From the NCBI GenBank assembly GCA_040285855.1, contig JAUFOQ010000003.1, positions 310,001 through 374,000 of the forward strand: 64,000 nt of DNA. The letters run 5' to 3'. Every line of letters starts with the position of its first letter. Positions within the stretch are counted from its first letter, which is position 1. The notes under the pieces were generated by a model. The model was not told where the DNA came from. It did no database searches and was given only the letters and a program-made list of their open reading frames with translations. Below, piece after piece: positions 1 to 64,000 of this stretch. A program made the translations under genes and the position numbers. This DNA is from Eukaryota sp. GEM-RC1. Taxonomy: Eukaryota.

Positions 1-277
1 GAATTGTATCAGTTGGTTATGATGGTGGAAGTTGCTTCCACCATAACTAAAACACAACCTTGTATGAAAGGAAATTAAAGACCAATGGAAAGGAACTTTG
101 GAATTTAAGGATATCGGTCAAAAGTCCGCAGATTTCTCTTGACTTCTGTAAACGAGAAGTGCTATCCGAATAATATTCATTCAACTGGAAAAGGAAATAT
201 CAAAATGTCTTAGATTATGTACAGAGACCATATGTAGTTGAAGGAGAACGAGATAGAGAATGCCGTCGTTTTGAAGT

Positions 278-1756
278 ATGATTCAGTTCATTGAAAAGCA
301 CCACACCCTCAAGATTTCCATCACAAACATGCTATTTATTGGAGGATTGGTCATATGCATCATCGTCTTCATTCTATCTAGCTATTCTTCGCTGTGTTCA
401 GTGAAACCTCGTGCTTCATATGTCTACTATTCAACTACTTTCCTCTTTCTATTCACCATTGGTAACTGGTTCATCCATCCTTTCTCCAACTATCCCATGT
501 TACCATATCCTCTTACTTGGTATCTCTCTTTGTGTGTCTATGTTTACTGTGCCTGGATGATGACTGGTAAAATCAAGATGCTCAGAATTCTACGCTTCTG
601 CTTCATGTATCCTGCCATTGTTTATTTCACTGCCACTTTCTTCTCCCTATGTCTCTCCCCACTCTTCTACTTCTTCCCATCCATTGTCTCCCGTGTCTGC
701 CTCGCCATCTCTCTCATTGCTCTTCATCAAACAACCTCTGTTAAGAAAGAACTAGTCACCATCAACATTACCAAGCCTCACACCCCAACATCTTTCACTC
801 GCTCCTTCTTCTCTTTCTTCCCTCAAGGTCTCACAAGGACGTCTCTGCCATCTAAGACTATCATTTTAGATCGCTCAGAGGATAATGAAAGAAAATGCTT
901 ACGTGTCATTCAGCTCTCTGACCTCCATTTATCATGTTTAATGACTCCCAAGAAAGCTCATAAACTTGTTAGGAATGCAGTTTCCCTTGACCCTGATCTT
1001 GTTGTAATCACTGGTGACGTCATCAACCCTGAAATGTCAAGACTAACTGGCGCTGTAAGCTACGTATTTGGCCCATTAGTAGCTTTGAAGGGCAAAGTAT
1101 TCGCTGTCCTAGGTAACAACGACCTCAATGTCTCCTACTTGAAGAATGTCTACAAATCTCTTGGCATTACACTACTCAGGGATAGAGAGGCAATAGTAGA
1201 GACTCCTGCAGGTCCAGTTCAGATACTAGGAGCTGATTGTAGGGTTTTTAACCCCCAATCTGCAATTAGAAGGTTGGTGTTGAAGTTTCCTCCGATTGAG
1301 AATCATTTTAGAATGTTGTTGATTCATGATCCTGAGATTTGTAAACACCTTCCTGATTTGAAATTAGCTGATCCCACTGATCGCATCAACGCAATCAGAA
1401 TAGCTCAAAAACATTTCGCTGAAGGTTATATCGATTCGTCAATTGGCCCTGATACTGTTGATATCAATCGAACTCCCGGCGATGAAGGTCATGGATTGGA
1501 TTTGATTTTGGCAGGTGGTACCAATGGGGGTCACATCAACTTAGTTCCCTTTTGTATTAACAGATCGTTTGACGTCATACGGTGGCTCACTGGTAATCCA
1601 ACACGGAATCTGTGGAAAAAGGGTGGAAATCATTTGTTTATTCATCGAGGACTTGGTGTTTTTGGATTTCCTCTCAGATTAAACGTTCCACCTGAGTTTT
1701 GTTTTATTAAGGTGTATTATGATGAAGAAACTGATACTCAAAAGAAAATTAGTTAG
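278..1756 (+). CDS. Membrane-anchored calcineurin-like metallophosphoesterase (YkuE/TMPPE-like), possibly catalytically degenerate
   Basis: N-terminal TM helices, then motifs SDLH, ITGD, LGNND, IHDP, LAGGTNGG and RGLG..G.PLR...PPE. The usual GNHD and GHTHGG histidines are replaced. Confidence 0.85.
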   Translation: MIQFIEKHHTLKISITNMLFIGGLVICIIVFILSSYSSLCSVKPRASYVYYSTTFLFLFTIGNWFIHPFSNYPMLPYPLTWYLSLCVYVYCAWMMTGKIKMLRILRFCFMYPAIVYFTATFFSLCLSPLFYFFPSIVSRVCLAISLIALHQTTSVKKELVTINITKPHTPTSFTRSFFSFFPQGLTRTSLPSKTIILDRSEDNERKCLRVIQLSDLHLSCLMTPKKAHKLVRNAVSLDPDLVVITGDVINPEMSRLTGAVSYVFGPLVALKGKVFAVLGNNDLNVSYLKNVYKSLGITLLRDREAIVETPAGPVQILGADCRVFNPQSAIRRLVLKFPPIENHFRMLLIHDPEICKHLPDLKLADPTDRINAIRIAQKHFAEGYIDSSIGPDTVDINRTPGDEGHGLDLILAGGTNGGHINLVPFCINRSFDVIRWLTGNPTRNLWKKGGNHLFIHRGLGVFGFPLRLNVPPEFCFIKVYYDEETDTQKKIS

Positions 1757-1933
1757 GTTATATTGATTTTTCTTGTGATTTGATGGGTACTCTAATTGTA
1801 CAACAATTTCTACTGAAATATATTCTTTCAAAAAAGAACTATCTTTGGTCTTTTTTGTTTCATTCTGCTTATGTTACATATCATGCTCCTTCACTTAATA
1901 TTTTAGAAATTTTAAAACTTTTAAATAAACTTA

Positions 1934-4748
1934 TTATAGAATTTCCATTTGCAGCAATTCCATTAGTGTTTCCACGTTGATAGAATCCGGCAAAGCCTGA
2001 CTACTATCACCAGTAATTTCTGAAATAATTTGATTCAATTCTTGAACACTTTTAAATTTCTCTCCTTTAGATAACAAATGGTGAATCAACAGATCAGCAG
2101 GAACTTCAACGTTAGCTCGGGGTTCGCTGGGTGTATAAATCTCTTGCAACTCATGACGTGATGGAACTGTATCAGGGTCAAAACTAGGGATCAAATGACC
2201 TAAGCACTTGTCAAGGAAATCGTCATCAAAAGGAGCAACTCTACGATAATTAAAATAAATCTTCACAAAATCATCAAAAGTAATTCCCACACACTCTGTC
2301 CCTTCAACAGCTGTCCTTGAAGTCAACAACATCTGAGCCTCCTTGTTAAGAACAGAGAGCTCCCATTCAGAAGGGAAGACATCAACAGCAGAGAGAAGTT
2401 CAGGGAGAAGTGAAGGGGAAACGATGGCTTTGGATTCAGTTTTGCATTTGATACAGCCGAAAGCAAAAACGTCGTGAAGGAACTCAACGAAATCATCATC
2501 GCAATTGAGTGAGGTCACAAATGGATGAATTCCTTGGCCATTTGATAGTGATTGCTGTTGTAAGGGCAGTGGGTCAAAATTCCAGACCATTAACGACCCT
2601 TCAATCAGTTTTGATTGATCTGCTGGCGTTCCACCCACAGTAACAACTCTTAACACATTATCTTTCTCAACCAAAACTAAATCATTCACATTATTACCAT
2701 CTGCCAATACTCCTAAACTCTTCGCAGGATTACCATCAATTGGCAGCATTTGACAACCAATAATACGGTCTAGAGTAGAGAAAAACACTACATCTGGGTG
2801 GGTTTTAGATTGAAACACTTTGTTGATTGGAGCGGAGAAAACTGGTGCCAAAACTGTTCTAACGACTTCAAAGGAAATAGGGTCAATAAAACGTGCTTTG
2901 AACTCGTCATTGAAGGCAACCAATTGTTGACCTTCATCAATGAAACAGAAACAAATTATTTTTGATTGAGGGTCGATGATTTTTCGAGCTCTTAAGGAAA
3001 GTTCAAGAGAAGGTTTTGATTGAGCAACAACTGACGATGTGATGTCGACTTCGACGATGGTAGAGTCTTCAGCACATGCTACGAGTCGCGGAACAGAATT
3101 TTTAAAATTTTTAATAAATACAAGACCACTCGGCATATTCGTGAACACTGCCTGTTTACCTATCAAATACCAATCATTTCTGATTTCAAAATATCGTAAA
3201 TTTTCCCCAAATCCCTTCTTAACTCGACTCTGATGACCAAACAACGACAACACTCCATCGCAATCAACCGTACTAAAGAAAGCATTACAAGGAGACCAAG
3301 AAGCTAGAACTACTCCAGCACTTTTAAGAGACCATATAGCAACCTGAGTCAGTACATTGGATGAGAGAGAGAATAAAGATAGAATAATGTTACCATTGGC
3401 CAGGCATATTAAGGTCAGAATAGAGTCGTCGACAGCAACTGATGACGTGGCAATTACTGAGACAACAGACGTATACTCTTTCTTACATAATAAAGTATTT
3501 GAATCAAGGTCAAAAACTTTCACGACTCCGCTAGAATCTCCACAGAAAATCAAAGACTTTTCATCATCAGTGAATGCACTCGTGGTTCTCACGTCAGCAG
3601 TAAACGTTTCCAATATAATCTGACCTCTTTTATCCTCCATTTCGAGACTGTAGAAACCTTTCTTGGCGTCCATGAATACAACAACACCAGCGGTAGAAGA
3701 AACAATAAAAGAAGATAGAAGAGACGCGTTATCAAGAGAATCACCAATCAAAAATGATTGGTCGATTTGATCAAATGTTTCTACTTTGAACGTTGATAGA
3801 CATGTGAGTGGTCCAGAATCAATGTCATCAAACCAAGCGACCAGTCGAAAACGATAATCATAAACCTTTACAGTTCCCTTTGAGGAAGTTGTATAAAACA
3901 GGCAATCAGTTTGAGTGATTGCTGTGATCGATGCCCCATTATCAAGAAAGACAGTCCTAAGTGCACAAAACCCTGGTTCACTGGCTCCGTCATCTTCCCC
4001 AAAGACCACGCCTCTCCCATCAGTAGTACCAATGACAAAAGACCCAAATACGTGAGGGGAGGGAGGGAGAAAAGACACAGGAGGAAGTGAAAGGGTTGGT
4101 AGGAAGAGGGACTTTGAAGAGAGCTGCAGGTACAGAGCAGTGAGAAGCTACAACAGTGAGGTTGCTGGTGGAGTCTTCAATGATGTGACAGGTTTGGATA
4201 GAGGTAGGCCCTAGAACAATGATCAGGGAAGGGTCAAAAGGGGAGATATGTACAGAGTTGAACACTTCAGAGTCGGTGAGGGTGAAGGAAGTTAAGAGAT
4301 GAGTATCTGGATTAGGAGAAGTCCAGTCCCAGAAGGAGATGGTTTGGGGTAGGGATTCAGAAGAGGAGAGAGAGACAAGTAACTGAGAGTCTGAAGAGAA
4401 AGTCAGTGAAGCAGTTCCAGGATACTGTGAAGAAGGAGCTAGAGTATCAGAGAAAAAGGTTCTGACTGGGATTCCTGAAGCCACGTCCCATATAATTATG
4501 GATGAATCAAGGCCCTTGTCTGCTGAAGCAATATACTGTCTATTGTATGAAGAAGATAAAGCAGAGATGTTATAGCGATGTCCACGCAGAATTTCCTGTG
4601 TGTTATCAGTGAGGTTGTGTAGAATTAGATTGTGAGACACGGCATAACCAACTAAAAGAGAATTCCCTGAAGAAAGATAGTGTACAGAGTTCGGTAGTTG
4701 GTGATTGAAGCCAAAGGATCGCTCCAAGTTTAGGGAGGATACAGACAT
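1934..4748 (-). CDS. CFAP251: Cilia/flagella WD40 protein CFAP251/WDR66-like; one gene split by a frameshift near 4020-4078
   Basis: Overlapping ORFs 4020..4748 and 1934..4078. N-terminal LERSFGFN, WD40 GH..NISAL..ASADKG..S.IIIWD, the family-typical LPIDGNPAKSLGVLA, and an EF-hand-like C-terminus (ITFDDFVKIYFNYR, LLSKGEK). Confidence 0.8.
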
Positions 4749-4978
4749 TTATAAAGATTAGATGATGGGAAAATTATTGCAAATTGAAAATAGATTTGGC
4801 AGACATTCTTTCAAGTGGTTGCTGGTAGTGCAAATCGATTGTCTGAAGCATACCTATTTCGAAAGAATGCCCAAATATCATCGAACATTAAAGCATGTGA
4901 ATTACAGTAAATAAAATACAGTTTTATTTTGTTACAGAGTATTGCAGATTCCCAAACAAGGACAAATACATACAAAAC

Positions 4979-5743
4979 TCAAAATTTAAGAAACCGCCTC
5001 ATCAATTGTTTAGAGTCATTCACTTCTCTAGGTAACCCAGCTTGTCGTTTACTAGTAGCAATAGTAGCAAGTTTTGTCTGTAAAGTCCGCAGTTCCCCAA
5101 TAAACATCTGTAACTTCTGTTTCTTCACTATAAGACAGTCAATAGACTCCTCCAAAGAGTCCAAAGAGTCGTCGTTTGAATCCAAGGTTCTAGTGACATT
5201 GGCTTCTAGTTGAGATATGCTTTCACCAGACTGGGCTTTCCTTGGTTCAAGTACTGGAATCTGTAATGATTTTGACAGTGTTTCTGCTGTGGAGGGTATT
5301 GATTCCACGTATTCTGAAACAGCACACGTGACTAAACCATTGATCTCATTCCGTACTTGAGAAGGATTGTGTGTGAAGACATGTTGAACAGAAGGTAAAA
5401 CTGTGGGCACTAAATAATGATCAACATATGAGGAGAAACACTCATCTAGAAACGAGGATAGGGATGAATCAACAGTATGATGTGTTAATAAACGGACAAA
5501 AGCGCCTACTAGTTTGACTAGAACATCATCAGTCATGGTGAGAGAAGTAGTGAGAGATCGGGAAGAGGAGCGTCGCTTTCGAGTAGAGAGAGGAGTTTGT
5601 GTGACAAATTTTGGAGGTGTAGATACGGGTGTATGTGAGAAGGAAACAGAACTGTCATCTGCAGAATCAGGAGTAACAAAAAAAGATGGCTCACTGAGAT
5701 AGAGACACTTGACCACGTCTTTTAGATTAAGATGATAAGACAT
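4979..5743 (-). CDS. Hypothetical protein with C-terminal coiled coil
   Basis: 254-aa ATG-initiated ORF with host-like composition, arranged head-to-head with the 5831 ORF. Confidence 0.6.
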   Translation of the reverse strand: MSYHLNLKDVVKCLYLSEPSFFVTPDSADDSSVSFSHTPVSTPPKFVTQTPLSTRKRRSSSRSLTTSLTMTDDVLVKLVGAFVRLLTHHTVDSSLSSFLDECFSSYVDHYLVPTVLPSVQHVFTHNPSQVRNEINGLVTCAVSEYVESIPSTAETLSKSLQIPVLEPRKAQSGESISQLEANVTRTLDSNDDSLDSLEESIDCLIVKKQKLQMFIGELRTLQTKLATIATSKRQAGLPREVNDSKQLMRRFLKF

Positions 5744-5830
5744 TGATCTGATGAGTAGAATGCAGAGAGTCTATGAAATCGGAGAATCAAAAACTATCTT
5801 GAAAAAAGTAGTGGAGGATTCACCTCCAAT

Positions 5831-6310
5831 ATGCCCTCCAGTAGCTCACCAGAGGGGACACCGTGCTCGATGAACGGTTCTCTATTGTCACCATTGGTTT
5901 CTCCATCTCAATGTTCTTCTATACCTACTCCTTTCTCTTCCTTACCTGACAACATCCATGACTGTCATATTCTTCTTCAACGTCTTCTACTCAAGCTTTC
6001 CGCTAGTGAGACTTCTTCTCAGCAACGATCATCCAATGAATTGTTATCTGACATGAAACAGCAACTTTACCACGACATTATTTCTTCACAGGACAATGTC
6101 ATTCAAGAATTACTTCAAAACATCAGCGACATCAAATCTACTAATAAAACTGAACAATTGGAGCTTCGAAATCACGATCTTGAAGGTCAAATTGCTGATT
6201 TGAAACAACGTCTAGCTAGGGCTATTGATTTTTTAGTTGAGCTCAAAACTGAGATCACTAAAAAGAATCGGTACATCAATCAATTGCAACATCAAATTGG
6301 TATAAGTTAA
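5831..6310 (+). CDS. Hypothetical coiled-coil protein
   Basis: 159-aa ORF with a Ser/Pro-rich N-terminus and a heptad-rich C-terminus. Confidence 0.6.
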   Translation: MPSSSSPEGTPCSMNGSLLSPLVSPSQCSSIPTPFSSLPDNIHDCHILLQRLLLKLSASETSSQQRSSNELLSDMKQQLYHDIISSQDNVIQELLQNISDIKSTNKTEQLELRNHDLEGQIADLKQRLARAIDFLVELKTEITKKNRYINQLQHQIGIS

Positions 6311-6873
6311 CCTTTCAAAGTTGGAAGAAGTCTAGTTTTGTAAATTTTAAATTTTTGAAGATTTTGAACTTGTTTTAGATTCAAAAAAAGATCCATTTGT
6401 TTTCTTGCGTTTTGAAAATGCGATCTTTGTATTATTATCTGTTCCCCATGTGTTTCAATTTTTTTTGTTCTTTTAAAGTAGTGAAGATGTGTAGTATGTT
6501 ATACATTTTGTGTACATTTTTCTTTGTTTTCTCTATTCATTTAACAAAACTTTACGGACCAAATGTTACACTGAAACTTCTATTTCGTATCAAGATAATT
6601 TGAAATTTGAAGGAAGATTGTAATTTGAAATTGATAACAAGAAGTTCTGCTCAGTATTTGAACATCGTGATCCTAGCTCATAATACAAAAACTGTGTACC
6701 AGGAGCCAAATGATCAGCAATGAGAACTAAAATATGGAAATTTGAATTTGCAACGAAATTAGCAATTATCAATTTTAAATTAGAGTTCTAGGGAAAATAC
6801 ATTGTTCTTCAATAGACGCCTCTAGTTCTGTGAATTGAAATACTGCACTTCAAGTCTTTGATTTAAGTACTTA

Positions 6874-7767
6874 CAGTCAAAACTGTTTACAGTCCAGCGT
6901 CTATATTTTCAGGACCTGTATTTTCAATGTTCCTCTATCTTCAACAGCCCGAATTTTGTTCCATAACGAAACGTCTTCTGTGTCCTCTCATCGCTACTAT
7001 GTCTTACATATAATGTCAGGTTATCATCTCTTGGTCATTTTTGAAGAATGATTTGATATCTCTCGTTTCACGTTCTTTCCGTTCCAGAATAACATAGGAT
7101 CGTGACTTATCAGTTTTACTACTGTTTGAAGACCAACGAAGATTGTCTTTATGTCTAAGCTATCAATACAACAATAAACTGTGCTTTTTTTCTCTTTGAA
7201 AACCAAGTTCTTCCCTGGAAATTGTACCAAGAACATGAATGGGACAACTATACATCTTAAACAATACTCCCGGTCATGTTCTCATCGAGTTTCTTGGATT
7301 TGCCATAACAGTTGAGAAAACTGTAGAAGTTATAGAAAACGATGGCGTGCTGGAGGCGGTGAAGAAGATCACAATGCAGGAATAGATCTTAGTTTCTTAA
7401 TGTAGAAAGAGGACGAATATGAAACAAATCGTCTCAAGAAACACGCATTAAGGATGGACAATTGGCTGGTTTCTTGCTGAAATACCCTCAAAGGTCAGAT
7501 GAAATGAATCCAAGAAGAAAAGGAAAAGACTATGGGAATATGTCTATGTGGTAATAGGTATACACAAAAGATCATTATGTCACGTTTTGTGGTGATGGAA
7601 TACCACATAGGACAGCTAAACAGTGGGAAACACGAAATGGACCTGTATCTTCAATGTTCTTGTAATTTCAACAGCCGGATCGATTGAAAATATAGACGCC
7701 TCACTGTACAGCGTGAAACTCTATATAGCGTAGGTACATAGAGTCCCGCTATGAACAGTTTTGACTG
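6874..7767. mobile_element. Non-autonomous Tc1/mariner (pogo-like) element
   Basis: 14-bp TIR cagtcaaaactgtt...aacagttttgactg flanked by TA (6872-73, 7768-69). A second, subterminal inverted repeat gcgtctatattttca/tgaaaatatagacgc. No intact transposase. Confidence 0.8.
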
Positions 7768-8304
7768 TAGTATTATTACCGGTACATACAGTAAATTCCA
7801 CTTTTCATTACTCTGGTGTACTTTATTATGAGCTTAAAGAAAGAAATAAAAAATCGAATGAACAAGAATTTTGATTAATAAGTTATCATCGAATCGTGTC
7901 GTATTCCCTATCTTTAAAACAATTCTTAACATGGGCTTCTGGCATCTTAGTAATTTTTATGAAGCAAAACTTTGGTGAAATTCAATAACAAAGAATGTTG
8001 TCTCAATGATATTTAGTTTGGTATTTAGTTACTTAAATCAGACATATACTTAGAGAAGTCAATAGAGAGTGATCGATTTGTATAAAATCCACTCGATTAC
8101 AACTGATTTTACAATTTATTAATGAATCTAATTCAACAAGTACATTTCATAACGATTAGAAGATTCAGCTCGAAGAACACACTGGCAGAATACAAATCGA
8201 ATAGAAAAATGAAAAAACAATTAGACGATAAGAAACGGTAAAAGACTATAGTCCATCTTAAGAATAAGATAAAAAAGAAATTATTCAGTAGAAGTAGAAC
8301 ATAT

Positions 8305-8970
8305 TCACAGCAACACAGAAGCAATTACCCCCCAAATTTCGTTAGCAACATAATTAAAATCATTAGTTTTGTCAAAATCAAAATGACGTATTTGTCCAGT
8401 TGAAGGACAAGCAACATGTCCCTTCACTCTATCTGGTCTAGAATAATCCCAGGACAACGAGGTAAGGTTATCGTACAGAGCAAGAAAGGTTCTGACGGCA
8501 GGAACAGCATTGTTTTCAGCTTCCTGTCTCTTCTGCTCCTCCTGAGACTGAATGACTTGATGAAAGTCAATTTTTTCCTTTATAGCATGTTGCAGCTCTT
8601 GGCGACGTTTTTGTAAAGACGAATGTTCCTTCGTGAGTTGTTCCAGTTGCGTACGAAGAGAGGAAATGGTGCTGTTGTTGCCTTCGTTTGATGTGATGGA
8701 TAGTTGGGATTGAAAATTCTGAATATCGGTTTCTAATGATGTGATGAGCTTCTTGGCATCGTGTTGTCGTTGTTGAGAAATAGTAGTTGATGTTTTGTGC
8801 AGTTCCTTAAGAGCCGAAACCTTATTTAAATCAGGTTTGACGTCTTCATACAGAGGAAGTACTTCTTCAAGAAGCATCGTCTTTATTGTAGGAAGATCGA
8901 CAGGGTTATCCATTGACAGAGAGATTGGAGCAGGTAATCTGGTTTTGAAACTGAAAGTTTCAGACTTCAT
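8305..8970 (-). CDS. SPC24: Kinetochore Ndc80-complex subunit Spc24-like (start may be the downstream MDNPV)
   Basis: Long coiled coil followed by a short RWD-type C-terminus, LYDNLTSLSWDY...VKG....FD......VANEIW, matching the Spc24 pattern. Confidence 0.75.
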   Translation of the reverse strand: MKSETFSFKTRLPAPISLSMDNPVDLPTIKTMLLEEVLPLYEDVKPDLNKVSALKELHKTSTTISQQRQHDAKKLITSLETDIQNFQSQLSITSNEGNNSTISSLRTQLEQLTKEHSSLQKRRQELQHAIKEKIDFHQVIQSQEEQKRQEAENNAVPAVRTFLALYDNLTSLSWDYSRPDRVKGHVACPSTGQIRHFDFDKTNDFNYVANEIWGVIASVLL

Positions 8971-10522
8971 GTTGATCTGCTTCCGTACGACGAATGGAGC
9001 GTGTGTCTGAGATGTCGTTATATTTGATGAATGTTAGTAAACAGTCTGTTGTCTCTTAACTACATTACATTCATCAATATTTTCTCATCCTCCCGACCAG
9101 TTGTGATACCACTGATACGGGAAGAAGGTGCGTACTTACTTCAATATGGCCCATACACTCATGTAGTAGACACACTCTAGGGAAGGGATATATTACCAAT
9201 TGTTTTCAGTTTATGTCTCAATTAAGTGATTTTAATTCTCCAGACACATATTTTTCTAATTGCATTTAATTTTTAAATTCTTTTCATCCAAACGACAATT
9301 AAGAACACATTTTATATTTCCTTATCAAGAACTACCACCAGGGTAACTGAATTCAATACTAATCTACTCTAATAAAGAGAAAGATAAAGATATTTATCTA
9401 ATGAGTATTAGCACGATTGAGTTTGACTCTATCACAGTACCACAAATCATTGTTGTACAAAAGGAATGTTTGTTGTTCTACAGGAATTCGCCATTGCATT
9501 ACGATTAGCAGAAAATGTAAGAGCAGTATTTATCGTACACTTCAAAAGTGGGTAGCTTTTTGAATCTCTTACATTAAGCACTCTTGACTGTGTCATGTGC
9601 TTGATTAACGTTTAGAAGGCAAGTTGCATTTGTATTGCTAGGAGACTAGGAATTTGCAAGCTTTCCATCAGGAACAGTCGGTTGTGACTCAAAACAGGTG
9701 AAACAAACAAAGCTGTCTCGTTGACAATATAAAAGGATGGCATATTTTTGGGAAAATGCGAACTGTAGAATATATTCTACAAATTTACGTTGATTAATTT
9801 CCACTCTGAAAGAGTAATAAGTAATTAATTACAATTCTACAATTCACAATTCAACTTGATAGAATTAAGCAATTATGGGGCAATTTTGTATGCGTATTGA
9901 AATTTTAAAAAGACAATAACCCAATACAGGACCGACCTCTCATAAGATAATTTAAAATAATTTGAACATCAAACAGTGCCAAAAACAAACGCGAAATACA
10001 TATTATTAAAACAAAACAAAACCCAAATAAAAACAAAATATTTTATTAGTACATTTTCTTTCAGTCACTATCGATGATTACACAATCTATTTGATCATCC
10101 CCTTCTGGTCGAAAAAGGTTAGTTGACTTTCTGCTTCGCATAACTGTTTTAACTGTGTCGCCATTCCATAGAGAACAATATTAGTCCAATATTCAACATC
10201 GTGGACGACCACGAGAATAGTTCACTGATCAAATGCCTGGATATTGCCGTTGCACTGGCTTAAAACACTTGTAAAGGCTCGTCTGCATCGGTTCGGTTGG
10301 ACATTGGAATGTCAAAGTTTGAGGAAAATGACTTGACTTTGATTTTTGGCTGACCTTGAGTATTTCACACATCATGTTTCAAGTCAATCAACACCCTAAA
10401 TTAAATCATGCACTGTGTAGATCCATGAAGTGTACTTTGTGTATCTATTATATTTTGTTTAATTTGCATGATCGTCAAAATTGTCAGTAATAAATATAAA
10501 TAGAAATTATCAAACTTGGAAA

Positions 10523-10602
10523 CAGTGAACGCTAACACGTAACAATGTTGAATCTAACACGTGTTAAGACGCGTGTTAAGTGTCACGTGTTAGCGTTCAC
10601 TG
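10523..10602. mobile_element. 80-bp miniature inverted-repeat element (hAT-like CAGTG ends)
   Basis: Perfect 18-bp TIR cagtgaacgctaacacgt / acgtgttagcgttcactg, internal (c)gtgtta repeats. No clean TSD. Confidence 0.55.
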
Positions 10603-10705
10603 CTTCAGACTCTGAAGTTCAGAGTAATTGAGCAATTAAAGTTTTGAACATAAATAATCCAATTAATAAAATGAAGTCATACATCATCCATTATTGCAGA
10701 TCAAA

Positions 10706-12445
10706 TTAATGTAATCCCTTTATTTGAACTTTACTATTGATTTTGGACACACGTTTCAAAGCCCTGGCACCTTTAGATCCAAAGGTGTTGATGCCTAGAT
10801 TAATATTCCTCACTGAAGTATCCACTTTCAACGCCTCTGACAAAGCTCTGGCACCATCATCTCCAATAGAGTTGTCCCACAGTGTAATTGCAGTAACAGT
10901 AGTATTAACTCTTAATGCGTCTGCCAATGCTATAGCACCTTCATCTCCAATAGAGTTGTTCCTCAGGTCAATACTTGTAACTGAAATATTAACTATTAAC
11001 GCTTCCGCCAAAGCTTCAGCACCTTCATCTCCAATAGAGTTATAGCCCATAATAAGAACTGTAATTGTAGCATTAACTCTTAATGCCTCTGCCAGTGCTT
11101 TAGCTCCATCAGCTCCAATAGAGTTTTCACATAGATCAATACTTGTAACTGAAGTATTAACTTTTAACGCTTCTGCCAGTGCTCTAGCTCCATCAGCTCC
11201 AATAGAGTTTTCACATAGATCAATACTTGTAACTGAAGTATAAACTTTTAACGCTTCTGCCAGTGCTTTAGCTCCATCAGCTCCAATAAAGTTATACTCT
11301 AGAACAATACTTTTCAAATTAGCATTAACTTTCAACACCTCTGCCAAGGCTTTAGTACCATCATTTCCAATAGAATTGAATGATAAATTTAGACTTGTGA
11401 TTGCAGTGTTGACTTTCAACGCCTCTGCCAAAGTATTAGTACCTTCAGCTCCAATGGAGTTGCTCTGCAGACTAACACTTGTAACAGTAGTATTAACTTT
11501 CAAAAATTCGACAAATACCATAGAAACAGAAGGCTCAACACGTACCTGAAGCTCCTTAAGACGTGGAAAGATCGAAGAAGACATGTTAAGAAACTTAAAG
11601 TTGCTCTTGTGTGCTACTTCTAGTTTCAATCCAGTAATTAAACGAGAAGAATCAAGAAATTTAGAAACATCAAATGTCCCTTTGACATACAAGAAAACAG
11701 AATGTACCTCTGCATTAAAGAGAGAAGCAAATGAACAAAGTTGTGGTAAGTCAGTGGAAAATAGATGAAACGTGTTTGTTTTGCAAAACACCTTGACTGC
11801 AAGAAGAGCCGATTCAAAGAAACTATGGCTTACATGGCCAACTGTCTTGAAGAATGAATATACATCTTGCTTCAAAATGACAAGGGGACGACGAGGTGCG
11901 TTGTTATTAACTCCAAGGTAAGACTCACAAAGAAGTTGTAACATGTGAACATGAATGAGAATCACCAAAGACTGTTGAAACTGAATGTACCTTGAAGGAG
12001 ATTGGAATGAGGATGGCAAAGAGGGAGGTAAGGGATGTTTAAGGTCAGCACTAGATTGAGAAGACAATGTATGATTGTTCAATGGATCAGAAGAAGACTG
12101 GGTAACAGAGGCAACATAGGTACGGATAGGGCGGCCATGGATCTTAAACATCCAGTACTTATCCAAGCATTGTTTAAGTCCTTGTACATCTAGAAATTCG
12201 ACAAAGAACCGACCACGCTTGTCACAAGAGGGTCGAACTTCAGTAACATGAAGAGAGGAGAATGCTCGCTGAATGTCGGCTTCTGTTGCACTGTAAGCTA
12301 CGTTGACGATTTCCGCAGTAAAGGGGGCTTCAAAGGGAAGTTCATAATTTTCAAGATGTGGTCGTTCGGTGAAAGTGTGGGGTTGTCGAGCAACTCTTGA
12401 ATTACAGGAGGATCGAGGGGGATCACTCTTTTGGAAGGAAGTCAT
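10706..12445 (-). CDS. eIF4B/eIF4H-like RRM fused to RI/NLRC3-like 28-aa LRRs
   Basis: LPFEAPFTAEIVNVAYSATEADI...KRGRFFVEF..LKQCL resembles the eIF4B/4H RRM. About 9 repeats of L..NSIG..GA.ALAEALKVN follow in the same ORF. Confidence 0.8.
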   Translation of the reverse strand: MTSFQKSDPPRSSCNSRVARQPHTFTERPHLENYELPFEAPFTAEIVNVAYSATEADIQRAFSSLHVTEVRPSCDKRGRFFVEFLDVQGLKQCLDKYWMFKIHGRPIRTYVASVTQSSSDPLNNHTLSSQSSADLKHPLPPSLPSSFQSPSRYIQFQQSLVILIHVHMLQLLCESYLGVNNNAPRRPLVILKQDVYSFFKTVGHVSHSFFESALLAVKVFCKTNTFHLFSTDLPQLCSFASLFNAEVHSVFLYVKGTFDVSKFLDSSRLITGLKLEVAHKSNFKFLNMSSSIFPRLKELQVRVEPSVSMVFVEFLKVNTTVTSVSLQSNSIGAEGTNTLAEALKVNTAITSLNLSFNSIGNDGTKALAEVLKVNANLKSIVLEYNFIGADGAKALAEALKVYTSVTSIDLCENSIGADGARALAEALKVNTSVTSIDLCENSIGADGAKALAEALRVNATITVLIMGYNSIGDEGAEALAEALIVNISVTSIDLRNNSIGDEGAIALADALRVNTTVTAITLWDNSIGDDGARALSEALKVDTSVRNINLGINTFGSKGARALKRVSKINSKVQIKGLH

Positions 12446-12906
12446 AACAATTAGACATCACTATGCCGAAAGTCAAGTGGAAGTTCAAATTCGTCCAGGT
12501 AGAGAAATACAAAATACTAACATCAATTGCGATTGTGCGTTTACATCCCATTACATGGCCAACATTTTTAATCATCAAAGTTTTTGTGGCAGATATAATG
12601 AAATAAATGGTCTAAAACTCAATATCATCAAAGCAAGATTCCTTAGAACCGAACCTTGTTGAAGCTTTGTCTTCATAATGCACACTGACGGATAATAGAG
12701 CTTTCGAAATCATTGTGGGAACTGCTTTTAGAATTGTAAAGACAATTCTGTTCTGCCAAAAGAGCGGTCAAAAATATAATCAACTTTTTTAGTTGACAAT
12801 ATTTTGCTGAAGGTCCAATCTTTGGATCTAAAGATTAATAATACCGTCCAAATCCAAATTTACAGTGTCTATCAGGTAGTTACAAGATGATGTCATCGAA
12901 AATCAA

Positions 12907-15488
12907 TTGTTCTACCACCAGTACAATGTACTAGTAGTATCGGAAATAACACAATTTCCTTCTCAAATTGTCAATTTAATGTCTGCAACCTATTTCGACT
13001 CCACCAACTATTCTCTGACTGTAGCCACTCCCTTAACAAGCTCTTTCGAACAAATCCGTTGGAGGGATTACCAACGGCGGGGTTCAGCAAACCCATTCCC
13101 TTCTCTTTTGCCTCCTCCTCCACTCTTCGAAGAATCCGTAGAGTCTACTGTTATTCCGCAAATCAAAACATTCTCATTTGGATCTACTTCCTTCTGTAAC
13201 AAACTCCACTCTCTTCAGAAAGAGAATCTACTTGTAGACACAATCATTGACTATGATGACGTTTCTTTCCACTGCCATTCTTTCGTCGTTAGTTGTTTCA
13301 GTTCTTATCTTAAAGAAAAACTTCTTCGATCTTCTTCAGTAGAGTTTGAATCACTTCCTTTTCTTTCAGATTCTGACCTTTTTTTCTTGGTTCTCTCAAC
13401 TTTCTATGGTCAATCTCTTCCTATTACAACTAAATCTCTTCCTCCTCTTTCCTTCATTGCTTCTCTTCTTCAATTTGAGGAGTTAAGTGACTTTGTTAAT
13501 GAGAGAATGACAAAAGGGTTGGGCAACTTTGAAGACAATAGTTTTCAATTGGACTTGACTAGTTTAGTTTCGAAAATGATCACGTCTTGTTCTAGAGATG
13601 TCAGTGTTTCTTACAAAAATACCGCTCTTACGATGAATTCTGTTCTGTTAGCTTTAAATTCTACATTCTTTTATAATTCTTTTACATGTGGCTTTGCTGA
13701 TTCAAATGTTCGAAGATTTGAATACTCTGAAGAATTTCCAGGTGTCACTGAAGAAGTTTTCTCCATGTTTTTGAGTTGTTCCATTGTAAATCTATCAAAT
13801 TTAATATTTCAAATATCTTGGATTTTTTCCAGTTATCGGTTTACTTCCAAGTTGACGAGCTTAAATTGGCTTGTACAGAGTTTCTTGCAACCAATTTTTT
13901 CTCAGCAAATGAGTTGATTCTTTTGTTAGAAATTTCAAATGAAAGAAACCAACTCATTTTCATTGAGGAAAATATTCAAATATTCAAGATTCTTTATACT
14001 GTTTTTGAAGACCCTATTCCATTAAGAGTTTCTTTTATCAGTATTTTATATAATGTTATTGATTTCCGTTGGGTAACCAACTGTTTAATGCTACTTTATG
14101 AAACAGAAGGTTTGCCGGCTTCAGAGTTATTTGTTGCTTTGAATTCCTTAACTACCGGAGAAGTTCAATTGTTTGAACTATTTGAAATTTTGTTGCCACT
14201 TTTTGAAAATTTACATTTTACTTCTGCTTTATTGGATTGGTCGGTCAAAATTTTTAAAAATGTACAGGATTTACACAATATTCCGCATTCCTGGTTTCTT
14301 GTAACATTGCGTGAAGTGGATAAAACCAAATGTTTTTCCAAACATTTAAATTTCCTTTGTCAAATTTTCCCCTCAATCATTACTACTGAATCTCTGAGCT
14401 TTTTAACTGATTTTTGTTTCTCCCCTGCTTGTCTTGAACTTCTTTGTTCAAAACTTCCTGGTGAATATTGTTTATGGTTAGCAAGAAGTCTTGTCAATTC
14501 CTGGAAGAATTCTGAAGAATTCAATCTTTCTTGGTCAGTTGATTCTTTTGTCAAATGCGTCGAATTTATTACTGTCTTGGATGGAAAACAATTTGAATTT
14601 TTAAATATAATCGTTGGTTTAAATGACGTTTCTCTCGAACCATTTATCAACTCTCTTATTTCTAACGGACCATCTGGTCTCTGGCCTCCACTTCAATCAA
14701 AGGTAGAGCTCATCGAGCCTTTTTCAACTGGAAACGAAGTTCAATCCAATCATGGGGAAGCTATCGATCTCCTTCAATCAGGTACTAATTTAAATCATGC
14801 TGAATCAATGTTCAAGTTAGGAAGTTGTTATTACTTGGGTTCAGATGGGAAACAGAATTTTGAAAAAGCAGCTGAATACTTTAAAAAATCTGCTGTGTTG
14901 GGACACGTGTTTGGTATGGTTAATATCGGATATTGTTACTACATTGGTAAAGGTGTTTCAGTATCCAGTACAGATGCTTTCTATTGGTTCAAAAAAGCAG
15001 CAGATTTAAATAATTCTGAAGGTTGCTATCGCTTGTCAATTTGTTATAATCGTGGCAAAGGAGTGGAACAAAATCTCGAAGAAAGTATTAGACTTTTAAA
15101 AATTGCTGTAGAATTAGGCAATGCTGGTGCAATGACTCAGCTGGGTTGTGCTTATGACATAGGCCAAGGAGTTGACAAGGACATTGAGTCAGCTACCAGA
15201 TTCTACCAAATGGCTTTTGAAGGCGGTTGTTCAGCTGGTATGAGGAACCTGGGGATATAGGTTAGAAACGGCGTAGGAGTACAACAAAGTAATGAAGATG
15301 CTTTTACATTGTTTCGAACGTCAGCAGAATTGAACTATGATAAAGGAATTGAACAACTGGTCAATTGTTACAAGAATGGAATTGGAGCTGAACCTGATTT
15401 AGATAAAGTAAGGTATTGGGAAAGAAGGAAGAAGGAACTAGAAGGATGTGAACCTATTGATAAGTTGAGGAGGAGAGGTTTGATGTAG
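12907..15488 (+). CDS. Tandem BTB/POZ + Sel1-like repeat protein (frameshift near 13776; in-frame TAG at 15258-15260)
   Basis: BTB motifs VDTII..DDVSFHCHSFVVSCFSSY and DVSVSY..LALNSTFF, then Sel1 repeats (SMFKLGSCYYLG, GMVNIGYCYYIGKGV). Sel1-like sequence continues in frame past the TAG to 15488. Confidence 0.8.
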
Positions 15489-16622
15489 TATAGGTTACTT
15501 GTGAGTCTAGGTGGTGTTGTAGATTCTCATTGAACATGATCTTTCTGATGTACTTCTTTACTGTTGTTTGATTGACCAATTAATCAGATTGGGTAGTTTA
15601 TGTATTTTACTGATTATCAGCTAACGTCTCTATTAAAGTACTTCTGTGCAGCTGAACACGTCATCACGTCATCATTGAGAACACCAACACTGATAGTAGA
15701 TAATTCGGTTTGTAATAGCAATGGTTATTGGGTTTGAACAGTAAGTGCAAAATTTGAATTCAATCCGAAATACGTCAGTTAGTACACAATATGTGCACAC
15801 TTGTAACAATTATACTGAATATGATTTCTACTGATTAGCGACTTAAAGTAATCAACAGGAAACGCATGACCAAATGTTAAAGACAGTTTTGAACTTTCTC
15901 GGCACATTGTATTGCGGTTGAAGTGACATTGTATTACCGTTGTCAGCCATTTCTAGAAATTTCTCGTTTTTGAACAAATGGTAGATATTCTTAAAATTTA
16001 AGTTTACGAAGATAATAGTATTATAGTAACCAAACTACAGAGATTATCATAGAACAACAAAGACTTAAAACAGCAAACTTTCAAATGCACAATATGTTTG
16101 CATTTATTAACGATGCTTGAAATAGACAGATTTTGAAAGCTTTAAAGCATTCAACTTTAAGCACAACAAGGCTGAAAGTCTCACAGGTTGTATCTCAATC
16201 ATACATATGATTATATTTGTTGTCCGATATGAAGTCGCATGTGCCTCCACTATAAACAGTCATTACATAGATATAGTGATAGAACGGTCCATTGAATTAC
16301 ATCGCAGTCCATTTTGATCGCTCTTACTACATATTTTATACATTGTTCATAAAAGTCCTCTTGAGTGCTGGTCATTAATACTGATCATGAGTATCTTAGG
16401 GTTTGTATTTCTGACAATTTCTGAAGTCCTACCTCCAGCGAGCACAAAGTGTATGTCAGTCTGAAATTGGTATTATTACATGTAACTCTGTCGACACATG
16501 GCAACTCAATGTCATGAATCACGGAACAAAATGTAATGAATCAAGAAACATGATATGTAGAGATCTAGGTTATGGTCTGACACAAACTCAATCTTTTCCA
16601 CTTCCATTTCCGTTTATATTAA

Positions 16623-18078
16623 ATGTCTATCCCGCCTGAGAAGGTTAACAGCCTTCTATCTGAGTTAATGTCGCACTACGAAAAGTCTCAAGAGGACAAA
16701 AAAGTGTCAGACACCGAAAAGAGCCAACTTCTTGCGCAGAGTATGAATCTCTAACATCTTATCTTAGTACAAAGCCAAGAGAATGAGCTCGCTGCTCTTA
16801 GAGAAACTTTTCTTCATTTGGATAACACAATCCACCAGTTCAAGCTTCACTATGATAACTACATCTCTCATCTTACGCACCTCCTCTCCTCCAACTCTAT
16901 CCCCTTTCCCTCCCTCGAACAATTCTGCAATTCACCTCATGTCAATCAAGAACCTTCTCACGTTGAACCCGTCCATAACCCCGTTACCACTCCCATTGAC
17001 CCCACAACCTGCTCAGTTGAGCCTGTACGTCAGCCCTCTCCAGAAGAAGAAGCAGAACCTCAGTCCACCATAGAACCTAGTCCCACACAACCCATCCAAC
17101 CCGTCCTACATCCTTCTACTTCCTCCCTCCAAATCATAACCGAATCCCAATGGACCTTCAACTCCATCGTCTGCTGTTCTGCTCTTTCTTCTGATGACAC
17201 CTTGCTTGCCGTTGGATATCAAGGAGGATTCTCAATCATAAACCTCACCACTAATGAACCTCGTTACTACCCTCTCATCAACAACCAATCTCAATCCCCC
17301 TTTGTTAGAAGTCTCTCCTTCTCTTCTGATTCCTCTTACATTTGTGCAGCCATGGAAGAACGACCAATCCTCTTAGTAAGCATTGCTGACGGATCTATCA
17401 CTGAGCTAGGAGTCCCAAACTCCGGTGTTACTGAGGTGACCGAGTCTTCCTCCATTTGCCACTCTGCTAATGGTAAGTTCTTCTGTAGTACAGATCAACA
17501 AGTTAAGCTGTGGGAATGTCAGAGTATGAGTTGTGTGGCAGCTTTTGGGTCTGAAGTGTTTACGTGTTGTGCAATAGCTTTGAACTCGTCCTATATCATT
17601 GCTGGAGCTGACAATGGCAATGTTCTAATCATTGATGTAGTTGAGAAGAAGGTTTTACACCTACTTTCTGACCATGAACGTGCTGTTCATCACGTGAACT
17701 TCTCTCCATGTTCATGCTACTTCGTCACGTCATCATTGGATAATACTTCTAGGGTTTATCATTTTGATAGGGATCATTGCCAGCTCATCACTGTGTTGAG
17801 ACATCATACTGATTATATTCTTGCTAATTGTTTCCAGTTCGTGTGGTGAGTGGTTGTTCACGTCATCAAAAGATCAATCTATTTGTGTCTGGGATTGTAA
17901 GCAGAATTTCGAACTGAATACTGTACTAAATGTTCATGATAATTCAGTAATTTCCATGGTTTCTGCAAACTTTGCAGATTTCTTCATTTCTACAGGAGGA
18001 GATTTACAAGTTAAGTTGCATCGAATAGTATCACCAGATACAGAAGAAAATGAGTTGGAACAATCAGATTCAGTTTAG
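16623..18078 (+). CDS. TUP1: Tup1-like transcriptional corepressor (N-terminal helical domain, Pro-rich linker, WD40 propeller); intron 16741-16767, frameshift near 17830
   Basis: Splicing gives MSIPPEKVNSLLSEL...QIQSQENELAALRETFLHLDNTIHQFKLHYDNYISHL, resembling Tup_N. WD40 motifs VCCSALSSD, FVRSLSFSSD, HTDYIL, TSSKDQSICVWD and HDNSVISM match Tup1 order. Confidence 0.7.
16741..16767 (+). other. 27-nt spliceosomal intron
   Basis: gtatga...ctaac...ttag. It contains an in-frame TAA, and its removal fuses the upstream ATG ORF to the 16818 ORF. Confidence 0.75.
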
Positions 18079-18747
18079 TTTTTATATTTTGAACAAATTT
18101 TGGGATTGATCCATCATTGTGACAAAATGGCAATCCTTTTCTTAGACGTGTGACAACTATTGTACATGTCTATGGTTCTCATCATTCTACTTGTTACTTT
18201 CTCAAGAAATTCGCAACAACTTCATTTTTAGATGATCAAACATCAGCAGTCAACACAAGACTTGTCAACAGTGTTTTGTTTTGCCACGTTTTAAGGAGAC
18301 TTTTTTTTTGTACTAAATGTTGTCATATGGCTTACTTTGTAAACACGAACATGTTGAACTTATCTTTAACGTCTTGGAGCTTGCTATAAGCGCATTTAAA
18401 AAGGTTAAAAAGGAAAAACTTTTTCGTTTTCGAATCATGTATCATCTTCTGGATTCTATCATCCCAGTTGCAAATAAAGCCACTTAATCTCTTTTGGAAC
18501 ATGATCACGTGATCTTATACAAAGCCTGTTGTTATTATGCAGACTCATAATTAGTAACGAGAGAAAAAATGAAAGACGGTTGGTATTATATTATTTCGCT
18601 AAATTAATGTATACATTTATAGAAAGTGTTTTTGTATTGAGTAAGCATTGTTTTCTCTTCCATTGTGATGAGTCTGTAACTGACCATTAACTCAATTTTC
18701 TAGTTTCATTAGAGTTCCTTTTATGTGCTACTTTTGTGTGTTAACCA

Positions 18748-19118
18748 TAGTTGTGGATACCTATGTCTCTAAAAACAGAATACCTACCAAAATACCATAC
18801 CCCAGCCTGAAACCTTAATACAGAACCTTAATACCCGTGCGAATGATTGAACATAGAATTAGATCTCTAACATCGGAACAGCCTTTCTGGTATCGACAGG
18901 TATCTCCGAAATGAGGAGACTCTGAGTAAGTGCACCACATTATTGTCAATATATTCTACACTGTATATATTTTCTAAAATGCACCACAAAATACAACTTG
19001 CACCACATAATCTATTCTTCTTCTTTCAAGAGCAACAGTAGACAATGTTTGTAGTTCAAAAGGACACAACGTTTATCAAATACCTATTTCAAAACCTCCC
19101 ATTGGGTATCCACCACTA
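18748..19118. mobile_element. Possible degenerate MITE
   Basis: Imperfect TIR tagttgtggatacc / ggtatccaccacta (13 of 14 match). No exact TSD. Confidence 0.35.
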
Positions 19119-19308
19119 TTGTGTTAAGTGAATCACACCAAAACTACACATACCGTAACTTGTATTGCTCTTTTTATCTTTATAACTCATATTATGAAAT
19201 TCAAATTCTACCGTACGTATAGTCATTATCCAAATACGGTTCATCTTCATTTTTTAATATAATTTATTGATAAACTTGCCACTTAATACATTGTGAACTT
19301 TAGAATTG

Positions 19309-20313
19309 CTACAACCTCTGAAAAGACAACTTCAAAGAATTAACAACACTAACAGGTAATGCATACGTGGCATCAATTTTATCCGCTTGAATTCCAGGGA
19401 AATCCAACAGAGACAAACCAGCAATACCAAAGAAGGTATGAAACATATCAGCAACATTACCAGGCCGATCACTAATTCCACCATCATCTTCATCCTGACA
19501 AGAGAGGATGAAATCAACAAGTTTAGAAGAGTTCAACCAGTTGATTCGATTCATCACAGAGAGAGCGCTGATTACCCACCAAGAGTAGCAAACATCAGAC
19601 TTCTTCATTGGACGACCACAAAGACCACCAGTATGGTCCTGTCGTTCAGCTAGCCACCAGCAAAGAGTGTCTTGTTGGGATGTAGAGAGGACATTGAGAG
19701 AGTGGAGGATCGAGAGAGTCCCAACAACACAGAACACTTGTCCAGCATGACTTTCTGCATCAGGACCAGAACCAAACCCACCATCGTTATTCCGGCATTT
19801 GAGAAGAAACGAGATGGTGAGTTCTTTGTCAAGGAGGTGAAGTCTATTAAGCAATGATAATATTGAAACAGCACAGTAAGTGAACCTCGAATCCACTTCA
19901 CCCCACGTGTCACCAAAGAAAGAACCATCAGATTGTTGTAGGGAAAGTACATAAGAAGAAATAGCATCTACTTGAGTCTCTGATAAGTCAGAAAGTGAGT
20001 CTATCAGCGCCAGTACTTGGAGGGCACTAAGTGTGTAAAGGATGTGAGGATCGTGTCCTACGTTACCACCAAAACCGCCAGAAGAAGGGCAATAACAAGA
20101 CATGACAAAGTGGAGCAAGCTTTCTTTGCCAATATCATGCTCTGAGCCCAGTAAGTAGTCCTCATTGCCCAGTAAAAAAAGTGAAGTAAGACCCCAATAT
20201 ACAGACGAAGCCCGTAATTGTTCTGTAACAAGGGCTTGGAGTGAATCAGTCGCTTTGGCTAGTTGAAGAATGTATTGTGCATGCTTCTGATGACAGAAAC
20301 TCATTTGAATCAA
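19309..20313 (-). CDS. RABGGTB: Rab geranylgeranyltransferase (type II) beta subunit
   Basis: Prenyltransferase repeats: YWGLTSL, GHDPHILYTLSALQVL, GDTWGEVDSRFTYCA, ESHAGQVFC, GRPMKKSDVCYSWW, DRPGNVADMFHTFFGIAGLSL. Confidence 0.95.
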   Translation of the reverse strand: MIQMSFCHQKHAQYILQLAKATDSLQALVTEQLRASSVYWGLTSLFLLGNEDYLLGSEHDIGKESLLHFVMSCYCPSSGGFGGNVGHDPHILYTLSALQVLALIDSLSDLSETQVDAISSYVLSLQQSDGSFFGDTWGEVDSRFTYCAVSILSLLNRLHLLDKELTISFLLKCRNNDGGFGSGPDAESHAGQVFCVVGTLSILHSLNVLSTSQQDTLCWWLAERQDHTGGLCGRPMKKSDVCYSWWVISALSVMNRINWLNSSKLVDFILSCQDEDDGGISDRPGNVADMFHTFFGIAGLSLLDFPGIQADKIDATYALPVSVVNSLKLSFQRL

Positions 20314-20534
20314 ATATTTTCACATGTTTGCTGGTATGGAGTCGTTCGAAATACCATTGAAGATCAATGGTGTGTTGCAACAAACAACGTTAGCTTGGCA
20401 AACCAATGTTTTTTGGTTCACAATACTTCTAAAGGTACAAATCAATTTTAAAGAGATCAATCAAGCAAAGACACAATCATGTCACAAATAAGTGAATGAT
20501 AAGTGAATGATCTAAACATCATAGTATGAATCAA

Positions 20535-20742
20535 TACTCATGCTCAGCATGAGTTGACTAATTGAAAGTAGCTCTGTCAAATTTGGAAACACTTCCAAGG
20601 TGTATTACTTAATGTATTCCAATGGATTACTATGCGAAACGAGAATATATCAGTACGTTATGGCTATTAATCGGATATAAATCGGAAGTGGAATTTGATC
20701 ACTCCACTTCAGGAGGAAATCAACACTAAATGCTGCCTACTG
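20535..20742 (-). ncRNA. Candidate Fanzor omegaRNA / structured 3' end of element 1 (displaced by a hAT insertion)
   Basis: Lies about 30 nt after the Fanzor stop once the hAT MITE is removed. Stems gaagtgga/tccacttc, ttggaa/ttccaa and actcatgc/gcatgagt. Confidence 0.4.
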
Positions 20743-20750
20743 GTTAAGGT

Positions 20751-21744
20751 CAGGGATCGGAATTTATTGTATTGTATTGTATTGCACTTTTGCAAACTGC
20801 AACAATAAATAATTGTATTGTTAATCAATAATCACAAAATATTGTGAACAATATTGATTCTATTTGTACTGAAAAATATCATTAACTAACATTTGCTAGT
20901 ATGATACAGTCGATTTTACAATGGTCATAGTCAGTGTTAATAATGACATTACTAGTTCATGGATGTACAAAAAGTAATTCACGATCGAAACACCACACAT
21001 CTATTGGTAAAAGCGATGGCTATACAAAATCGTTGAAGAAAAAATGAAATACCAAGAACAATATACACGTATTTCTACACTCTACTTAGTATATGGTCCA
21101 GCAGATTGGCGGTAACAAGTGTTTGAAGGTATATCCCATGAAGGTATATTCTCAAAATTCGTGCATTTGTTAGCTACAAAAAATGTCTTAGGGTGTCATT
21201 CATTCAGAAGCAGACCGTCGCCATTGATATAATGTTTGAAGACAATAAATGCTAAAGAAAAACCAGAATTTCACACGAACTGTGAGAGTATACTAACAGT
21301 AAGAAGCTGCTCGGTGGAAAAGACGAATCTCCATGTACCAGCAACATACTTGTCTAAAATAGAATTCATATAGTGTTCACATTGAAAACACAACAACCAA
21401 TATTTACTATTTATGGCGATAGTTTTGGACACATACATGACAATTTTATTCATTGAGTGGATGGATGTGGGATGCAGCGGTTGATAACTGCTGCATTAAC
21501 AATCGTACTTCACATGGTTGTCTCTAGGAGAAGCAGTACGGTCGTCACAATCATCTCTGACCTCAAAAAGTTGTCACTGATCTGTTTGGATGAGTAGATC
21601 TTAGGAAAGTAGACATGAAAAATAATTTGTATTGTAATCAGTATATTTTATTTATTGTATAATATTGTGGTACTCGAACAATAAATAATTGGGATATATT
21701 GTATTTAAATTATTTGTAGTGCAATTATTTAGTTCCGATCACTG
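20751..21744. mobile_element. Non-autonomous hAT transposon (994 bp)
   Basis: TIR cagggatcggaa / ttccgatcactg (11 of 12 match), exact 8-bp TSD gttaaggt (20743-50, 21745-52), subterminal tattgt/acaata repeats at both ends. Confidence 0.9.
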
Positions 21745-21772
21745 GTTAAGGTAGACTAAAAAGTTTGTAAAA

Positions 21773-24700
21773 CTAAGATCCAGACTGATCGATCAAAACG
21801 TCCACATTTTCTTCACTCTCATCTTCTGTAACGACGTCCTTTTCCTCACTCTCCTCAGTCTCAAGACATTGTACACAACTAATCTCAGAAGTCATTTGTT
21901 CAGATTGGCTTCTGCTGAGAATAGTTGGCCTGGGTAGCCCAGCTAACTTTGCCTTCATGATTTCCATAATGTTGATTCCTGAATTGAAATCCCTGTCCCA
22001 CATAGTAGTACAATACTTACACTTGAGCAAACCCCACGGTTTCACTTCAGCACGTTTCTCAAATTCCTCTTCAGCTTTTCTCCACTCTTCTTGGAAATCC
22101 ATACTGTTTTTCTTACAGTACCACTTCAGCCACTTCTTTTCCGTTTCTTCTTTCGATGGATGTTCGGATCTGGACATCTGATTCCATGATTGTGGGTATT
22201 TTCACCAAATATTCCGTCCTTAGCACACTTAGAGCAACACTTACTAGTTCGGTACTCATCCACTAGAAAAATCTTGAACCCTGCTTTTCTAAATAGCTTC
22301 CTCATTGCTTTTCCTTTAATTGTCGGAATAAAACCTTTCGAGCGAAAAGCAGAGTCGTTCCAATCACCATAACCGATGAGAACTTTATTTGGTTCACCAA
22401 ATTTTTTCTTGAAACGGTTGATCATTTGGTCTTCTCCCCGTTTCTTGTTGGAGTACAACTGAAGTTGTCTCTTTCTAAACCAAGTTGAACTGTATAAATT
22501 CCAAGTTCTCAAGTTGAATAATTCTTTTTGATAGATGTACTCACAAAACTCTTCACGAACACAAGATTGTTTTTGTCCTTGATTGACAGCAGCAGAGAAG
22601 AGATTCATTGCATCTTTACCAGTTACATCAAGACCGGTTGTCGATTCGAGCTTTAGTTGTTCTGTTTTACGGTATTTTTTGAATTTGGAGTCGTAGTTAC
22701 GTTCTCCTTGAGTATAAACAAACTTTTTAAACTTGTCTTTTTCTCTCAGCTTAACATCTTTAGAGACTTGAACTTCAGGTTTGGGTGTTCTGTGGTTTCT
22801 TCTGTTTTTAATGACACGTCCTGATGGCTTTCGTGGTCTTGTGGTTGCATCTTTTTAATTCCTTCTTTTCCAATTCCTCAGCAGACTTTTCTGTGACAGC
22901 AACAATTGGGGCATACTTATTTGGATCAATGCCCACAAGAGTTCTTTCTCTGAGATTTAATTCCTCAATATCGGCATCGGTTAAATCATCCAGATACTTT
23001 TCTTCAGTATACAATTGAATTGTAGAATATTTTTTCCTACTAAATCGTTTCTTTGTAAAACAAGTGAAACTGAAACACCATCAGTTTGGAGTGAGTTTTT
23101 GAAGGAGTAATTTGCCTTAGTAGATTTGGAAGCATCTAGCATCTCTGTTAAGTAGGGAATCCCAAATTTCTGTTCCATATTGGACAGAACGACTTGTGTA
23201 AAATTTCTTTGTTTGTTTTTTTGAAAATTTTCTCTCCAGAAATCTTGGATTCTAAATCTTGAACTTCAGCCATGGCTTCTTTTTTGAAAAAATTACCTAA
23301 AAAAACTTTAGTGTCAACTCTAAAATGCTGTGGAATGACAGTGTCTGTTAAAGGTAGACAATTTGGAATACTGCAAGGATTACCTCTTTCATCAGTTTCA
23401 GCTCTAACAAGTTTTGTTATAAACATTGCATGAGACAACAATTTCATTGGATGGACCTTTTGAGAATAGAATAAGTTTTTATCTTTGACAAATATTGAAG
23501 TAAAATGACTTTCCAGATAGTTTTTAAAATTTCTACAAATATTTCTTTCAGGATTTTCAAATAAGTCAAAATTGATTTCAGAAATTTTACAATCAATAAT
23601 TTCTCTCTCAATTGTTTAAACTGGGACAACAATTCTTGTTTTTCAATCACATGGTCTTTTAACTCTGTTATTCTCGATTTTTTATTCAAACAAATGTTCA
23701 TGGCACGGAAAATGTATTCATGAAAGTGCATTTTCAAATGAGTAGCATAATTTGCACGTACATGTCTTGAATGGTATTTCAAAATTTGATCCATTAATGT
23801 GTAGGAAGGAGCTAGGAAATCGTAATCATCCTCAAAAACTTGAGGTTGTAAATATGTCCATGATGCGACATTTTGTTCGGAGATCATTTCGAGAATTGGC
23901 AAGTAATAGTCCAAACATAGGTGAGCCATCCTACATCTCATTGAGACTAGATCACTAGACACAGTACCTCTTTTCGATGTTCTTTCTACAAGTTCCACAG
24001 TTTCCGAATCTTCCATTTCGATCTCTTCTTCTTCCTGTTCAATTTTGATGTACAATACTTGCATCTTTTCATCACAACCTTGTTTTTCATAGTAGTGTTC
24101 CAATTCACTTCTTTTTGACAAACAGACCACCATAAAGACTCCAGAACCTTGTTTTTTTCTTGAAGAATGTCCAAGTTGGGTAATTCGTGAGGTTTTTCAT
24201 TTATTTGACGATCATATTCATCAATAAAGAATAACTTTAAGAGCATTCTACCTCTGGTATTGATTCTACTAAAATTCTTTCCAATTCTGCGAAATTTATT
24301 AAGATCAGATTGTTGATCATGGGGATTGGGATCTTTGAGAATTTGACGAAGATCACATTTAACAGATTTAACAGCAGGAAGAAACAACATTGTTTGCAAT
24401 TTTTTATCTAAGAAGAAGTCTACTAAGTGACGACATAATTCAACATCGTTAATACAATAACAAGCAAGAGACCTACGGTCTTCATCTGAACAATTCCACA
24501 AACGTTCAATTTCTTTCAACTTGGCTAAAGTAGTTCGATTTCTTAGCACTTCATAACCTTGACTCTTGTACTTAGTTGTAAGACGAACTTTCTCATCTTC
24601 AGATAAAAGATCCAATTTTTGAACTCGTGAACCTTCAAACAGATATGAAACAACATTTCCAATGATCTACCTCCGGGAAATGTATAAGTAGAACGTAAGA

Positions 24701-25468
24701 GTTGATACAAATCGAGAGACCAAAAAGAAGCAAGATTTGACTTCTTAGCCCATCTTTGAAAAAACCACGGACAACAAACAGAACCTTCACCCAGTTTAAT
24801 TAAGAAATTGATTTCCACATCAAGCAGTTGACATCGACGAATAATAAATGGCAAATCAAATGAATTTAAATTGTAACCACAAATGAGTTTTGGCTTTTCC
24901 CATTTCAGGAGATGAATAAATTCAACCAACATTTCCTTTTCATTTTCAAAATGAACAACTTCAGCATTGAGATCATCAGTAAGAACTGGCTTAGAAGTAA
25001 ACAAGAAACTCCTTGACTCTTGTAAAGGATGTTCAAAAGTATTTACAAGTTGGATTCCAATCTGGATGATTGAATCATTTTCAAAGTCAGGTTTCAACTG
25101 ATCTGGTTCTTCAGACAATTCAGAGATTGGTTTGGCTTCTGAATCGAGATCATCGTCTGCAGCATCTTTTTTCTCCGAAGTTTTAGGGAGTTTTACAGTA
25201 TGCAATTCTTTTGCCGAAAGAGATTCAATGTCCAGAAAAGATATAACTCCTCAGCTTCTAGAAACTGCAAAGGAGATTCGGACGGTACAGTTTTCTTCTT
25301 ATGAGCAGGTTCTGTACCAAGACTTGAAAGACTCAATCTTGTACCCAGGGGATCAGAATTGGGATTAGATTGTGGACCTGGATTGGATTCCACATCACCA
25401 TCAGACGTAAGATCAATTTTGAACTGCAGTCTACAAGCAAAACTGACAGAAATTTGCAAAAACGACAC
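21773..25468 (-). pseudogene. 2A peptide - PolB-type DEDDy exonuclease - Fanzor1 fusion (multiple frameshifts in this assembly)
   Basis: In order: GDVESNPGP; FLDIES (ExoI); GYNLNSFD (ExoII); YCIND (ExoIII); VKCDLRQIL; QTDGVSVS; VGIDPN (RuvC-I); IGYGDW; VDEYRTSKCCSKC; LLKCKYC..WDRDFNSGINI (RuvC-III). Confidence 0.88.
25373..25411 (-). other. 2A-like ribosomal skipping (StopGo) motif LTSDGDVESNPGP
   Basis: Exact match to the D(V/I)ExNPGP consensus with the usual upstream LxxxG. Confidence 0.85.
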
Positions 25469-26444
25469 TTCAACAAAATTTCACCACCACCACTTTCAAA
25501 ACCACCAGAACCACCACCGATCCACTGAATTTTACAAGGAGGCAAGTTTGGGGGCTGGAAAGCAGTGTGTTGCCCTGGTGGTTCTATCACCATGCTGGGC
25601 ATGTAAAAATGATAGGCCTGACTGCCAAAAACAACACACATACTCCCATAAAAAACCCTCGACTTCGAAAAACTAAAAAATTTGGATTGAATTGGATCAA
25701 TGACCAAAAATGCCTTCCTTGGGGTTTTGCTTGAACAATGATGCCTTTGAATAGCATATTGCCGCCCGGTCCCACCCAGGCTGTATGGATACGAGATATC
25801 TAAAGAAGTTGCTTCTGTAGAATTCCACCTGATTTGATAGGACGACTTTCCCACCAAAAAGAGGCCTCTCATAACCGTCGAATCAATGAACATCGACATG
25901 TGAGCAGAAAATGGACCATTTTTTATGTTGTTGGTATTTGTAGATGTGTCTACAGTGTCATGTCAGTCAAGACATTTATTGACAATTGTCTTCATTTTTC
26001 ACTTTTCAGTGTCCTCTACATGTACAATTGACCATGAATTTGCTCCTTTCAGTTGTTCTTTAAACAATTCACATCTTTCACTTCACATTTGGAGCCCAAC
26101 ATTTCTTCTCTTCACACACTTTCCTTCTGAAGATGATGTATCAAGATTCGTATTGGTTTTCTGGACACACTTTACACAAGATCACGCTACAAATGTCCCA
26201 CTTCCTTTCTTTTTCTGTTCTTATCCTTTGTTTTGATATAAATAAATGTAGAATTGGACGACACAATTTGGTCTCAATGGCTTCCATGGAGACGTTTTGC
26301 TGGAGGAAGGAGATACCAAGAACATTGAACGAGGCCTCCCAAGTCTCAGTCTTTCATCTTACATCACTCAGTCAACTCTCGTCTTTCCGATGCATCAACA
26401 AACATGTAACATTCCCTTTTCAATATAGATTTATCTTCTCTTAG

Positions 26445-27123
26445 TAGCACTGGGCGTTCAGATATCCGATCCGATCCTATCTGAATTTCTTGTATCTGAA
26501 TCTGATCCGATCCGAACTACCCTTGATCCGAATCTGATCCGATCCGAACTACTCTAATCTGAATCTGATCCGATCCGAACAACTCTAATCTGAATCCGAT
26601 CTGAAATCCGAACAAGCAGAATCTTCTTAGCCCTTTCTTGACTATATGAGAACACCAATATCATATTCTTTATATCACTTAACATCTGAATCATTGTATC
26701 TTGTTTAATGAATGAAATCTGGCTCTGTTTTCAGTTTATTCTTATAGTCTTAGTCAAAGTGTTGTATTCTTGATTATGATATAGCTTAAGGAATCTGTAT
26801 AAATCAAATCACTTGGCAACTTTCTTCAAAGTTGTACAGTTAAATACTATCCATGTTACATTGAATGTGATTGTACCCAGCAAAATCCGCAGTACAAACG
26901 ACAGAACATGTATTAGGTTAGGATCTTTATACAAATGAACACAGTATAAAGATCATTGTATAATTACAACAGTAACAGTCTACAAAAGTTGTATACACCA
27001 CAATTGGTTTCAGATAACGGATATCTGACTTCGATCTGAATCCGAACAATAGGATCTGAATCCGATCCGAATCCGATCCGATCTGAAATCTGAAATGAAA
27101 TCTGATCTGAACGCCCAGTGCTA
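26445..27123. mobile_element. Non-autonomous hAT transposon (679 bp)
   Basis: Perfect 19-bp TIR tagcactgggcgttcagat / atctgaacgcccagtgcta, exact 8-bp TSD tctcttag, dense subterminal tccga/tctga repeats. Confidence 0.92.
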
Positions 27124-27268
27124 TCTCTTAGTGTTACCACTCTTGCCATGTATCAATCTCATACTACAAGTCAGAAGATACTCCAGAATCTATGAAAGTA
27201 AAATTTGATTTCTCCCAATTCAACCCATTCAAGATCTTTGAAACATATTGTTTAATAACTCTTTAACA

Positions 27269-27916
27269 ATGAGTCTTTCAGATATATCCGATTTAGAACT
27301 TTCCGACACGGACCTCCAAGAGGCACGATTTCTTGTTTCCCACTTTGCAGAATCTTCCTATACTCCAGTTGAACGTGAAACTTTTCCTGAACTACCTGAT
27401 GAATCAGTTAAAACTCAAAAGATGTCTCAACATAAAAAAGACACTTCCGCAACCAACTCCCCAACGGTTCCTCGTCGTTCTACTTTCAAAAGACTTTCCA
27501 CGAGTAAACAGAACGCAGATTCTTCACACTCAAAACAAAGATACACTGTTCTATCTTCTCTTCCCGGAGCATCTGAAGAAAATGGTTCCCAAAACCTCAC
27601 TCAACAGATTGCCAGGATGATTGATTCTCTTAAACAAGACCCAGCTGCGTCTGCTTCTTTTGTGCAGAAGGTTCAAGGATTCTCTCGAGAAAAGAAGAAG
27701 TCACGTTCACTGAATCGTGATTCAACTAAGGACTTTGTCCAATTAAACAGAAAATGTGCTTTTGATCGTACTTTTGATGCTTTCTACGATGAAGTGCTTA
27801 AAAATGCTAGACGTCGTGATATCAAGATATCAGAAGCTCAACTACGAAAACTTTGTTTGGATGAATCTTTCTACCAACACTTAATCAAATCAGTTGAACT
27901 AGATTCTGATGTCTAG
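27269..27916 (+). CDS. Hypothetical protein
   Basis: ORF from MSLSDISD of about 215 aa with host-like composition. Confidence 0.6.
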   Translation: MSLSDISDLELSDTDLQEARFLVSHFAESSYTPVERETFPELPDESVKTQKMSQHKKDTSATNSPTVPRRSTFKRLSTSKQNADSSHSKQRYTVLSSLPGASEENGSQNLTQQIARMIDSLKQDPAASASFVQKVQGFSREKKKSRSLNRDSTKDFVQLNRKCAFDRTFDAFYDEVLKNARRRDIKISEAQLRKLCLDESFYQHLIKSVELDSDV

Positions 27917-28033
27917 ACTTTTCTTTTACCCTATTCATTCTGTTGAATCTTGTATTATATTTGCTGTGGATTTAATTCCATTGCTGCACTGTATTTTGTA
28001 TTTATTTTTAGTTTGTATCATGTTATTGTGAAA

Positions 28034-28987
28034 CTAGACATCCTGGACAGTTAAAAGAACTTCTTTCATGAACATTCTACATTCTGAACAAAACACCTTC
28101 TTACAATGATCGCACTCATAACAAACATCAACATCTCCAGTACACCCTACACACTCCTGACCAGTTACATCTACTACAGATGCATTTGGAAGAGGATATA
28201 AATGATGGCTAGCCTGAATAAGATTAAAGGAAGAAGCTAAGTGGAGGGAACACACAGGGCAGCGGGAAGGGAGAGAATCAACAAGAGATAAACACTTGGG
28301 ACATTCAAATTCAGCCATGACAGGGGTTGAGGTGACATCCAAATGTACCAATGCAGGTTCCTTTTTCTTTGGGAAACCCATTTCAATCATTAGTGAAGCT
28401 TCGTAAAGAGATGGTGGTGGTGGTAGAAGCAATGAAAGAGTAGGTGCGATACTGTTTTGATCCAGCAGTACTTTGATCCATCCATTGGTTTCAGAAGCAG
28501 TTTTTTCAAAGAGATAAATTGAAGCAGAAAGTGATATGAAAAAAGTACGGATCAGCATTGACTTGATGGTGGCAACTGCATCAAAAACATTATCAGGATC
28601 AATAGACGATAGAGTGGATGTTAGAAAGAGTACCTCTCTAGAAGCATATTCAGGAACAGAAAGAAACATATGAGATGCAAGTTTAAGACAGTTCTGAAGT
28701 GAAAACTGACCTGATCCTACTTCAAGAGAATTGATAGACGATAGGATTGATTTGGACTCAGACAAGAATGTGCAGGATTTGTGGGCCTTACCATCTTTGC
28801 AATTGATAATTGCAATCTGTGACAGGGAGTTGTCATTCAAAAACTGAGGCACAAAGGATGTGAGTCCAGTTTTGCAAACAGACAAGCGATTGGGTTTGAA
28901 GTCATTATCAAGACAAGAAAGAGAGCAGTCAATCACCAGCACCAAGTAACGTACAAAGCCTCTCTTAACAACAGACTCACCAGACAT
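28034..28987 (-). CDS. GTF2H2: TFIIH p44 subunit (Ssl1/GTF2H2)
   Basis: VKRGFVRYLVLVIDCS..DNDFKPNRL VWA domain, SLQNCL, SREVL, DP.NVF, MGFP, C4 finger CPKC..VDSLPSRCPVCSL.L, HHLYP, and a C-terminal C1-like finger. Confidence 0.93.
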   Translation of the reverse strand: MSGESVVKRGFVRYLVLVIDCSLSCLDNDFKPNRLSVCKTGLTSFVPQFLNDNSLSQIAIINCKDGKAHKSCTFLSESKSILSSINSLEVGSGQFSLQNCLKLASHMFLSVPEYASREVLFLTSTLSSIDPDNVFDAVATIKSMLIRTFFISLSASIYLFEKTASETNGWIKVLLDQNSIAPTLSLLLPPPPSLYEASLMIEMGFPKKKEPALVHLDVTSTPVMAEFECPKCLSLVDSLPSRCPVCSLHLASSFNLIQASHHLYPLPNASVVDVTGQECVGCTGDVDVCYECDHCKKVFCSECRMFMKEVLLTVQDV

Positions 28988-29072
28988 AACGAACTTGAAG
29001 AGTCATCAAGAATTGCATTTTCTTTTGCTAATTATTTAGTAAACGTAATGTATTAACAAACCATAGCATTTA

Positions 29073-31651
29073 GTGTTCCATCATAGAGAGGCACTAGCAT
29101 CTGTACACATTTCTGAACTAAATGTTATAGAATTTTGTTTTGATGGAGCAAAATCGTTTTCAAGAAGAACATTTTCAATGTCGTCTGACTACTTAATTGC
29201 TGTTAGCCAACAATTGGTGTTACTTGGCTTTCACCCAGAGCTAAGTATCTCTATTGATACTGAATCGCTTTCTCAAACTGTTAAATCTGTTGTCCCTGAA
29301 GGCGATGAAGTATCAGCATCGGTCTTCAAAGTAATCCGGCTAATCTCTTCTGAAATTGTCTTGGGCCGCTATCAACCAATCCTAGCTGCTCTTGTGAAAA
29401 GAAACCCCATTTGGGCTCATCTTTTCAAGTCCATTGTTAAAGTCACCCTTAGTTTCTCTACCTCTACTTCTTCTCTAGACGTTCGTCACACCCCAGAAGG
29501 CGTTGAACTTATTGACGTTATTGAATTGGATTCTGACCTAACCCCACATCCGATCTGTTTTCTTGCTCCACTACGTGCTTCCTTACCTGCAGCCTGCACA
29601 GACTACTTCAAAAGCCTCTTCAAATCCAAACTTAAAGGTCTTCCTCTCTCCATCAACCTTTCTGAATGTTCTGACTTAGAATCTCCTGCTGCCTCCGCTC
29701 GTGTGGCGGTTGCCCTAGGCGAAGCTGTCGATTCCATTCAGACCGCTGTATTTGCCTGCATCCGAACAGGCAAGGTCTCCCTTCTTGAGAACATCCTCTA
29801 CTCTGACGCCTCTCAACCCTCTGCCATCTCATCTGTTGTCATCACTCCTCTCCCCTTCGCTGACGACGACCAATGGGAACTCGAAATCACTGAAGAAAGA
29901 GCCGACCCTGCTTCAGTTCTACTATCCAAGTGTGGATCTAAACGTATTCTCCACGTCAAACCAGTTCTGGAGGACAACTTTGACGATTCCCCAGTCACTG
30001 TCTTCTCCCCTAACACTTTCTCTTTAAAATACCTCTTATCATGTCATTTATCAGTTGATAAAGAAGTTGTTGAGTTTGACTATGATGTGGTGTTGAAGAG
30101 CTGTATGGAGTCCTTTGGTGAGATGAAGACTGAGGTAGGCTGTTCTAGACCTTTCGAGGTGACTGTGGGAAACCAAGGAACTGTTGATGGTGATTTTCTA
30201 TTTACTGCAGTTCTTTCTAGTTTGTCTGTAGTGTTTTCTGAGCTAGGAACTAAGTTGATGACGAGTTTGGTTCGGAATTTGACTGGGATTGAGCTGTATC
30301 ACGTGGACGAGGAACGTGATATTCCGGTTGAGGTTGTGGTGGAAAGAGCTACGAAGAATGCTGCTGTGATCAAGGACAGACATGACAGAGTCAAGAAAAC
30401 TATTATTGTAACAATTTTCAAATTTCCAAAGAATTCGAAATTAATGCCTGGTTTCTGTTTGACTTCCTCCTTTATTTCCAGAGATGTCTAAAATGATTGC
30501 ATTTGAGTCCCCCTTGACTTTTGATTTGGTAGCTGAGGCTCTCAAGGAGGAACTCGAACAGTTTTCAATGAAATTTAGAGCACTAGTGGGGTTCAGTTCT
30601 ACAGTTGACCTATTCCAATTAGAGAATCCATCGGCAAACTCTCTTTTGGCTGGTTTCTTTGGGATTTCTGGAAGTAATTTAGCTGAAGTGTTGGATGGAA
30701 TTAGTCTATTCGCTCCTCGTTTCTCGGTCAATCAGAAATTGATTGACGAAGACGAAGAAGACGAGTCTTCTGTAGTATTTCAAAATATTCTTGATGGAAT
30801 CAAACTCTTTTCCGAATCATCCTCGAGTTTCTCCACTTTGTCAATCAGTTCAGTCAGTATTGGAGTTTCTTCCTCATCTGACGTGTTTTTTGATCCAATC
30901 TCGTCAACTCTTCATTATTATTGGTCTTTCAATCCTGTTTCTTATCCTTCTAGTTCTGATGTTAAGACAGTTCTTTGTCATTCCGTGAACCTCCCATCAC
31001 TTCCTTCTGTGGATGTTTCCTCTAAAGTGGAAGCACTGAAAGATATTAAAAATTCTGTGAATATTGGCCTTCGTCATTTGGAAGCATATGTTCCGTCTTC
31101 AACTCTTTAAAAACCAGTTTTCAGCTGATTTGTTAACTGAAGGAATGCGAAGGCTGCCTTCATGTGTCAAAATACTACGTCATTACGTTCTTGACTTGGC
31201 TGGCAACAAAAAGTCAAAATTACTGTTGATTTCGGATCCTGAAGATGCTTTCCCAGGTATTTTCATTTTCAATCTTGACAAGGACTCTGTTGTAAACTTT
31301 CATGATGGATCTAAGTGTAAATTTATCCCATTTTCAATGATTCGTATAATTTCTGTTGGTACTATTCAAAAGAAATCTGGAACTGTCTTATCATTAGAAC
31401 TAGCTAATGACAAGACAATCACGTTTTTCCCACCAAAACGACTTTCTAACTCACCAGATCAAGAACGTCATTGTTCTGGTCTGATTACCGAGTTTGGACT
31501 TTTGATTTGTATAGTTAATACCTATTTCGGTGATGAAATTGCCATTGAATTTGGTAAGATTCTTCAAGTCCCTAATAGACATCATGAATACTTTTTTAAA
31601 ATAGAGTTTTTTACATGTAGAATACTGTTTTATTTGTCGATAAATTTATAA
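29073..31651 (+). CDS. Large hypothetical protein, probably one gene split by two frameshifts; possible PH-like C-terminus
   Basis: Three consecutive overlapping ORFs (29073..30491, 30484..31110, 31064..31651) on the same strand. Confidence 0.5.
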
Positions 31652-31712
31652 TGTACTTTTTTTGTTTCCAAAACAACAACATTTTTAGACGTATTGGAAG
31701 AAAGGCTATAGA

Positions 31713-32330
31713 TTACACTTGGATGCGAGAGTTTAATGAATGAGCTTCATCAATCAGCTGCTGTTTGAAGTTGCCATCTGGAACTTTTGTGGTTGGTTTA
31801 GAAAACTCGGCAAAGTCATCAGCATCTTCGTCAGAGAATCCTTCAAAAGCATCATCTTGGGGTTCTTCAGGAATCCACATGTTAGACTGGACATTGTAGG
31901 AAGCCGTTGTTGGCAGGAATTGACCATGAATGAATGAATGAGACGGTCGGTGGGCAAACTGGGGAGATGTGGAGGTGGTGGGAAGAGCAGGGATGTCAAT
32001 ATCGTCGAAATCAGATTCACTGTCATTAGCAGCAATTGTAGGCTTTTTCGACAGAGCAAAAGGTGTTTGTTGTCGGTTTATGGGTTTTACAAGAGGATGA
32101 GGTTGTACAGAACTGGAAGAGAAAGCCACGGTTTTCTCCGAATGAGAGGGTTTCGGAGGCTGGTGGAAGGTTTTGGATGGAACGGATGTGTCCGCCAAAG
32201 AGTCTTTAATATTGTCAATTTTAAGTGAAAGATCAGTCAGGGCAGAGTGTGTGGCCTTAAGTGTAACAAGTGCAGCCTCTAGGGCATCAATATTACGTTG
32301 TGTGTTGAAGAAAAAACTCCACAGTCCCAT
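31713..32330 (-). CDS. Hypothetical low-complexity protein
   Basis: ORF from MGLWSFFF: short coiled coil, then an acidic/Pro-rich region. Confidence 0.55.
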   Translation of the reverse strand: MGLWSFFFNTQRNIDALEAALVTLKATHSALTDLSLKIDNIKDSLADTSVPSKTFHQPPKPSHSEKTVAFSSSSVQPHPLVKPINRQQTPFALSKKPTIAANDSESDFDDIDIPALPTTSTSPQFAHRPSHSFIHGQFLPTTASYNVQSNMWIPEEPQDDAFEGFSDEDADDFAEFSKPTTKVPDGNFKQQLIDEAHSLNSRIQV

Positions 32331-33596
32331 TTGAGTAAGCAAAAATTTGAGGTCTTGAGATGGAATTTACACACTTGTAGCCACCCACCGATGTGTTTCC
32401 GGTTTTTCCTTGTCACTGGCCACTGCACGTGTGAAAAAAACCATGTGCTGCTGTAATTTATTCATATTGTTATTTAATCATTTAAATGTATTAGAAGGTG
32501 TATTTAGAAAATTTGCAAGTGTAAACAATAGCAATGTTGGTGTTGAGAACGAACTGTGACGTACTACTATAGTAGTAGTAAACAAGTTTTCTTCAATCGA
32601 TTCTTTTATGATTGACCTCCACCTTAAGTAGGATATCTTTCTCCCCAAAACATCTTCAAACTAGCATCTTCATGGAACTTGACTTATCTGATGATCGAAC
32701 TCTTGTTTTTTCCGGGTATTACGGCTTCTTTCTCCCCGACGTTGATAGAGCTTCTATTGGGGAGTACGAGTTCTATGGTGGTGCCATTCTTAGAAGTTTG
32801 AACTTTAGTCCAGACCAAGCTCCTGAAACTTTGTTGTGTTTCGGAGTTGAATATACAGATGACTTCCCACATGGTTTTCTGCTTGTTATGCCTAGCTTCA
32901 TATCTCATTGTGTAAGAGGTTTGTTTTAACTTGTAACCTGATCATAGTTGGAGAGGTTACTGATCTAGATAGGTTTCTGTGTGCTCCTTCTCGTTCCTCT
33001 GATATTTCGTGTGATCATATTGATGATCTAGCACTACTTACTCCTAGAATGCCAGATGATGTTGAGATCTCCATGTCTTGATTTCTTTACAACAATTTAG
33101 AAAACATTTTTTTTGCAGCAGTTGTACGGTCATTGGTGATGTTTTGCGATGATTTTGACTTATCTACTTGATACATTGGTATGCATGAACCATTAGTAAC
33201 TGATTAATGAATCGGGATAACCCTTAAGTGTATGCTTTTGTAGACACTCTCTATGTATTCTGTAAATTGTATTCAATATACGCTGCTTGATTACCTTTAT
33301 TATATACGATATCTTCTGCCACAAAGGGACAAAGTAGTTAATGTCTCAGTGATCGAATCAAGTATAAACAATGGGAAAGTTGTCAACGACCCCTTAGTAT
33401 GTCTAACTTTAAAGTCAACTAGTAATGTCTTATCAATTATACACCAAGACAATACATCTATTGAAAGTGTCATTTGTTAATGGTTTAAGCTAAGTTCTTC
33501 CAGATAAAACTCAACGTAATGTCAGTAAAGATATGGATAATGAAAGTACATCAAAAATGCCGAGCCAAGAGGCTGATTTACTAACTTTACTACATA

Positions 33597-34533
33597 TCGT
33601 CGAGGTCCCAATACAAGCAACCTTAAATACTATACAAGCATACCCCTTACTATGCTTGTATTGGAACCTGCTTGTATTAGGGTCCCTTAAAACTCACTTG
33701 TGACTGTACAACTATTGATCACGATAAGTGGACTAACATGGAATTTCAAACCACTTTCTGTCATTCAATATCCTAGTCCATCTAGATCGTCTAATTCTAA
33801 ACAAAAGGTGAACAAAAGTATGTCTCCGTTATCAATTTCTTGATCATTCAAGCGTCTTTATAAAACGCATCTGGTATTGTGCTGCCAATTGACATTATTT
33901 CCATCTTTTTTTTGATCTCTTAATACTTCTTCGGCAACAAACTTGTTTCTCAGGAATTCTTATTACTTCTGCAATTATTCACCATAGTCAACTCTGTAAT
34001 CATTCACATGAATCTTGTTAATAAATTGTGTGAAACCATCAAAGAGATTTGATTTCTGAGGATGTCCTCCGCACGATTGGTTTGTAAAGTCATTGTTTCT
34101 TCAAAAACGACTGTATTCGACAAAATACCAGATGTACTAGTGTAACATATTGAGTCAAGAGCAGAAAACAACAAAGAGTAACAAAGTTCGTTCAACAATA
34201 GTTTTATAGACGAACATATATAAAGACGAATGTATAATATTTTGGTCACGTGTTTGTTAATAAATACATGTACAATGTACAACAAGTTATCTGACACGAA
34301 GTGACATATGTAATTGACCCGAACGAATTGTGTAAAACGATACGAGTTGGCTGAAGTACCAGTACCTATACCGGTAGGTGAAATCAATGAAAAATTCCAA
34401 CGGTAGCCCACTGATGTTTTATATCAATGTTCTGAGCTTTTTGAAGAAACATTAAAGTTTATTTTGTGAAATAATACAAGCATACCCTCTACTATGCTTG
34501 TATTGGAACCTGCTTGTATTAGGACCTCGACGA
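33597..34533. mobile_element. Non-autonomous TA-flanked (Tc1/mariner-type) element
   Basis: 23-bp TIR tcgtcgaggtcc(c/t)aatacaagca flanked by TA on both sides. A ~48-bp hairpin-containing block (atacaagcata...tatgcttgtat...) is repeated directly at both ends. Confidence 0.85.
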
Positions 34534-34679
34534 TACAGACTTACACTAAAATGATGTTAAACTATAGCAATAAAAATTCAACAATAAACTTAAATATATT
34601 TTACAATTGTTCAACAAAATTTAGAAACTTCATAATATTCCAGCATGCTAATTTTTTAAAATTGTTCCAATTTAAACCT

Positions 34680-35711
34680 TTACTTGAAGCCTCTCCAATT
34701 GCATTTGAGACACAGGGTATGTTTTGGACCTAAATTTAAATCTAATGATAATGAAATGAGATCAGATCGAGAAATATTGGAATAATTTTTAAATTTGTGG
34801 TCGACAATTTCACAGAATTCCTCAAAATCATAACCCAAACAGGTATCACCAGAATAAACAATTTCATCAATCTGGGACATTCGAAGTAGACAATCGGCTA
34901 TACGTGACTTCACGTCATCAAAAATGATTGATTGATACCCTTCACAATCAAGATGATTGAAATCCAACTGACTAACAGCCACAATCAACTGCTTTCTAGA
35001 AATTGGAACATCCATAGACTCCAGTGCTGACAACAATTCCTCAAAGGTACATGGAGCAGGAAGGGAAAGGGAAGACAGAGACTGATGGAGAAGAGAAGTA
35101 GACGGAGGAGGTGGAAGGGCATTGAAGTGATAAGCCTTAGCTAAGGAAGAAAAGAGGGTGGACGCTATGGTAGTAGCATCGGTGGTATTGGCAAAAAGAG
35201 CTTGGAGGAAAGTTTGTTCACGAGTAGAGAAACCAAATGTAGACGAACGGAAGAAGCTTTGAAGAGAACAGAAGTCTAAAGGAGCAGGGAGGTGTTGGAG
35301 GAGATAAGCATCAAGTTCATCTTCAGTGTAGCCATGAAGGGACTTAGGGAGGGTAGAATATTGGGGAGGACAGTTCAGAACGGATTGAAGTTCTTGTGCA
35401 AGGAAATTCAGGTTGACTGTGTGAGTTTGATCATTGTCTACAAACAGATGACTGAAGAAATGATATCGTTGGTAGTCTGGTAGTGAGAGGGAGTTTATAG
35501 TGCTAACCACAGAAAAGATTGTTTCGTTAGCATCAGGAGATCGTACGAGTTCAATGAGTTCAATGGGGGTGTAGTCACAAGCTGGATTTAGTCCCTTCTT
35601 TTTTAAGAAGTATTCAGCTCCAAAGTCAAATATGTTATCAGGTTGTGAGCGAAGTACTTCACGAGTGAAAGCCCGTAGTACCCGAGGAAACTCAGAAGGA
35701 ATTGAAGTCAT
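34680..35711 (-). CDS. RIIa dimerization/docking-domain protein (Sp17/ropporin/radial-spoke-like)
   Basis: N-terminal IPSEFPRVLRAFTREVLRSQPDNIFDFGAEYF is the RIIa D/D signature. Confidence 0.8.
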   Translation of the reverse strand: MTSIPSEFPRVLRAFTREVLRSQPDNIFDFGAEYFLKKKGLNPACDYTPIELIELVRSPDANETIFSVVSTINSLSLPDYQRYHFFSHLFVDNDQTHTVNLNFLAQELQSVLNCPPQYSTLPKSLHGYTEDELDAYLLQHLPAPLDFCSLQSFFRSSTFGFSTREQTFLQALFANTTDATTIASTLFSSLAKAYHFNALPPPPSTSLLHQSLSSLSLPAPCTFEELLSALESMDVPISRKQLIVAVSQLDFNHLDCEGYQSIIFDDVKSRIADCLLRMSQIDEIVYSGDTCLGYDFEEFCEIVDHKFKNYSNISRSDLISLSLDLNLGPKHTLCLKCNWRGFK

Positions 35712-35799
35712 GTATAGTGAATTGGTAATTCTGCTAGTGTGAATCTGCAGATTCAATAATGCTACAGATTCACTGTAAAAAAAATGGCTATGACTATGA

Positions 35800-38737
35800 C
35801 TATGACAATGACAATGACAAATAACTGGGGCTAACTCCTAGACCCCGCTCCAAATGATGCTCCACAATGGTCTTGATGTTGATACATGCGAACTTGTTAC
35901 GATTCCAAACCTTGGCGCTACCATGACATTCTTCCCTACATTCTTGGGACTTGCATCTCAACAAAGCGTGACACTTTACCAGAGGTTTCTTCTCTCTTTT
36001 CCATGGTTTTGGATTACTGATTTCTTTGAACACTTTAACTGGCTTCCAACAAGTAGGACACTTTGAAGACGTGTAACTTTCGTCTACAAGAAGTATGTTA
36101 TAACCATTTCTCTTAAAGAAGTTTCTCCAACCCACACCTCTACTTGATCGGAGGTGTTTTAGGTTCTGCCTCTTATTACCATTGTCACCAAACATCAATA
36201 TACAGTCATTTTTTTCCATCCTTTTCAGTCATTTTTTTCAACAATTTACTTTCTGTTTTTTGAATATGGACGTATCTTTGCATTTTTTGAATGCGCCATA
36301 TCATCAAACAATAGTAATCAATTGTTGATCCAATAACTGTAAGTTTGGAACCCACATAGTCATAGAACGTGTCATAAAGATTTCGAATTTTCTTTGGATA
36401 GTGTTGACTCTTCTTGTTCAACTGTCTTTCCATCTTGGAGAATGAATTCTTTTTTCTTTCCCCTTCTAAACTTTTGATGAACCCTTGACCATCTGGACCA
36501 TTCTGTCTCTGTCAATCTTAGCCACTCATATTGATTGTCTCTTCTTTCTCGGGCTTTTTGTTCAGGAAATGGCCTATTTACTTTCTCTGAACAAAAATAG
36601 AGTAAATCTGTTTTTCCAGGATCAATAAACACTTTTGTTTTCAATGAAAACTCTTCAATATCATAGTCTTGAACATATTCTTCTTTACTGGAGAACTTTG
36701 CACTGTCTGGTTTTAAGGACATTCCAACACAGTCCTCTCTGGTAAGTTCAACACAAGCAGAGAAACCATCAGTTTTAATGGTATTGTTAAACTTATAGCC
36801 TTTCTTTTGAAATGGACGATTAAAATGGAAAAAGTGAGACCAGAATTGATTTTTGTTCAGCAGGAGACATTTTTAAATTTCAGTTTGTGTATTCCAATTA
36901 GACATTTTCTTCTTGACATTCACTTGTTGTGTTGACAAAGTGGAACGTCATATTCCCCAAAAGACCTTGTGTATCTATTTCAAAGAAACCTGGTGTGACG
37001 TGACGAACAATCGGAATTACATTGTAAGCACTTGCTCCTTCCCTTTCATGATATTTATTTATTTGAATAGCAGATTTAATAAAGGGTTGAGGATGTTCAC
37101 GAATTGATTTTAGTAGATATTTAACGACTTTCTTTTTATAAACACCATTAGCATTTTGAATATCAATTGATGGTGGGAATAGAACATCAATAAAATATCT
37201 ATCTCTAAACAATCCTTCAACATAGTCGTTAGTTGCCCACAAAAGTTTAATTTTACCTGCAATGTTCAAACTTCTATTGTTGTCGTCTTGAAGAATTTCT
37301 GTATTACATCTTTGAATGAATTGTTTTGCTTCTGCAGGGGTTTTTGGAATGTCATTTCTGTTACCTTCAAGAAAGAAATTTTTAACTTGTCTAAGTCTCC
37401 AACGGAAAACAGACTGTTCTTTTTTTGACATTTTTTCTCCTTGATCTGTCTTTTGAAAATAAACATTAATAAATTTGTCAATGTATTGAGGATATCGCAT
37501 TTTAATGTTTGTGTCCAAATTCGATTTAATAGTTTCACCAACCATTTTCATAAGTCGTGAGGAATGAGCAGCTGGAAAGAGTGGGATTCCTCCATTGTTG
37601 AGCATAACTTGTTTGTATTCTTCTAAAACAAAGTTTTTCAAGTGTTCATTAAATGCAGTAGCTGGTCGTTGATTACATTATTTAATCTCATGATGTTCAG
37701 CAGAGATGTATCTTAACAGAGTTTGAATATGTTCGACTTCCTTCCTTGTAATTAAAGGTAATTTTGCACCATTCTTATCCATGTGTAATGAAAACAGCTT
37801 CAAACAAAAGGAAGTGCACATTCTAAGTTTGTGAACCAATTGAGCATAATGATCGAGTAATAACGTTAATCGAAAATGTTTGACAATAGACTTTAGTGTA
37901 GTTTTATGTGTAACAAAAGTTGGACGAACGATTATTTGGTTGAAACAATAAAAACAACTTCAATGCTATTACACTATCTTTGGAAGCAATAGTTTAGAAC
38001 TTCTTGAGGTCTTTCAACAACACAATCAATAGGCAATAAGTGGTGAAATTCGTCATAAAAACGTCCTTTAGATTCGTTTAATAAAAACCAACTTAATGAT
38101 CTTAATGACTTTGAATATTTTGAAACAATAAATTGCTTAGCATAAACGTATGAATCACAGAAAATTCTACCAGCCCATTCAGAACAAACATTGTGTCATA
38201 GAGGTGATAAATGAGATTTAGTTTTTCATCTAGCATTGGTTCTGGAAAGTCGACTCCACGTGTAACAATCCTTTTGCCTAAAACAACATTATCGAAGTCA
38301 GTTATGTTAAATCCAGTTAAAACTGAGGGATTTTTATCATTGAAATAGTTTACAAAAAACTATAGTAACTGTTTTTGTTTGTCTTCAAAAAAATCGAAGG
38401 AGGCAGTTCAACATCAGATTCACGAGTCAACTCATAAGTTGCAGCAAAATTGTCATGAAGGTAAAATTGGTCTATTATAAAATGACCAAACACTCCAGAA
38501 ATCATAAAAACTTGTTGTTTTTCAATCCACACTTCTCTTTCTGCAATCACTTTTCATTTTGAGAGATCCATTCTCGTTCTTTCTTTGATCATCCAACTCC
38601 TCTGTAAAGGTCTCTGCAGGGATTTGATCAATTTCTCTAGTTTCAATATCAAAAGACAATATTGAACAATGATTAGTGTTCTTTGGTATTTGGGAATGTT
38701 TGAGAAACTTAACCATTGGTTTTTTAGGAGGTTTCAA
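35800..38737 (-). pseudogene. Second, divergent PolB-type DEDDy exonuclease - Fanzor1 fusion (frameshifted; RuvC-III Asp appears to be Asn)
   Basis: ILSFDIET (ExoI, ~38645); PSVLTGFNITDFD (ExoII, ~38300); NYC/KDSVIALKLF across a 1-nt shift (ExoIII, ~37985); HKTTLKSIV; IKTDGFSA; VFIDPGKTDL; MFGDNG; VDESYTSSKCPTC; HALLRC....C..VWNRNKFACINI. Confidence 0.85.
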
Positions 38738-39045
38738 ATTTTTGTCGCTTTCGCATATGTTACTCTTTTCTGCAATGTACTGTCCAAAAAAAAGTCAATG
38801 ACAGAATCATGAAGCAGTACATTGGGTTTTAGTGTGTCAATTTGATCAGATCTTAGTATAAGATGTCTAGGACGAGATTGTGTTAGAATTCCACGATGTT
38901 GATGTTGTAAAATTTGGGATTTTTGAGAAAATTTTTTTAACTACTGTATAGCATAGCATTGACGATAATGATTGTTCTGAGCTAAACGAGTTTTTTGATG
39001 TGTGTAATAGATTCACCGTTCAACTATGGCGCTTTGGATAAGAAA

Positions 39046-40380
39046 TTAATAATGATCATCGGAAAATGTGATCTTCATAACCAAGGAAAACATGTTTAAA
39101 AAAGACATTCTATTATTGTGTAGTGATTTTAATGACTGTTGTGTTTGACTGTTGATTGGATTGTTATATAGAGAGATCTCAGAAACAGAGGAATTCACCT
39201 TTAAAGCATCAGCAATTGCAATAGCGCCATCATTACCAATTAAGTTGTTATATAGAGAGATCTCAGAAACAGAGCAATTCACCTTTAAAGCATCAGCAAT
39301 TGCAATAGCGCCATCATTAGCAATTAAGTTGTTATATAGAGAGATCTCAGAAACAGAGGAATTCACCTTTAAAGCATCAGCAATTGCAATAGCGCCATCA
39401 TTAGCAATTAAGTTATTACATAGAGAGATCTCAGAAACATTGGAATTCACCTTTAAAGCATCAGCAATTGCAATAGCGCCATCAGAACCAATTGAGTTGT
39501 CATGCAGATAGATCCTAGAAACAGACGAATTCACCTTTAAAGCATCAGCAATTGCAATAGCGCCATCAGAACCAAATGAGTTGTTATCTAGATCGATCTG
39601 AGAAACAGACGAATTCACCTTTAAAGCATCAGCAATTGCAGTAGCGCCAACAGGACCAATTGAGTTGTTACGTAGATCGATCCAAGAAAGAGACGAATTC
39701 ACCTTTAAAGCTTCAGCAATTGCGATAGCGCCTTCATTACCAATTGAGTTGTATCCTAGTCCAATGCTAGAAACAGAAGAATTCACCTTTAAAGCTTTAG
39801 CAATTGCGATTGCGCCTTCATTACCAATTAAGTTGTTATCTAGATCGACCCTAGAAACAGAAGAATTCACCTTTAAAGCTTTAGCAATTGCGATAGCGCC
39901 TTCAGGACCAATTGAGTTGTTATGTACATTGATCTGAGAAACAGAAGAATTCACCCTCAAAGCTTTAGCAATTGCAATAGCGCCTTCATTACCAATTGAA
40001 TTGTAGTCTAGATCGATCCCAGAAACATCATTTCCTATCATCTGATCATAATAATTCTTCAACTCAGAGCTAAGCTTGCTCCAATCAATAACTAGTTTCT
40101 TATCTTCAACTTGTTGTACATGACATACACTTTCAATAGACTTGTTTGGCGAAGCAGTGTCATTAGACTCACACTGGCCAGCAACGAAAGCTTCAACAGC
40201 TTCTTTCATCTTGTAGTTGGAACACAGTCTTGACTTGTCCACTTCTGCTGGACAGATCGGACACCCGTCATGAGAAACAAGCCACTGCTGTAAATGCGAC
40301 ATACAAAAGGTGTGACCACAACAAGTAACTACCGGATTCTTGAGAATTTCATGACAAACATCGCAGAGATATGGAGACAT
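39046..40380 (-). CDS. RING finger + RI/NLRC3-like LRR protein
   Basis: CDVC..ILKNPVVTCCGHTFCMSH..W...CPIC RING, then about 11 near-identical 28-aa repeats (84-bp DNA periodicity). Confidence 0.9.
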   Translation of the reverse strand: MSPYLCDVCHEILKNPVVTCCGHTFCMSHLQQWLVSHDGCPICPAEVDKSRLCSNYKMKEAVEAFVAGQCESNDTASPNKSIESVCHVQQVEDKKLVIDWSKLSSELKNYYDQMIGNDVSGIDLDYNSIGNEGAIAIAKALRVNSSVSQINVHNNSIGPEGAIAIAKALKVNSSVSRVDLDNNLIGNEGAIAIAKALKVNSSVSSIGLGYNSIGNEGAIAIAEALKVNSSLSWIDLRNNSIGPVGATAIADALKVNSSVSQIDLDNNSFGSDGAIAIADALKVNSSVSRIYLHDNSIGSDGAIAIADALKVNSNVSEISLCNNLIANDGAIAIADALKVNSSVSEISLYNNLIANDGAIAIADALKVNCSVSEISLYNNLIGNDGAIAIADALKVNSSVSEISLYNNPINSQTQQSLKSLHNNRMSFLNMFSLVMKITFSDDHY

Positions 40381-41182
40381 ATGAAGAAGAAAATTTTAGG
40401 AATCTTCTGTAATGTTATACGTGTGCAAAATTTTGTTATCTGTGGGCACTTGTTATACATGTGCACTTTTTGTTATCTGTGTGCATCTGGTTTTTCTGTG
40501 ATGTCTTCCAATCATGAATCTTTTGCTACCATCTCACCAACCCATCTTGGTTCGTATTCATCTTCTGAAAAAATAGTCCATGCACTTCAACAGTGGGCTA
40601 AGTCTCTGTGTTTTACTGTCAATAAAACTGGTTTCAAAGAGTCGTTTGGCCATGGTTATCTTGTTTATTAATAAGAAGCTGAAAGAAACAGTTCTTCCAC
40701 AAGGAGAATGCAGATGTACAAAAGACTAATGACTCGGACTCATAGAAAGAACATAGAGCCTGTTCAATATAAAAACCATTTGCAACTGTTTCGAATAATT
40801 GCTTATCACAGAATGGACATTACATCTGTTGAAGAACATATTTTGAATGAAATCAGCAACGAAAATCTTACTAGTTAATTATTTGATTGAATAAACGGAA
40901 GCACAGACCCTCAATCCTCCTGAATCAGAATACTAATATTAAAGAAAAATACTTCTTTTCTGTAACCGATAGGAACTCCTCTCAAAAAGCTATAGTACAA
41001 CTAACTAACCAACCAGACAGCAGAAAGAATCATAGAACAACAGGGAACTCAAAATGAGTAAGCAAAAACGAAATTTCATTAAAGAAACTACCATGAGACA
41101 AGTTAACAACAACAAAGTCATTTCAGTTATCAGAGCCCTACCAATGACGTCATCAGAAAAACACAAAATATTTTAAAATTGA

Positions 41183-43657
41183 TCAACTCCCAATGCTTCC
41201 GACATCCACCACATAAGCCATAAATGTACAAGAAGAACAATCTCTAACAAACACTCGATCAATGGTCCGTTCATCTCCATCTAAGTACAAAACAAGAGAA
41301 TCATTATTACGAGGTAGACACTCGGAAAAGTTCAGATCATTTTGGTCAAAGGTTTGCATTAAATGGGGCTTTTCAGTAACAACAACACAGATTAAGAAGC
41401 GTTCCTTACCCAAAAACATTGGTGGAGCGATAGAGAACACGTGATGAGTGTCTGGGATACCGTCATCAATCCAATGATTGATTTCTGATGAAGGGATCAA
41501 GGGGAAACCAATGAAACGTTTGGCATCAGACTTTAATTGTATATATCGGTATTGCTTAAAGTCAAATAGCTTGAAACATCGATACAACTCAACATCGAAC
41601 AATTTTAAATAATTAGAAACTTCTAAATACTCATTATTTGAATTTGACAATTCCCTAATATTAAACTCATCACTTGAAGGGAAAAGTGGATCTAAAGACA
41701 AAAAGGCACAATTGATTATAGAAAGAGTCAACGCAGAAAGGGAATGTGCTGAATCACTCTCATCATAAGAGGAAACAAAGGGCTCAATCATGGGACACGA
41801 GAAACTCGACTCTTTTTGACCAAAACGTTTCTGAGAGGGTAGCAAGTCCCATGATTCTACGCTCTGAAGGCGATCTAAACCACCATGATAAGAATACGGA
41901 GAAACAGAATCAATTGGGGGAACAACTGGTAGCTGTACTTGGAACTTCCTACCTTCCTTATCATAGGGCTCATCACGATGATTGAGAATTGATTTGGCTG
42001 TGCTGACTCTGTGATTAAATGATGACGTCATGGGAGGAGAAGTCTGGCGAATTCTTTCAAAAACTTTGCTACCAGCTGATTGCAGATTAAATGGGTCAGA
42101 TGATGGTGAATCTTGTTTGACTTTTGAAGAAAGTCCATTGACAGCAACATCAAAAGAGTCAGCATTAACTTGAGGAGTTTGAATCCTACCATTACCTAGA
42201 ATTCCTGTGGGAGACACAGAGTTGACATTAACTGAGTCTACGGAATATCCATAGAGATAACGATGATATTCAGTAATGTAATCAACAAAAATAGACCTAA
42301 GGTTGGGGTCAATAATGTGACGTGATAGATCTAGTTGATCTGTAAACGTGATCTCTTTCCTATTTGGGGATAGAAAGTACTGCAGCTTGGATTCAAAATT
42401 ACCCATATGCTTTTGAGGACTTTTTTGCTTCAAATTCTTGTGTTTTCTCTCGTACTTTGACCGAGTTTGCTTAACCTCACGAGATTTTCTTGAGACTCTC
42501 GTTGACTCCTCCTTTACTACCCCTCTTTCACGATAAGCTGGCTCAAATCTGCTCTGTGAAGGGGAAATTCGAACTTCTGAAGGAGAAACTCTATTTAAAA
42601 ATTGATCTCTTAAAAGTAAAATATTTGGCTCGAGACTCGTGTCCATTTTCTTCAACAAATCATTTTTGATTGATCTAGCCCAATCACGAATATCGGGTGT
42701 AATCACCACGTCGTCAAGGGCAGTCAAATGAGGTAAGTAGATGATTAGAATAGCTCTATAGAGTTGAGCTTCTCGGGCTAATTCACTTTTGTCTTTACTT
42801 CTGTAATAGAACATTGAGAATGAATTTTGGTCTAAATTTAATTCACGTAAATATTTTAAATCCAGAACATTATTTAAAACAGAGAAACAATCGGGAAGAC
42901 CACAGCTTTTTACATAGAGTTTCTTTAAATTAGTTGAAATTGCCATGACACTGTTAATACTTTCAAGACCTTCATTTTCAGAAATATTTAAATTTGTCAA
43001 GTTTGGAAATATGCCGCTCTCCGCAATCAACATGTAAACGTCAGATTTTGACCGTTTCCGACTAAACAACGACTGCAGAGCATTTCGGCTCAAATTCAAA
43101 ACAACTAAACTACTTAAACCATTGAGAATCTCGACAGAAGAAATTCGATTCCCAGACAAATTTAAAACTTTTAAATTTACAGATGATAGCTTGTCCTGCT
43201 TTGGATCATGTAAAAGATTATTACAGAGATACAGCTCCTCCAGCACACTGGAAGACTTTAAAAAAAGACAATTAAGATCAGACACGGCGTTTTCATTGAG
43301 AGACAATATTCGTGAAGACGGGAAGCAGTTAAAAACGTCAACTAAAGAGGCTATTCTGTTGTCATTGAGTGACACGTGATCTATACGACAGGGTCTGATG
43401 GGAAGCCCTGTTACTGAGATGAGATTAGAGTTAGCGGAGAAGAAGGATAAATGAGGGAAGAGATCAAGTCCATGAAGAGAGCGTATGGAACAGTTATTGA
43501 TGGAGAGAGACTTGAGATTGAAGTTATGTGAGAAAAGTTGAAGATTGACATTAGATAAGTGGGAATGGTCGAGTGACAAGGTTTCGAGGGGCAATTGAGA
43601 CAAACGGGTCCAATCAGAGGTCTCAATATACTTTTGGACCAGTTCTTGGTTCTCCAT
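41183..43657 (-). CDS. SDS22-like LRR protein with LRR cap and unknown C-terminal domain
   Basis: LxxLxLxxNxI repeats, cap YRAILIIYLPHLTALD; 824-aa intact ORF. Confidence 0.8.
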   Translation of the reverse strand: MENQELVQKYIETSDWTRLSQLPLETLSLDHSHLSNVNLQLFSHNFNLKSLSINNCSIRSLHGLDLFPHLSFFSANSNLISVTGLPIRPCRIDHVSLNDNRIASLVDVFNCFPSSRILSLNENAVSDLNCLFLKSSSVLEELYLCNNLLHDPKQDKLSSVNLKVLNLSGNRISSVEILNGLSSLVVLNLSRNALQSLFSRKRSKSDVYMLIAESGIFPNLTNLNISENEGLESINSVMAISTNLKKLYVKSCGLPDCFSVLNNVLDLKYLRELNLDQNSFSMFYYRSKDKSELAREAQLYRAILIIYLPHLTALDDVVITPDIRDWARSIKNDLLKKMDTSLEPNILLLRDQFLNRVSPSEVRISPSQSRFEPAYRERGVVKEESTRVSRKSREVKQTRSKYERKHKNLKQKSPQKHMGNFESKLQYFLSPNRKEITFTDQLDLSRHIIDPNLRSIFVDYITEYHRYLYGYSVDSVNVNSVSPTGILGNGRIQTPQVNADSFDVAVNGLSSKVKQDSPSSDPFNLQSAGSKVFERIRQTSPPMTSSFNHRVSTAKSILNHRDEPYDKEGRKFQVQLPVVPPIDSVSPYSYHGGLDRLQSVESWDLLPSQKRFGQKESSFSCPMIEPFVSSYDESDSAHSLSALTLSIINCAFLSLDPLFPSSDEFNIRELSNSNNEYLEVSNYLKLFDVELYRCFKLFDFKQYRYIQLKSDAKRFIGFPLIPSSEINHWIDDGIPDTHHVFSIAPPMFLGKERFLICVVVTEKPHLMQTFDQNDLNFSECLPRNNDSLVLYLDGDERTIDRVFVRDCSSCTFMAYVVDVGSIGS

Positions 43658-43852
43658 CTAAATGTTGAGTGGAAATAGCTAAACAAAATTTTTGGCAAGA
43701 ACTTTAGTTAAACGATATTGTAACAAAACTATACTGTAGACGTTTACTTTTTGGACAATCTCTACAGGCTCTGAATACATACCTTATCTGAACGAATTGT
43801 GAAACCAATTTGTGGATGTTCTTTGTTGTGGAATTTTCTTCAATTCTGACAT

Positions 43853-44527
43853 ATGAGCTCCTCAAAGTATGCCGAGATTGGGGATGGTCCTGATACTATT
43901 GATAACACTTCAGTAGATGTAGCTATCCAGTCCAAAGTGTATTTGTTGTTGACGGCACACTTCTCTATCATCACGGGCGTTTCATATCTTCTTCTTCTTG
44001 CTCCCTATGTTATGTTTGCACTTTTGATAGACAATCTCGGTATTTTTTATTTCTTCATCTTTGGTGCCATTGTCTGCATCGGACTCATGTTTTGTCTCGG
44101 CAAACAGTTTCCACACAACTTGATAATCTTTGGGGTCTTCTCTCTGTTTATCGGTTTAATCTTTGGATCAATTTGCGTACTTGCAGAAGCTCGAAGTCCT
44201 TTAGTTGTTCTTCTCGTTCTCGTTGCCTGCTGCTGTGTTCTCAGTGTTGGGTCATTATTCACAGCTGAGCAGCTCCTCGCCACCCTTGTAGTTGCTTTCA
44301 TCACTCTGATTTCTTCCCTAGGTGTTGTGTATGTGCTGAACATCTTCTCCATGGTTGGAATTATTACTTCCCTTGTTATCTTGAGTATTCTGTTGGCATG
44401 GATGGTATGTCGTGTACATTTGGCTATTGAGACTTCAAGTGATAACGATGTAATGTTTTCTTCTATTTCCATTTATTTAGATATCATAATTATTGCTTTG
44501 TGTTGCTTACAATGTTGTGATCGCTAA
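43853..44527 (+). CDS. Bax inhibitor-1/TMBIM family membrane protein
   Basis: About 6-7 TM helices; KVYLLL..., KQFPHNLIIFGVF and C-terminal SISIYLDIIII motifs. Confidence 0.8.
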   Translation: MSSSKYAEIGDGPDTIDNTSVDVAIQSKVYLLLTAHFSIITGVSYLLLLAPYVMFALLIDNLGIFYFFIFGAIVCIGLMFCLGKQFPHNLIIFGVFSLFIGLIFGSICVLAEARSPLVVLLVLVACCCVLSVGSLFTAEQLLATLVVAFITLISSLGVVYVLNIFSMVGIITSLVILSILLAWMVCRVHLAIETSSDNDVMFSSISIYLDIIIIALCCLQCCDR

Positions 44528-45708
44528 TTTTTGATTTTTTAATTTCATACTTTTTTGTAATCGTTTTTCTTATTTTTTGTTGTATACATATTCCAAATTG
44601 TGCTGCTCCTACAGTAGTTCCTATCATTTACGTTGAGAACTACAACAAGTCTCAATTCTAAACACCAATGAACAACTTCGATTTTTCTCTCTGTTAAACA
44701 ACGATAGACCGTATTTTATCATCTATTTATGTTGTAGAATGTATTTGTCATTTTGTTCCTTTAACCGAGCAATTATCAGCAAAACCACAATCTTCATCAA
44801 CACGAACAACAACAAAAGAGATACAAGATGGATGGAAAAAAGGAAACCAGGTTGCATCACTGTTGTTAAGTTAATTATCAGTGTTCAGTTTCTAGTCAGC
44901 TGAATGGCACCATGTGGAGTTGAACTCCGTTTATGATCAATAGATGAATATTTTAAATTTGCTGCAAGCAACCACCAACAGTACGAACTATAACACAGTT
45001 TGATAGACATTGAGATTCAGTCCTCTTTCGGGTCTATGGATTTCACCGATAACAGTGAATCTCTTGTCAAAATTTTGTTAGACAACAACGATTTGTCTCT
45101 TTGGTAATCAAAGTCCTAGAAAATACTTCTCAGTACGTTACAGGGAACATCTGAAACCGTATACTCTCATCTAAATGTACAGTTTGTATCAATTTGTTCC
45201 TTTAACCGAACAGTTTTCAACAACGCTACAGTCTTCATCAACACGAACAACAACAGAATGTATGAAAAAAGGAAACCAGGTTGCATCACTGTTGTTATGT
45301 TAATTATTGGTGTTCAGTTTCTAGTCAACTGAATGGCACTATGTGGAGTTGAACTCCGTTGATGAATATTTTAAATTTGCTGCAAGCAACCTCTGTACTA
45401 CCAACAGTACGAACTATAACACAGTTTGATAGACATTGAGATTCAGACCTCTTTCGGATCTATGAATTTTATTGATAACAGTGAATCTCTTGTCAAAATT
45501 TTGTTAGACAATAACGATTTTTCTCTTTGGTAATCAAAGTCCTAGAAAATACTTCTCAGTATGTAACAGGGGACATCTAAATCCGTATACTGTCATCTAA
45601 ATGTACAGTTTGTGTCAATTTGTTCCTTTAACCGAATAGTGATCAACAACACTACAGTCTTCATCAACACGAACAACAACAAAAGAGATACAAGATGGAT
45701 GAAAAAAA

Positions 45709-48393
45709 GATTTGGTTGTGTGTAATTTTTTGGACCTTCTCTTCTAATTGCGCAAGTTTCTGTTGAGTTGGAAAATCTGTAAATTTATAATACCCACTTG
45801 ATCGACTTATCATTGGAGCCAATGTGTTATTGAAAAACTTTATAATTCCAGCAATGACATTATCCAATGCTCCAATTTGGTTGTTTAGATCACCCATTTG
45901 GTTATTGATTTGACCAATATCTTTGCTAAAGATATCTCCATGCACATATCTTCCCAACATTTCCTCAATGGTCCCTAAAAGATCATCTCTAAACAGATTT
46001 AACTCTTCAGCTTGACTATGTCCCCCATATAAGGAAGGAACAAACACATCATCTAAATTGGATTCTCCAAAATCTGTATTCAAAATATCATCAACAATTC
46101 TTGGTCTTCTTCCTCCAATTCTACCCCCAAAGTATCTGAAAGAATCTTGATCATAGAAATTTGATACAGCAAAAGAATCATCGATACCTTGTCGATAGAA
46201 ATTAATCAAGAATCGTTTTAAAGAATTCAAATATCTTCTATATAATTGATATTGCATAAAATGTGGATTGTTAGCTTTTTGAATTATTTCTGCAATTTGA
46301 TGGTCTAACCCATCAATGTGTTGACCCATTGATATACGAACAATCACCTCATACAATACTTTTAAATCTTGATATAAAACATCAACGTGTCTACTATCTA
46401 AATCCTGAAGAGATGCAATTTGATCATATGATTCTTTAGCCACACGAATGTCATTCTTTAATGCTCGTAAAGAAGAATCATCCAAATCACAATCAATTAA
46501 TGTTTTCATCCAATTTGCACAGAATAATTGAGAACAAGTTTTTGTATTTTCCAAAGTTTGTACGACATTTGGATTTTGAAGTAAATCTTCTCCCACATGT
46601 TCACAAATATCATTATAAGTGATGTTGGAATGTTTTAATAATTTTGGATTTTCATCTCCAATGACATTATATTTAATCAGATTTTGTAATCTAATGTTAT
46701 CGTTATTTGTAATTGGAGTACTATTCAGATCCTCATCTTCAACTGATGTAAAAATGGTATTTAATGAATTTGAACAATAAGCAGGTTTTTTTTAATGTTG
46801 TAGTGTAAGATTGTGTTTCTAAATCATAAACAATGGTTTCTTGAGTTTGATCTGGTCCAAGTTTCACTAATGCATCATTTGGATTGAATTTTCCAAAGGT
46901 TAATGCTTTTGCAAGATATTCGCCATCATCAGCTACCTCTGCTGGATCTACAGGAAGACTTTTAGCATTTCCTGGATATATGCGTACAACAAAATGATCC
47001 GGAGAAACATCAGAAGAACCACCTTTTTTGAAGTACGAGTGAATGCTTGGGGGTTTTACATAGAATTCATCAAACACGTTCTTACCAGTATTTGGTCCAT
47101 ACTCCTTATCTAAATGATTGTAATACCAATCCAGATTCGCCTTATTCTGACTATCATTCAAATCCAACCAATTCTGATGTAATGGATTTGCATGCCATCG
47201 TCTAAAGATGTCATTATTAATGGGTCTGACATAAGGACGACCCTCTTCGTAAAGCATATTAGCATACTTGGGAACAAAATATTCATGGTACAATCTGTAA
47301 ATGTCATCTGGAGTTGGTTTACGGTTCGTGGCTTGTTCATAGTCTTGTCTGTATTTTTCTGTTTCATTCCACCACGTAGTTCTATCATTCAAATTCACAA
47401 ATTTTAGCTCGTATCCAATCTTGTCATTTTCAAATACGTGCAGTCTAAGAGTCTCATCTTGCCTAGTTCGAGGTCGAGTTTTTAGAATGGGTCCCACAGT
47501 TGGTATATTTGTAGAGGGTTTAGAAGTGGATTGAGAAGTTGAGTCGTGTTGTTGTTTAGCAGCATCTTCTCGTTGTTTTCGTTTTCGTTGAGCAGCATCA
47601 TGGCTGGAGAGTGTGAGATGGGAAGTGATGTGTTGCATGAAGTTTTTAACAATGTATCTCCATTAATTTTGCATGTTGAGATAATCTAATAGCTTCTAAC
47701 TCTTTCTTTACAGCTGGATCCAAAACAAATCCTGTGTTCTGGAGTCTACGTAAAGTCTCATTACTTACTTGATATAAATCCATCGCGTCTTTATAAACTT
47801 TTTCTAGGTCATTGGTTAATCTCGTGGATAATTGAGTTAACTCCTCTGAATTTCCTACACCTATCGCGGTTTGTTGATATTGGGTAAATAAATCAATCAT
47901 TTCATTATATTTAGCAAGCAGATTGATGTTATTTGAATATGCAGCATTTAAAAAAACTGCTAGAGTTTGTTTTTGATGATTAGATGCGTTAAATTTTTGT
48001 ACTTCTTCTCTTGTCTTTGTTTGTTCCTGTCGTAGTTGTTGCTGCAAGTTCTTTACAGATTCATTTAGTTTAGCCATCTCAAGCTTTGGAAACATTTCGC
48101 GTATTCTTAAGTTGAGCAGCCAACTCCTTATGTTGAGCAACACTTGATTCATATGATGTCCTTAGTCTATGCAGATCTTTTTCCTTTTCAGTATATTGTT
48201 TAATAAGATTCTCATAGTCGATCTTCATTTTGTCAATAGTTTCCTGCAATTGCTGAGAGTTCCTATGCTCATCTCTGAGTTGATCCTGTAATTGTTTTAT
48301 CATATCTTGTACACCTGGAGCACCATCGCTAATATTTTGTTTTAACCGATTAATTTCAGATTGCAATTTTCTGATTTAAGATTTTGAAAAAAA
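45709..48393 (-). repeat. 2.7-kb coding cassette in satellite, copy 1 (5'-truncated coiled-coil gene + 3'-truncated unknown gene)
   Basis: ORFs 48079..48366, 47646..48152, 46739..47638 and 45664..46596; inserted at the monomer A-tract. Confidence 0.85.
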
Positions 48394-51021
48394 GAAACCA
48401 GGTTGCATCACTGTTGTTATGTTAATTATTGGTGTTCAGTTTCTAGTCAGCTGAATGGCACCATGTGGAGTTGAACTCCGTTTATGTTCGATAGATGAAT
48501 ATTTCAAATTTTGCTGCAAGCAACCTCTGTACTACCAACAGTACGAACTATAACACAGTTTGATAGACATTGAGATTCAGTCCTCTTTCGGGTCTATGGA
48601 TTTCACCGATAACAGTGAATCTCTTGTCAAAATTTTGTTAGACAACAACGATTTGTCTCTTTGGTAATCAAAGTCCTAGAAAATACTTCTCAGTACGTTA
48701 CAGGGAACATCTGAAACCGTATACTCTCATCTAAATGTACAGTTTGTATCAATTTGTTCCTTTAACCGAACAGTTTTCAACAACACTACAGTCTTCATCA
48801 ACACGAACAACAACAGAATGTATGAAAAAAGGAAACCAGGTTGCATCACTGTTGTTATGTTAATTATTGGTGTTCAGTTTCTAGTCAACTGAATGGCACT
48901 ATGTGGAGTTGAACTCCGTTGATGAATATTTTAAATTTGCTGCAAGCAACCTCTGTACTACCAACAGTACGAACTATAACACAGTTTGATAGACATTGAG
49001 ATTCAGACCTCTTTCGGATCTATGAATTTCATTGATAACAGTGAATCTCTTGTCAAAATTTTGTTAGACAATAACGATTTTTCTCTTTGGTAATCAAAGT
49101 CCTAGAAAATACTTCTCAGTATGTAACAGGGGACATCTAAATCCGTATACTGTCATCTAAATGTACAGTTTGTGTCAATTTGTTCCTTTAACCGAATAGT
49201 GATCAACAACACTACAGTCTTCATCAACACGAACAACAACAAAAGAGATACAAGATGGATGAAAAAAAGAAACCAGGTTGCATCACTGTTGTTATGTTAA
49301 TTATTGGTGTTCAGTTTCTAGTCAGCTGAATGGCACCATGTGGAGTTGAACTCCGTTTATGTTCGATAGATGAATATTTCAAATTTTGCTGCAAGCAACC
49401 ACCAACAGTACGAACTATAACACAGTTTGATAGACATTGAGATTCAGTCCTCTTTCGGGTCTATGGATTTCACCGATAACAGTGAATCTCTTGTCAAAAT
49501 TTTGTTAGACAACAACGATTTGTCTCTTTGGTAATCAAAGTCCTAGAAAATACTTCTCAGTACGTTACAGGGAACATCTGAAACCGTATACTCTCATCTA
49601 AATGTACAGTCGATATCAATTTGTTCCTTTAACCGAACAGTTTTCAACAACACTACAGTCTTCATCAACACGAACAACAACAAAAGAGATACAAGATGGA
49701 TGAAAAAAGGAAACCAGGTTGCATCACTGTTGTTATGTTAATTATTGGTGTTCAGTTTCTAGTCAGCTGAATGGCACCATGTGGAGTTGAACTCCGTTTA
49801 TGATCGACAGATATTTTAAAATTTTGCTGCAAGCAACCTCTGTACTACTAACAGTACGAACTATAACACAGTTTGATAGACATTGAGCTTCAGACCTCCT
49901 TCGGATCTATGGATGTCACCGATAACAGTGAATCTCTTGTCGTAATTTTGTTAGACAACAAAGATTTTTCTCTTTGGTAATCAAAGTCCTAGAAGATACT
50001 TCTCAGTACGTTAAAGGGAACATCTAAAACCGTACACTCTCATTTAAATGTACAGTTTGTATCAATTTGTTCCTTTAACCGAACAGTTTTCAACAACGCT
50101 ACAGTCTTCATCAACACGAACAACAACAAAAGAGATACAAGATGGATGGAAAAAAGGAAACCAGGTTGCATCACTGTTGTTAAGTTAATTATCAGTGTTC
50201 AGTTTCTAGTCAGCTGAATGGCACCATGTGGAGTTGAACTCCGTTTATGATCAATAGATGAATATTTTAAATTTGCTGCAAGCAACCACCAACAGTACGA
50301 ACTATAACACAGTTTGATAGACATTGAGATTCAGTCCTCTTTCGGGTCTATGGATTTCACCGATAACAGTGAATCTCTTGTCAAAATTTTGTTAGACAAC
50401 AACGATTTGTCTCTTTGGTAATCAAAGTCCTAGAAAATACTTCTCAGTACGTTACAGGGAACATCTGAAACCGTATACTCTCATCTAAATGTACAGTTTG
50501 TATCAATTTGTTCCTTTAACCGAACAGTTTTCAACAACACTACAGTCTTCATCAACACGAACAACAACAGAATGTATGAAAAAAGGAAACCAGGTTGCAT
50601 CACTGTTGTTATGTTAATTATTGGTGTTCAGTTTCTAGTCAACTGAATGGCACTATGTGGAGTTGAACTCCGTTGATGAATATTTTAAATTTGCTGCAAG
50701 CAACCTCTGTACTACCAACAGTACGAACTATAACACAGTTTGATAGACATTGAGATTCAGACCTCTTTCGGATCTATGAATTTCATTGATAACAGTGAAT
50801 CTCTTGTCAAAATTTTGTTAGACAATAACGATTTTTCTCTTTGGTAATCAAAGTCCTAGAAAATACTTCTCAGTATGTAACAGGGGACATCTAAATCCGT
50901 ATACTGTCATCTAAATGTACAGTTTGTGTCAATTTGTTCCTTTAACCGAATAGTGATCAACAACACTACAGTCTTCATCAACACGAACAACAACAAAAGA
51001 GATACAAGATGGATGAAAAAA

Positions 51022-53705
51022 GATTTGGTTGTGTGTAATTTTTTGGACTTTCTCTTCTAATTGCGCAAGTTTCTGTTGAGTTGGAAAATCTGTAAATTTA
51101 TAATACCCACTTGATCGACTTATCATTGGAGCCAATGTGTTATTGAAAAACTTTATAATTCCAGCAATGACATTATCCAATGCTCCAATTTGGTTGTTTA
51201 GATCACCCATTTGGTTATTGATTTGACCAATATCTTTGCTAAAGATATCTCCATGCACATATCTTCCCAATATTTCCTCAATGGTCCCTAAAAGATCATC
51301 TCTAAACAGATTTAACTCTTCAGCTTGACTATGTCCCCCATATAAGGAAGGAACAAACACATCATCTAAATTGGATTCTCCAAAATCTGTATTCAAAATA
51401 TCATCAACAATTCTTGGTCTTCTTCCTCCAATTCTACCCCCAAAGTATCTGAAAGAATCTTGATCATAGAAATTTGATACAGCAAAAGAATCATCGATAC
51501 CTTGTCGATAGAAATTAATCAAGAATCGTTTTAAAGAATTCAAATATCTTCTATATAATTGATATTGCATAAAATGTGGATTGTTAGCTTTTGAATTATT
51601 TCTGCAATTTGATGGTCTAACCCATCAATGTGTTGACCCATTGATATACGAACAATCACCTCATACAATACTTTTAAATCTTGATATAAAACATCAACGT
51701 GTCTACTATCTAAATCCTGAAGAGATGCAATTTGATCATATGATTCTTTAGCCACACGAATGTCATTCTTTAATGCTCGTAAAGAAGAATCATCCAAATC
51801 ACAATCAATTAATGTTTTCATCCAATTTGCACAGAATAATTGAGAACAAGTTTTTGTATTTTCCAAAGTTTGTACGACATTTGGATTTTGAAGTAAATCT
51901 TCTCCCACATGTTCACAAATATCATTATAAGTGATGTTGGAATGTTTTAATAATTTTGGATTTTCATCTCCAATGACATTATATTTAATCAGATTTTGTA
52001 ATCTAATGTGATCGTCATTTGTAATTGGAGTACTATTCAGATCCTCATCTTCAACTGATGTAAAAATGGTATTTAATGAATTTGAACAATAAGCAGGTTT
52101 TTTTTAATGTTGTAGTGTAAGATTGTGTTTCTAAATCATAAACAATGGTTTCTTGAGTTTGATCTGGTCCAAGTTTCACTAATGCATCATTTGGATTGAA
52201 TTTTCCAAAGGTTAATGCTTTTGCAAGATATTCGCCATCATCAGCTACCTCTGCTGGATCTACAGGAAGACTTTTAGCATTTCCTGGATATATGCGTACA
52301 ACAAAATGATCCGGAGAAACATCAGAAGAACCACCTTTTTGAAGTACGAGTGAATGCTTGGGGGTTTTACATAGAATTCATCAAACACGTTCTTACCAGT
52401 ATTTGGTCCATACTCCTTATCTAAATGATTGTAATACCAATCCAGATTCGCCTTATTCTGACTATCATTCAAATCCAACCAATTCTGATGTAATGGATTT
52501 GCATGCCATCGTCTAAAGATGTCATTATTAATGGGTCTGACATAAGGACGACCCTCTTCGTAAAGCATATTAGCATACTTGGGAACAAAATATTCATGGT
52601 ACAATCTGTAAATGTCATCTGGAGTTGGTTTACGGTTCGTGGCTTGTTCATAGTATTGTCTGTATTTTTCTGTTTCATTCCACCACGTAGTTCTATCATT
52701 CAAATTCACAAATTTTAGCTCGTATCCAATCTTGTCATTTTCAAATACGTGCAGTCTAAGAGTCTCATCTTGCCTAGTTCGAGGTCGAGTTTTTAGAATG
52801 GGTCCCACAGTTGGTATATTTGTAGAGGGTTTAGAAGTGGATTGAGAAGTTGAGTCGTGTTGTTGTTTAGCAGCATCTTCTCGTTGTTTTCGTTTTCGTT
52901 GAGCAGCATCATGGCTGGAGAGTGTGAGATGGGAAGTGATGTGTTGCATGAAGTTTTTAACAATGTATCTCCATTAATTTTGCATGTTGAGATAATCTAA
53001 TAGCTTCTAACTCTTTCTTTACAGCTGGATCCAAAACAAATCCTGTGTTCTGGAGTCTACGTAAAGTCTCATTACTTACTTGATATAAATCCATCGCGTC
53101 TTTATAAACTTTTTCTAGGTCATTGGTTAATCTCGTGGATAATTGAGTTAACTCCTCTGAATTTCCTACACCTATCGCGGTTTGTTGATATTGGGTAAAT
53201 AAATCAATCATTTCATTATATTTAGCAAGCAGATTGATGTTATTTGAATATGCAGCATTTAAAAAAAACTGCTAGAGTTTGTTTTTGATGATTAGATGCG
53301 TTAAATTTTTGTACTTCTTCTCTTGTCTTTGTTTGTTCCTGTCGTAGTTGTTGCTGCAAGTTCTTTACAGATTCATTTAGTTTAGCCATCTCAAGCTTTG
53401 GAAACATTTCGCGTATTCTTAAGTTGAGCAGCCAACTCTTTATGTTGAGCAACACTTGATTCATATGATGTCCTTAGTCTATGCAGATCTTTTTCCTTTT
53501 CAGTATATTGTTTAATAAGATTCTCATAGTCGATCTTCATTTTGTCAATAGTTTCCTGCAATTGCTGAGAGTTCCTATGCTCATCTCTGAGTTGATCCTG
53601 TAATTGTTTTATCATATCTTGTACACCTGGAGCACCATCGCTAATATTTTGTTTTAACCGATTAATTTCAGATTGCAATTTTCTGATTTAAGATTTTGAA
53701 AAAAA
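51022..53705 (-). repeat. 2.7-kb coding cassette, copy 2
   Basis: Near-identical to copy 1 with the same junctions; extra homopolymer indels. Confidence 0.85.
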
Positions 53706-56700
53706 GAAACCAGGTTGCATCACTGTTGTTATGTTAATTATTGGTGTTCAGTTTCTAGTCAGCTGAATGGCACCATGTGGAGTTGAACTCCGTTTATGTT
53801 CGATAGATGAATATTTCAAATTTTGCTGCAAGCAACCTCTGTACTACCAACAGTACGAACTATAACACAGTTTGATAGACATTGAGATTCAGTCCTCTTT
53901 CGGGTCTATGGATTTCACCGATAACAGTGAATCTCTTGTCAAAATTTTGTTAGACAACAACGATTTGTCTCTTTGGTAATCAAAGTCCTAGAAAATACTT
54001 CTCAGTACGTTACAGGGAACATCTGAAACCGTATACTCTCATCTAAATGTACAGTTTGTATCAATTTGTTCCTTTAACCGAACAGTTTTCAACAACACTA
54101 CAGTCTTCATCAACACGAACAACAACAAAAGAGATACAAGATGGATGAAAAAAAGAAACCAGGTTGCATCACTGTTGTTATGTTAATTATTGGTGTTCAG
54201 TTTCTAGTCAGCTGAATGGCACCATGTGGAGTTGAACTCCGTTTATGTTCGATAGATGAATATTTCAAATTTTGCTGCAAGCAACCACCAACAGTACGAA
54301 CTATAACACAGTTTGATAGACATTGAGATTCAGTCCTCTTTCGGGTCTATGGATTTCACCGATAACAGTGAATCTCTTGTCAAAATTTTGTTAGACAACA
54401 ACGATTTGTCTCTTTGGTAATCAAAGTCCTAGAAAATACTTCTCAGTACGTTACAGGGAACATCTGAAACCGTATACTCTCATCTAAATGTACAGTCGAT
54501 ATCAATTTGTTCCTTTAACCGAACAGTTTTCAACAACACTACAGTCTTCATCAACACGAACAACAACAAAAGAGATACAAGATGGATGAAAAAAGGAAAC
54601 CAGGTTGCATCACTGTTGTTATGTTAATTATTGGTGTTCAGTTTCTAGTCAGCTGAATGGCACCATGTGGAGTTGAACTCCGTTTATGATCGACAGATAT
54701 TTTAAAATTTTGCTGCAAGCAACCTCTGTACTACTAACAGTACGAACTATAACACAGTTTGATAGACATTGAGCTTCAGACCTCCTTCGGATCTATGGAT
54801 GTCACCGATAACAGTGAATCTCTTGTCGTAATTTTGTTAGACAACAAAGATTTTTCTCTTTGGTAATCAAAGTCCTAGAAGATACTTCTCAGTACGTTAA
54901 AGGGAACATCTAAAACCGTACACTCTCATTTAAATGTACAGTTTGTATCAATTTGTTCCTTTAACCGAACAGTTTTCAACAACGCTACAGTCTTCATCAA
55001 CACGAACAACAACAAAAGAGATACAAAATGGAAAAAACGGGGTTTATGATCGTTCAGTGAAATACATGCATTTGCAGAAGTTAATAACTAACAGTCACTA
55101 ACTAAAGTATCTAAACTATAATCCTTCTGTCCATCACCGAACAACTTACCTAAAATTGAATTAAAATATCTGTGCATTGAACGAAACAACGCAAACGTTA
55201 ACCTGCTCAACGAAAAATTACAAGACGGATGGAAAAAAGGGAAACCAGGTTGCATCACTCTTGTTGTGTTAATAATTGGTGTTCAGTCTCTAGTCAGCTG
55301 AATGGCACCATGTGGAGTTGAACTCCGTTTATGATCGACAGATATTTTAAATTTTTGCTGCAAGCAACCTCTGTACTACCAACAGTACGAACTATAACAC
55401 AGTTTGATAGACATTGAGATTCAGACCTCTTTCGGATCTATGAATTTCATTGATAACAGTGAATCTCTTGTCAAAATTTTGTTAGACAATAACGATTTTA
55501 CTCTTTGGTAATCAAAGTCCTAGAAAATACTTCTCAGTATGTAACAGGGGACATCTATAACCGTATACTCTCATCTAAATGTACAGTTTGTGTCAATTTG
55601 TTCCTTTAACCGAATAGTGATCAACAACACTACAGTCTTCATCAACACGAACAACAACAAAAGAGATACAAGATGGATGAAAAAAAGAAACCAGGTTGCA
55701 TCACTGTTGTTATGTTAATTATTGGTGTTCAGTTTCTAGTCAGCTGAATGGCACCATGTGGAGTTGAACTCCGTTTATGTTCGATAGATGAATATTTCAA
55801 ATTTTGCTGCAAGCAACCTCTGTACTACCAACAGTACGAACTATAACACAGTTTGATAGACATTGAGATTCAGTCCTCTTTCGGGTCTATGGATTTCACC
55901 GATAACAGTGAATCTCTTGTCAAAATTTTGTTAGACAACAACGATTTTTCTCTCTGGTAATCAAAGTCCTAGAAAATACTTCTCAGTACGTTACAGGGAA
56001 CATCTGAAACCGTATACTCTCATCTAAATGTACAGTCGATATCAATTTGTTCCTTTAACCGAACAGTTTTCAACAACACTACAGTCTTCATCAACACGAA
56101 CAACAACAAAAGAGATACAAGATGGATGAAAAAGGAAACCAGGTTGCATCACTGTTGTTATGTTAATTATTGGTGTTCAGTTTCTAGTCAGCTGAATGGC
56201 ACCATGTGGAGTTGAACTCCGTTTATGATCGACAGATATTTTAAAATTTTGCTGCAAGCAACCTCTGTACTACTAACAGTACGAACTATAACACAGTTTG
56301 ATAGACATTGAGCTTCAGACCTCCTTCGGATCTATGGATGTCACCGATAACAGTGAATCTCTTGTCGTAATTTTGTTAGACAACAAAGATTTTTCTCTTT
56401 GGTAATCAAAGTCCTAGAAGATACTTCTCAGTACGTTAAAGGGAACATCTAAAACCGTACACTCTCATTTAAATGTACAGTTTGTATCAATTTGTTCCTT
56501 TAACCGAACAGTTTTCAACAACGCTACAGTCTTCATCAACACGAACAACAACAAAAGAGATACAAAATGGAAAAAACGGGGTTTATGATCGTTCAGTGAA
56601 ATACATGCATTTGCAGAAGTTAATAACTAACAGTCACTAACTAAAGTATCTAAACTATAATCCTTCTGTCCATCACCGAACAACTTACCTAAAATTGAAT

Positions 56701-58984
56701 TAAAATATCTGTGCATTGAACGAAACAACGCAAACGTTAACCTGCTCAACGAAAAATTACAAGACGGATGGAAAAAAGGGAAACCAGGTTGCATCACTCT
56801 TGTTGTGTTAATAATTGGTGTTCAGTCTCTAGTCAGCTGAATGGCACCATGTGGAGTTGAACTCCGTTTATGATCGACAGATATTTTAAATTTTGCTGCA
56901 AGCAACCTCTGTACTACCAACAGTACGAACTATAACACAGTTTGATAGACATTGAGATTCAGACCTCTTTCGGATCTATGAATTTCATTGATAACAGTGA
57001 ATCTCTTGTCAAAATTTTGTTAGACAATAACGATTTTTCTCTTTGGTAATCAAAGTCCTAGAAAATACTTCTCAGTATGTAACAGGGGACATCTAAATCC
57101 GTATACTGTCATCTAAATGTACAGTTTGTGTCAATTTGTTCCTTTAACCGAATAGTGATCAACAACACTACAGTCTTCATCAACACGAACAACAACAAAA
57201 GAGATACAAGATGGATGGAAAAAAAGGAAACCAGGTTGCATCACTGTTGTTAAGTTAATTATCAGTGTTCAGTTTCTAGTCAGCTGAATGGCACCATGTG
57301 GAGTTGAACTCCGTTTATGTTCGATAGATGAATATTTCAAATTTTGCTGCAAGCAACCTCTGTACTACCAACAGTACGAACTATAACACAGTTTGATAGA
57401 CATTGAGATTCAGTCCTCTTTCGGGTCTATGGATTTCACCGATAACAGTGAATCTCTTGTCAAAATTTTGTTAGACAACAACGATTTTTCTCTCTGGTAA
57501 TCAAAGTCCTAGAAAATACTTCTCAGTACGTTACAGGGAACATCTAAAACCGTATACTCTCATCTAAATGTACAGTTTGTATTAATTTGTTCCTTTAACC
57601 GAACAGTTTTCAACAACACTACAGTCTTCATCAACACGAACAACAACAGAATGTATGAAAAAAGAAACCAGGTTGCATCACTGTTGTTATGTTAATTATT
57701 GGTGTTCAGTTTCTAGTCAGCTGAATGGCACCATGTGGAGTTGAACTCCGTTTATGTTCGATAGATGAATATTTCAAATTTTGCTGCAAGCAACCTCTGT
57801 ACTACCAACAGTACGAACTATAACACAGTTTGATAGACATTGAGATTCAGTCCTCTTTCGGGTCTATGGATTTCACCGATAACAGTGAATCTCTTGTCAA
57901 AATTTTGTTAGACAACAACGATTTTTCTCTCTGGTAATCAAAGTCCTAGAAAATACTTCTCAGTACGTTACAGGGAACATCTAAAACCGTATACTCTCAT
58001 CTAAATGTACAGTTTGTATTAATTTGTTCCTTTAACCGAACAGTTTTCAACAACACTACAGTCTTCATCAACACGAACAACAACAGAATGTATGAAAAAA
58101 GGAAACCAGGTTGCATCACTGTTGTTATGTTAACTATTGGTGTTCAGTTTCTAGTCAGCTGAATGGCACTATGTGGAGTTGAACTCCGTTTATGTTCGAT
58201 AGATGAATATTTCAAATTTTGCTGCAAGCAACCTCTGTACTACCTACAGTACGAACTATAACACAGTTTGATAGACATTGAGATTCAGTCCTCTTTCGGG
58301 TCTATGGATTTCACCGATAACAGTGAATCTCTTGTCAAAATTTTGTTAGACAACAACGATTTTTCTCTCTGGTAATCAAAGTCCTAGAAAATACTTCTCA
58401 GTACGTTACAGGGAACATCTAAAACCGTATACTCTCATCTAAATGTACAGTTTGTATTAATTTGTTCCTTTAACCGAACAGTTTTCAACAACACTACAGT
58501 CTTCATCAACACGAACAACAACAGAATGTATGAAAAAAGGAAACCAGGTTGCATCACTGTTGTTATGTTAATTATTGGTGTTCAGTTTCTAGTCAGCTGA
58601 ATGGCACCATGTGGAGTTGAACTCCGTTTATGTTCGATAGATATTTTAAATTTTTGCTGCAAGCAACCTCTGTACTACCAACAGTACGAACTATAACACA
58701 GTTTGATAGACATTGAGATTCAGTCCTCTTTCGGGTCTATGGATTTCACCGATAACAGTGAATCTCTTGTCAAAATTTTGTTAGACAACAACGATTTTTC
58801 TCTTTGGTAATCAAAGTCCTAGAAAATACTTCTCAGTACGTTACAGGGAACATCTAAAACCGTATACTCTCATCTAAATGTACAGTTTGTATTAATTTGT
58901 TCCTTTAACCGAACAGTTTTCAACAACACTACAGTCTTCATCAACACGAACAACAACAAAAGAGATACAAGATGGATGAAAAAA

Positions 58985-61667
58985 GATTTGGTTGTGTGTA
59001 ATTTTTGGACTTTCTCTTCTAATTGCGCAAGTTTCTGTTGAGTTGGAAAATCTGTAAATTTATAATACCCACTTGATCGACTTATCATTGGAGCCAATGT
59101 GTTATTGAAAAACTTTATAATTCCAGCAATGACATTATCCAATGCTCCAATTTGGTTGTTTAGATCACCCATTTGGTTATTGATTTGACCAATATCTTTG
59201 CTAAAGATATCTCCATGCACATATCTTCCCAACATTTCCTCAATGGTCCCTAAAAGATCATCTCTAAACAGATTTAACTCTTCAGCTTGACTATGTCCCC
59301 CATATAAGGAAGGAACAAACACATCATCTAAATTGGATTCTCCAAAATCTGTATTCAAAATATCATCAACAATTCTTGGTCTTCTTCCTCCAATTCTACC
59401 CCCAAAGTATCTGAAAGAATCTTGATCATAGAAATTTGATACAGCAAAAGAATCATCGATACCTTGTCGATAGAAATTAATCAAGAATCGTTTTAAAGAA
59501 TTCAAATATCTTCTATATAATTGATATTGCATAAAATGTGGATTGTTAGCTTTTTGAATTATTTCTGCAATTTGATGGTCTAACCCATCAATGTGTTGAC
59601 CCATTGATATACGAGCAATCACCTCATACAATACTTTTAAATCTTGATATAAAACATCAACGTGTCTACTATCTAAATCCTGAAGAGATGCAATTTGATC
59701 ATATGATTCTTTAGCCACACGAATGTCATTCTTTAATGCTCGTAAAGAAGAATCATCCAAATCACAATCAATTAATGTTTTCATCCAATTTGCACAGAAT
59801 AATTGAGAACAAGTTTTTGTATTTTCCAAAGTTTGTACGACATTTGGATTTTGAAGTAAATCTTCTCCCACATGTTCACAAATATCATTATAAGTGATGT
59901 TGGAATGTTTTAATAATTTTGGATTTTCATCTCCAATGACATTATATTTAATCAGATTTTGTAATCTAATGTGATCGTCATTTGTAATTGGAGTACTATT
60001 CAGATCCTCATCTTCAACTGATGTAAAAATGGTATTTAATGAATTTGAACAATAAGCAGGTTTTTTTTAATGTTGTAGTGTAAGATTGTGTTTCTAAATC
60101 ATAAACAATGGTTTCTTGAGTTTGATCTGGTCCAAGTTTCACTAATGCATCATTTGGATTGAATTTTCCAAAGGTTAATGCTTTTGCAAGATATTCGCCA
60201 TCATCAGCTACCTCTGCTGGATCTACAGGAAGACTTTTAGCATTTCCTGGATATATGCGTACAACAAAATGATCCGGAGAAACATCAGAAGAACCACCTT
60301 TTTGAAGTACGAGTGAATGCTTGGGGGTTTTACATAGAATTCATCAAACACGTTCTTACCAGTATTTGGTCCATACTCCTTATCTAAATGATTGTAATAC
60401 CAATCCAGATTCGCCTTATTCTGACTATCATTCAAATCCAACCAATTCTGATGTAATGGATTTGCATGCCATCGTCTAAAGATGTCATTATTAATGGGTC
60501 TGACATAAGGACGACCCTCTTCGTAAAGCATATTAGCATACTTGGGAACAAAATATTCATGGTACAATCTGTAAATGTCATCTGGAGTTGGTTTACGGTT
60601 CGTGGCTTGTTCATAGTCTTGTCTGTATTTTTCTGTTTCATTCCACCACGTAGTTCTATCATTCAAATTCACAAATTTTAGCTCGTATCCAATCTTGTCA
60701 TTTTCAAATACGTGCAGTCTAAGAGTCTCATCTTGCCTAGTTCGAGGTCGAGTTTTTAGAATGGGTCCCACAGTTGGTATATTTGTAGAGGGTTTAGAAG
60801 TGGATTGAGAAGTTGAGTCGTGTTGTTGTTTAGCAGCATCTTCTCGTTGTTTTCGTTTTCGTTGAGCAGCATCATGGCTGGAGAGTGTGAGATGGGAAGT
60901 GATGTGTTGCATGAAGTTTTTAACAATGTATCTCCATTAATTTTGCATGTTGAGATAATCTAATAGCTTCTAACTCTTTCTTTACAGCTGGATCCAAAAC
61001 AAATCCTGTGTTCTGGAGTCTACGTAAAGTCTCATTACTTACTTGATATAAATCCATCGCGTCTTTATAAACTTTTTTCTAGGTCATTGGTTAATCTCGT
61101 GGATAATTGAGTTAACTCCTCTGAATTTCCTACACCTATCGCGGTTTGTTGATATTGGGTAAATAAATCAATCATTTCATTATATTTAGCAAGCAGATTG
61201 ATGTTATTTGAATATGCAGCATTTAAAAAAACTGCTAGAGTTTGTTTTTGATGATTAGATGCGTTAAATTTTTGTACTTCTTCTCTTGTCTTTGTTTGTT
61301 CCTGTCGTAGTTGTTGCTGCAAGTTCTTTACAGATTCATTTAGTTTAGCCATCTCAAGCTTTGGAAACATTTCGCGTATTCTTAAGTTGAGCAGCCAACT
61401 CCTTATGTTGAGCAACACTTGATTCATATGATGTCCTTAGTCTATGCAGATCTTTTTCCTTTTCAGTATATTGTTTAATAAGATTCTCATAGTCGATCTT
61501 CATTTTGTCAATAGTTTCCTGCAATTGCTGAGAGTTCCTATGCTCATCTCTGAGTTGATCCTGTAATTGTTTTATCATATCTTGTACACCTGGAGCACCA
61601 TCGCTAATATTTTGTTTTAACCGATTAATTTCAGATTGCAATTTTCTGATTTAAGATTTTGAAAAAA
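58985..61667 (-). repeat. 2.7-kb coding cassette, copy 3
   Basis: Near-identical to copy 1 with the same junctions. Confidence 0.85.
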
Positions 61668-64000
61668 GAAACCAGGTTGCATCACTGTTGTTATGTTAAT
61701 TATTGGTGTTCAGTTTCTAGTCAGCTGAATGGCACCATGTGGAGTTGAACTCCGTTTATGTTCGATAGATGAATATTTCAAATTTTGCTGCAAGCAACCT
61801 CTGTACTACCAACAGTACGAACTATAACACAGTTTGATAGACATTGAGATTCAGTCCTCTTTCGGGTCTATGGATTTCACCGATAACAGTGAATCTCTTG
61901 TCAAAATTTTGTTAGACAACAACGATTTGTCTCTTTGGTAATCAAAGTCCTAGAAAATACTTCTCAGTACGTTACAGGGAACATCTGAAACCGTATACTC
62001 TCATCTAAATGTACAGTTTGTATCAATTTGTTCCTTTAACCGAACAGTTTTCAACAACACTACAGTCTTCATCAACACGAACAACAACAGAATGTATGAA
62101 AAAAGGAAACCAGGTTGCATCACTGTTGTTATGTTAATTATTGGTGTTCAGTTTCTAGTCAACTGAATGGCACTATGTGGAGTTGAACTCCGTTGATGAA
62201 TATTTTAAATTTGCTGCAAGCAACCTCTGTACTACCAACAGTACGAACTATAACACAGTTTGATAGACATTGAGATTCAGACCTCTTTCGGATCTATGAA
62301 TTTCATTGATAACAGTGAATCTCTTGTCAAAATTTTGTTAGACAATAACGATTTTTCTCTTTGGTAATCAAAGTCCTAGAAAATACTTCTCAGTATGTAA
62401 CAGGGGACATCTAAATCCGTATACTGTCATCTAAATGTACAGTTTGTGTCAATTTGTTCCTTTAACCGAATAGTGATCAACAACACTACAGTCTTCATCA
62501 ACACGAACAACAACAAAAGAGATACAAGATGGATGAAAAAAAGAAACCAGGTTGCATCACTGTTGTTATGTTAATTATTGGTGTTCAGTTTCTAGTCAGC
62601 TGAATGGCACCATGTGGAGTTGAACTCCGTTTATGTTCGATAGATGAATATTTCAAATTTTGCTGCAAGCAACCACCAACAGTACGAACTATAACACAGT
62701 TTGATAGACATTGAGATTCAGTCCTCTTTCGGGTCTATGGATTTCACCGATAACAGTGAATCTCTTGTCAAAATTTTGTTAGACAACAACGATTTGTCTC
62801 TTTGGTAATCAAAGTCCTAGAAAATACTTCTCAGTACGTTACAGGGAACATCTGAAACCGTATACTCTCATCTAAATGTACAGTCGATATCAATTTGTTC
62901 CTTTAACCGAACAGTTTTCAACAACACTACAGTCTTCATCAACACGAACAACAACAGAATGTATGAAAAAAGGAAACCAGGTTGCATCACTGTTGTTATG
63001 TTAATTATTGGTGTTCAGTTTCTAGTCAACTGAATGGCACTATGTGGAGTTGAACTCCGTTGATGAATATTTTAAATTTGCTGCAAGCAACCTCTGTACT
63101 ACCAACAGTACGAACTATAACACAGTTTGATAGACATTGAGATTCAGACCTCTTTCGGATCTATGAATTTCATTGATAACAGTGAATCTCTTGTCAAAAT
63201 TTTGTTAGACAATAACGATTTTTCTCTTTGGTAATCAAAGTCCTAGAAAATACTTCTCAGTATGTAACAGGGGACATCTAAATCCGTATACTGTCATCTA
63301 AATGTACAGTTTGTGTCAATTTGTTCCTTTAACCGAATAGTGATCAACAACACTACAGTCTTCATCAACACGAACAACAACAAAAGAGATACAAGATGGA
63401 TGAAAAAAAGAAACCAGGTTGCATCACTGTTGTTATGTTAATTATTGGTGTTCAGTTTCTAGTCAGCTGAATGGCACCATGTGGAGTTGAACTCCGTTTA
63501 TGTTCGATAGATGAATATTTCAAATTTTGCTGCAAGCAACCACCAACAGTACGAACTATAACACAGTTTGATAGACATTGAGATTCAGTCCTCTTTCGGG
63601 TCTATGGATTTCACCGATAACAGTGAATCTCTTGTCAAAATTTTGTTAGACAACAACGATTTGTCTCTTTGGTAATCAAAGTCCTAGAAAATACTTCTCA
63701 GTACGTTACAGGGAACATCTGAAACCGTATACTCTCATCTAAATGTACAGTCGATATCAATTTGTTCCTTTAACCGAACAGTTTTCAACAACACTACAGT
63801 CTTCATCAACACGAACAACAACAAAAGAGATACAAGATGGATGAAAAAAGGAAACCAGGTTGCATCACTGTTGTTATGTTAATTATTGGTGTTCAGTTTC
63901 TAGTCAGCTGAATGGCACCATGTGGAGTTGAACTCCGTTTATGATCGACAGATATTTTAAAATTTTGCTGCAAGCAACCTCTGTACTACTAACAGTACGA

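Follow-up and report, generated by a model that had tools for sequence, protein, structure and literature searches.

A PolB-type 3'-5' exonuclease domain fused to a Fanzor1 nuclease in two Skoliomonas isolates

Within the 64,000 nucleotides of contiguous DNA analysed here (the window), a minus-strand gene encodes a PolB-type DEDDy exonuclease fused directly to Fanzor1. Our data confirm that this fusion, noted in a preliminary description of the same DNA, is real, and extend it by three findings: an upstream 2A motif, a second, divergent Exo-Fanzor1, and at least seven families of the fusion in two isolates. We found the fusion in these two Skoliomonas isolates only; both are soda-lake protists in which the gene is multicopy, with copies spread over several chromosome-size contigs. 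The preliminary description knew of no earlier account of the fusion, and no natural Exo-Fanzor fusion was found in the literature or the Fanzor tables searched. It gave no account of the extent of breakage of the window copy and overlooked the 2A motif and the second element at 35.8-38.8 kb. Most likely, with a probability of about 0.45, the exonuclease removes a non-homologous 3' tail, which cutting by Fanzor would leave 16-17 nt past the insertion point.

Results

The two domains meet in one stop-free frame

A single stop-free frame of the window DNA (23986..24666, minus strand) holds both ExoIII and the start of Fanzor1, VKSVKCDLRQIL (24372-24337), with 24 residues between them. The fusion junction (24337..24459, minus strand) thus runs from the ExoIII helix through these 24 residues into the first Fanzor1 strand, and its sequence aligned to residues 5-20 of stand-alone Fanzor1 proteins. 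A Fanzor1 profile built from ten unrelated proteins matched seven successive window frames, in order, from 24666 to 21776. Moreover, the unbroken protein P0025 is collinear with the window from 25244 to 21833 at 30-37% identity. From the 2A motif to the stop codon, the gene spans about 1,200 residues. No PF00136 polymerase domain was reported in the eight window pieces, nor in P0025, P0173, P0188, P0202 or P0019. The window therefore bears out the preliminary description on the minus-strand position of every motif, on the uninterrupted frame shared by ExoIII and the Fanzor1 start, and on the absence of a polymerase palm.

The exonuclease domain belongs to the family-B polymerase type

The exonuclease domain (24400..25250, minus strand) was delimited by motifs and by a match of frame 24546-25250 to PF03104 DNA_pol_B_exo1 (E 3.1e-19; 69.8 bits against a curated cut-off of 23). 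ExoI FLDIES (25238-25221), ExoII GYNLNSFD (24878-24855) and ExoIII YCIND (24459-24445), all on the minus strand, retain the four acidic residues, as previously claimed, together with the ExoIII Tyr. Searched against the PDB, the sister copy P0011 matched family-B polymerases only, with human Pol delta as the best match (E 2.7e-9) and with ExoII and ExoIII alignable to it; 51 of 51 PDB matches of the domain were family-B DNA polymerase exonucleases. An Atlas model of the exonuclease reached TM 0.54-0.65 to PolB exonuclease clusters. Among possible donors, sequence scores do not separate Pol delta from archaeal PolB, and structure ranks Pol delta and Nucleocytoviricota PolB equally. The domain shares ExoI D-x-E, ExoII YN..FD, ExoIII YC..D and the Atlas-model fold with family-B DNA polymerases (Pol delta, archaeal PolB, giant-virus PolB; PF03104), but the fusion lacks their N-terminal, palm, fingers and thumb domains.

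ExoI D-x-E, ExoII D and ExoIII Y..D are kept in family A, RCL-A and lineage D, which are 19-39% identical, and the fragment P0040 keeps the ExoI and ExoII residues. Conservation of the acidic residues at such identity in both deep lineages would need long selection and, judged from the alignments, points to selection on exonuclease catalysis.

The C-terminal part carries the hallmarks of Fanzor1

Motifs, profile and sister-copy alignment delimit the Fanzor1 coding region (21773..24384, minus strand). Along this strand follow TDGVS, the TDG of WED (23085-23071), RuvC-I GIDPN (22933-22919), GDW (22368-22360), VDEYRTS-CxxC with the alternative Glu and one half of the zinc finger (22263-22225), CxxC-WDRD (22021-21989) and the stop codon at 21773. 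The Fanzor1 signature, D-X(125,275)-[TS]-[TS]-X-X-C4 zinc finger-X(5,50)-RD (PMC3627910), is found with D at 22927, T-S about 226 codons on, CxxC at 22236-22225 and at 22021, and RD five residues further; in the window it is read across two frame breaks, and in P0025 it is unbroken. Fanzor1 proteins also have an alternative RuvC-II Glu six residues ahead of the zinc finger and TDG in WED (PMC10711439), both of which the window holds, in VDEYRTSKCCSKC and TDGVS. A DPG in RuvC-I is "near exclusively" a Fanzor feature (PMC10711439); the window has DPN, as does the aligned SpuFz1, and lineage D has DPG. By its motifs, the window Fanzor1 is predicted to carry the full catalytic residue set, and the hallmarks named in the preliminary description (TDG, GDW, the VDE Glu, zinc finger and RD) all lie where it had read them.

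We also used a model of P0025 residues 274-1440, which represents a homologue and not the window protein. All seven Foldseek matches at E<=0.001 were Fanzor1 structures, with Fanzor2 and Cas12 far behind, and the TM to SpuFz1 was 0.74-0.76 by target. In this homologue, the C-terminal part is modelled with the Fanzor1 fold (WED, REC, RuvC, TNB). Profile, motifs and homologue model thus uphold both family assignments, PolB exonuclease and Fanzor1.

A 2A motif lies upstream of the exonuclease

About 45 codons 5' of ExoI lies a 2A/StopGo motif, D-V-E-S-N-P-G-P (25373..25396, minus strand; 25399-25373 with the G before it). The window's G-D-V-E-S-N-P-G-P satisfies the 2A consensus GD(V/I)ExNPGP (PMC3708506) and is the sole match across the six frames of the window, where 3e-5 would be expected by chance. 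APE-type non-LTR retrotransposons with 2A (Ingi, L1Tc, CR1, L2; PMC3708506) likewise place GD(V/I)ExNPGP close to the N-terminus of one long ORF, ahead of the enzyme domains; Exo-Fanzor1, however, has neither reverse transcriptase nor APE, and the product 3' of its 2A is the exonuclease-Fanzor. Ribosome skipping needs a suitable upstream tract, and many motif-bearing sequences are inactive (PMC3708506). The motif is in frame with the exonuclease in the sister copies P0001 and P0011, occupies the same place in P0025 and P0173 of the second isolate and in P0052, P0104, P0182 and P0183, and is conserved in three families. An HDV-like ribozyme ahead of 2A, sought by analogy with L1Tc/Ingi, is unsupported, as Rfam gave chance-level matches only, both 5' and 3' of the element.

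The frame breaks of the window copy are probably assembly errors

Compared with its sister copies, the window copy has nine frame breaks: two in the exonuclease, near 25239 and 24658, and seven in the Fanzor1 part, near 24153, 23601, 23219, 23125, 23033, 22857 and 22139. Sister copies that are 96% identical read through most of them; P0001 and P0011, at this identity to the window, are unbroken from 2A through ExoI, II and III to the Fanzor start. No in-frame stops occur in the Fanzor1 stretches aligned to sister copies. Four of the nine breaks fall at A-runs of 5-7 and the remainder at runs of 2-4, and among three near-identical 2.9-kb inserts of the window, 7/7 mutual indels lie in runs of at least five bases. 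Assemblies with these organism labels were built from Nanopore R9.4/9.5 reads with Illumina polishing (PMC11316075). On this evidence, the gene copy in the window is probably whole or almost whole in the cell, its breaks having arisen as errors of long-read assembly; otherwise, it is a recently inactivated copy. Decay does occur: at the breaks near 24153 and 22857 the frame is shifted in all same-label copies compared, and the second element carries what looks like a genuine stop. Programmed -1 frameshifting at A-AAA-AAC near 24153 was rejected, because the run length differs in three sister copies and the second isolate has no break there.

A second, divergent Exo-Fanzor1 has the same domain order

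Motifs, the Fanzor1 profile and relatives identify a second Exo-Fanzor1, lineage D, at 35800..38760 on the minus strand. ExoI LSFDIET (38659), ExoII GFNITDFD (38314) and ExoIII (38000-37961) are followed by the Fanzor1 start (37914), TDG (36773), IDPG (36629), VDESYTS-CxxC (36087) and WNRN (35907), all on the minus strand; one window thus holds two elements of the same domain order. The spacing from ExoIII to Fanzor1 is 24 residues in four families and 20 in divergent lineage D. In the window, the frame of lineage D is broken at several points and interrupted by a single in-frame TAA near 37680. Its relatives under the same organism label are 80-90% identical, and the second isolate has unbroken proteins of 1096-1281 aa with PF03104 and Fanzor. 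Lineage D has Asn at RuvC-III; the idea that this marks an inactive site was rejected, since GtFz1 has Asn there too and SpuFz1 D606N is more active (PMC11423790).

A 15-bp hairpin (35739..35773, minus strand), 27 nt past the lineage D stop and behind a short hexamer repeat, is a candidate omega-RNA scaffold (z -3.4, 1/200 shuffles; strongest of 111 windows scanned, z -6.5). We do not claim a Helitron2/Helentron identity for this element from its 3' hairpin and hexamer repeat, as no Rep/helicase and no matching ends were found.

Around the first copy, the 3' non-coding stretch where an omega-RNA scaffold and the right end are expected (21630..21772, minus strand) has only weak stems (z -0.6 and -1.8) and gave no Rfam match of note; it and 20739-20815 have a 15-mer and a 12-mer in common. 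Four consecutive hairpins (25730..25860, minus strand), 350-480 nt 5' of 2A, may form a 5' leader, which is uncertain: they scored z -3.25 (0/200 shuffles) but were chosen after a scan of 111 windows, and they had no match in Rfam. Across the window, Rfam gave nothing at gathering level. Neither terminal repeats nor a target-site duplication, omega-RNA, TAM or flanking transposase was found for the first copy; a 19-bp inverted repeat at 26445/27123, considered as element ends, belongs to a separate MITE.

Three families have lost exonuclease residues and kept the domain

Among the families, four keep the acidic residues of the exonuclease and three (B, E and F) are without them. In B, E and F, few or none of the catalytic residues of the exonuclease survive, yet the domain is retained, including its motifs W-F-x-R-W and GGR-x-L-x-N and a junction of exactly 24 residues; the RuvC motifs of B and E look intact. 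In the protein set searched, B has 14 members and E 25, versus 4 in A. Family E has one or two added Ulp1/C48 domains with H-D-C residues, and families C and E have a C-terminal CCHC knuckle.

Unbroken fusion proteins, all of them automatic gene predictions, include P0025 (1473 aa) and P0173 (1479 aa) of the second isolate, P0019 (1182 aa, both domains in one predicted protein), and P0188, P0202 and P0201. Homologues thus carry in one predicted protein what might have been separate genes. The P0201 model also absorbs a DEAH helicase, which is present in only one of the four members of its cluster and was set aside as a probable gene-model join. An Atlas search with P0202 gave no usable match, and no relative was found in scans of viral and metagenome contigs, which need near-exact peptides and are weak tests.

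Discussion

Exo-Fanzor1 shares with known Fanzor1 proteins (SpuFz1, PDB 8GKH; GtFz1, 9CER; PpFz1, 9CF0; PMC3627910, PMC10432273, PMC10711439, PMC11423790) the TDG in WED, the RuvC-I D, the Glu six residues before the C4 zinc finger, the RD, the whole fold and the eukaryotic multicopy setting. It differs in its length (about 1,200 residues, versus 638 in SpuFz1), in the added N-terminal PolB exonuclease, upstream 2A, optional Ulp1 and inserts in REC and RuvC, and in that no terminal repeats or transposase were found for it.

We propose that the exonuclease serves homing. From what is known of the family, a guide from the element's right flank would direct cutting of the empty site; homing is a known role of TnpB, whose guide derives from the 3' flank (PMC13565253). 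In SpuFz1, cleavage of the non-target strand follows base 16-17 past the TAM and gives 5' overhangs (PMC10432273). Since the cut would fall past the insertion point, the TAM-side end would carry about 16 nt of right-flank sequence. This stretch would be a displaced 3' single strand that mismatches the donor, in which the left end of the element occupies that place. A tethered exonuclease that prefers single strands would remove it, also blocking simple re-ligation, and host repair would then copy the element in. The 2A might split a short N-terminal peptide from the exonuclease-Fanzor or tune the output of the latter. In the AlphaFold model, the exonuclease part lies below pLDDT 50, too low to place it against the displaced strand.

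Resection for homologous repair yields 3' tails, and the polarity of a 3'-5' exonuclease is wrong for this task. The functional guesses of the preliminary description (resection, target degradation, guide maturation) need correction: ordinary resection is argued against, and trimming of a 3' tail or a block to re-ligation fits the polarity better.

There are precedents for such a role. In T4, I-TevI cuts away from the insertion point, and the 3'-5' exonuclease of the T4 DNA polymerase (gp43) and DexA affect the outcome and efficiency of intron homing (PMC2988022). Dada transposases of Laccaria and Ectocarpus likewise hold a catalytically complete DEDDy domain, proposed to process cleaved 3' ends, inside the DNA-cutting enzyme of a mobile element (PMC3706591); that enzyme, however, is a DDE transposase and not RNA-guided, and its DEDDy domain was compared with WRN/RNase D/PolA types, not PolB. 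The T4 exonuclease is a separate host/phage protein and TREX2-SpCas9 (PMC13370227) an artificial fusion, whereas Exo-Fanzor1 is a natural single chain. Some points stand against tail trimming for homing. The Exo-dead families B and E have the most proteins in the set searched, which argues that spread does not require catalysis. Homing, moreover, proceeds without an exonuclease in stand-alone Fanzor1 and TnpB, as demonstrated for bacterial TnpB and deduced for Fanzor.

An alternative that we consider unlikely on balance is that the exonuclease makes the cut irreversible or destructive, so that 3' ends are degraded and targets (empty alleles, competing elements or viruses) are lost or repaired with deletions. 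The anatomy would be equal to that expected for tail trimming, and a PolB exonuclease would shorten recessed 3' ends further. SpuFz1 leaves 5' overhangs (PMC10432273), which have such ends, and TREX2 joined to the SpCas9 N-terminus increases editing and enlarges deletions (PMC13370227). However, mutation of the empty site destroys a homing target and so runs counter to what would benefit the element, neither a guide array nor a guide matching a virus was seen, and the Exo-dead families are numerous. It is also rather unlikely that the exonuclease is mainly a nucleic-acid-binding or structural module, or captured cargo, with incidental catalysis. The retention of domain, motifs and junction in B, E and F speaks for this, as does the collection of accessory domains (Ulp1, zinc knuckle, exonuclease), as in many eukaryotic transposons, and rotifer retroelements carry DEDDy cargo of unproven function (PMC5408684); the long selection that the four acidic residues would need speaks against it. 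Trimming of the 3' end of the omega-RNA or element transcript, maturing the guide, seems improbable: some DEDDy enzymes are RNA 3'-processing nucleases and Fanzor guides derive from a 3' transcript that needs shortening, but the domain matches only exonucleases of DNA-acting polymerases, and Fanzors without an exonuclease mature guides in yeast. Finally, despite nine frame breaks, automatic gene models and the over-joining seen in P0201, it is highly improbable that mis-assembly, gene prediction or chance united a Fanzor with a neighbouring polymerase fragment. Such an artefact is already largely refuted, given a junction in one stop-free frame of the window's own DNA, its conserved spacing across families and isolates, and the identical order of a second, unrelated-looking element.

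Taken together, trimming of the 3' tail for homing remains our preferred reading. A broader scenario, which we offer as speculation and think doubtful, is a transposase-free eukaryotic mobile gene with a single protein, in which Fanzor1 opens a site as directed by an RNA, the exonuclease readies a primer end at the insertion point and the element is copied in by host repair; there may have been two separate captures of the exonuclease, and the Exo-dead families may depend on active ones.

If this broader scenario holds, Exo-Fanzor1 would be the first RNA-guided nuclease in nature that brings its own end processing. Engineered fusions of 3'-5' exonucleases to Cas9 and Cas12 raise editing, and Exo-Fanzor1 would be their evolved single-chain counterpart on a eukaryotic scaffold. 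A 2A on a Fanzor gene raises a question of translation, as 2A is otherwise described from RNA viruses and non-LTR retrotransposons (PMC3708506). The family supplies its own controls, with Exo-active and Exo-dead members, Asp or Asn at RuvC-III, and unbroken genes in a cultured protist. As for the role of Fanzor in host genomes, its fusion to an end-processing enzyme directs attention to what follows cutting.

An exonuclease joined to Fanzor1

The window consists of intron-poor eukaryotic DNA of ~36% GC, whose host genes include a prenyltransferase beta subunit, Ssl1 and LRR proteins. The motifs from which a Fanzor1 nuclease carrying a PolB-type exonuclease had been proposed in the preliminary description were all found in place on the minus strand (25250-21773). 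The first frame of the element matches PF03104 (E 3.1e-19), confirming the exonuclease family, and ExoIII and the first Fanzor strand share a stop-free frame (23986..24666) with a spacing of 24 residues. Ten stand-alone Fanzor1 proteins were combined into a profile, which matches seven consecutive frames in order as far as 21776; no polymerase domain was reported for the frames of the element.

The fusion is confirmed by single-protein homologues from two isolates. The predicted proteins P0001 and P0011, with 96% identity to the window, each contain a 2A (ribosome-skip) motif, ExoI, II and III and the Fanzor start. P0019 (1182 aa, label GEM-RC1) unites PF03104 with the Fanzor RuvC and is collinear with P0011 over the junction at 28% identity. 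When 1.84 billion representatives were searched with a profile, P0025 (1473 aa) was recovered, matching positions 17-1071 of the profile without interruption. Both P0025 and P0173 belong to the second isolate, TZLM3-RCL, possess all catalytic motifs in both domains and span the window element in order at 30-37% identity. Long proteins such as P0025, P0173 and P0019 are automatic gene models with putative exon structures; an artefactual fusion is very improbable given the homologues from both isolates. In P0036, a family A protein labelled GEM-RC1, REC passes straight into the RuvC insert, about 1 kb being missing relative to the window; the copy may have lost this part internally, or the gene model may treat it as an intron.

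P0025 residues 274-1440, modelled with AlphaFold from a 100-row alignment, gave a mean pLDDT of 68 and a pTM of 0.67, with pLDDT mostly 70-97 in the Fanzor part and mostly <50 in the exonuclease part. Structure prediction supported the Fanzor1 assignment: all seven Foldseek matches with E <=0.001 were Fanzor1 structures, SpuFz1 aligning at a TM of 0.74-0.76 by target. For the exonuclease fold, the support comes not from the P0025 model but from Pfam, PDB matches (51/51 family-B polymerases) and the P0011 model in the Atlas. By sequence and predicted fold, the fusion proteins belong to Fanzor1.

Frame breaks in the window copy

Comparison with sister proteins at 85-97% identity revealed nine frame breaks on the minus strand, near 25239, 24658, 24153, 23601, 23219, 23125, 23033, 22857 and 22139. 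One or more sister proteins stay in frame across seven of them; near 24153 and 22857, comparable sisters are also out of frame, with a different run length. The aligned stretches contain no in-frame stops, and the near-identical sisters are labelled Eukaryota sp. GEM-RC1 at NCBI. Four breaks lie at A-runs of 5-7 bases, and the other five coincide with runs of 2-4. Three near-identical 2.9-kb inserts from another part of the window served as a control: an alignment of them has 10 columns with substitutions and 7 with indels, every indel falling within a run of five or more bases. The single-copy host genes have unbroken frames of up to 824 codons. According to passages of PMC11316075, GEMRC and RCL are isolates of Skoliomonas, free-living metamonads, and the assemblies derive from Nanopore reads corrected with Illumina. 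We consider assembly error the probable source of the breaks and true decay rather unlikely.

The 2A motif and the extent of the element

A 2A motif (G-D-V-E-S-N-P-G-P), overlooked in the preliminary description, lies at 25399-25373; it occurs once in the window, against an expectation of 3e-5. An N-terminal 2A motif is present in 8 of 184 collected proteins, spanning three families and both isolates. The sections of PMC3708506 that give the 2A consensus place such motifs N-terminally in retrotransposon ORFs and describe the motif by itself as insufficient. No in-frame ATG occurs from the preceding stop to the motif, and gene models differ from one another upstream of it. Four consecutive hairpins (25730-25860, minus strand, z -3.25), picked following a scan, also lie upstream.

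Ends, a target duplication, a transposase or a convincing omega-RNA were not found in the element and its flanks. The stretches 20739-20815, 1 kb downstream, and 21677-21752, directly past the Fanzor stop, share a 15-mer (chance 0.0014 locally) and a 12-mer in swapped order; the element may thus reach as far as about 20.7 kb.

Other repeats were also observed. At 26445-27123 lies a hAT-like MITE whose terminal inverted repeats are perfect over 19 bp; it has an 8-bp target duplication (TCTCTTAG) and internal ATCCG-rich repeats. Short stretches at 33595-34535, 6888-7708, 30950-31403 and 41141-42034, flanked by 24-36-bp imperfect inverted repeats, are probably further MITEs. A tandem array of about 24-25 units (44740-64000; 426-451 bp, 87-100% alike), without Rfam or tRNA matches in its units, is broken three times at one position by a near-identical ~3.1-kb insert, which encodes a long protein rich in coiled coils and unmatched in Pfam, PHROG and NCBIfam. 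Either a satellite that bears a site-specific insert or an amplified gene could account for the array.

A second lineage and family diversity

Motif and profile evidence identified a second, previously overlooked Exo-Fanzor1 at 38760-35800 (minus strand), which belongs to a separate lineage, D; its exonuclease shares about 22% identity with that of the first element. The window's copy contains an in-frame stop, and its second-isolate relatives P0188, P0202 and P0201 are unbroken. In both isolates, lineage D has Asn as its third RuvC residue, a state that would permit activity (part of PMC11423790), and no 2A motif was found in the lineage-D proteins examined. A hexamer repeat and a 15-bp hairpin lie just past the stop codon, and the element's end adjoins a host RIIa-domain gene. 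In P0201 (TZLM3-RCL label), a gene model of 2027 aa, a DEAH helicase precedes the exonuclease-Fanzor; this was seen in one of four cluster members, and the model is probably a joined one.

At >=85% identity, collected proteins with the first label, GEM-RC1, numbered 4 in family A, 3 in A2, 14 in B, 3 in C, 25 in E, 6 in F and 12 in D, and those with the second label 4 and 4; these are minimum counts and refer to predicted proteins, which are often fragmentary, rather than to elements. A, RCL-A and D retain intact exonuclease residues (fragment P0040 keeps ExoI and II), which are lost in B, E and F. In family E, the 2A motif and the exonuclease are separated by either one or two Ulp1/C48 domains that have H-D-C residues. 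In the family of P0052, P0104, P0182 and P0183 (label GEM-RC1), 2A occurs together with one Ulp1/C48 domain or two, an Exo-dead domain and a Fanzor1 with a terminal CCHC knuckle.

The Fanzor part was placed in a quick tree with IQ-TREE (52 rows, comprising 7 Skoliomonas and 45 of 90 full-length non-Skoliomonas proteins; 610 columns). Families A, B, C and E formed one clade and D another, each with an SH-aLRT of 100 and both isolates. The two clades had long branches and were not sisters; forcing them together cost 3.2 log-likelihood units and was not rejected (p-AU 0.38). The exonuclease may have been captured once or twice, and its candidate donors, Pol delta, archaeal PolB and giant-virus PolB, scored alike. 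Ten of the best 150 of 1175 matches in the profile search that recovered P0025 bore the exonuclease by its own profile, all with Skoliomonas labels, and no other among these 150 had >120 residues before the Fanzor match, save two fragments (one label-checked); lineage D was missed both by the best 150 and by the exonuclease profile, which limits this evidence on distribution. The Exo-Fanzor1 fusion is real, old and diversified, and present in at least two Skoliomonas isolates.

Relation to known systems

No natural Fanzor-exonuclease fusion was found in the literature by title or abstract start, with subscription papers, Repbase and patents outside the scope. The word 'exonuclease' occurs 0 times in the main texts of PMC10530073, PMC10432273, PMC10711439, PMC3627910, PMC10691335 and PMC13565253 (a 2026 review). 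Supplements of the first three contained no 'exonuc', DNA_pol_B or PF03104 text (sequence cells to 400 characters; the PMC10530073 PDF with figure S1B and one PMC10432273 file outside the search) and no 2A motif (same cell length; in part by the first five places per term). Since Fanzors often bear various extra domains, as parts of PMC10530073 describe, an uncited catalogue entry is possible. Neighbour cases, as portrayed in portions of their sources, are the DEDDy insert of Dada transposases (PMC3706591), rotifer retroelements with DEDDy ORFs (PMC5408684, PMC6338049) and the engineered exonuclease-nuclease fusion TREX2-Cas9 (PMC13370227), compared with the natural Exo-Fanzor1.

Possible role of the exonuclease

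Homologous repair requires 3' tails, which a 3'-5' exonuclease cannot make; therefore, plain resection, as initially proposed, is unlikely. Unpaired 3' ends are the preferred substrate of PolB proofreading domains. Destructive processing of ends by the exonuclease is possible, though we think it unlikely, and a non-catalytic or cargo role of the domain is slightly more doubtful. The success of the Exo-dead families B and E favors the latter and is the main fact against essential catalysis, in whichever reading. Trimming of the guide seems improbable.

Fanzor guides reach into the 3' flank, and TnpB cuts empty sites, thereby restoring elements (passages of PMC13565253); the cuts of SpuFz1 fall after base 16-17 on the non-target strand and after base 20-21 on the target strand (part of PMC10432273). 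With this cut geometry and a guide in the 3' flank, we infer that about 16 nt of flank would remain at the TAM-side end, forming a displaced 3' strand unpaired with the element-bearing donor. This strand would need removal before priming, and a tethered exonuclease would trim it. In phage T4, the efficiency of intron homing is affected by the polymerase's 3'-5' exonuclease and by DexA (part of PMC2988022). We tentatively hypothesize, with a probability of about 0.45, that the exonuclease of Exo-Fanzor1 may trim the displaced 3' flank strand and would thus enable homing.

Follow-up and report, generated by a model that had tools for sequence, protein, structure and literature searches.

StopGo (2A) peptides are known from RNA viruses, from reverse-transcribing elements and from a small number of cellular genes. 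In Eukaryota sp. GEM-RC1 such a motif stands ahead of a putative RNA-guided nuclease, which raises the question of what it does there: does it separate the nuclease from a leader protein during translation, or is it a passenger or a relic? We analysed a window of 64,000 nt (assembly GCA_040285855.1, contig JAUFOQ010000003.1, positions 310,001 to 374,000), a eukaryotic stretch with compact genes and short introns; all coordinates below are those of the window. Our preferred reading is that a single ORF encodes a leader (64-175 aa), a 2A peptide, a PolB exonuclease and a Fanzor1 nuclease, and that its product is probably split co-translationally by skipping. Ribosomes would initiate in the leader and skip the Gly-Pro bond at the 2A, and a small leader protein would be released apart from a Pro-initiated exonuclease-Fanzor1 of about 1,150 aa. 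The 2A would give the nuclease a free N-terminus and perhaps lower its dose, a role proposed for the 2A of L1Tc in PMC3708506.

The 2A motif and its subclass

The sequence-only reading had placed a D(V/I)ExNPGP motif at 25373..25417. It is there: IDLTSDGDVESNPGP corresponds to minus strand 25417-25373, where the skip would fall between Gly, encoded at 25378-25376, and Pro, encoded at 25375-25373, and it contains the sole NPGP found in a six-frame scan of the whole window. From the six-frame amino-acid frequencies, D(V/I)ExNPGP is expected by chance 2.9e-5 times per window, and the core with a preceding G or H 1.8e-6 times.

The peptide is of the DLTxDG subclass. PMC12846837 defines this sequence as upstream motif 4, associated with D12 and S15, and records almost 100% StopGo in reticulocyte lysate for a tested example. 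The window peptide has the exact core, DLTxDG directly upstream, D12 and S15, a full fit to motif 4; on sequence grounds, the upstream match lowers the odds of a chance origin still further. A 2026 preprint (bioRxiv 10.64898/2026.09.24.754024) names the type 'chimeric class A/B', gives an example with H15 that is 98% active, and counts 43 highly active peptides among 580 retroelement 2A-like peptides in one screen.

Natural occurrences were collected by a pattern scan for DLTxDG-DVExNPGP, which gave 62 viral and 48 metagenome stretches and 68 distinct natural contexts. RNA-virus-type Pfam domains were present in 11 of the 30 ORFs scanned around the matches and absent from 19. The type was thereby found in RNA-virus contigs, and also in Symbiodinium entries: a 14-mer identical to that of the window occupies four rows of Table S2 of Rao et al., two of them Symbiodinium, with activity given as N/A, and GEM-RC1 has no entry in the accessible part of that list.

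The immediate context of the window peptide is less typical. The residue before DLT is Ile, found in 0/68 natural contexts (R or K in 49/68); the Trp position holds Phe, found in 6/68 (W, F or Y in 39/68); and the K in the middle of F-K-I, where the signature is WV(R/K), occurs in 11/68. A W-to-F change cut class B 2A activity ~2.3-fold in Rao et al. Because of the Ile before DLT and the Phe for Trp, skipping efficiency may be lower. Both residues favour the main rival, in which the leader and 2A are a captured RNA virus or retroelement passenger that supplies the start codon, skipping is weak or absent, and most of the nuclease keeps the leader fused to its N-terminus. Retention of the 13-position match to an active subclass speaks against such a passenger, which we consider unlikely overall. 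For our preferred reading, we infer that the protist's own ribosomes would skip at this peptide; among the papers listed by a literature search, none showed a StopGo test in a metamonad.

The exonuclease-Fanzor1 and its copies

Downstream of the 2A, the minus strand encodes three parts: a linker from the post-skip Pro to ExoI (25241..25372) with a basic HKKK stretch, bounded by a T-run frame break near 25240; a family-B (Pol delta-like) 3'-5' exonuclease (24400..25240) with a frame break near 24659; and a Fanzor1 nuclease (21773..24375) with several frame breaks. There is no Met between the 2A and ExoI, the first lying 148 residues after the post-skip Pro, and the intact nuclease must therefore be translated through the 2A.

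Exonuclease fragments match PF03104 (E 3e-19 in one search, 8.9e-19 in another), the closest sequence of solved structure is that of DNA polymerase delta (E 2.7e-9), and the acidic motifs ExoI (DIES), ExoII (YNLNSFD) and ExoIII (YCIND) are all present. The Fanzor1 part has the RuvC D-E-D triad (GIDPN, VDEYRTS, WDRD), a zinc finger and similarity to Fanzor1. Its N-terminus lies in the ExoIII frame, where a profile built from the N-termini of four stand-alone Fanzor1 proteins gives 9.7-11.2 bits in 4/4 copies, the best of 200 shuffles reaching 3.8 bits; the exonuclease-Fanzor1 fusion is therefore supported in the 2A-bearing family too. In a sister family, P0015 is a single 1182-aa exonuclease-Fanzor ORF with which the window fragments are collinear over about 1,050 residues, and it matches the solved-structure entries of SpuFz1 (E 2.8e-14), GtFz1 and PpFz1. 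The predicted fold of P0015 (pLDDT 32) was left out of the analysis. A zinc finger between the exonuclease and Fanzor was also considered; its CxxC, near 24050, probably lies in another frame.

The exonuclease-Fanzor1 proteins fall into at least three divergent families (window 21773-25240 and 35800-38760, both minus strand, and P0015), with exonuclease motifs that look intact at both window loci and are degenerate in P0015 (ExoI DFK; the Asp of ExoII and ExoIII lost).

The second window locus (35800..38760), a more distant exonuclease-Fanzor, contains an in-frame Met of its own, 22 codons ahead of ExoI and only about 330 nt from the upstream host gene. It had been reported to lack a 2A, and we found no NPGP there; P0015 as annotated also has no 2A motif. 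Exonuclease-Fanzors can therefore exist without one, a point in favour of a captured passenger, and since both lack the motif the 2A appears, as far as can be seen, to be specific to the family of the window element. The end of this second locus (35766-35830) consists of a (TGTCAT/AGTCAT)n tail and a T8 run, and a possible 8-bp duplication GTGAATCT flanks the locus (other end 39009-39016); the end is retroposed-like and may be due to chance.

Seven annotated proteins of the 2A-bearing family were retrieved (P0020-P0026), all from Eukaryota sp. GEM-RC1 by source annotation; copies are known as gene models only, and any without a model escape the count. For each main fragment, the three copies compared by tblastn share about 90-97% identity with the window. 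The 2A region is contained in six near-identical annotated copies, P0021 beginning within the exonuclease. A protein search of viral or metagenome contigs found no relatives outside GEM-RC1, and a search with the 40-aa 2A region gave no candidate, a weak result since P0020 was missed too. The core is unaltered in four of the six copies; P0020 has D to N, a permitted variant in PMC12846837, and P0023 has N to I, with loss of the core Asn. That two of six cores are altered is again in keeping with a captured passenger.

Continuity of the reading frame was assessed in these copies, with a mixed, mainly favourable result. Upstream, the Gly-rich ORF runs uninterrupted into the 2A in four of the six (P0023-P0026), and the window, aligned with P0026, lacks a single T-run base while no residue is skipped; P0022 and P0020 link leader to 2A only through apparent predicted introns. 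The Gly-rich ORF of some 170 codons that had been noticed upstream, overlapping in another frame, is not a separate gene. Downstream, one frame takes in the 2A, the exonuclease and the Fanzor1 start in two of the four copies that reach ExoI (P0020 and P0022), again without skipped residues. In both, the final Pro lies 48 residues before the ExoI Asp, in agreement with the original estimate of about 50 codons. P0023 and P0026 share the window's break between 2A and ExoI. Joining across that break by restoring one T (LYLF/LDIES), as first suggested, is borne out: one base is missing in the T run near 25240.

P0020-P0022 stop soon after the Fanzor N-terminus, and leader, 2A and complete Fanzor occur together in no single record. 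P0024 and P0025, whose contigs are equal in length, depart from the window 13 residues past the skip site into a 16-residue tail that the window does not have, and look like truncated copies. The combination of leader, 2A and foreign tail may be a deletion derivative or a second element with a common 5' end.

Frame breaks and the leader

In the window copy, T runs on either side of the 2A each contain a frameshift. By our reading the net frame changes in its element number nine, and at eight of these a single base is missing. At the three breaks compared with near-identical copies, the runs are 5, 4 and 3 bases long. An unrelated repeat with three copies in the window shows six indels in 2471 columns; all six involve one base and fall within runs of 5-8, although only 8.6% of bases belong to runs of at least 4. 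PMC11316075 describes the GEM-RC1 assembly as R9.4 nanopore reads corrected with Illumina data. This read type and the homopolymer indel pattern favour assembly error, and we infer that the frame breaks of the window are homopolymer assembly errors. Programmed -1 frameshifting was considered for the breaks and set aside, as inspection found no canonical slippery heptamer in register.

The same breaks could instead reflect real decay, or an intended separation of the parts, with most copies dead, that of the window included, and the 2A a relic of an active ancestor. The LYLF break is common to three of five copies, counting the window, each of which loses the frame in that one T run; 28 nt after the Fanzor stop there is a MITE; and P0024 and P0025, which diverge 13 residues past the skip site, look truncated. 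We nevertheless hold decay to be quite improbable, given that eight of the nine frame changes are single missing bases, that the frame-restored path we drew through the element is free of in-frame stops, that the homopolymer pattern recurs in other repeats, that host genes in the window are frame-broken too, and that the assembly is of the nanopore type described above.

The leader ORF occupies 25418..25899 of the minus strand. From ATG 25899 to the 2A Gly it measures 175 aa, one base being missing in a T run near 25460, where the window copy has a frame break; the Gly-rich ORF itself has 188 codons from the same ATG. Annotated copies begin at ATGs equivalent to 25641 or 25602, with leaders of 64-88 aa (18 aa in P0020). 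The 2A accordingly lies 18-88 aa from the N-terminus in annotated models and 175 aa from it at the first window ATG. The leader frame has the highest codon score of the six frames in both halves, at 0.13 and -0.08 (5' half, weak) against 0.02-0.18 for the nuclease parts, and an open frame of at least 167 codons arose in 0/2000 shuffles of the leader.

Short N-terminal peptides ending in a 2A are known from many eukaryotic cases. The leader might likewise be mostly untranslated or intronic, leaving a short peptide that ends in the 2A, which would act as a pure translation attenuator. The P0020 model, with MG followed by FKIDLT, is by our reading consistent with splicing from a GTATGT donor near 25635 to a CAG acceptor at 25424, and 25900-25640 folds better than shuffles (z -2.57). 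Yet the host introns that can be read are AT-rich and ~34-36 nt long, against roughly 210 nt for the candidate; four copies are continuous without an intron, and so long an open frame is unexpected by chance. We regard an intronic leader as very improbable. Neither it nor decay excludes StopGo in the ancestral design. Host introns, read by us at 29030-29063 and about 34646-34681 (minus), end in TTAG.

Similarity searches with the leader gave no Pfam family match, one PHROG match only (E 0.07), nothing below E 1 among solved-structure sequences, no usable Atlas match, and among 1.84 billion representatives a single match, which belongs to the leader's own family. A single-sequence structure model (pLDDT 41) had no Foldseek match to viral structures at E 0.001, and the best VIA comparison (Z 5.8) fell inside the common range. 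Against 1101 ORFs from 110 same-motif loci the best score was 5.2 bits, shuffles giving 4.0-12.1; a leader unlike anything known, with no similarity to the ORFs of same-motif loci, is not what a captured passenger would lead one to expect. Two ideas formed by eye, that the leader is a picorna-like capsid end or a Polinton penton, were unsupported by the ORF, solved-sequence and Foldseek comparisons.

Under our preferred reading, the leader is somewhat more likely to be a vehicle for initiation and dose control than a catalytic partner. A bolder version, which we find doubtful, is that one mRNA would yield, via StopGo, a beta-rich functional partner of ~175 aa, acting in mobilisation, control or the handling of guide RNA, together with an exonuclease-Fanzor able to cut and then resect an RNA-guided target.

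A perfect 6-bp hairpin at 25940-25955, directly upstream of the leader ATG, is a possible left-end structure of the element.

Known systems and the surroundings of the element

The closest sequence likeness is to motif 4 of RNA viruses (PMC12846837), with the same hexapeptide and core, D at position 12, S at position 15 and a place between two coding regions. The difference lies in F-K-I here against W-V-(R/K) there, and in a nuclear mobile element with the motif upstream of DNA nucleases as opposed to a viral polyprotein. Symbiodinium proteins (Rao et al. Table S2) share the identical 14 residues and are likewise encoded by a protist, but carry the 14-mer at residues 1092-1107 of very long proteins.

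Comparison with L1Tc, made in the sequence-only reading, holds as an analogy. In PMC3708506, the 2As of APE-type non-LTR elements (L1Tc, Ingi, CR1, L2) also belong to mobile elements, include copies with altered cores, and lie ahead of a nuclease domain. The L1Tc type stands within about 40-80 aa of the N-terminus, a range that the 18-88 aa of the annotated models here partly overlaps and the 175 aa from the first window ATG exceeds. The analogy goes no further, as here a PolB exonuclease-Fanzor1 follows and we detected no RT or APE domain; Pfam searches of the element fragments and P0015 returned only PolB exonuclease-type and TNB families. A scan run without a positive control found no HDV-like ribozyme, a further difference from the L1Tc type as far as an unvalidated scan can tell.

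The Fanzor1s SpuFz1, GtFz1 and PpFz1 are alike in the sequence similarity of P0015, the RuvC triad, zinc-finger motifs and multicopy occurrence; they differ in having neither the N-terminal Pol delta-like exonuclease nor the leader and 2A, and no transposase or terminal repeats were identified here. The word 'exonuclease' is absent from the main text of the Fanzor surveys consulted, where we found no description of an exonuclease-Fanzor fusion; 'Fanzor' is absent from the 2A surveys consulted, and the supplements of PMC13405545 gave no match. Among the papers listed by our literature searches, none dealt with a naturally occurring 2A in Fanzor elements or DNA transposons; cases may be contained in the supplementary files of PMC12846837, the preprint and the Fanzor papers. 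The 2A is typical of its subclass: the motif is known and the setting is new. A 2A ahead of an RNA-guided nuclease would extend StopGo to Fanzor elements and to metamonads, and the leader-2A design would show a Fanzor co-expressed with a partner, or held at low dose, through one transcript. If the partner-protein version is true, OMEGA-type systems would have their first natural 2A. The natural exonuclease-Fanzor fusion parallels the engineered nuclease-exonuclease fusions of genome editing.

Two MITEs with 8-bp target duplications flank the element, both presumably hAT-like by the usual rules for inverted ends and target duplications. One (26445..27123, 19-bp perfect inverted ends, duplication TCTCTTAG) is a separate insertion upstream. 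The other (20751..21744, imperfect inverted ends, duplication GTTAAGGT), about 28 nt past the Fanzor stop, interrupts the Fanzor 3' region and occupies the expected position of a guide RNA. A search for a guide (omega) RNA at the Fanzor 3' end gave no Rfam match at gathering level, and folds were weak; a 10-bp hairpin just beyond this MITE (20685..20710, minus) is a weak candidate for a right-end or guide-RNA element (z -2.06 for the 161-nt region). In the search for element ends, inverted and direct matches between the flanks did not exceed 11 nt, and no transposase was found.

Elsewhere in the window, a Sel1-like repeat gene has an in-frame TAG at 15258-15260 (plus strand), after which the repeat frame resumes, and which may be an error, a pseudogene or readthrough. 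Another small element, at 33595-34535, is bounded by a 36-nt inverted repeat and by direct repeats of 50 nt. From 44700 to 64000 extends a tandem array of multi-kb units ~97% identical, with shorter repeats interspersed and three ORFs that have no significant Pfam or PHROG match.

Follow-up and report, generated by a model that had tools for sequence, protein, structure and literature searches.

A decaying gene copy points to a conserved family of exonuclease-Fanzor1 fusions in skoliomonad metamonads

Locus 2 of Eukaryota sp. GEM-RC1 (positions 35,800 to 38,737 of the window, by which we mean the whole 64,000-nucleotide stretch analyzed here) holds a broken member of a family of proteins in which a PolB-type exonuclease domain is joined directly to a Fanzor1 nuclease. 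We are almost certain that this Exo-Fanzor1 architecture has been identified correctly. The family is present in three named skoliomonad metamonads, Eukaryota sp. GEM-RC1, TZLM3-RCL and TZLM1-RC, the first two of which were placed among the skoliomonads in a 2024 report (PMC11316075). The copy at locus 2 is in all likelihood itself dead, and its interest lies in the family that it revealed.

The window is compact eukaryotic DNA. Locus 2 lies between a RING and leucine-rich-repeat gene (39046-40380) and a RIIa-domain gene (34680-35711), with no transposase gene, and no room for one, between these two neighbors. The following features were assigned at the locus:

38660..38780, minus strand: what is left of the basic linker found ahead of the exonuclease in intact relatives; the alignment to P0032 begins at 38779
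37940..38665, minus strand: broken PolB-type (DEDDy) 3'-5' exonuclease domain; PF03104 with E 0.004 on one piece
Near 38650, 38308-38291 and near 37990-37976, minus strand: exonuclease motifs ExoI (D-x-E), ExoII (N-x3-D) and ExoIII (Y-x3-D, with an internal frameshift)
37908..37980, minus strand: Exo-Fanzor junction with a linker of about 10 residues; two frameshifts here, a continuous frame in siblings
35815..37910, minus strand: Fanzor1 module of full length (WED/REC/RuvC/zinc finger), interrupted by nonsense codons and frameshifts
36615..36629, minus strand: RuvC-I FIDPG with the catalytic Asp
35938..36087, minus strand: RuvC-II Glu in its shifted position (VDESYTS), then the C4 zinc finger (CPTC ... 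CxxxxC); PF07282 with E 5e-4
35896..35907, minus strand: RuvC-III WNRN, with Asn for Asp, common to the whole locus-2 clade
35784..35818, no strand: hexamer microsatellite of 5.8 copies that lengthens the last codons of the locus 2 copy
35739..35773, minus strand: 35-nt stem-loop, 30 to 60 nt past the stop, a candidate omega-RNA part or right end

The initial annotation had named a series of motifs in a fixed order, and these were recovered in that order on the minus strand between 38656 and 35953, distributed over three frames: SFDIET (38656), TGFNITDFD (38317), HKTTLKSIV (37908), TDGFS (36773), FIDPG (36629), FGD (about 36190), VDESYTS-x-CPTC (36087) and LLRC (35964). The exception was "YC..D", which does not read in one frame because the frameshift near 37979 lies inside it. 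RuvC-III, absent from that first reading, carries Asn (WNRN, codon 35896-35898) and not Asp. By Pfam alone the copy appears as weak pieces (PF03104, E 0.004; PF07282, E 5e-4), whereas tblastn with intact relatives covered 38779-35815 in colinear tiles at E values as low as 1e-105, far beyond chance. An Ulp1 domain start placed by eye at 38770-38860 was rejected, being unsupported by Pfam or by an HMM built from relatives.

A frameshift-aware alignment of the locus 2 copy with its sibling P0011 gave 588 identities in 656 positions (89.6%). Between 38660 and 35815 the copy carries 10 frameshifts, three clear stops (38196, 37678 and 36948) and one ambiguous stop near 38360; one further break in the alignment belongs to P0011 and is left out of this count. 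We regard it as very improbable that the gene is intact and that all of these breaks are long-read assembly errors. In favor of such errors, three repeat units of the window that are nearly identical differ by 12 internal indels (pairwise counts), all of which fall in runs of at least four identical bases; six siblings are broken at one A-run through which the locus 2 copy reads; and nanopore reads, corrected with short reads, underlie the assemblies of the named relatives (PMC11316075). However, the three clear stops stand in frame at Trp or Leu codons outside base runs, the frameshifts at 37979, 37930 and 36377 lie in runs of no more than three bases, and the median identity of the copy to its siblings (91.7%; n = 6) is slightly below that among the siblings themselves (94.2%; n = 35). 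Since the stops are substitutions outside runs, the locus 2 copy is, judged from its sequence, most likely a decaying, pseudogene-like copy in which some breaks may be assembly errors. No match to a 2A motif or Ulp1 domain was found upstream with an HMM from relatives, and homology starts near 38780, so the copy was probably also 5'-truncated or deleted.

Once the two frameshifts near 37979 and 37930 are bridged, the ExoIII helix of locus 2 continues into HKTTLKSIV, the start of the Fanzor half. That the junction might resist restoration to a single frame had been set as the refuting test for the fusion; it is in fact a continuous open reading frame in 35 of 211 predicted proteins, in which the same ORF extends at least 55 residues past ExoIII, and 11 of the 211 hold the complete exonuclease, RuvC-II, zinc finger and RuvC-III in one ORF. 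The junction is common to three species, in agreement with the earlier proposal of a conserved family rather than a chance fusion. Some family gene models are chimeric with host domains (a DEAH helicase in P0016 and DM10 in P0043), as might be expected if the fusion were an accident or an artefact of joining two adjacent gene models; the identical junction in three species, and its appearance in the unprocessed window sequence, where an intron would not fit, make that explanation hardly credible.

In the intact relative P0019, the exonuclease domain matched PF03104 at 57.9 bits (cut-off, 23), its Atlas neighbors are PF03104 clusters, and residues 1-246 of the structure model aligned with PolB exonucleases at Z 13-14. 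A profile of nine exonuclease-bearing members matched yeast and human Pol delta best (6e-17 to 4e-15), followed by the T4 (4e-12), HSV (4e-10) and archaeal (1e-9) enzymes and Pol alpha (2e-6). By this score ranking the domain is best described from sequence as Pol delta-like, in a comparison with PDB entries that include few giant-virus PolBs and that does not separate a host Pol delta from a giant-virus PolB as its source. The PolB matches end at about residue 246, with no polymerase domain after the exonuclease and Fanzor directly next. Motifs ExoI, ExoII and ExoIII are complete in 10 of the 11 full proteins, P0030 having an E-to-K change in ExoI. The exonuclease half is thus a catalytic-motif-complete PolB-type DEDDy domain, a predicted 3'-5' DNase.

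The remainder of P0019 (940 aa) aligned with SpuFz1 from the first strand of the latter to its end (phmmer, E 5e-24), behind a match to the Pol delta exonuclease. A structure model from a 128-sequence alignment reached a mean pLDDT of 83.3 and a pTM of 0.77, with a weaker exonuclease part (10-residue blocks, 46-88), and was used in place of a model from 5 sequences (pLDDT 38.9). Its seven best Foldseek matches were all Fanzor1 structures, with TnpB at 1.6e-3, and residues 248-940 aligned with SpuFz1 at Z 28.5. A Gaeavirus Fanzor of 876 aa was aligned over 908 columns with an rmsd of 23.6. Fanzor1 proteins can be tested by a RuvC-II Glu that lies some six residues ahead of the zinc finger, in the arrangement D-X(125,275)-[TS][TS]-XX-C4; the shifted RuvC-II and zinc-finger pattern reads VDESYTSSKCPTC in the window and is present in all 11 complete proteins. 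RuvC-I is FIDPG in the window and DPGK in 10 of the 11 complete proteins, with DLGK in P0200. By these matches and the predicted fold, the C-terminal half is a Fanzor1, nearer to it than to Fanzor2, TnpB or Cas12.

The RuvC triad is D-E-N, with Asn at RuvC-III in the window and in all 11 complete proteins, none of which contains the literal Asp-bearing RD motif of Bao and Jurka 2013. We dropped the idea that this Asn marks a dead nuclease, since GtFz1 is active with the same triad, and the D606N change in SpuFz1 raises its activity (PMC11423790). RNA-guided DNA cutting is the predicted activity of intact members.

Family proteins range from 940 aa, as in the intact members P0019 and P0029, to 1900 aa. 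The longest are built as leader, DVEANPGP, one or two Ulp1 domains, basic linker, exonuclease and Fanzor; the Ulp1 modules retain their His and Cys motifs and match PF02902 at up to 73 bits. NPGP was found in 14 of the 211 predicted proteins, and 10 of these 14, all family members, carry the exact 2A core D(V/I)ExNPGP, on the strength of which the motif is a predicted ribosome-skipping site. From one subfamily to another the 2A and Ulp1 modules change or are lost, whereas in every lineage a linker of about 10 residues connects the exonuclease directly to the first strand of Fanzor. A Pfam scan of family members found no reverse transcriptase or APE domain, and by this criterion the element is not a non-LTR retrotransposon.

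This polyprotein layout raises the possibility that the exonuclease is cargo unconnected with the Fanzor cut, acquired together with 2A and Ulp1 from a virus, a polinton-like element or a retroelement and perhaps released by proteolysis. Besides the 2A-Ulp1(x1-2)-linker-Exo-Fanzor order of the longest members, 2A motifs are typical of RNA viruses and of APE-type non-LTR elements (PMC3708506), and DnaQ-like exonucleases are known accessory domains in LTR polyproteins (PMC6338049). We nevertheless consider it distinctly unlikely that the domain is mere cargo, because the 2A and Ulp1 modules come and go whereas the short Exo-Fanzor join is constant and the two halves have diverged equally.

The window also holds a comparison locus, of a second, about 20%-identical 2A-exonuclease-Fanzor lineage, with these features:

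21776..25470, minus strand: locus 1, with a D-E-D triad
25373..25396, minus strand: 2A/StopGo core DVESNPGP upstream of the locus-1 exonuclease; the best of 2746 pieces with an HMM from relatives' N-termini (E 2e-4)

It has three siblings, at 95-97%, in which a single ORF runs from the 2A motif through the exonuclease into the first helix of Fanzor. Compared with the locus-2 family, the exonuclease of locus 1 is 18-21% identical and its Fanzor 17-25%, and locus 1 was placed on a long branch outside the locus-2 clade; a joint clade was neither rejected nor established (p-AU, 0.49). The earlier grouping of both loci into one family therefore holds for their common 2A, exonuclease and Fanzor layout, while that p-AU value and about 20% identity leave a single fusion event as one candidate history. 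Since both share this layout, a single old fusion is the more economical view, although there may instead have been a second capture.

Within the locus-2 family, identity between the deep subfamilies is 27-34% for the exonuclease and 24-32% for the N-half of Fanzor, so that both halves diverge at the same rate. Separate trees for the two halves, as the initial annotation had proposed, had all supported splits in common. The family formed one clade in quick trees of Fanzor, with support of 1.00 in a 126-row tree, from which 23 fragments were removed, and of 100 in a 36-row mixture-model tree, and all its members are D-E-N. Across 214 gapless columns in eight rows at 18-49% identity, 13 columns are invariant, and six of these are the exonuclease motif residues D, E, N, D, Y and D. 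Long-term selection had been argued from the residues kept at locus 2; that argument is weak, as a decayed copy about 90% like its siblings says little on selection, but the conclusion is sustained by the catalytic residues that are invariant across deep subfamilies. We take selection on the Exo-Fanzor fusion family to be supported by these comparisons.

Copies within subfamilies are mostly 91-99% identical, which points to recent copy amplification on top of an old diversification (about 30% between subfamilies). The longest open piece of locus 2 matched three clusters, from GEM-RC1 and TZLM3-RCL, and the cluster that includes it has 12 members at about 90% identity, whose locus tags are well apart and whose contigs are of five different lengths. 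Clusters in TZLM3-RCL hold 4, 3, 10, 7, 4, 4, 2, 1, 1 and 5 proteins and those in TZLM1-RC 1 and 11; these sizes are tallies of predicted proteins, among which are pieces of a single locus, and do not amount to copy counts. Two gene models attach host domains to 5'-truncated family copies. The clusters of predicted proteins bear out the multi-copy part of the earlier description "multi-copy, mobile"; mobility is suggested by copy number only, with no transposase, terminal inverted repeat (TIR) or target-site duplication (TSD) found at the decayed locus 2 copy. A profile search of 1.84 billion representatives returned 1782 matches at E 0.001. Among the 150 matches listed of these, six carry an exonuclease and all six resemble the locus-2 family; the four that we looked up are all skoliomonad. 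None of the approximately 128 stand-alone Fanzor1 proteins among the same 150 carries one, and scans of viral contigs and of metagenome contigs found no relatives.

At the ends of locus 2, 10 common 7-mers were seen against 5.4 expected and the longest matches are 7- to 8-mers, with no convincing TIR or TSD at this decayed and probably 5'-truncated single copy. For the stem-loop past the stop, z was -3.4 when a selected stretch of 81 nt was folded (1 of 200 shuffles) and -1.1 for a stretch of 150 nt, and Rfam gave no match. A Helitron 3' end, a hairpin followed by CTAG, was considered here and rejected: the spacing is 1 nt and the following base is not T, both of which differ from the Helitron pattern.

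How might an exonuclease serve an element of this kind? Our leading reading, which we hold tentatively, is that the fused exonuclease may trim 3' ends at the Fanzor cut so that the element is copied into an empty site, that is, homing. The Fanzor1 nucleases SpuFz1 and GtFz1 cut 14-21 nt beyond the target-adjacent motif (TAM); for SpuFz1, the non-target strand is cut after base 16-17 and the target strand after base 20-21 (PMC10432273). From this geometry, the TAM-side 3' end at an empty site would bear a tail of about 16 nt unpaired at the left junction of the donor. A Fanzor1 ribonucleoprotein would cut the empty site; the tail, mismatched to the element-bearing donor, would have to go during repair and may be removed by the tethered exonuclease; host recombination would then copy the element into the site. 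Mobilization would occur in trans or by homing alone. The 2A motif would release the Ulp1-Exo-Fanzor protein from its short leader, and Ulp1 may act on SUMO at the target chromatin.

Precedents for such trimming exist. Proofreading by yeast Pol delta can resect up to 40 nt of an invading 3' end, the pol3-01 allele being without effect in that paper's own annealing assay (PMC10868807), and 43Exo and DexA of phage T4 have an effect on the homing of introns (PMC2988022, PMC12153337). TnpB-type nucleases are regarded as homing endonucleases, with a restorative homing model (PMC13565253). The cut geometry, the Pol delta and T4 precedents and this view of TnpB together lead us to favor end trimming for homing over its rivals. 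Against it, 3'-5' trimming opposes the 3' overhangs required for strand invasion, and an engineered TREX2-Cas9 fusion gives larger deletions (PMC13370227). The stand-alone Fanzor1 proteins lacking an exonuclease (about 128 among the 150 matches listed of 1782) further imply that an exonuclease is not generally required for homing, if such Fanzors home at all. No TIR, TSD or transposase was found to mark the element, so that restorative homing lacks a demonstrated excision to undo, and the exonuclease is the weaker part of the structure model.

The same polarity and the same engineered fusion suit another outcome, in which the exonuclease chews the ends, blocks clean rejoining and destroys the target, be it an empty allele, a rival element or viral DNA. 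A 3'-5' polarity is apt for making deletions, TREX2-SpCas9 raises both editing and deletion size (PMC13370227), and many subfamilies could supply many guides. Yet Fanzor1 guides derive from the flank of each copy and are thus aimed at empty sites, not invaders (PMC13565253), and target erasure leaves the amplification of copies at 91-99% identity unexplained. We therefore judge target destruction unlikely. Quite improbable, in our view, is that the exonuclease sets guide length by trimming precursor omega-RNA at its 3' end. The DEDDy fold includes RNases. Fanzor guides are 14- to 15-nt 3' extensions that require processing (PMC13565253); however, the best matches of the domain are all proofreading domains of DNA polymerases, and other Fanzors mature their guides without an exonuclease. 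Extending trimming for homing to the whole protein, one can picture a self-sufficient, transposase-free, RNA-guided gene-drive element, in which a 2A polyprotein is made, Ulp1 clears SUMO, the D-E-N Fanzor1 cuts and the Pol delta-like exonuclease edits the end for copying by recombination. This fuller scheme is possible, and on present evidence doubtful.

Judged by main texts, a natural Exo-Fanzor1 fusion family has apparently not been described before. The word "exonuclease" is absent from the main texts of Bao and Jurka 2013, Saito 2023, Jiang 2023, Yoon 2023, Xu 2024 and a 2026 review (term counts), and exonuclease, NPGP, Ulp1 and peptidase are absent from all of the Bao and Jurka supplements covered, 12 of 14. 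Literature searches for a natural Fanzor- or TnpB-exonuclease fusion, or for a Fanzor with Ulp1, 2A or PolB, returned only engineered fusions or unrelated work; searches for Fanzor in metamonads returned nothing, and a 2A survey does not name skoliomonads in its main text. Also new here are the D-E-N triad in the family and the finding that its longer relatives are 2A/Ulp1 polyproteins. The family bears on two questions, the fate of DNA ends after a TnpB or Fanzor cut and the benefit of the cut to the element. With a catalytically complete exonuclease kept on Fanzor1 across three species and numerous subfamilies, end processing could be tested by one point mutation. As engineers already build exonuclease-Cas fusions, a natural one is a ready tool candidate. 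Were the gene-drive scheme true, no earlier RNA-guided nuclease from nature would have had its own exonuclease for end processing, and the protein could serve directly as a compact editor with altered repair outcomes.

Among known systems, the closest are the Fanzor1 nucleases SpuFz1 (PDB 8GKH, 9CEU-9CEZ), PpFz1 (9CF0-3) and GtFz1 (9CER), which resemble the C-terminal ~690 aa of the family (E 5e-24; Z 22-28.5) and share with it the DPG of RuvC-I, the shifted RuvC-II Glu and the C4 zinc finger, the D-E-N triad being as in GtFz1. Unlike them, the family carries a PolB exonuclease on the N-terminal side, to which longer members add 2A and Ulp1 modules, giving 940-1900 aa against 600-850; Spu-1 has 30-nt inverted repeats, whereas no TIRs were found at locus 2. 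Family-B DNA polymerases, Pol delta best, share ExoI, ExoII and ExoIII, a PF03104 match above cut-off and the fold (Z 13-14), but the family lacks the polymerase domain and has an insertion after ExoI. The 2A-bearing APE-type non-LTR elements (Ingi, L1Tc, CR1, L2 and Rex1) likewise place an N-terminal D(V/I)ExNPGP after a short hydrophobic leader (PMC4981915, PMC3708506); unlike them, family members have no reverse transcriptase or APE domain by Pfam. T4 I-TevI, too, cuts away from the insertion point and has its homing affected by PolB proofreading through 43Exo and DexA; there the exonuclease is a separate host or phage protein and targeting is protein based, whereas here the exonuclease is fused. 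The engineered TREX2-SpCas9 (PMC13370227) and the T5-exo-Cas12f fusion exoCasMINI likewise tether an exonuclease to an RNA-guided cutter, but these are man-made, whereas the skoliomonad Exo-Fanzor is natural, old and, as its conserved catalytic residues suggest, under selection.

The neighborhoods of locus 1, the 2A-exonuclease-Fanzor lineage, and of locus 2, the decayed exonuclease-Fanzor1 copy, contained the following features (window coordinates).

10706-12457: NLRC3-like leucine-rich-repeat gene with 84-bp repeats
20751-21744: second hAT-like MITE, flanked by an 8-bp duplication; its inverted ends are short and imperfect
26445-27123: hAT-like MITE a short distance upstream of locus 1; its 19-bp terminal inverted repeats match perfectly, and the target duplication measures 8 bp
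33595-34535: Tc1/mariner-like inverted-repeat element with 36-nt arms (83%) and TA apparently on both flanks
39046-40380: NLRC3-like leucine-rich-repeat gene directly upstream of locus 2, with 84-bp repeats and an N-terminal RING/U-box
44800-64000: repeat array of about 24 units of 426 to 451 bp each, interleaved with three 2.7-kb blocks

The insertion point of the second MITE lies about 30 nt past the locus 1 stop, and thus any locus 1 omega-RNA, the Fanzor guide RNA, would be split. On the far side of this MITE from the stop, we detected a weak hairpin (z of -2.0 against shuffled sequence). A Pfam search with a 139-aa ORF inside the Tc1/mariner-like element returned no match. The three 2.7-kb blocks of the 44800-64000 array are near-identical to one another and protein-coding; a Pfam search with their proteins gave no convincing match, and they may represent a gene block of unknown kind, either mobile or embedded in satellite DNA.

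Among the predicted family proteins P0085, P0191, P0192, P0026, and P0203, we observed variant 2A cores in which His-Lys replaces Glu-x, as well as one degenerate core. One of these members carries a C-terminal fragment of Ulp1 upstream, not downstream, of the 2A. In the skoliomonad TZLM3-RCL, gene models P0016 and P0043 join a DEAH helicase or DM10 domain to family copies that are 5' truncated with intact 3' ends; these copies either inserted into host genes or were joined to them chimerically by gene prediction.

The 876-aa Gaeavirus Fanzor (BFVD A0A3G4ZYF5), whose alignment spans 908 columns, has an extra N-terminal part.
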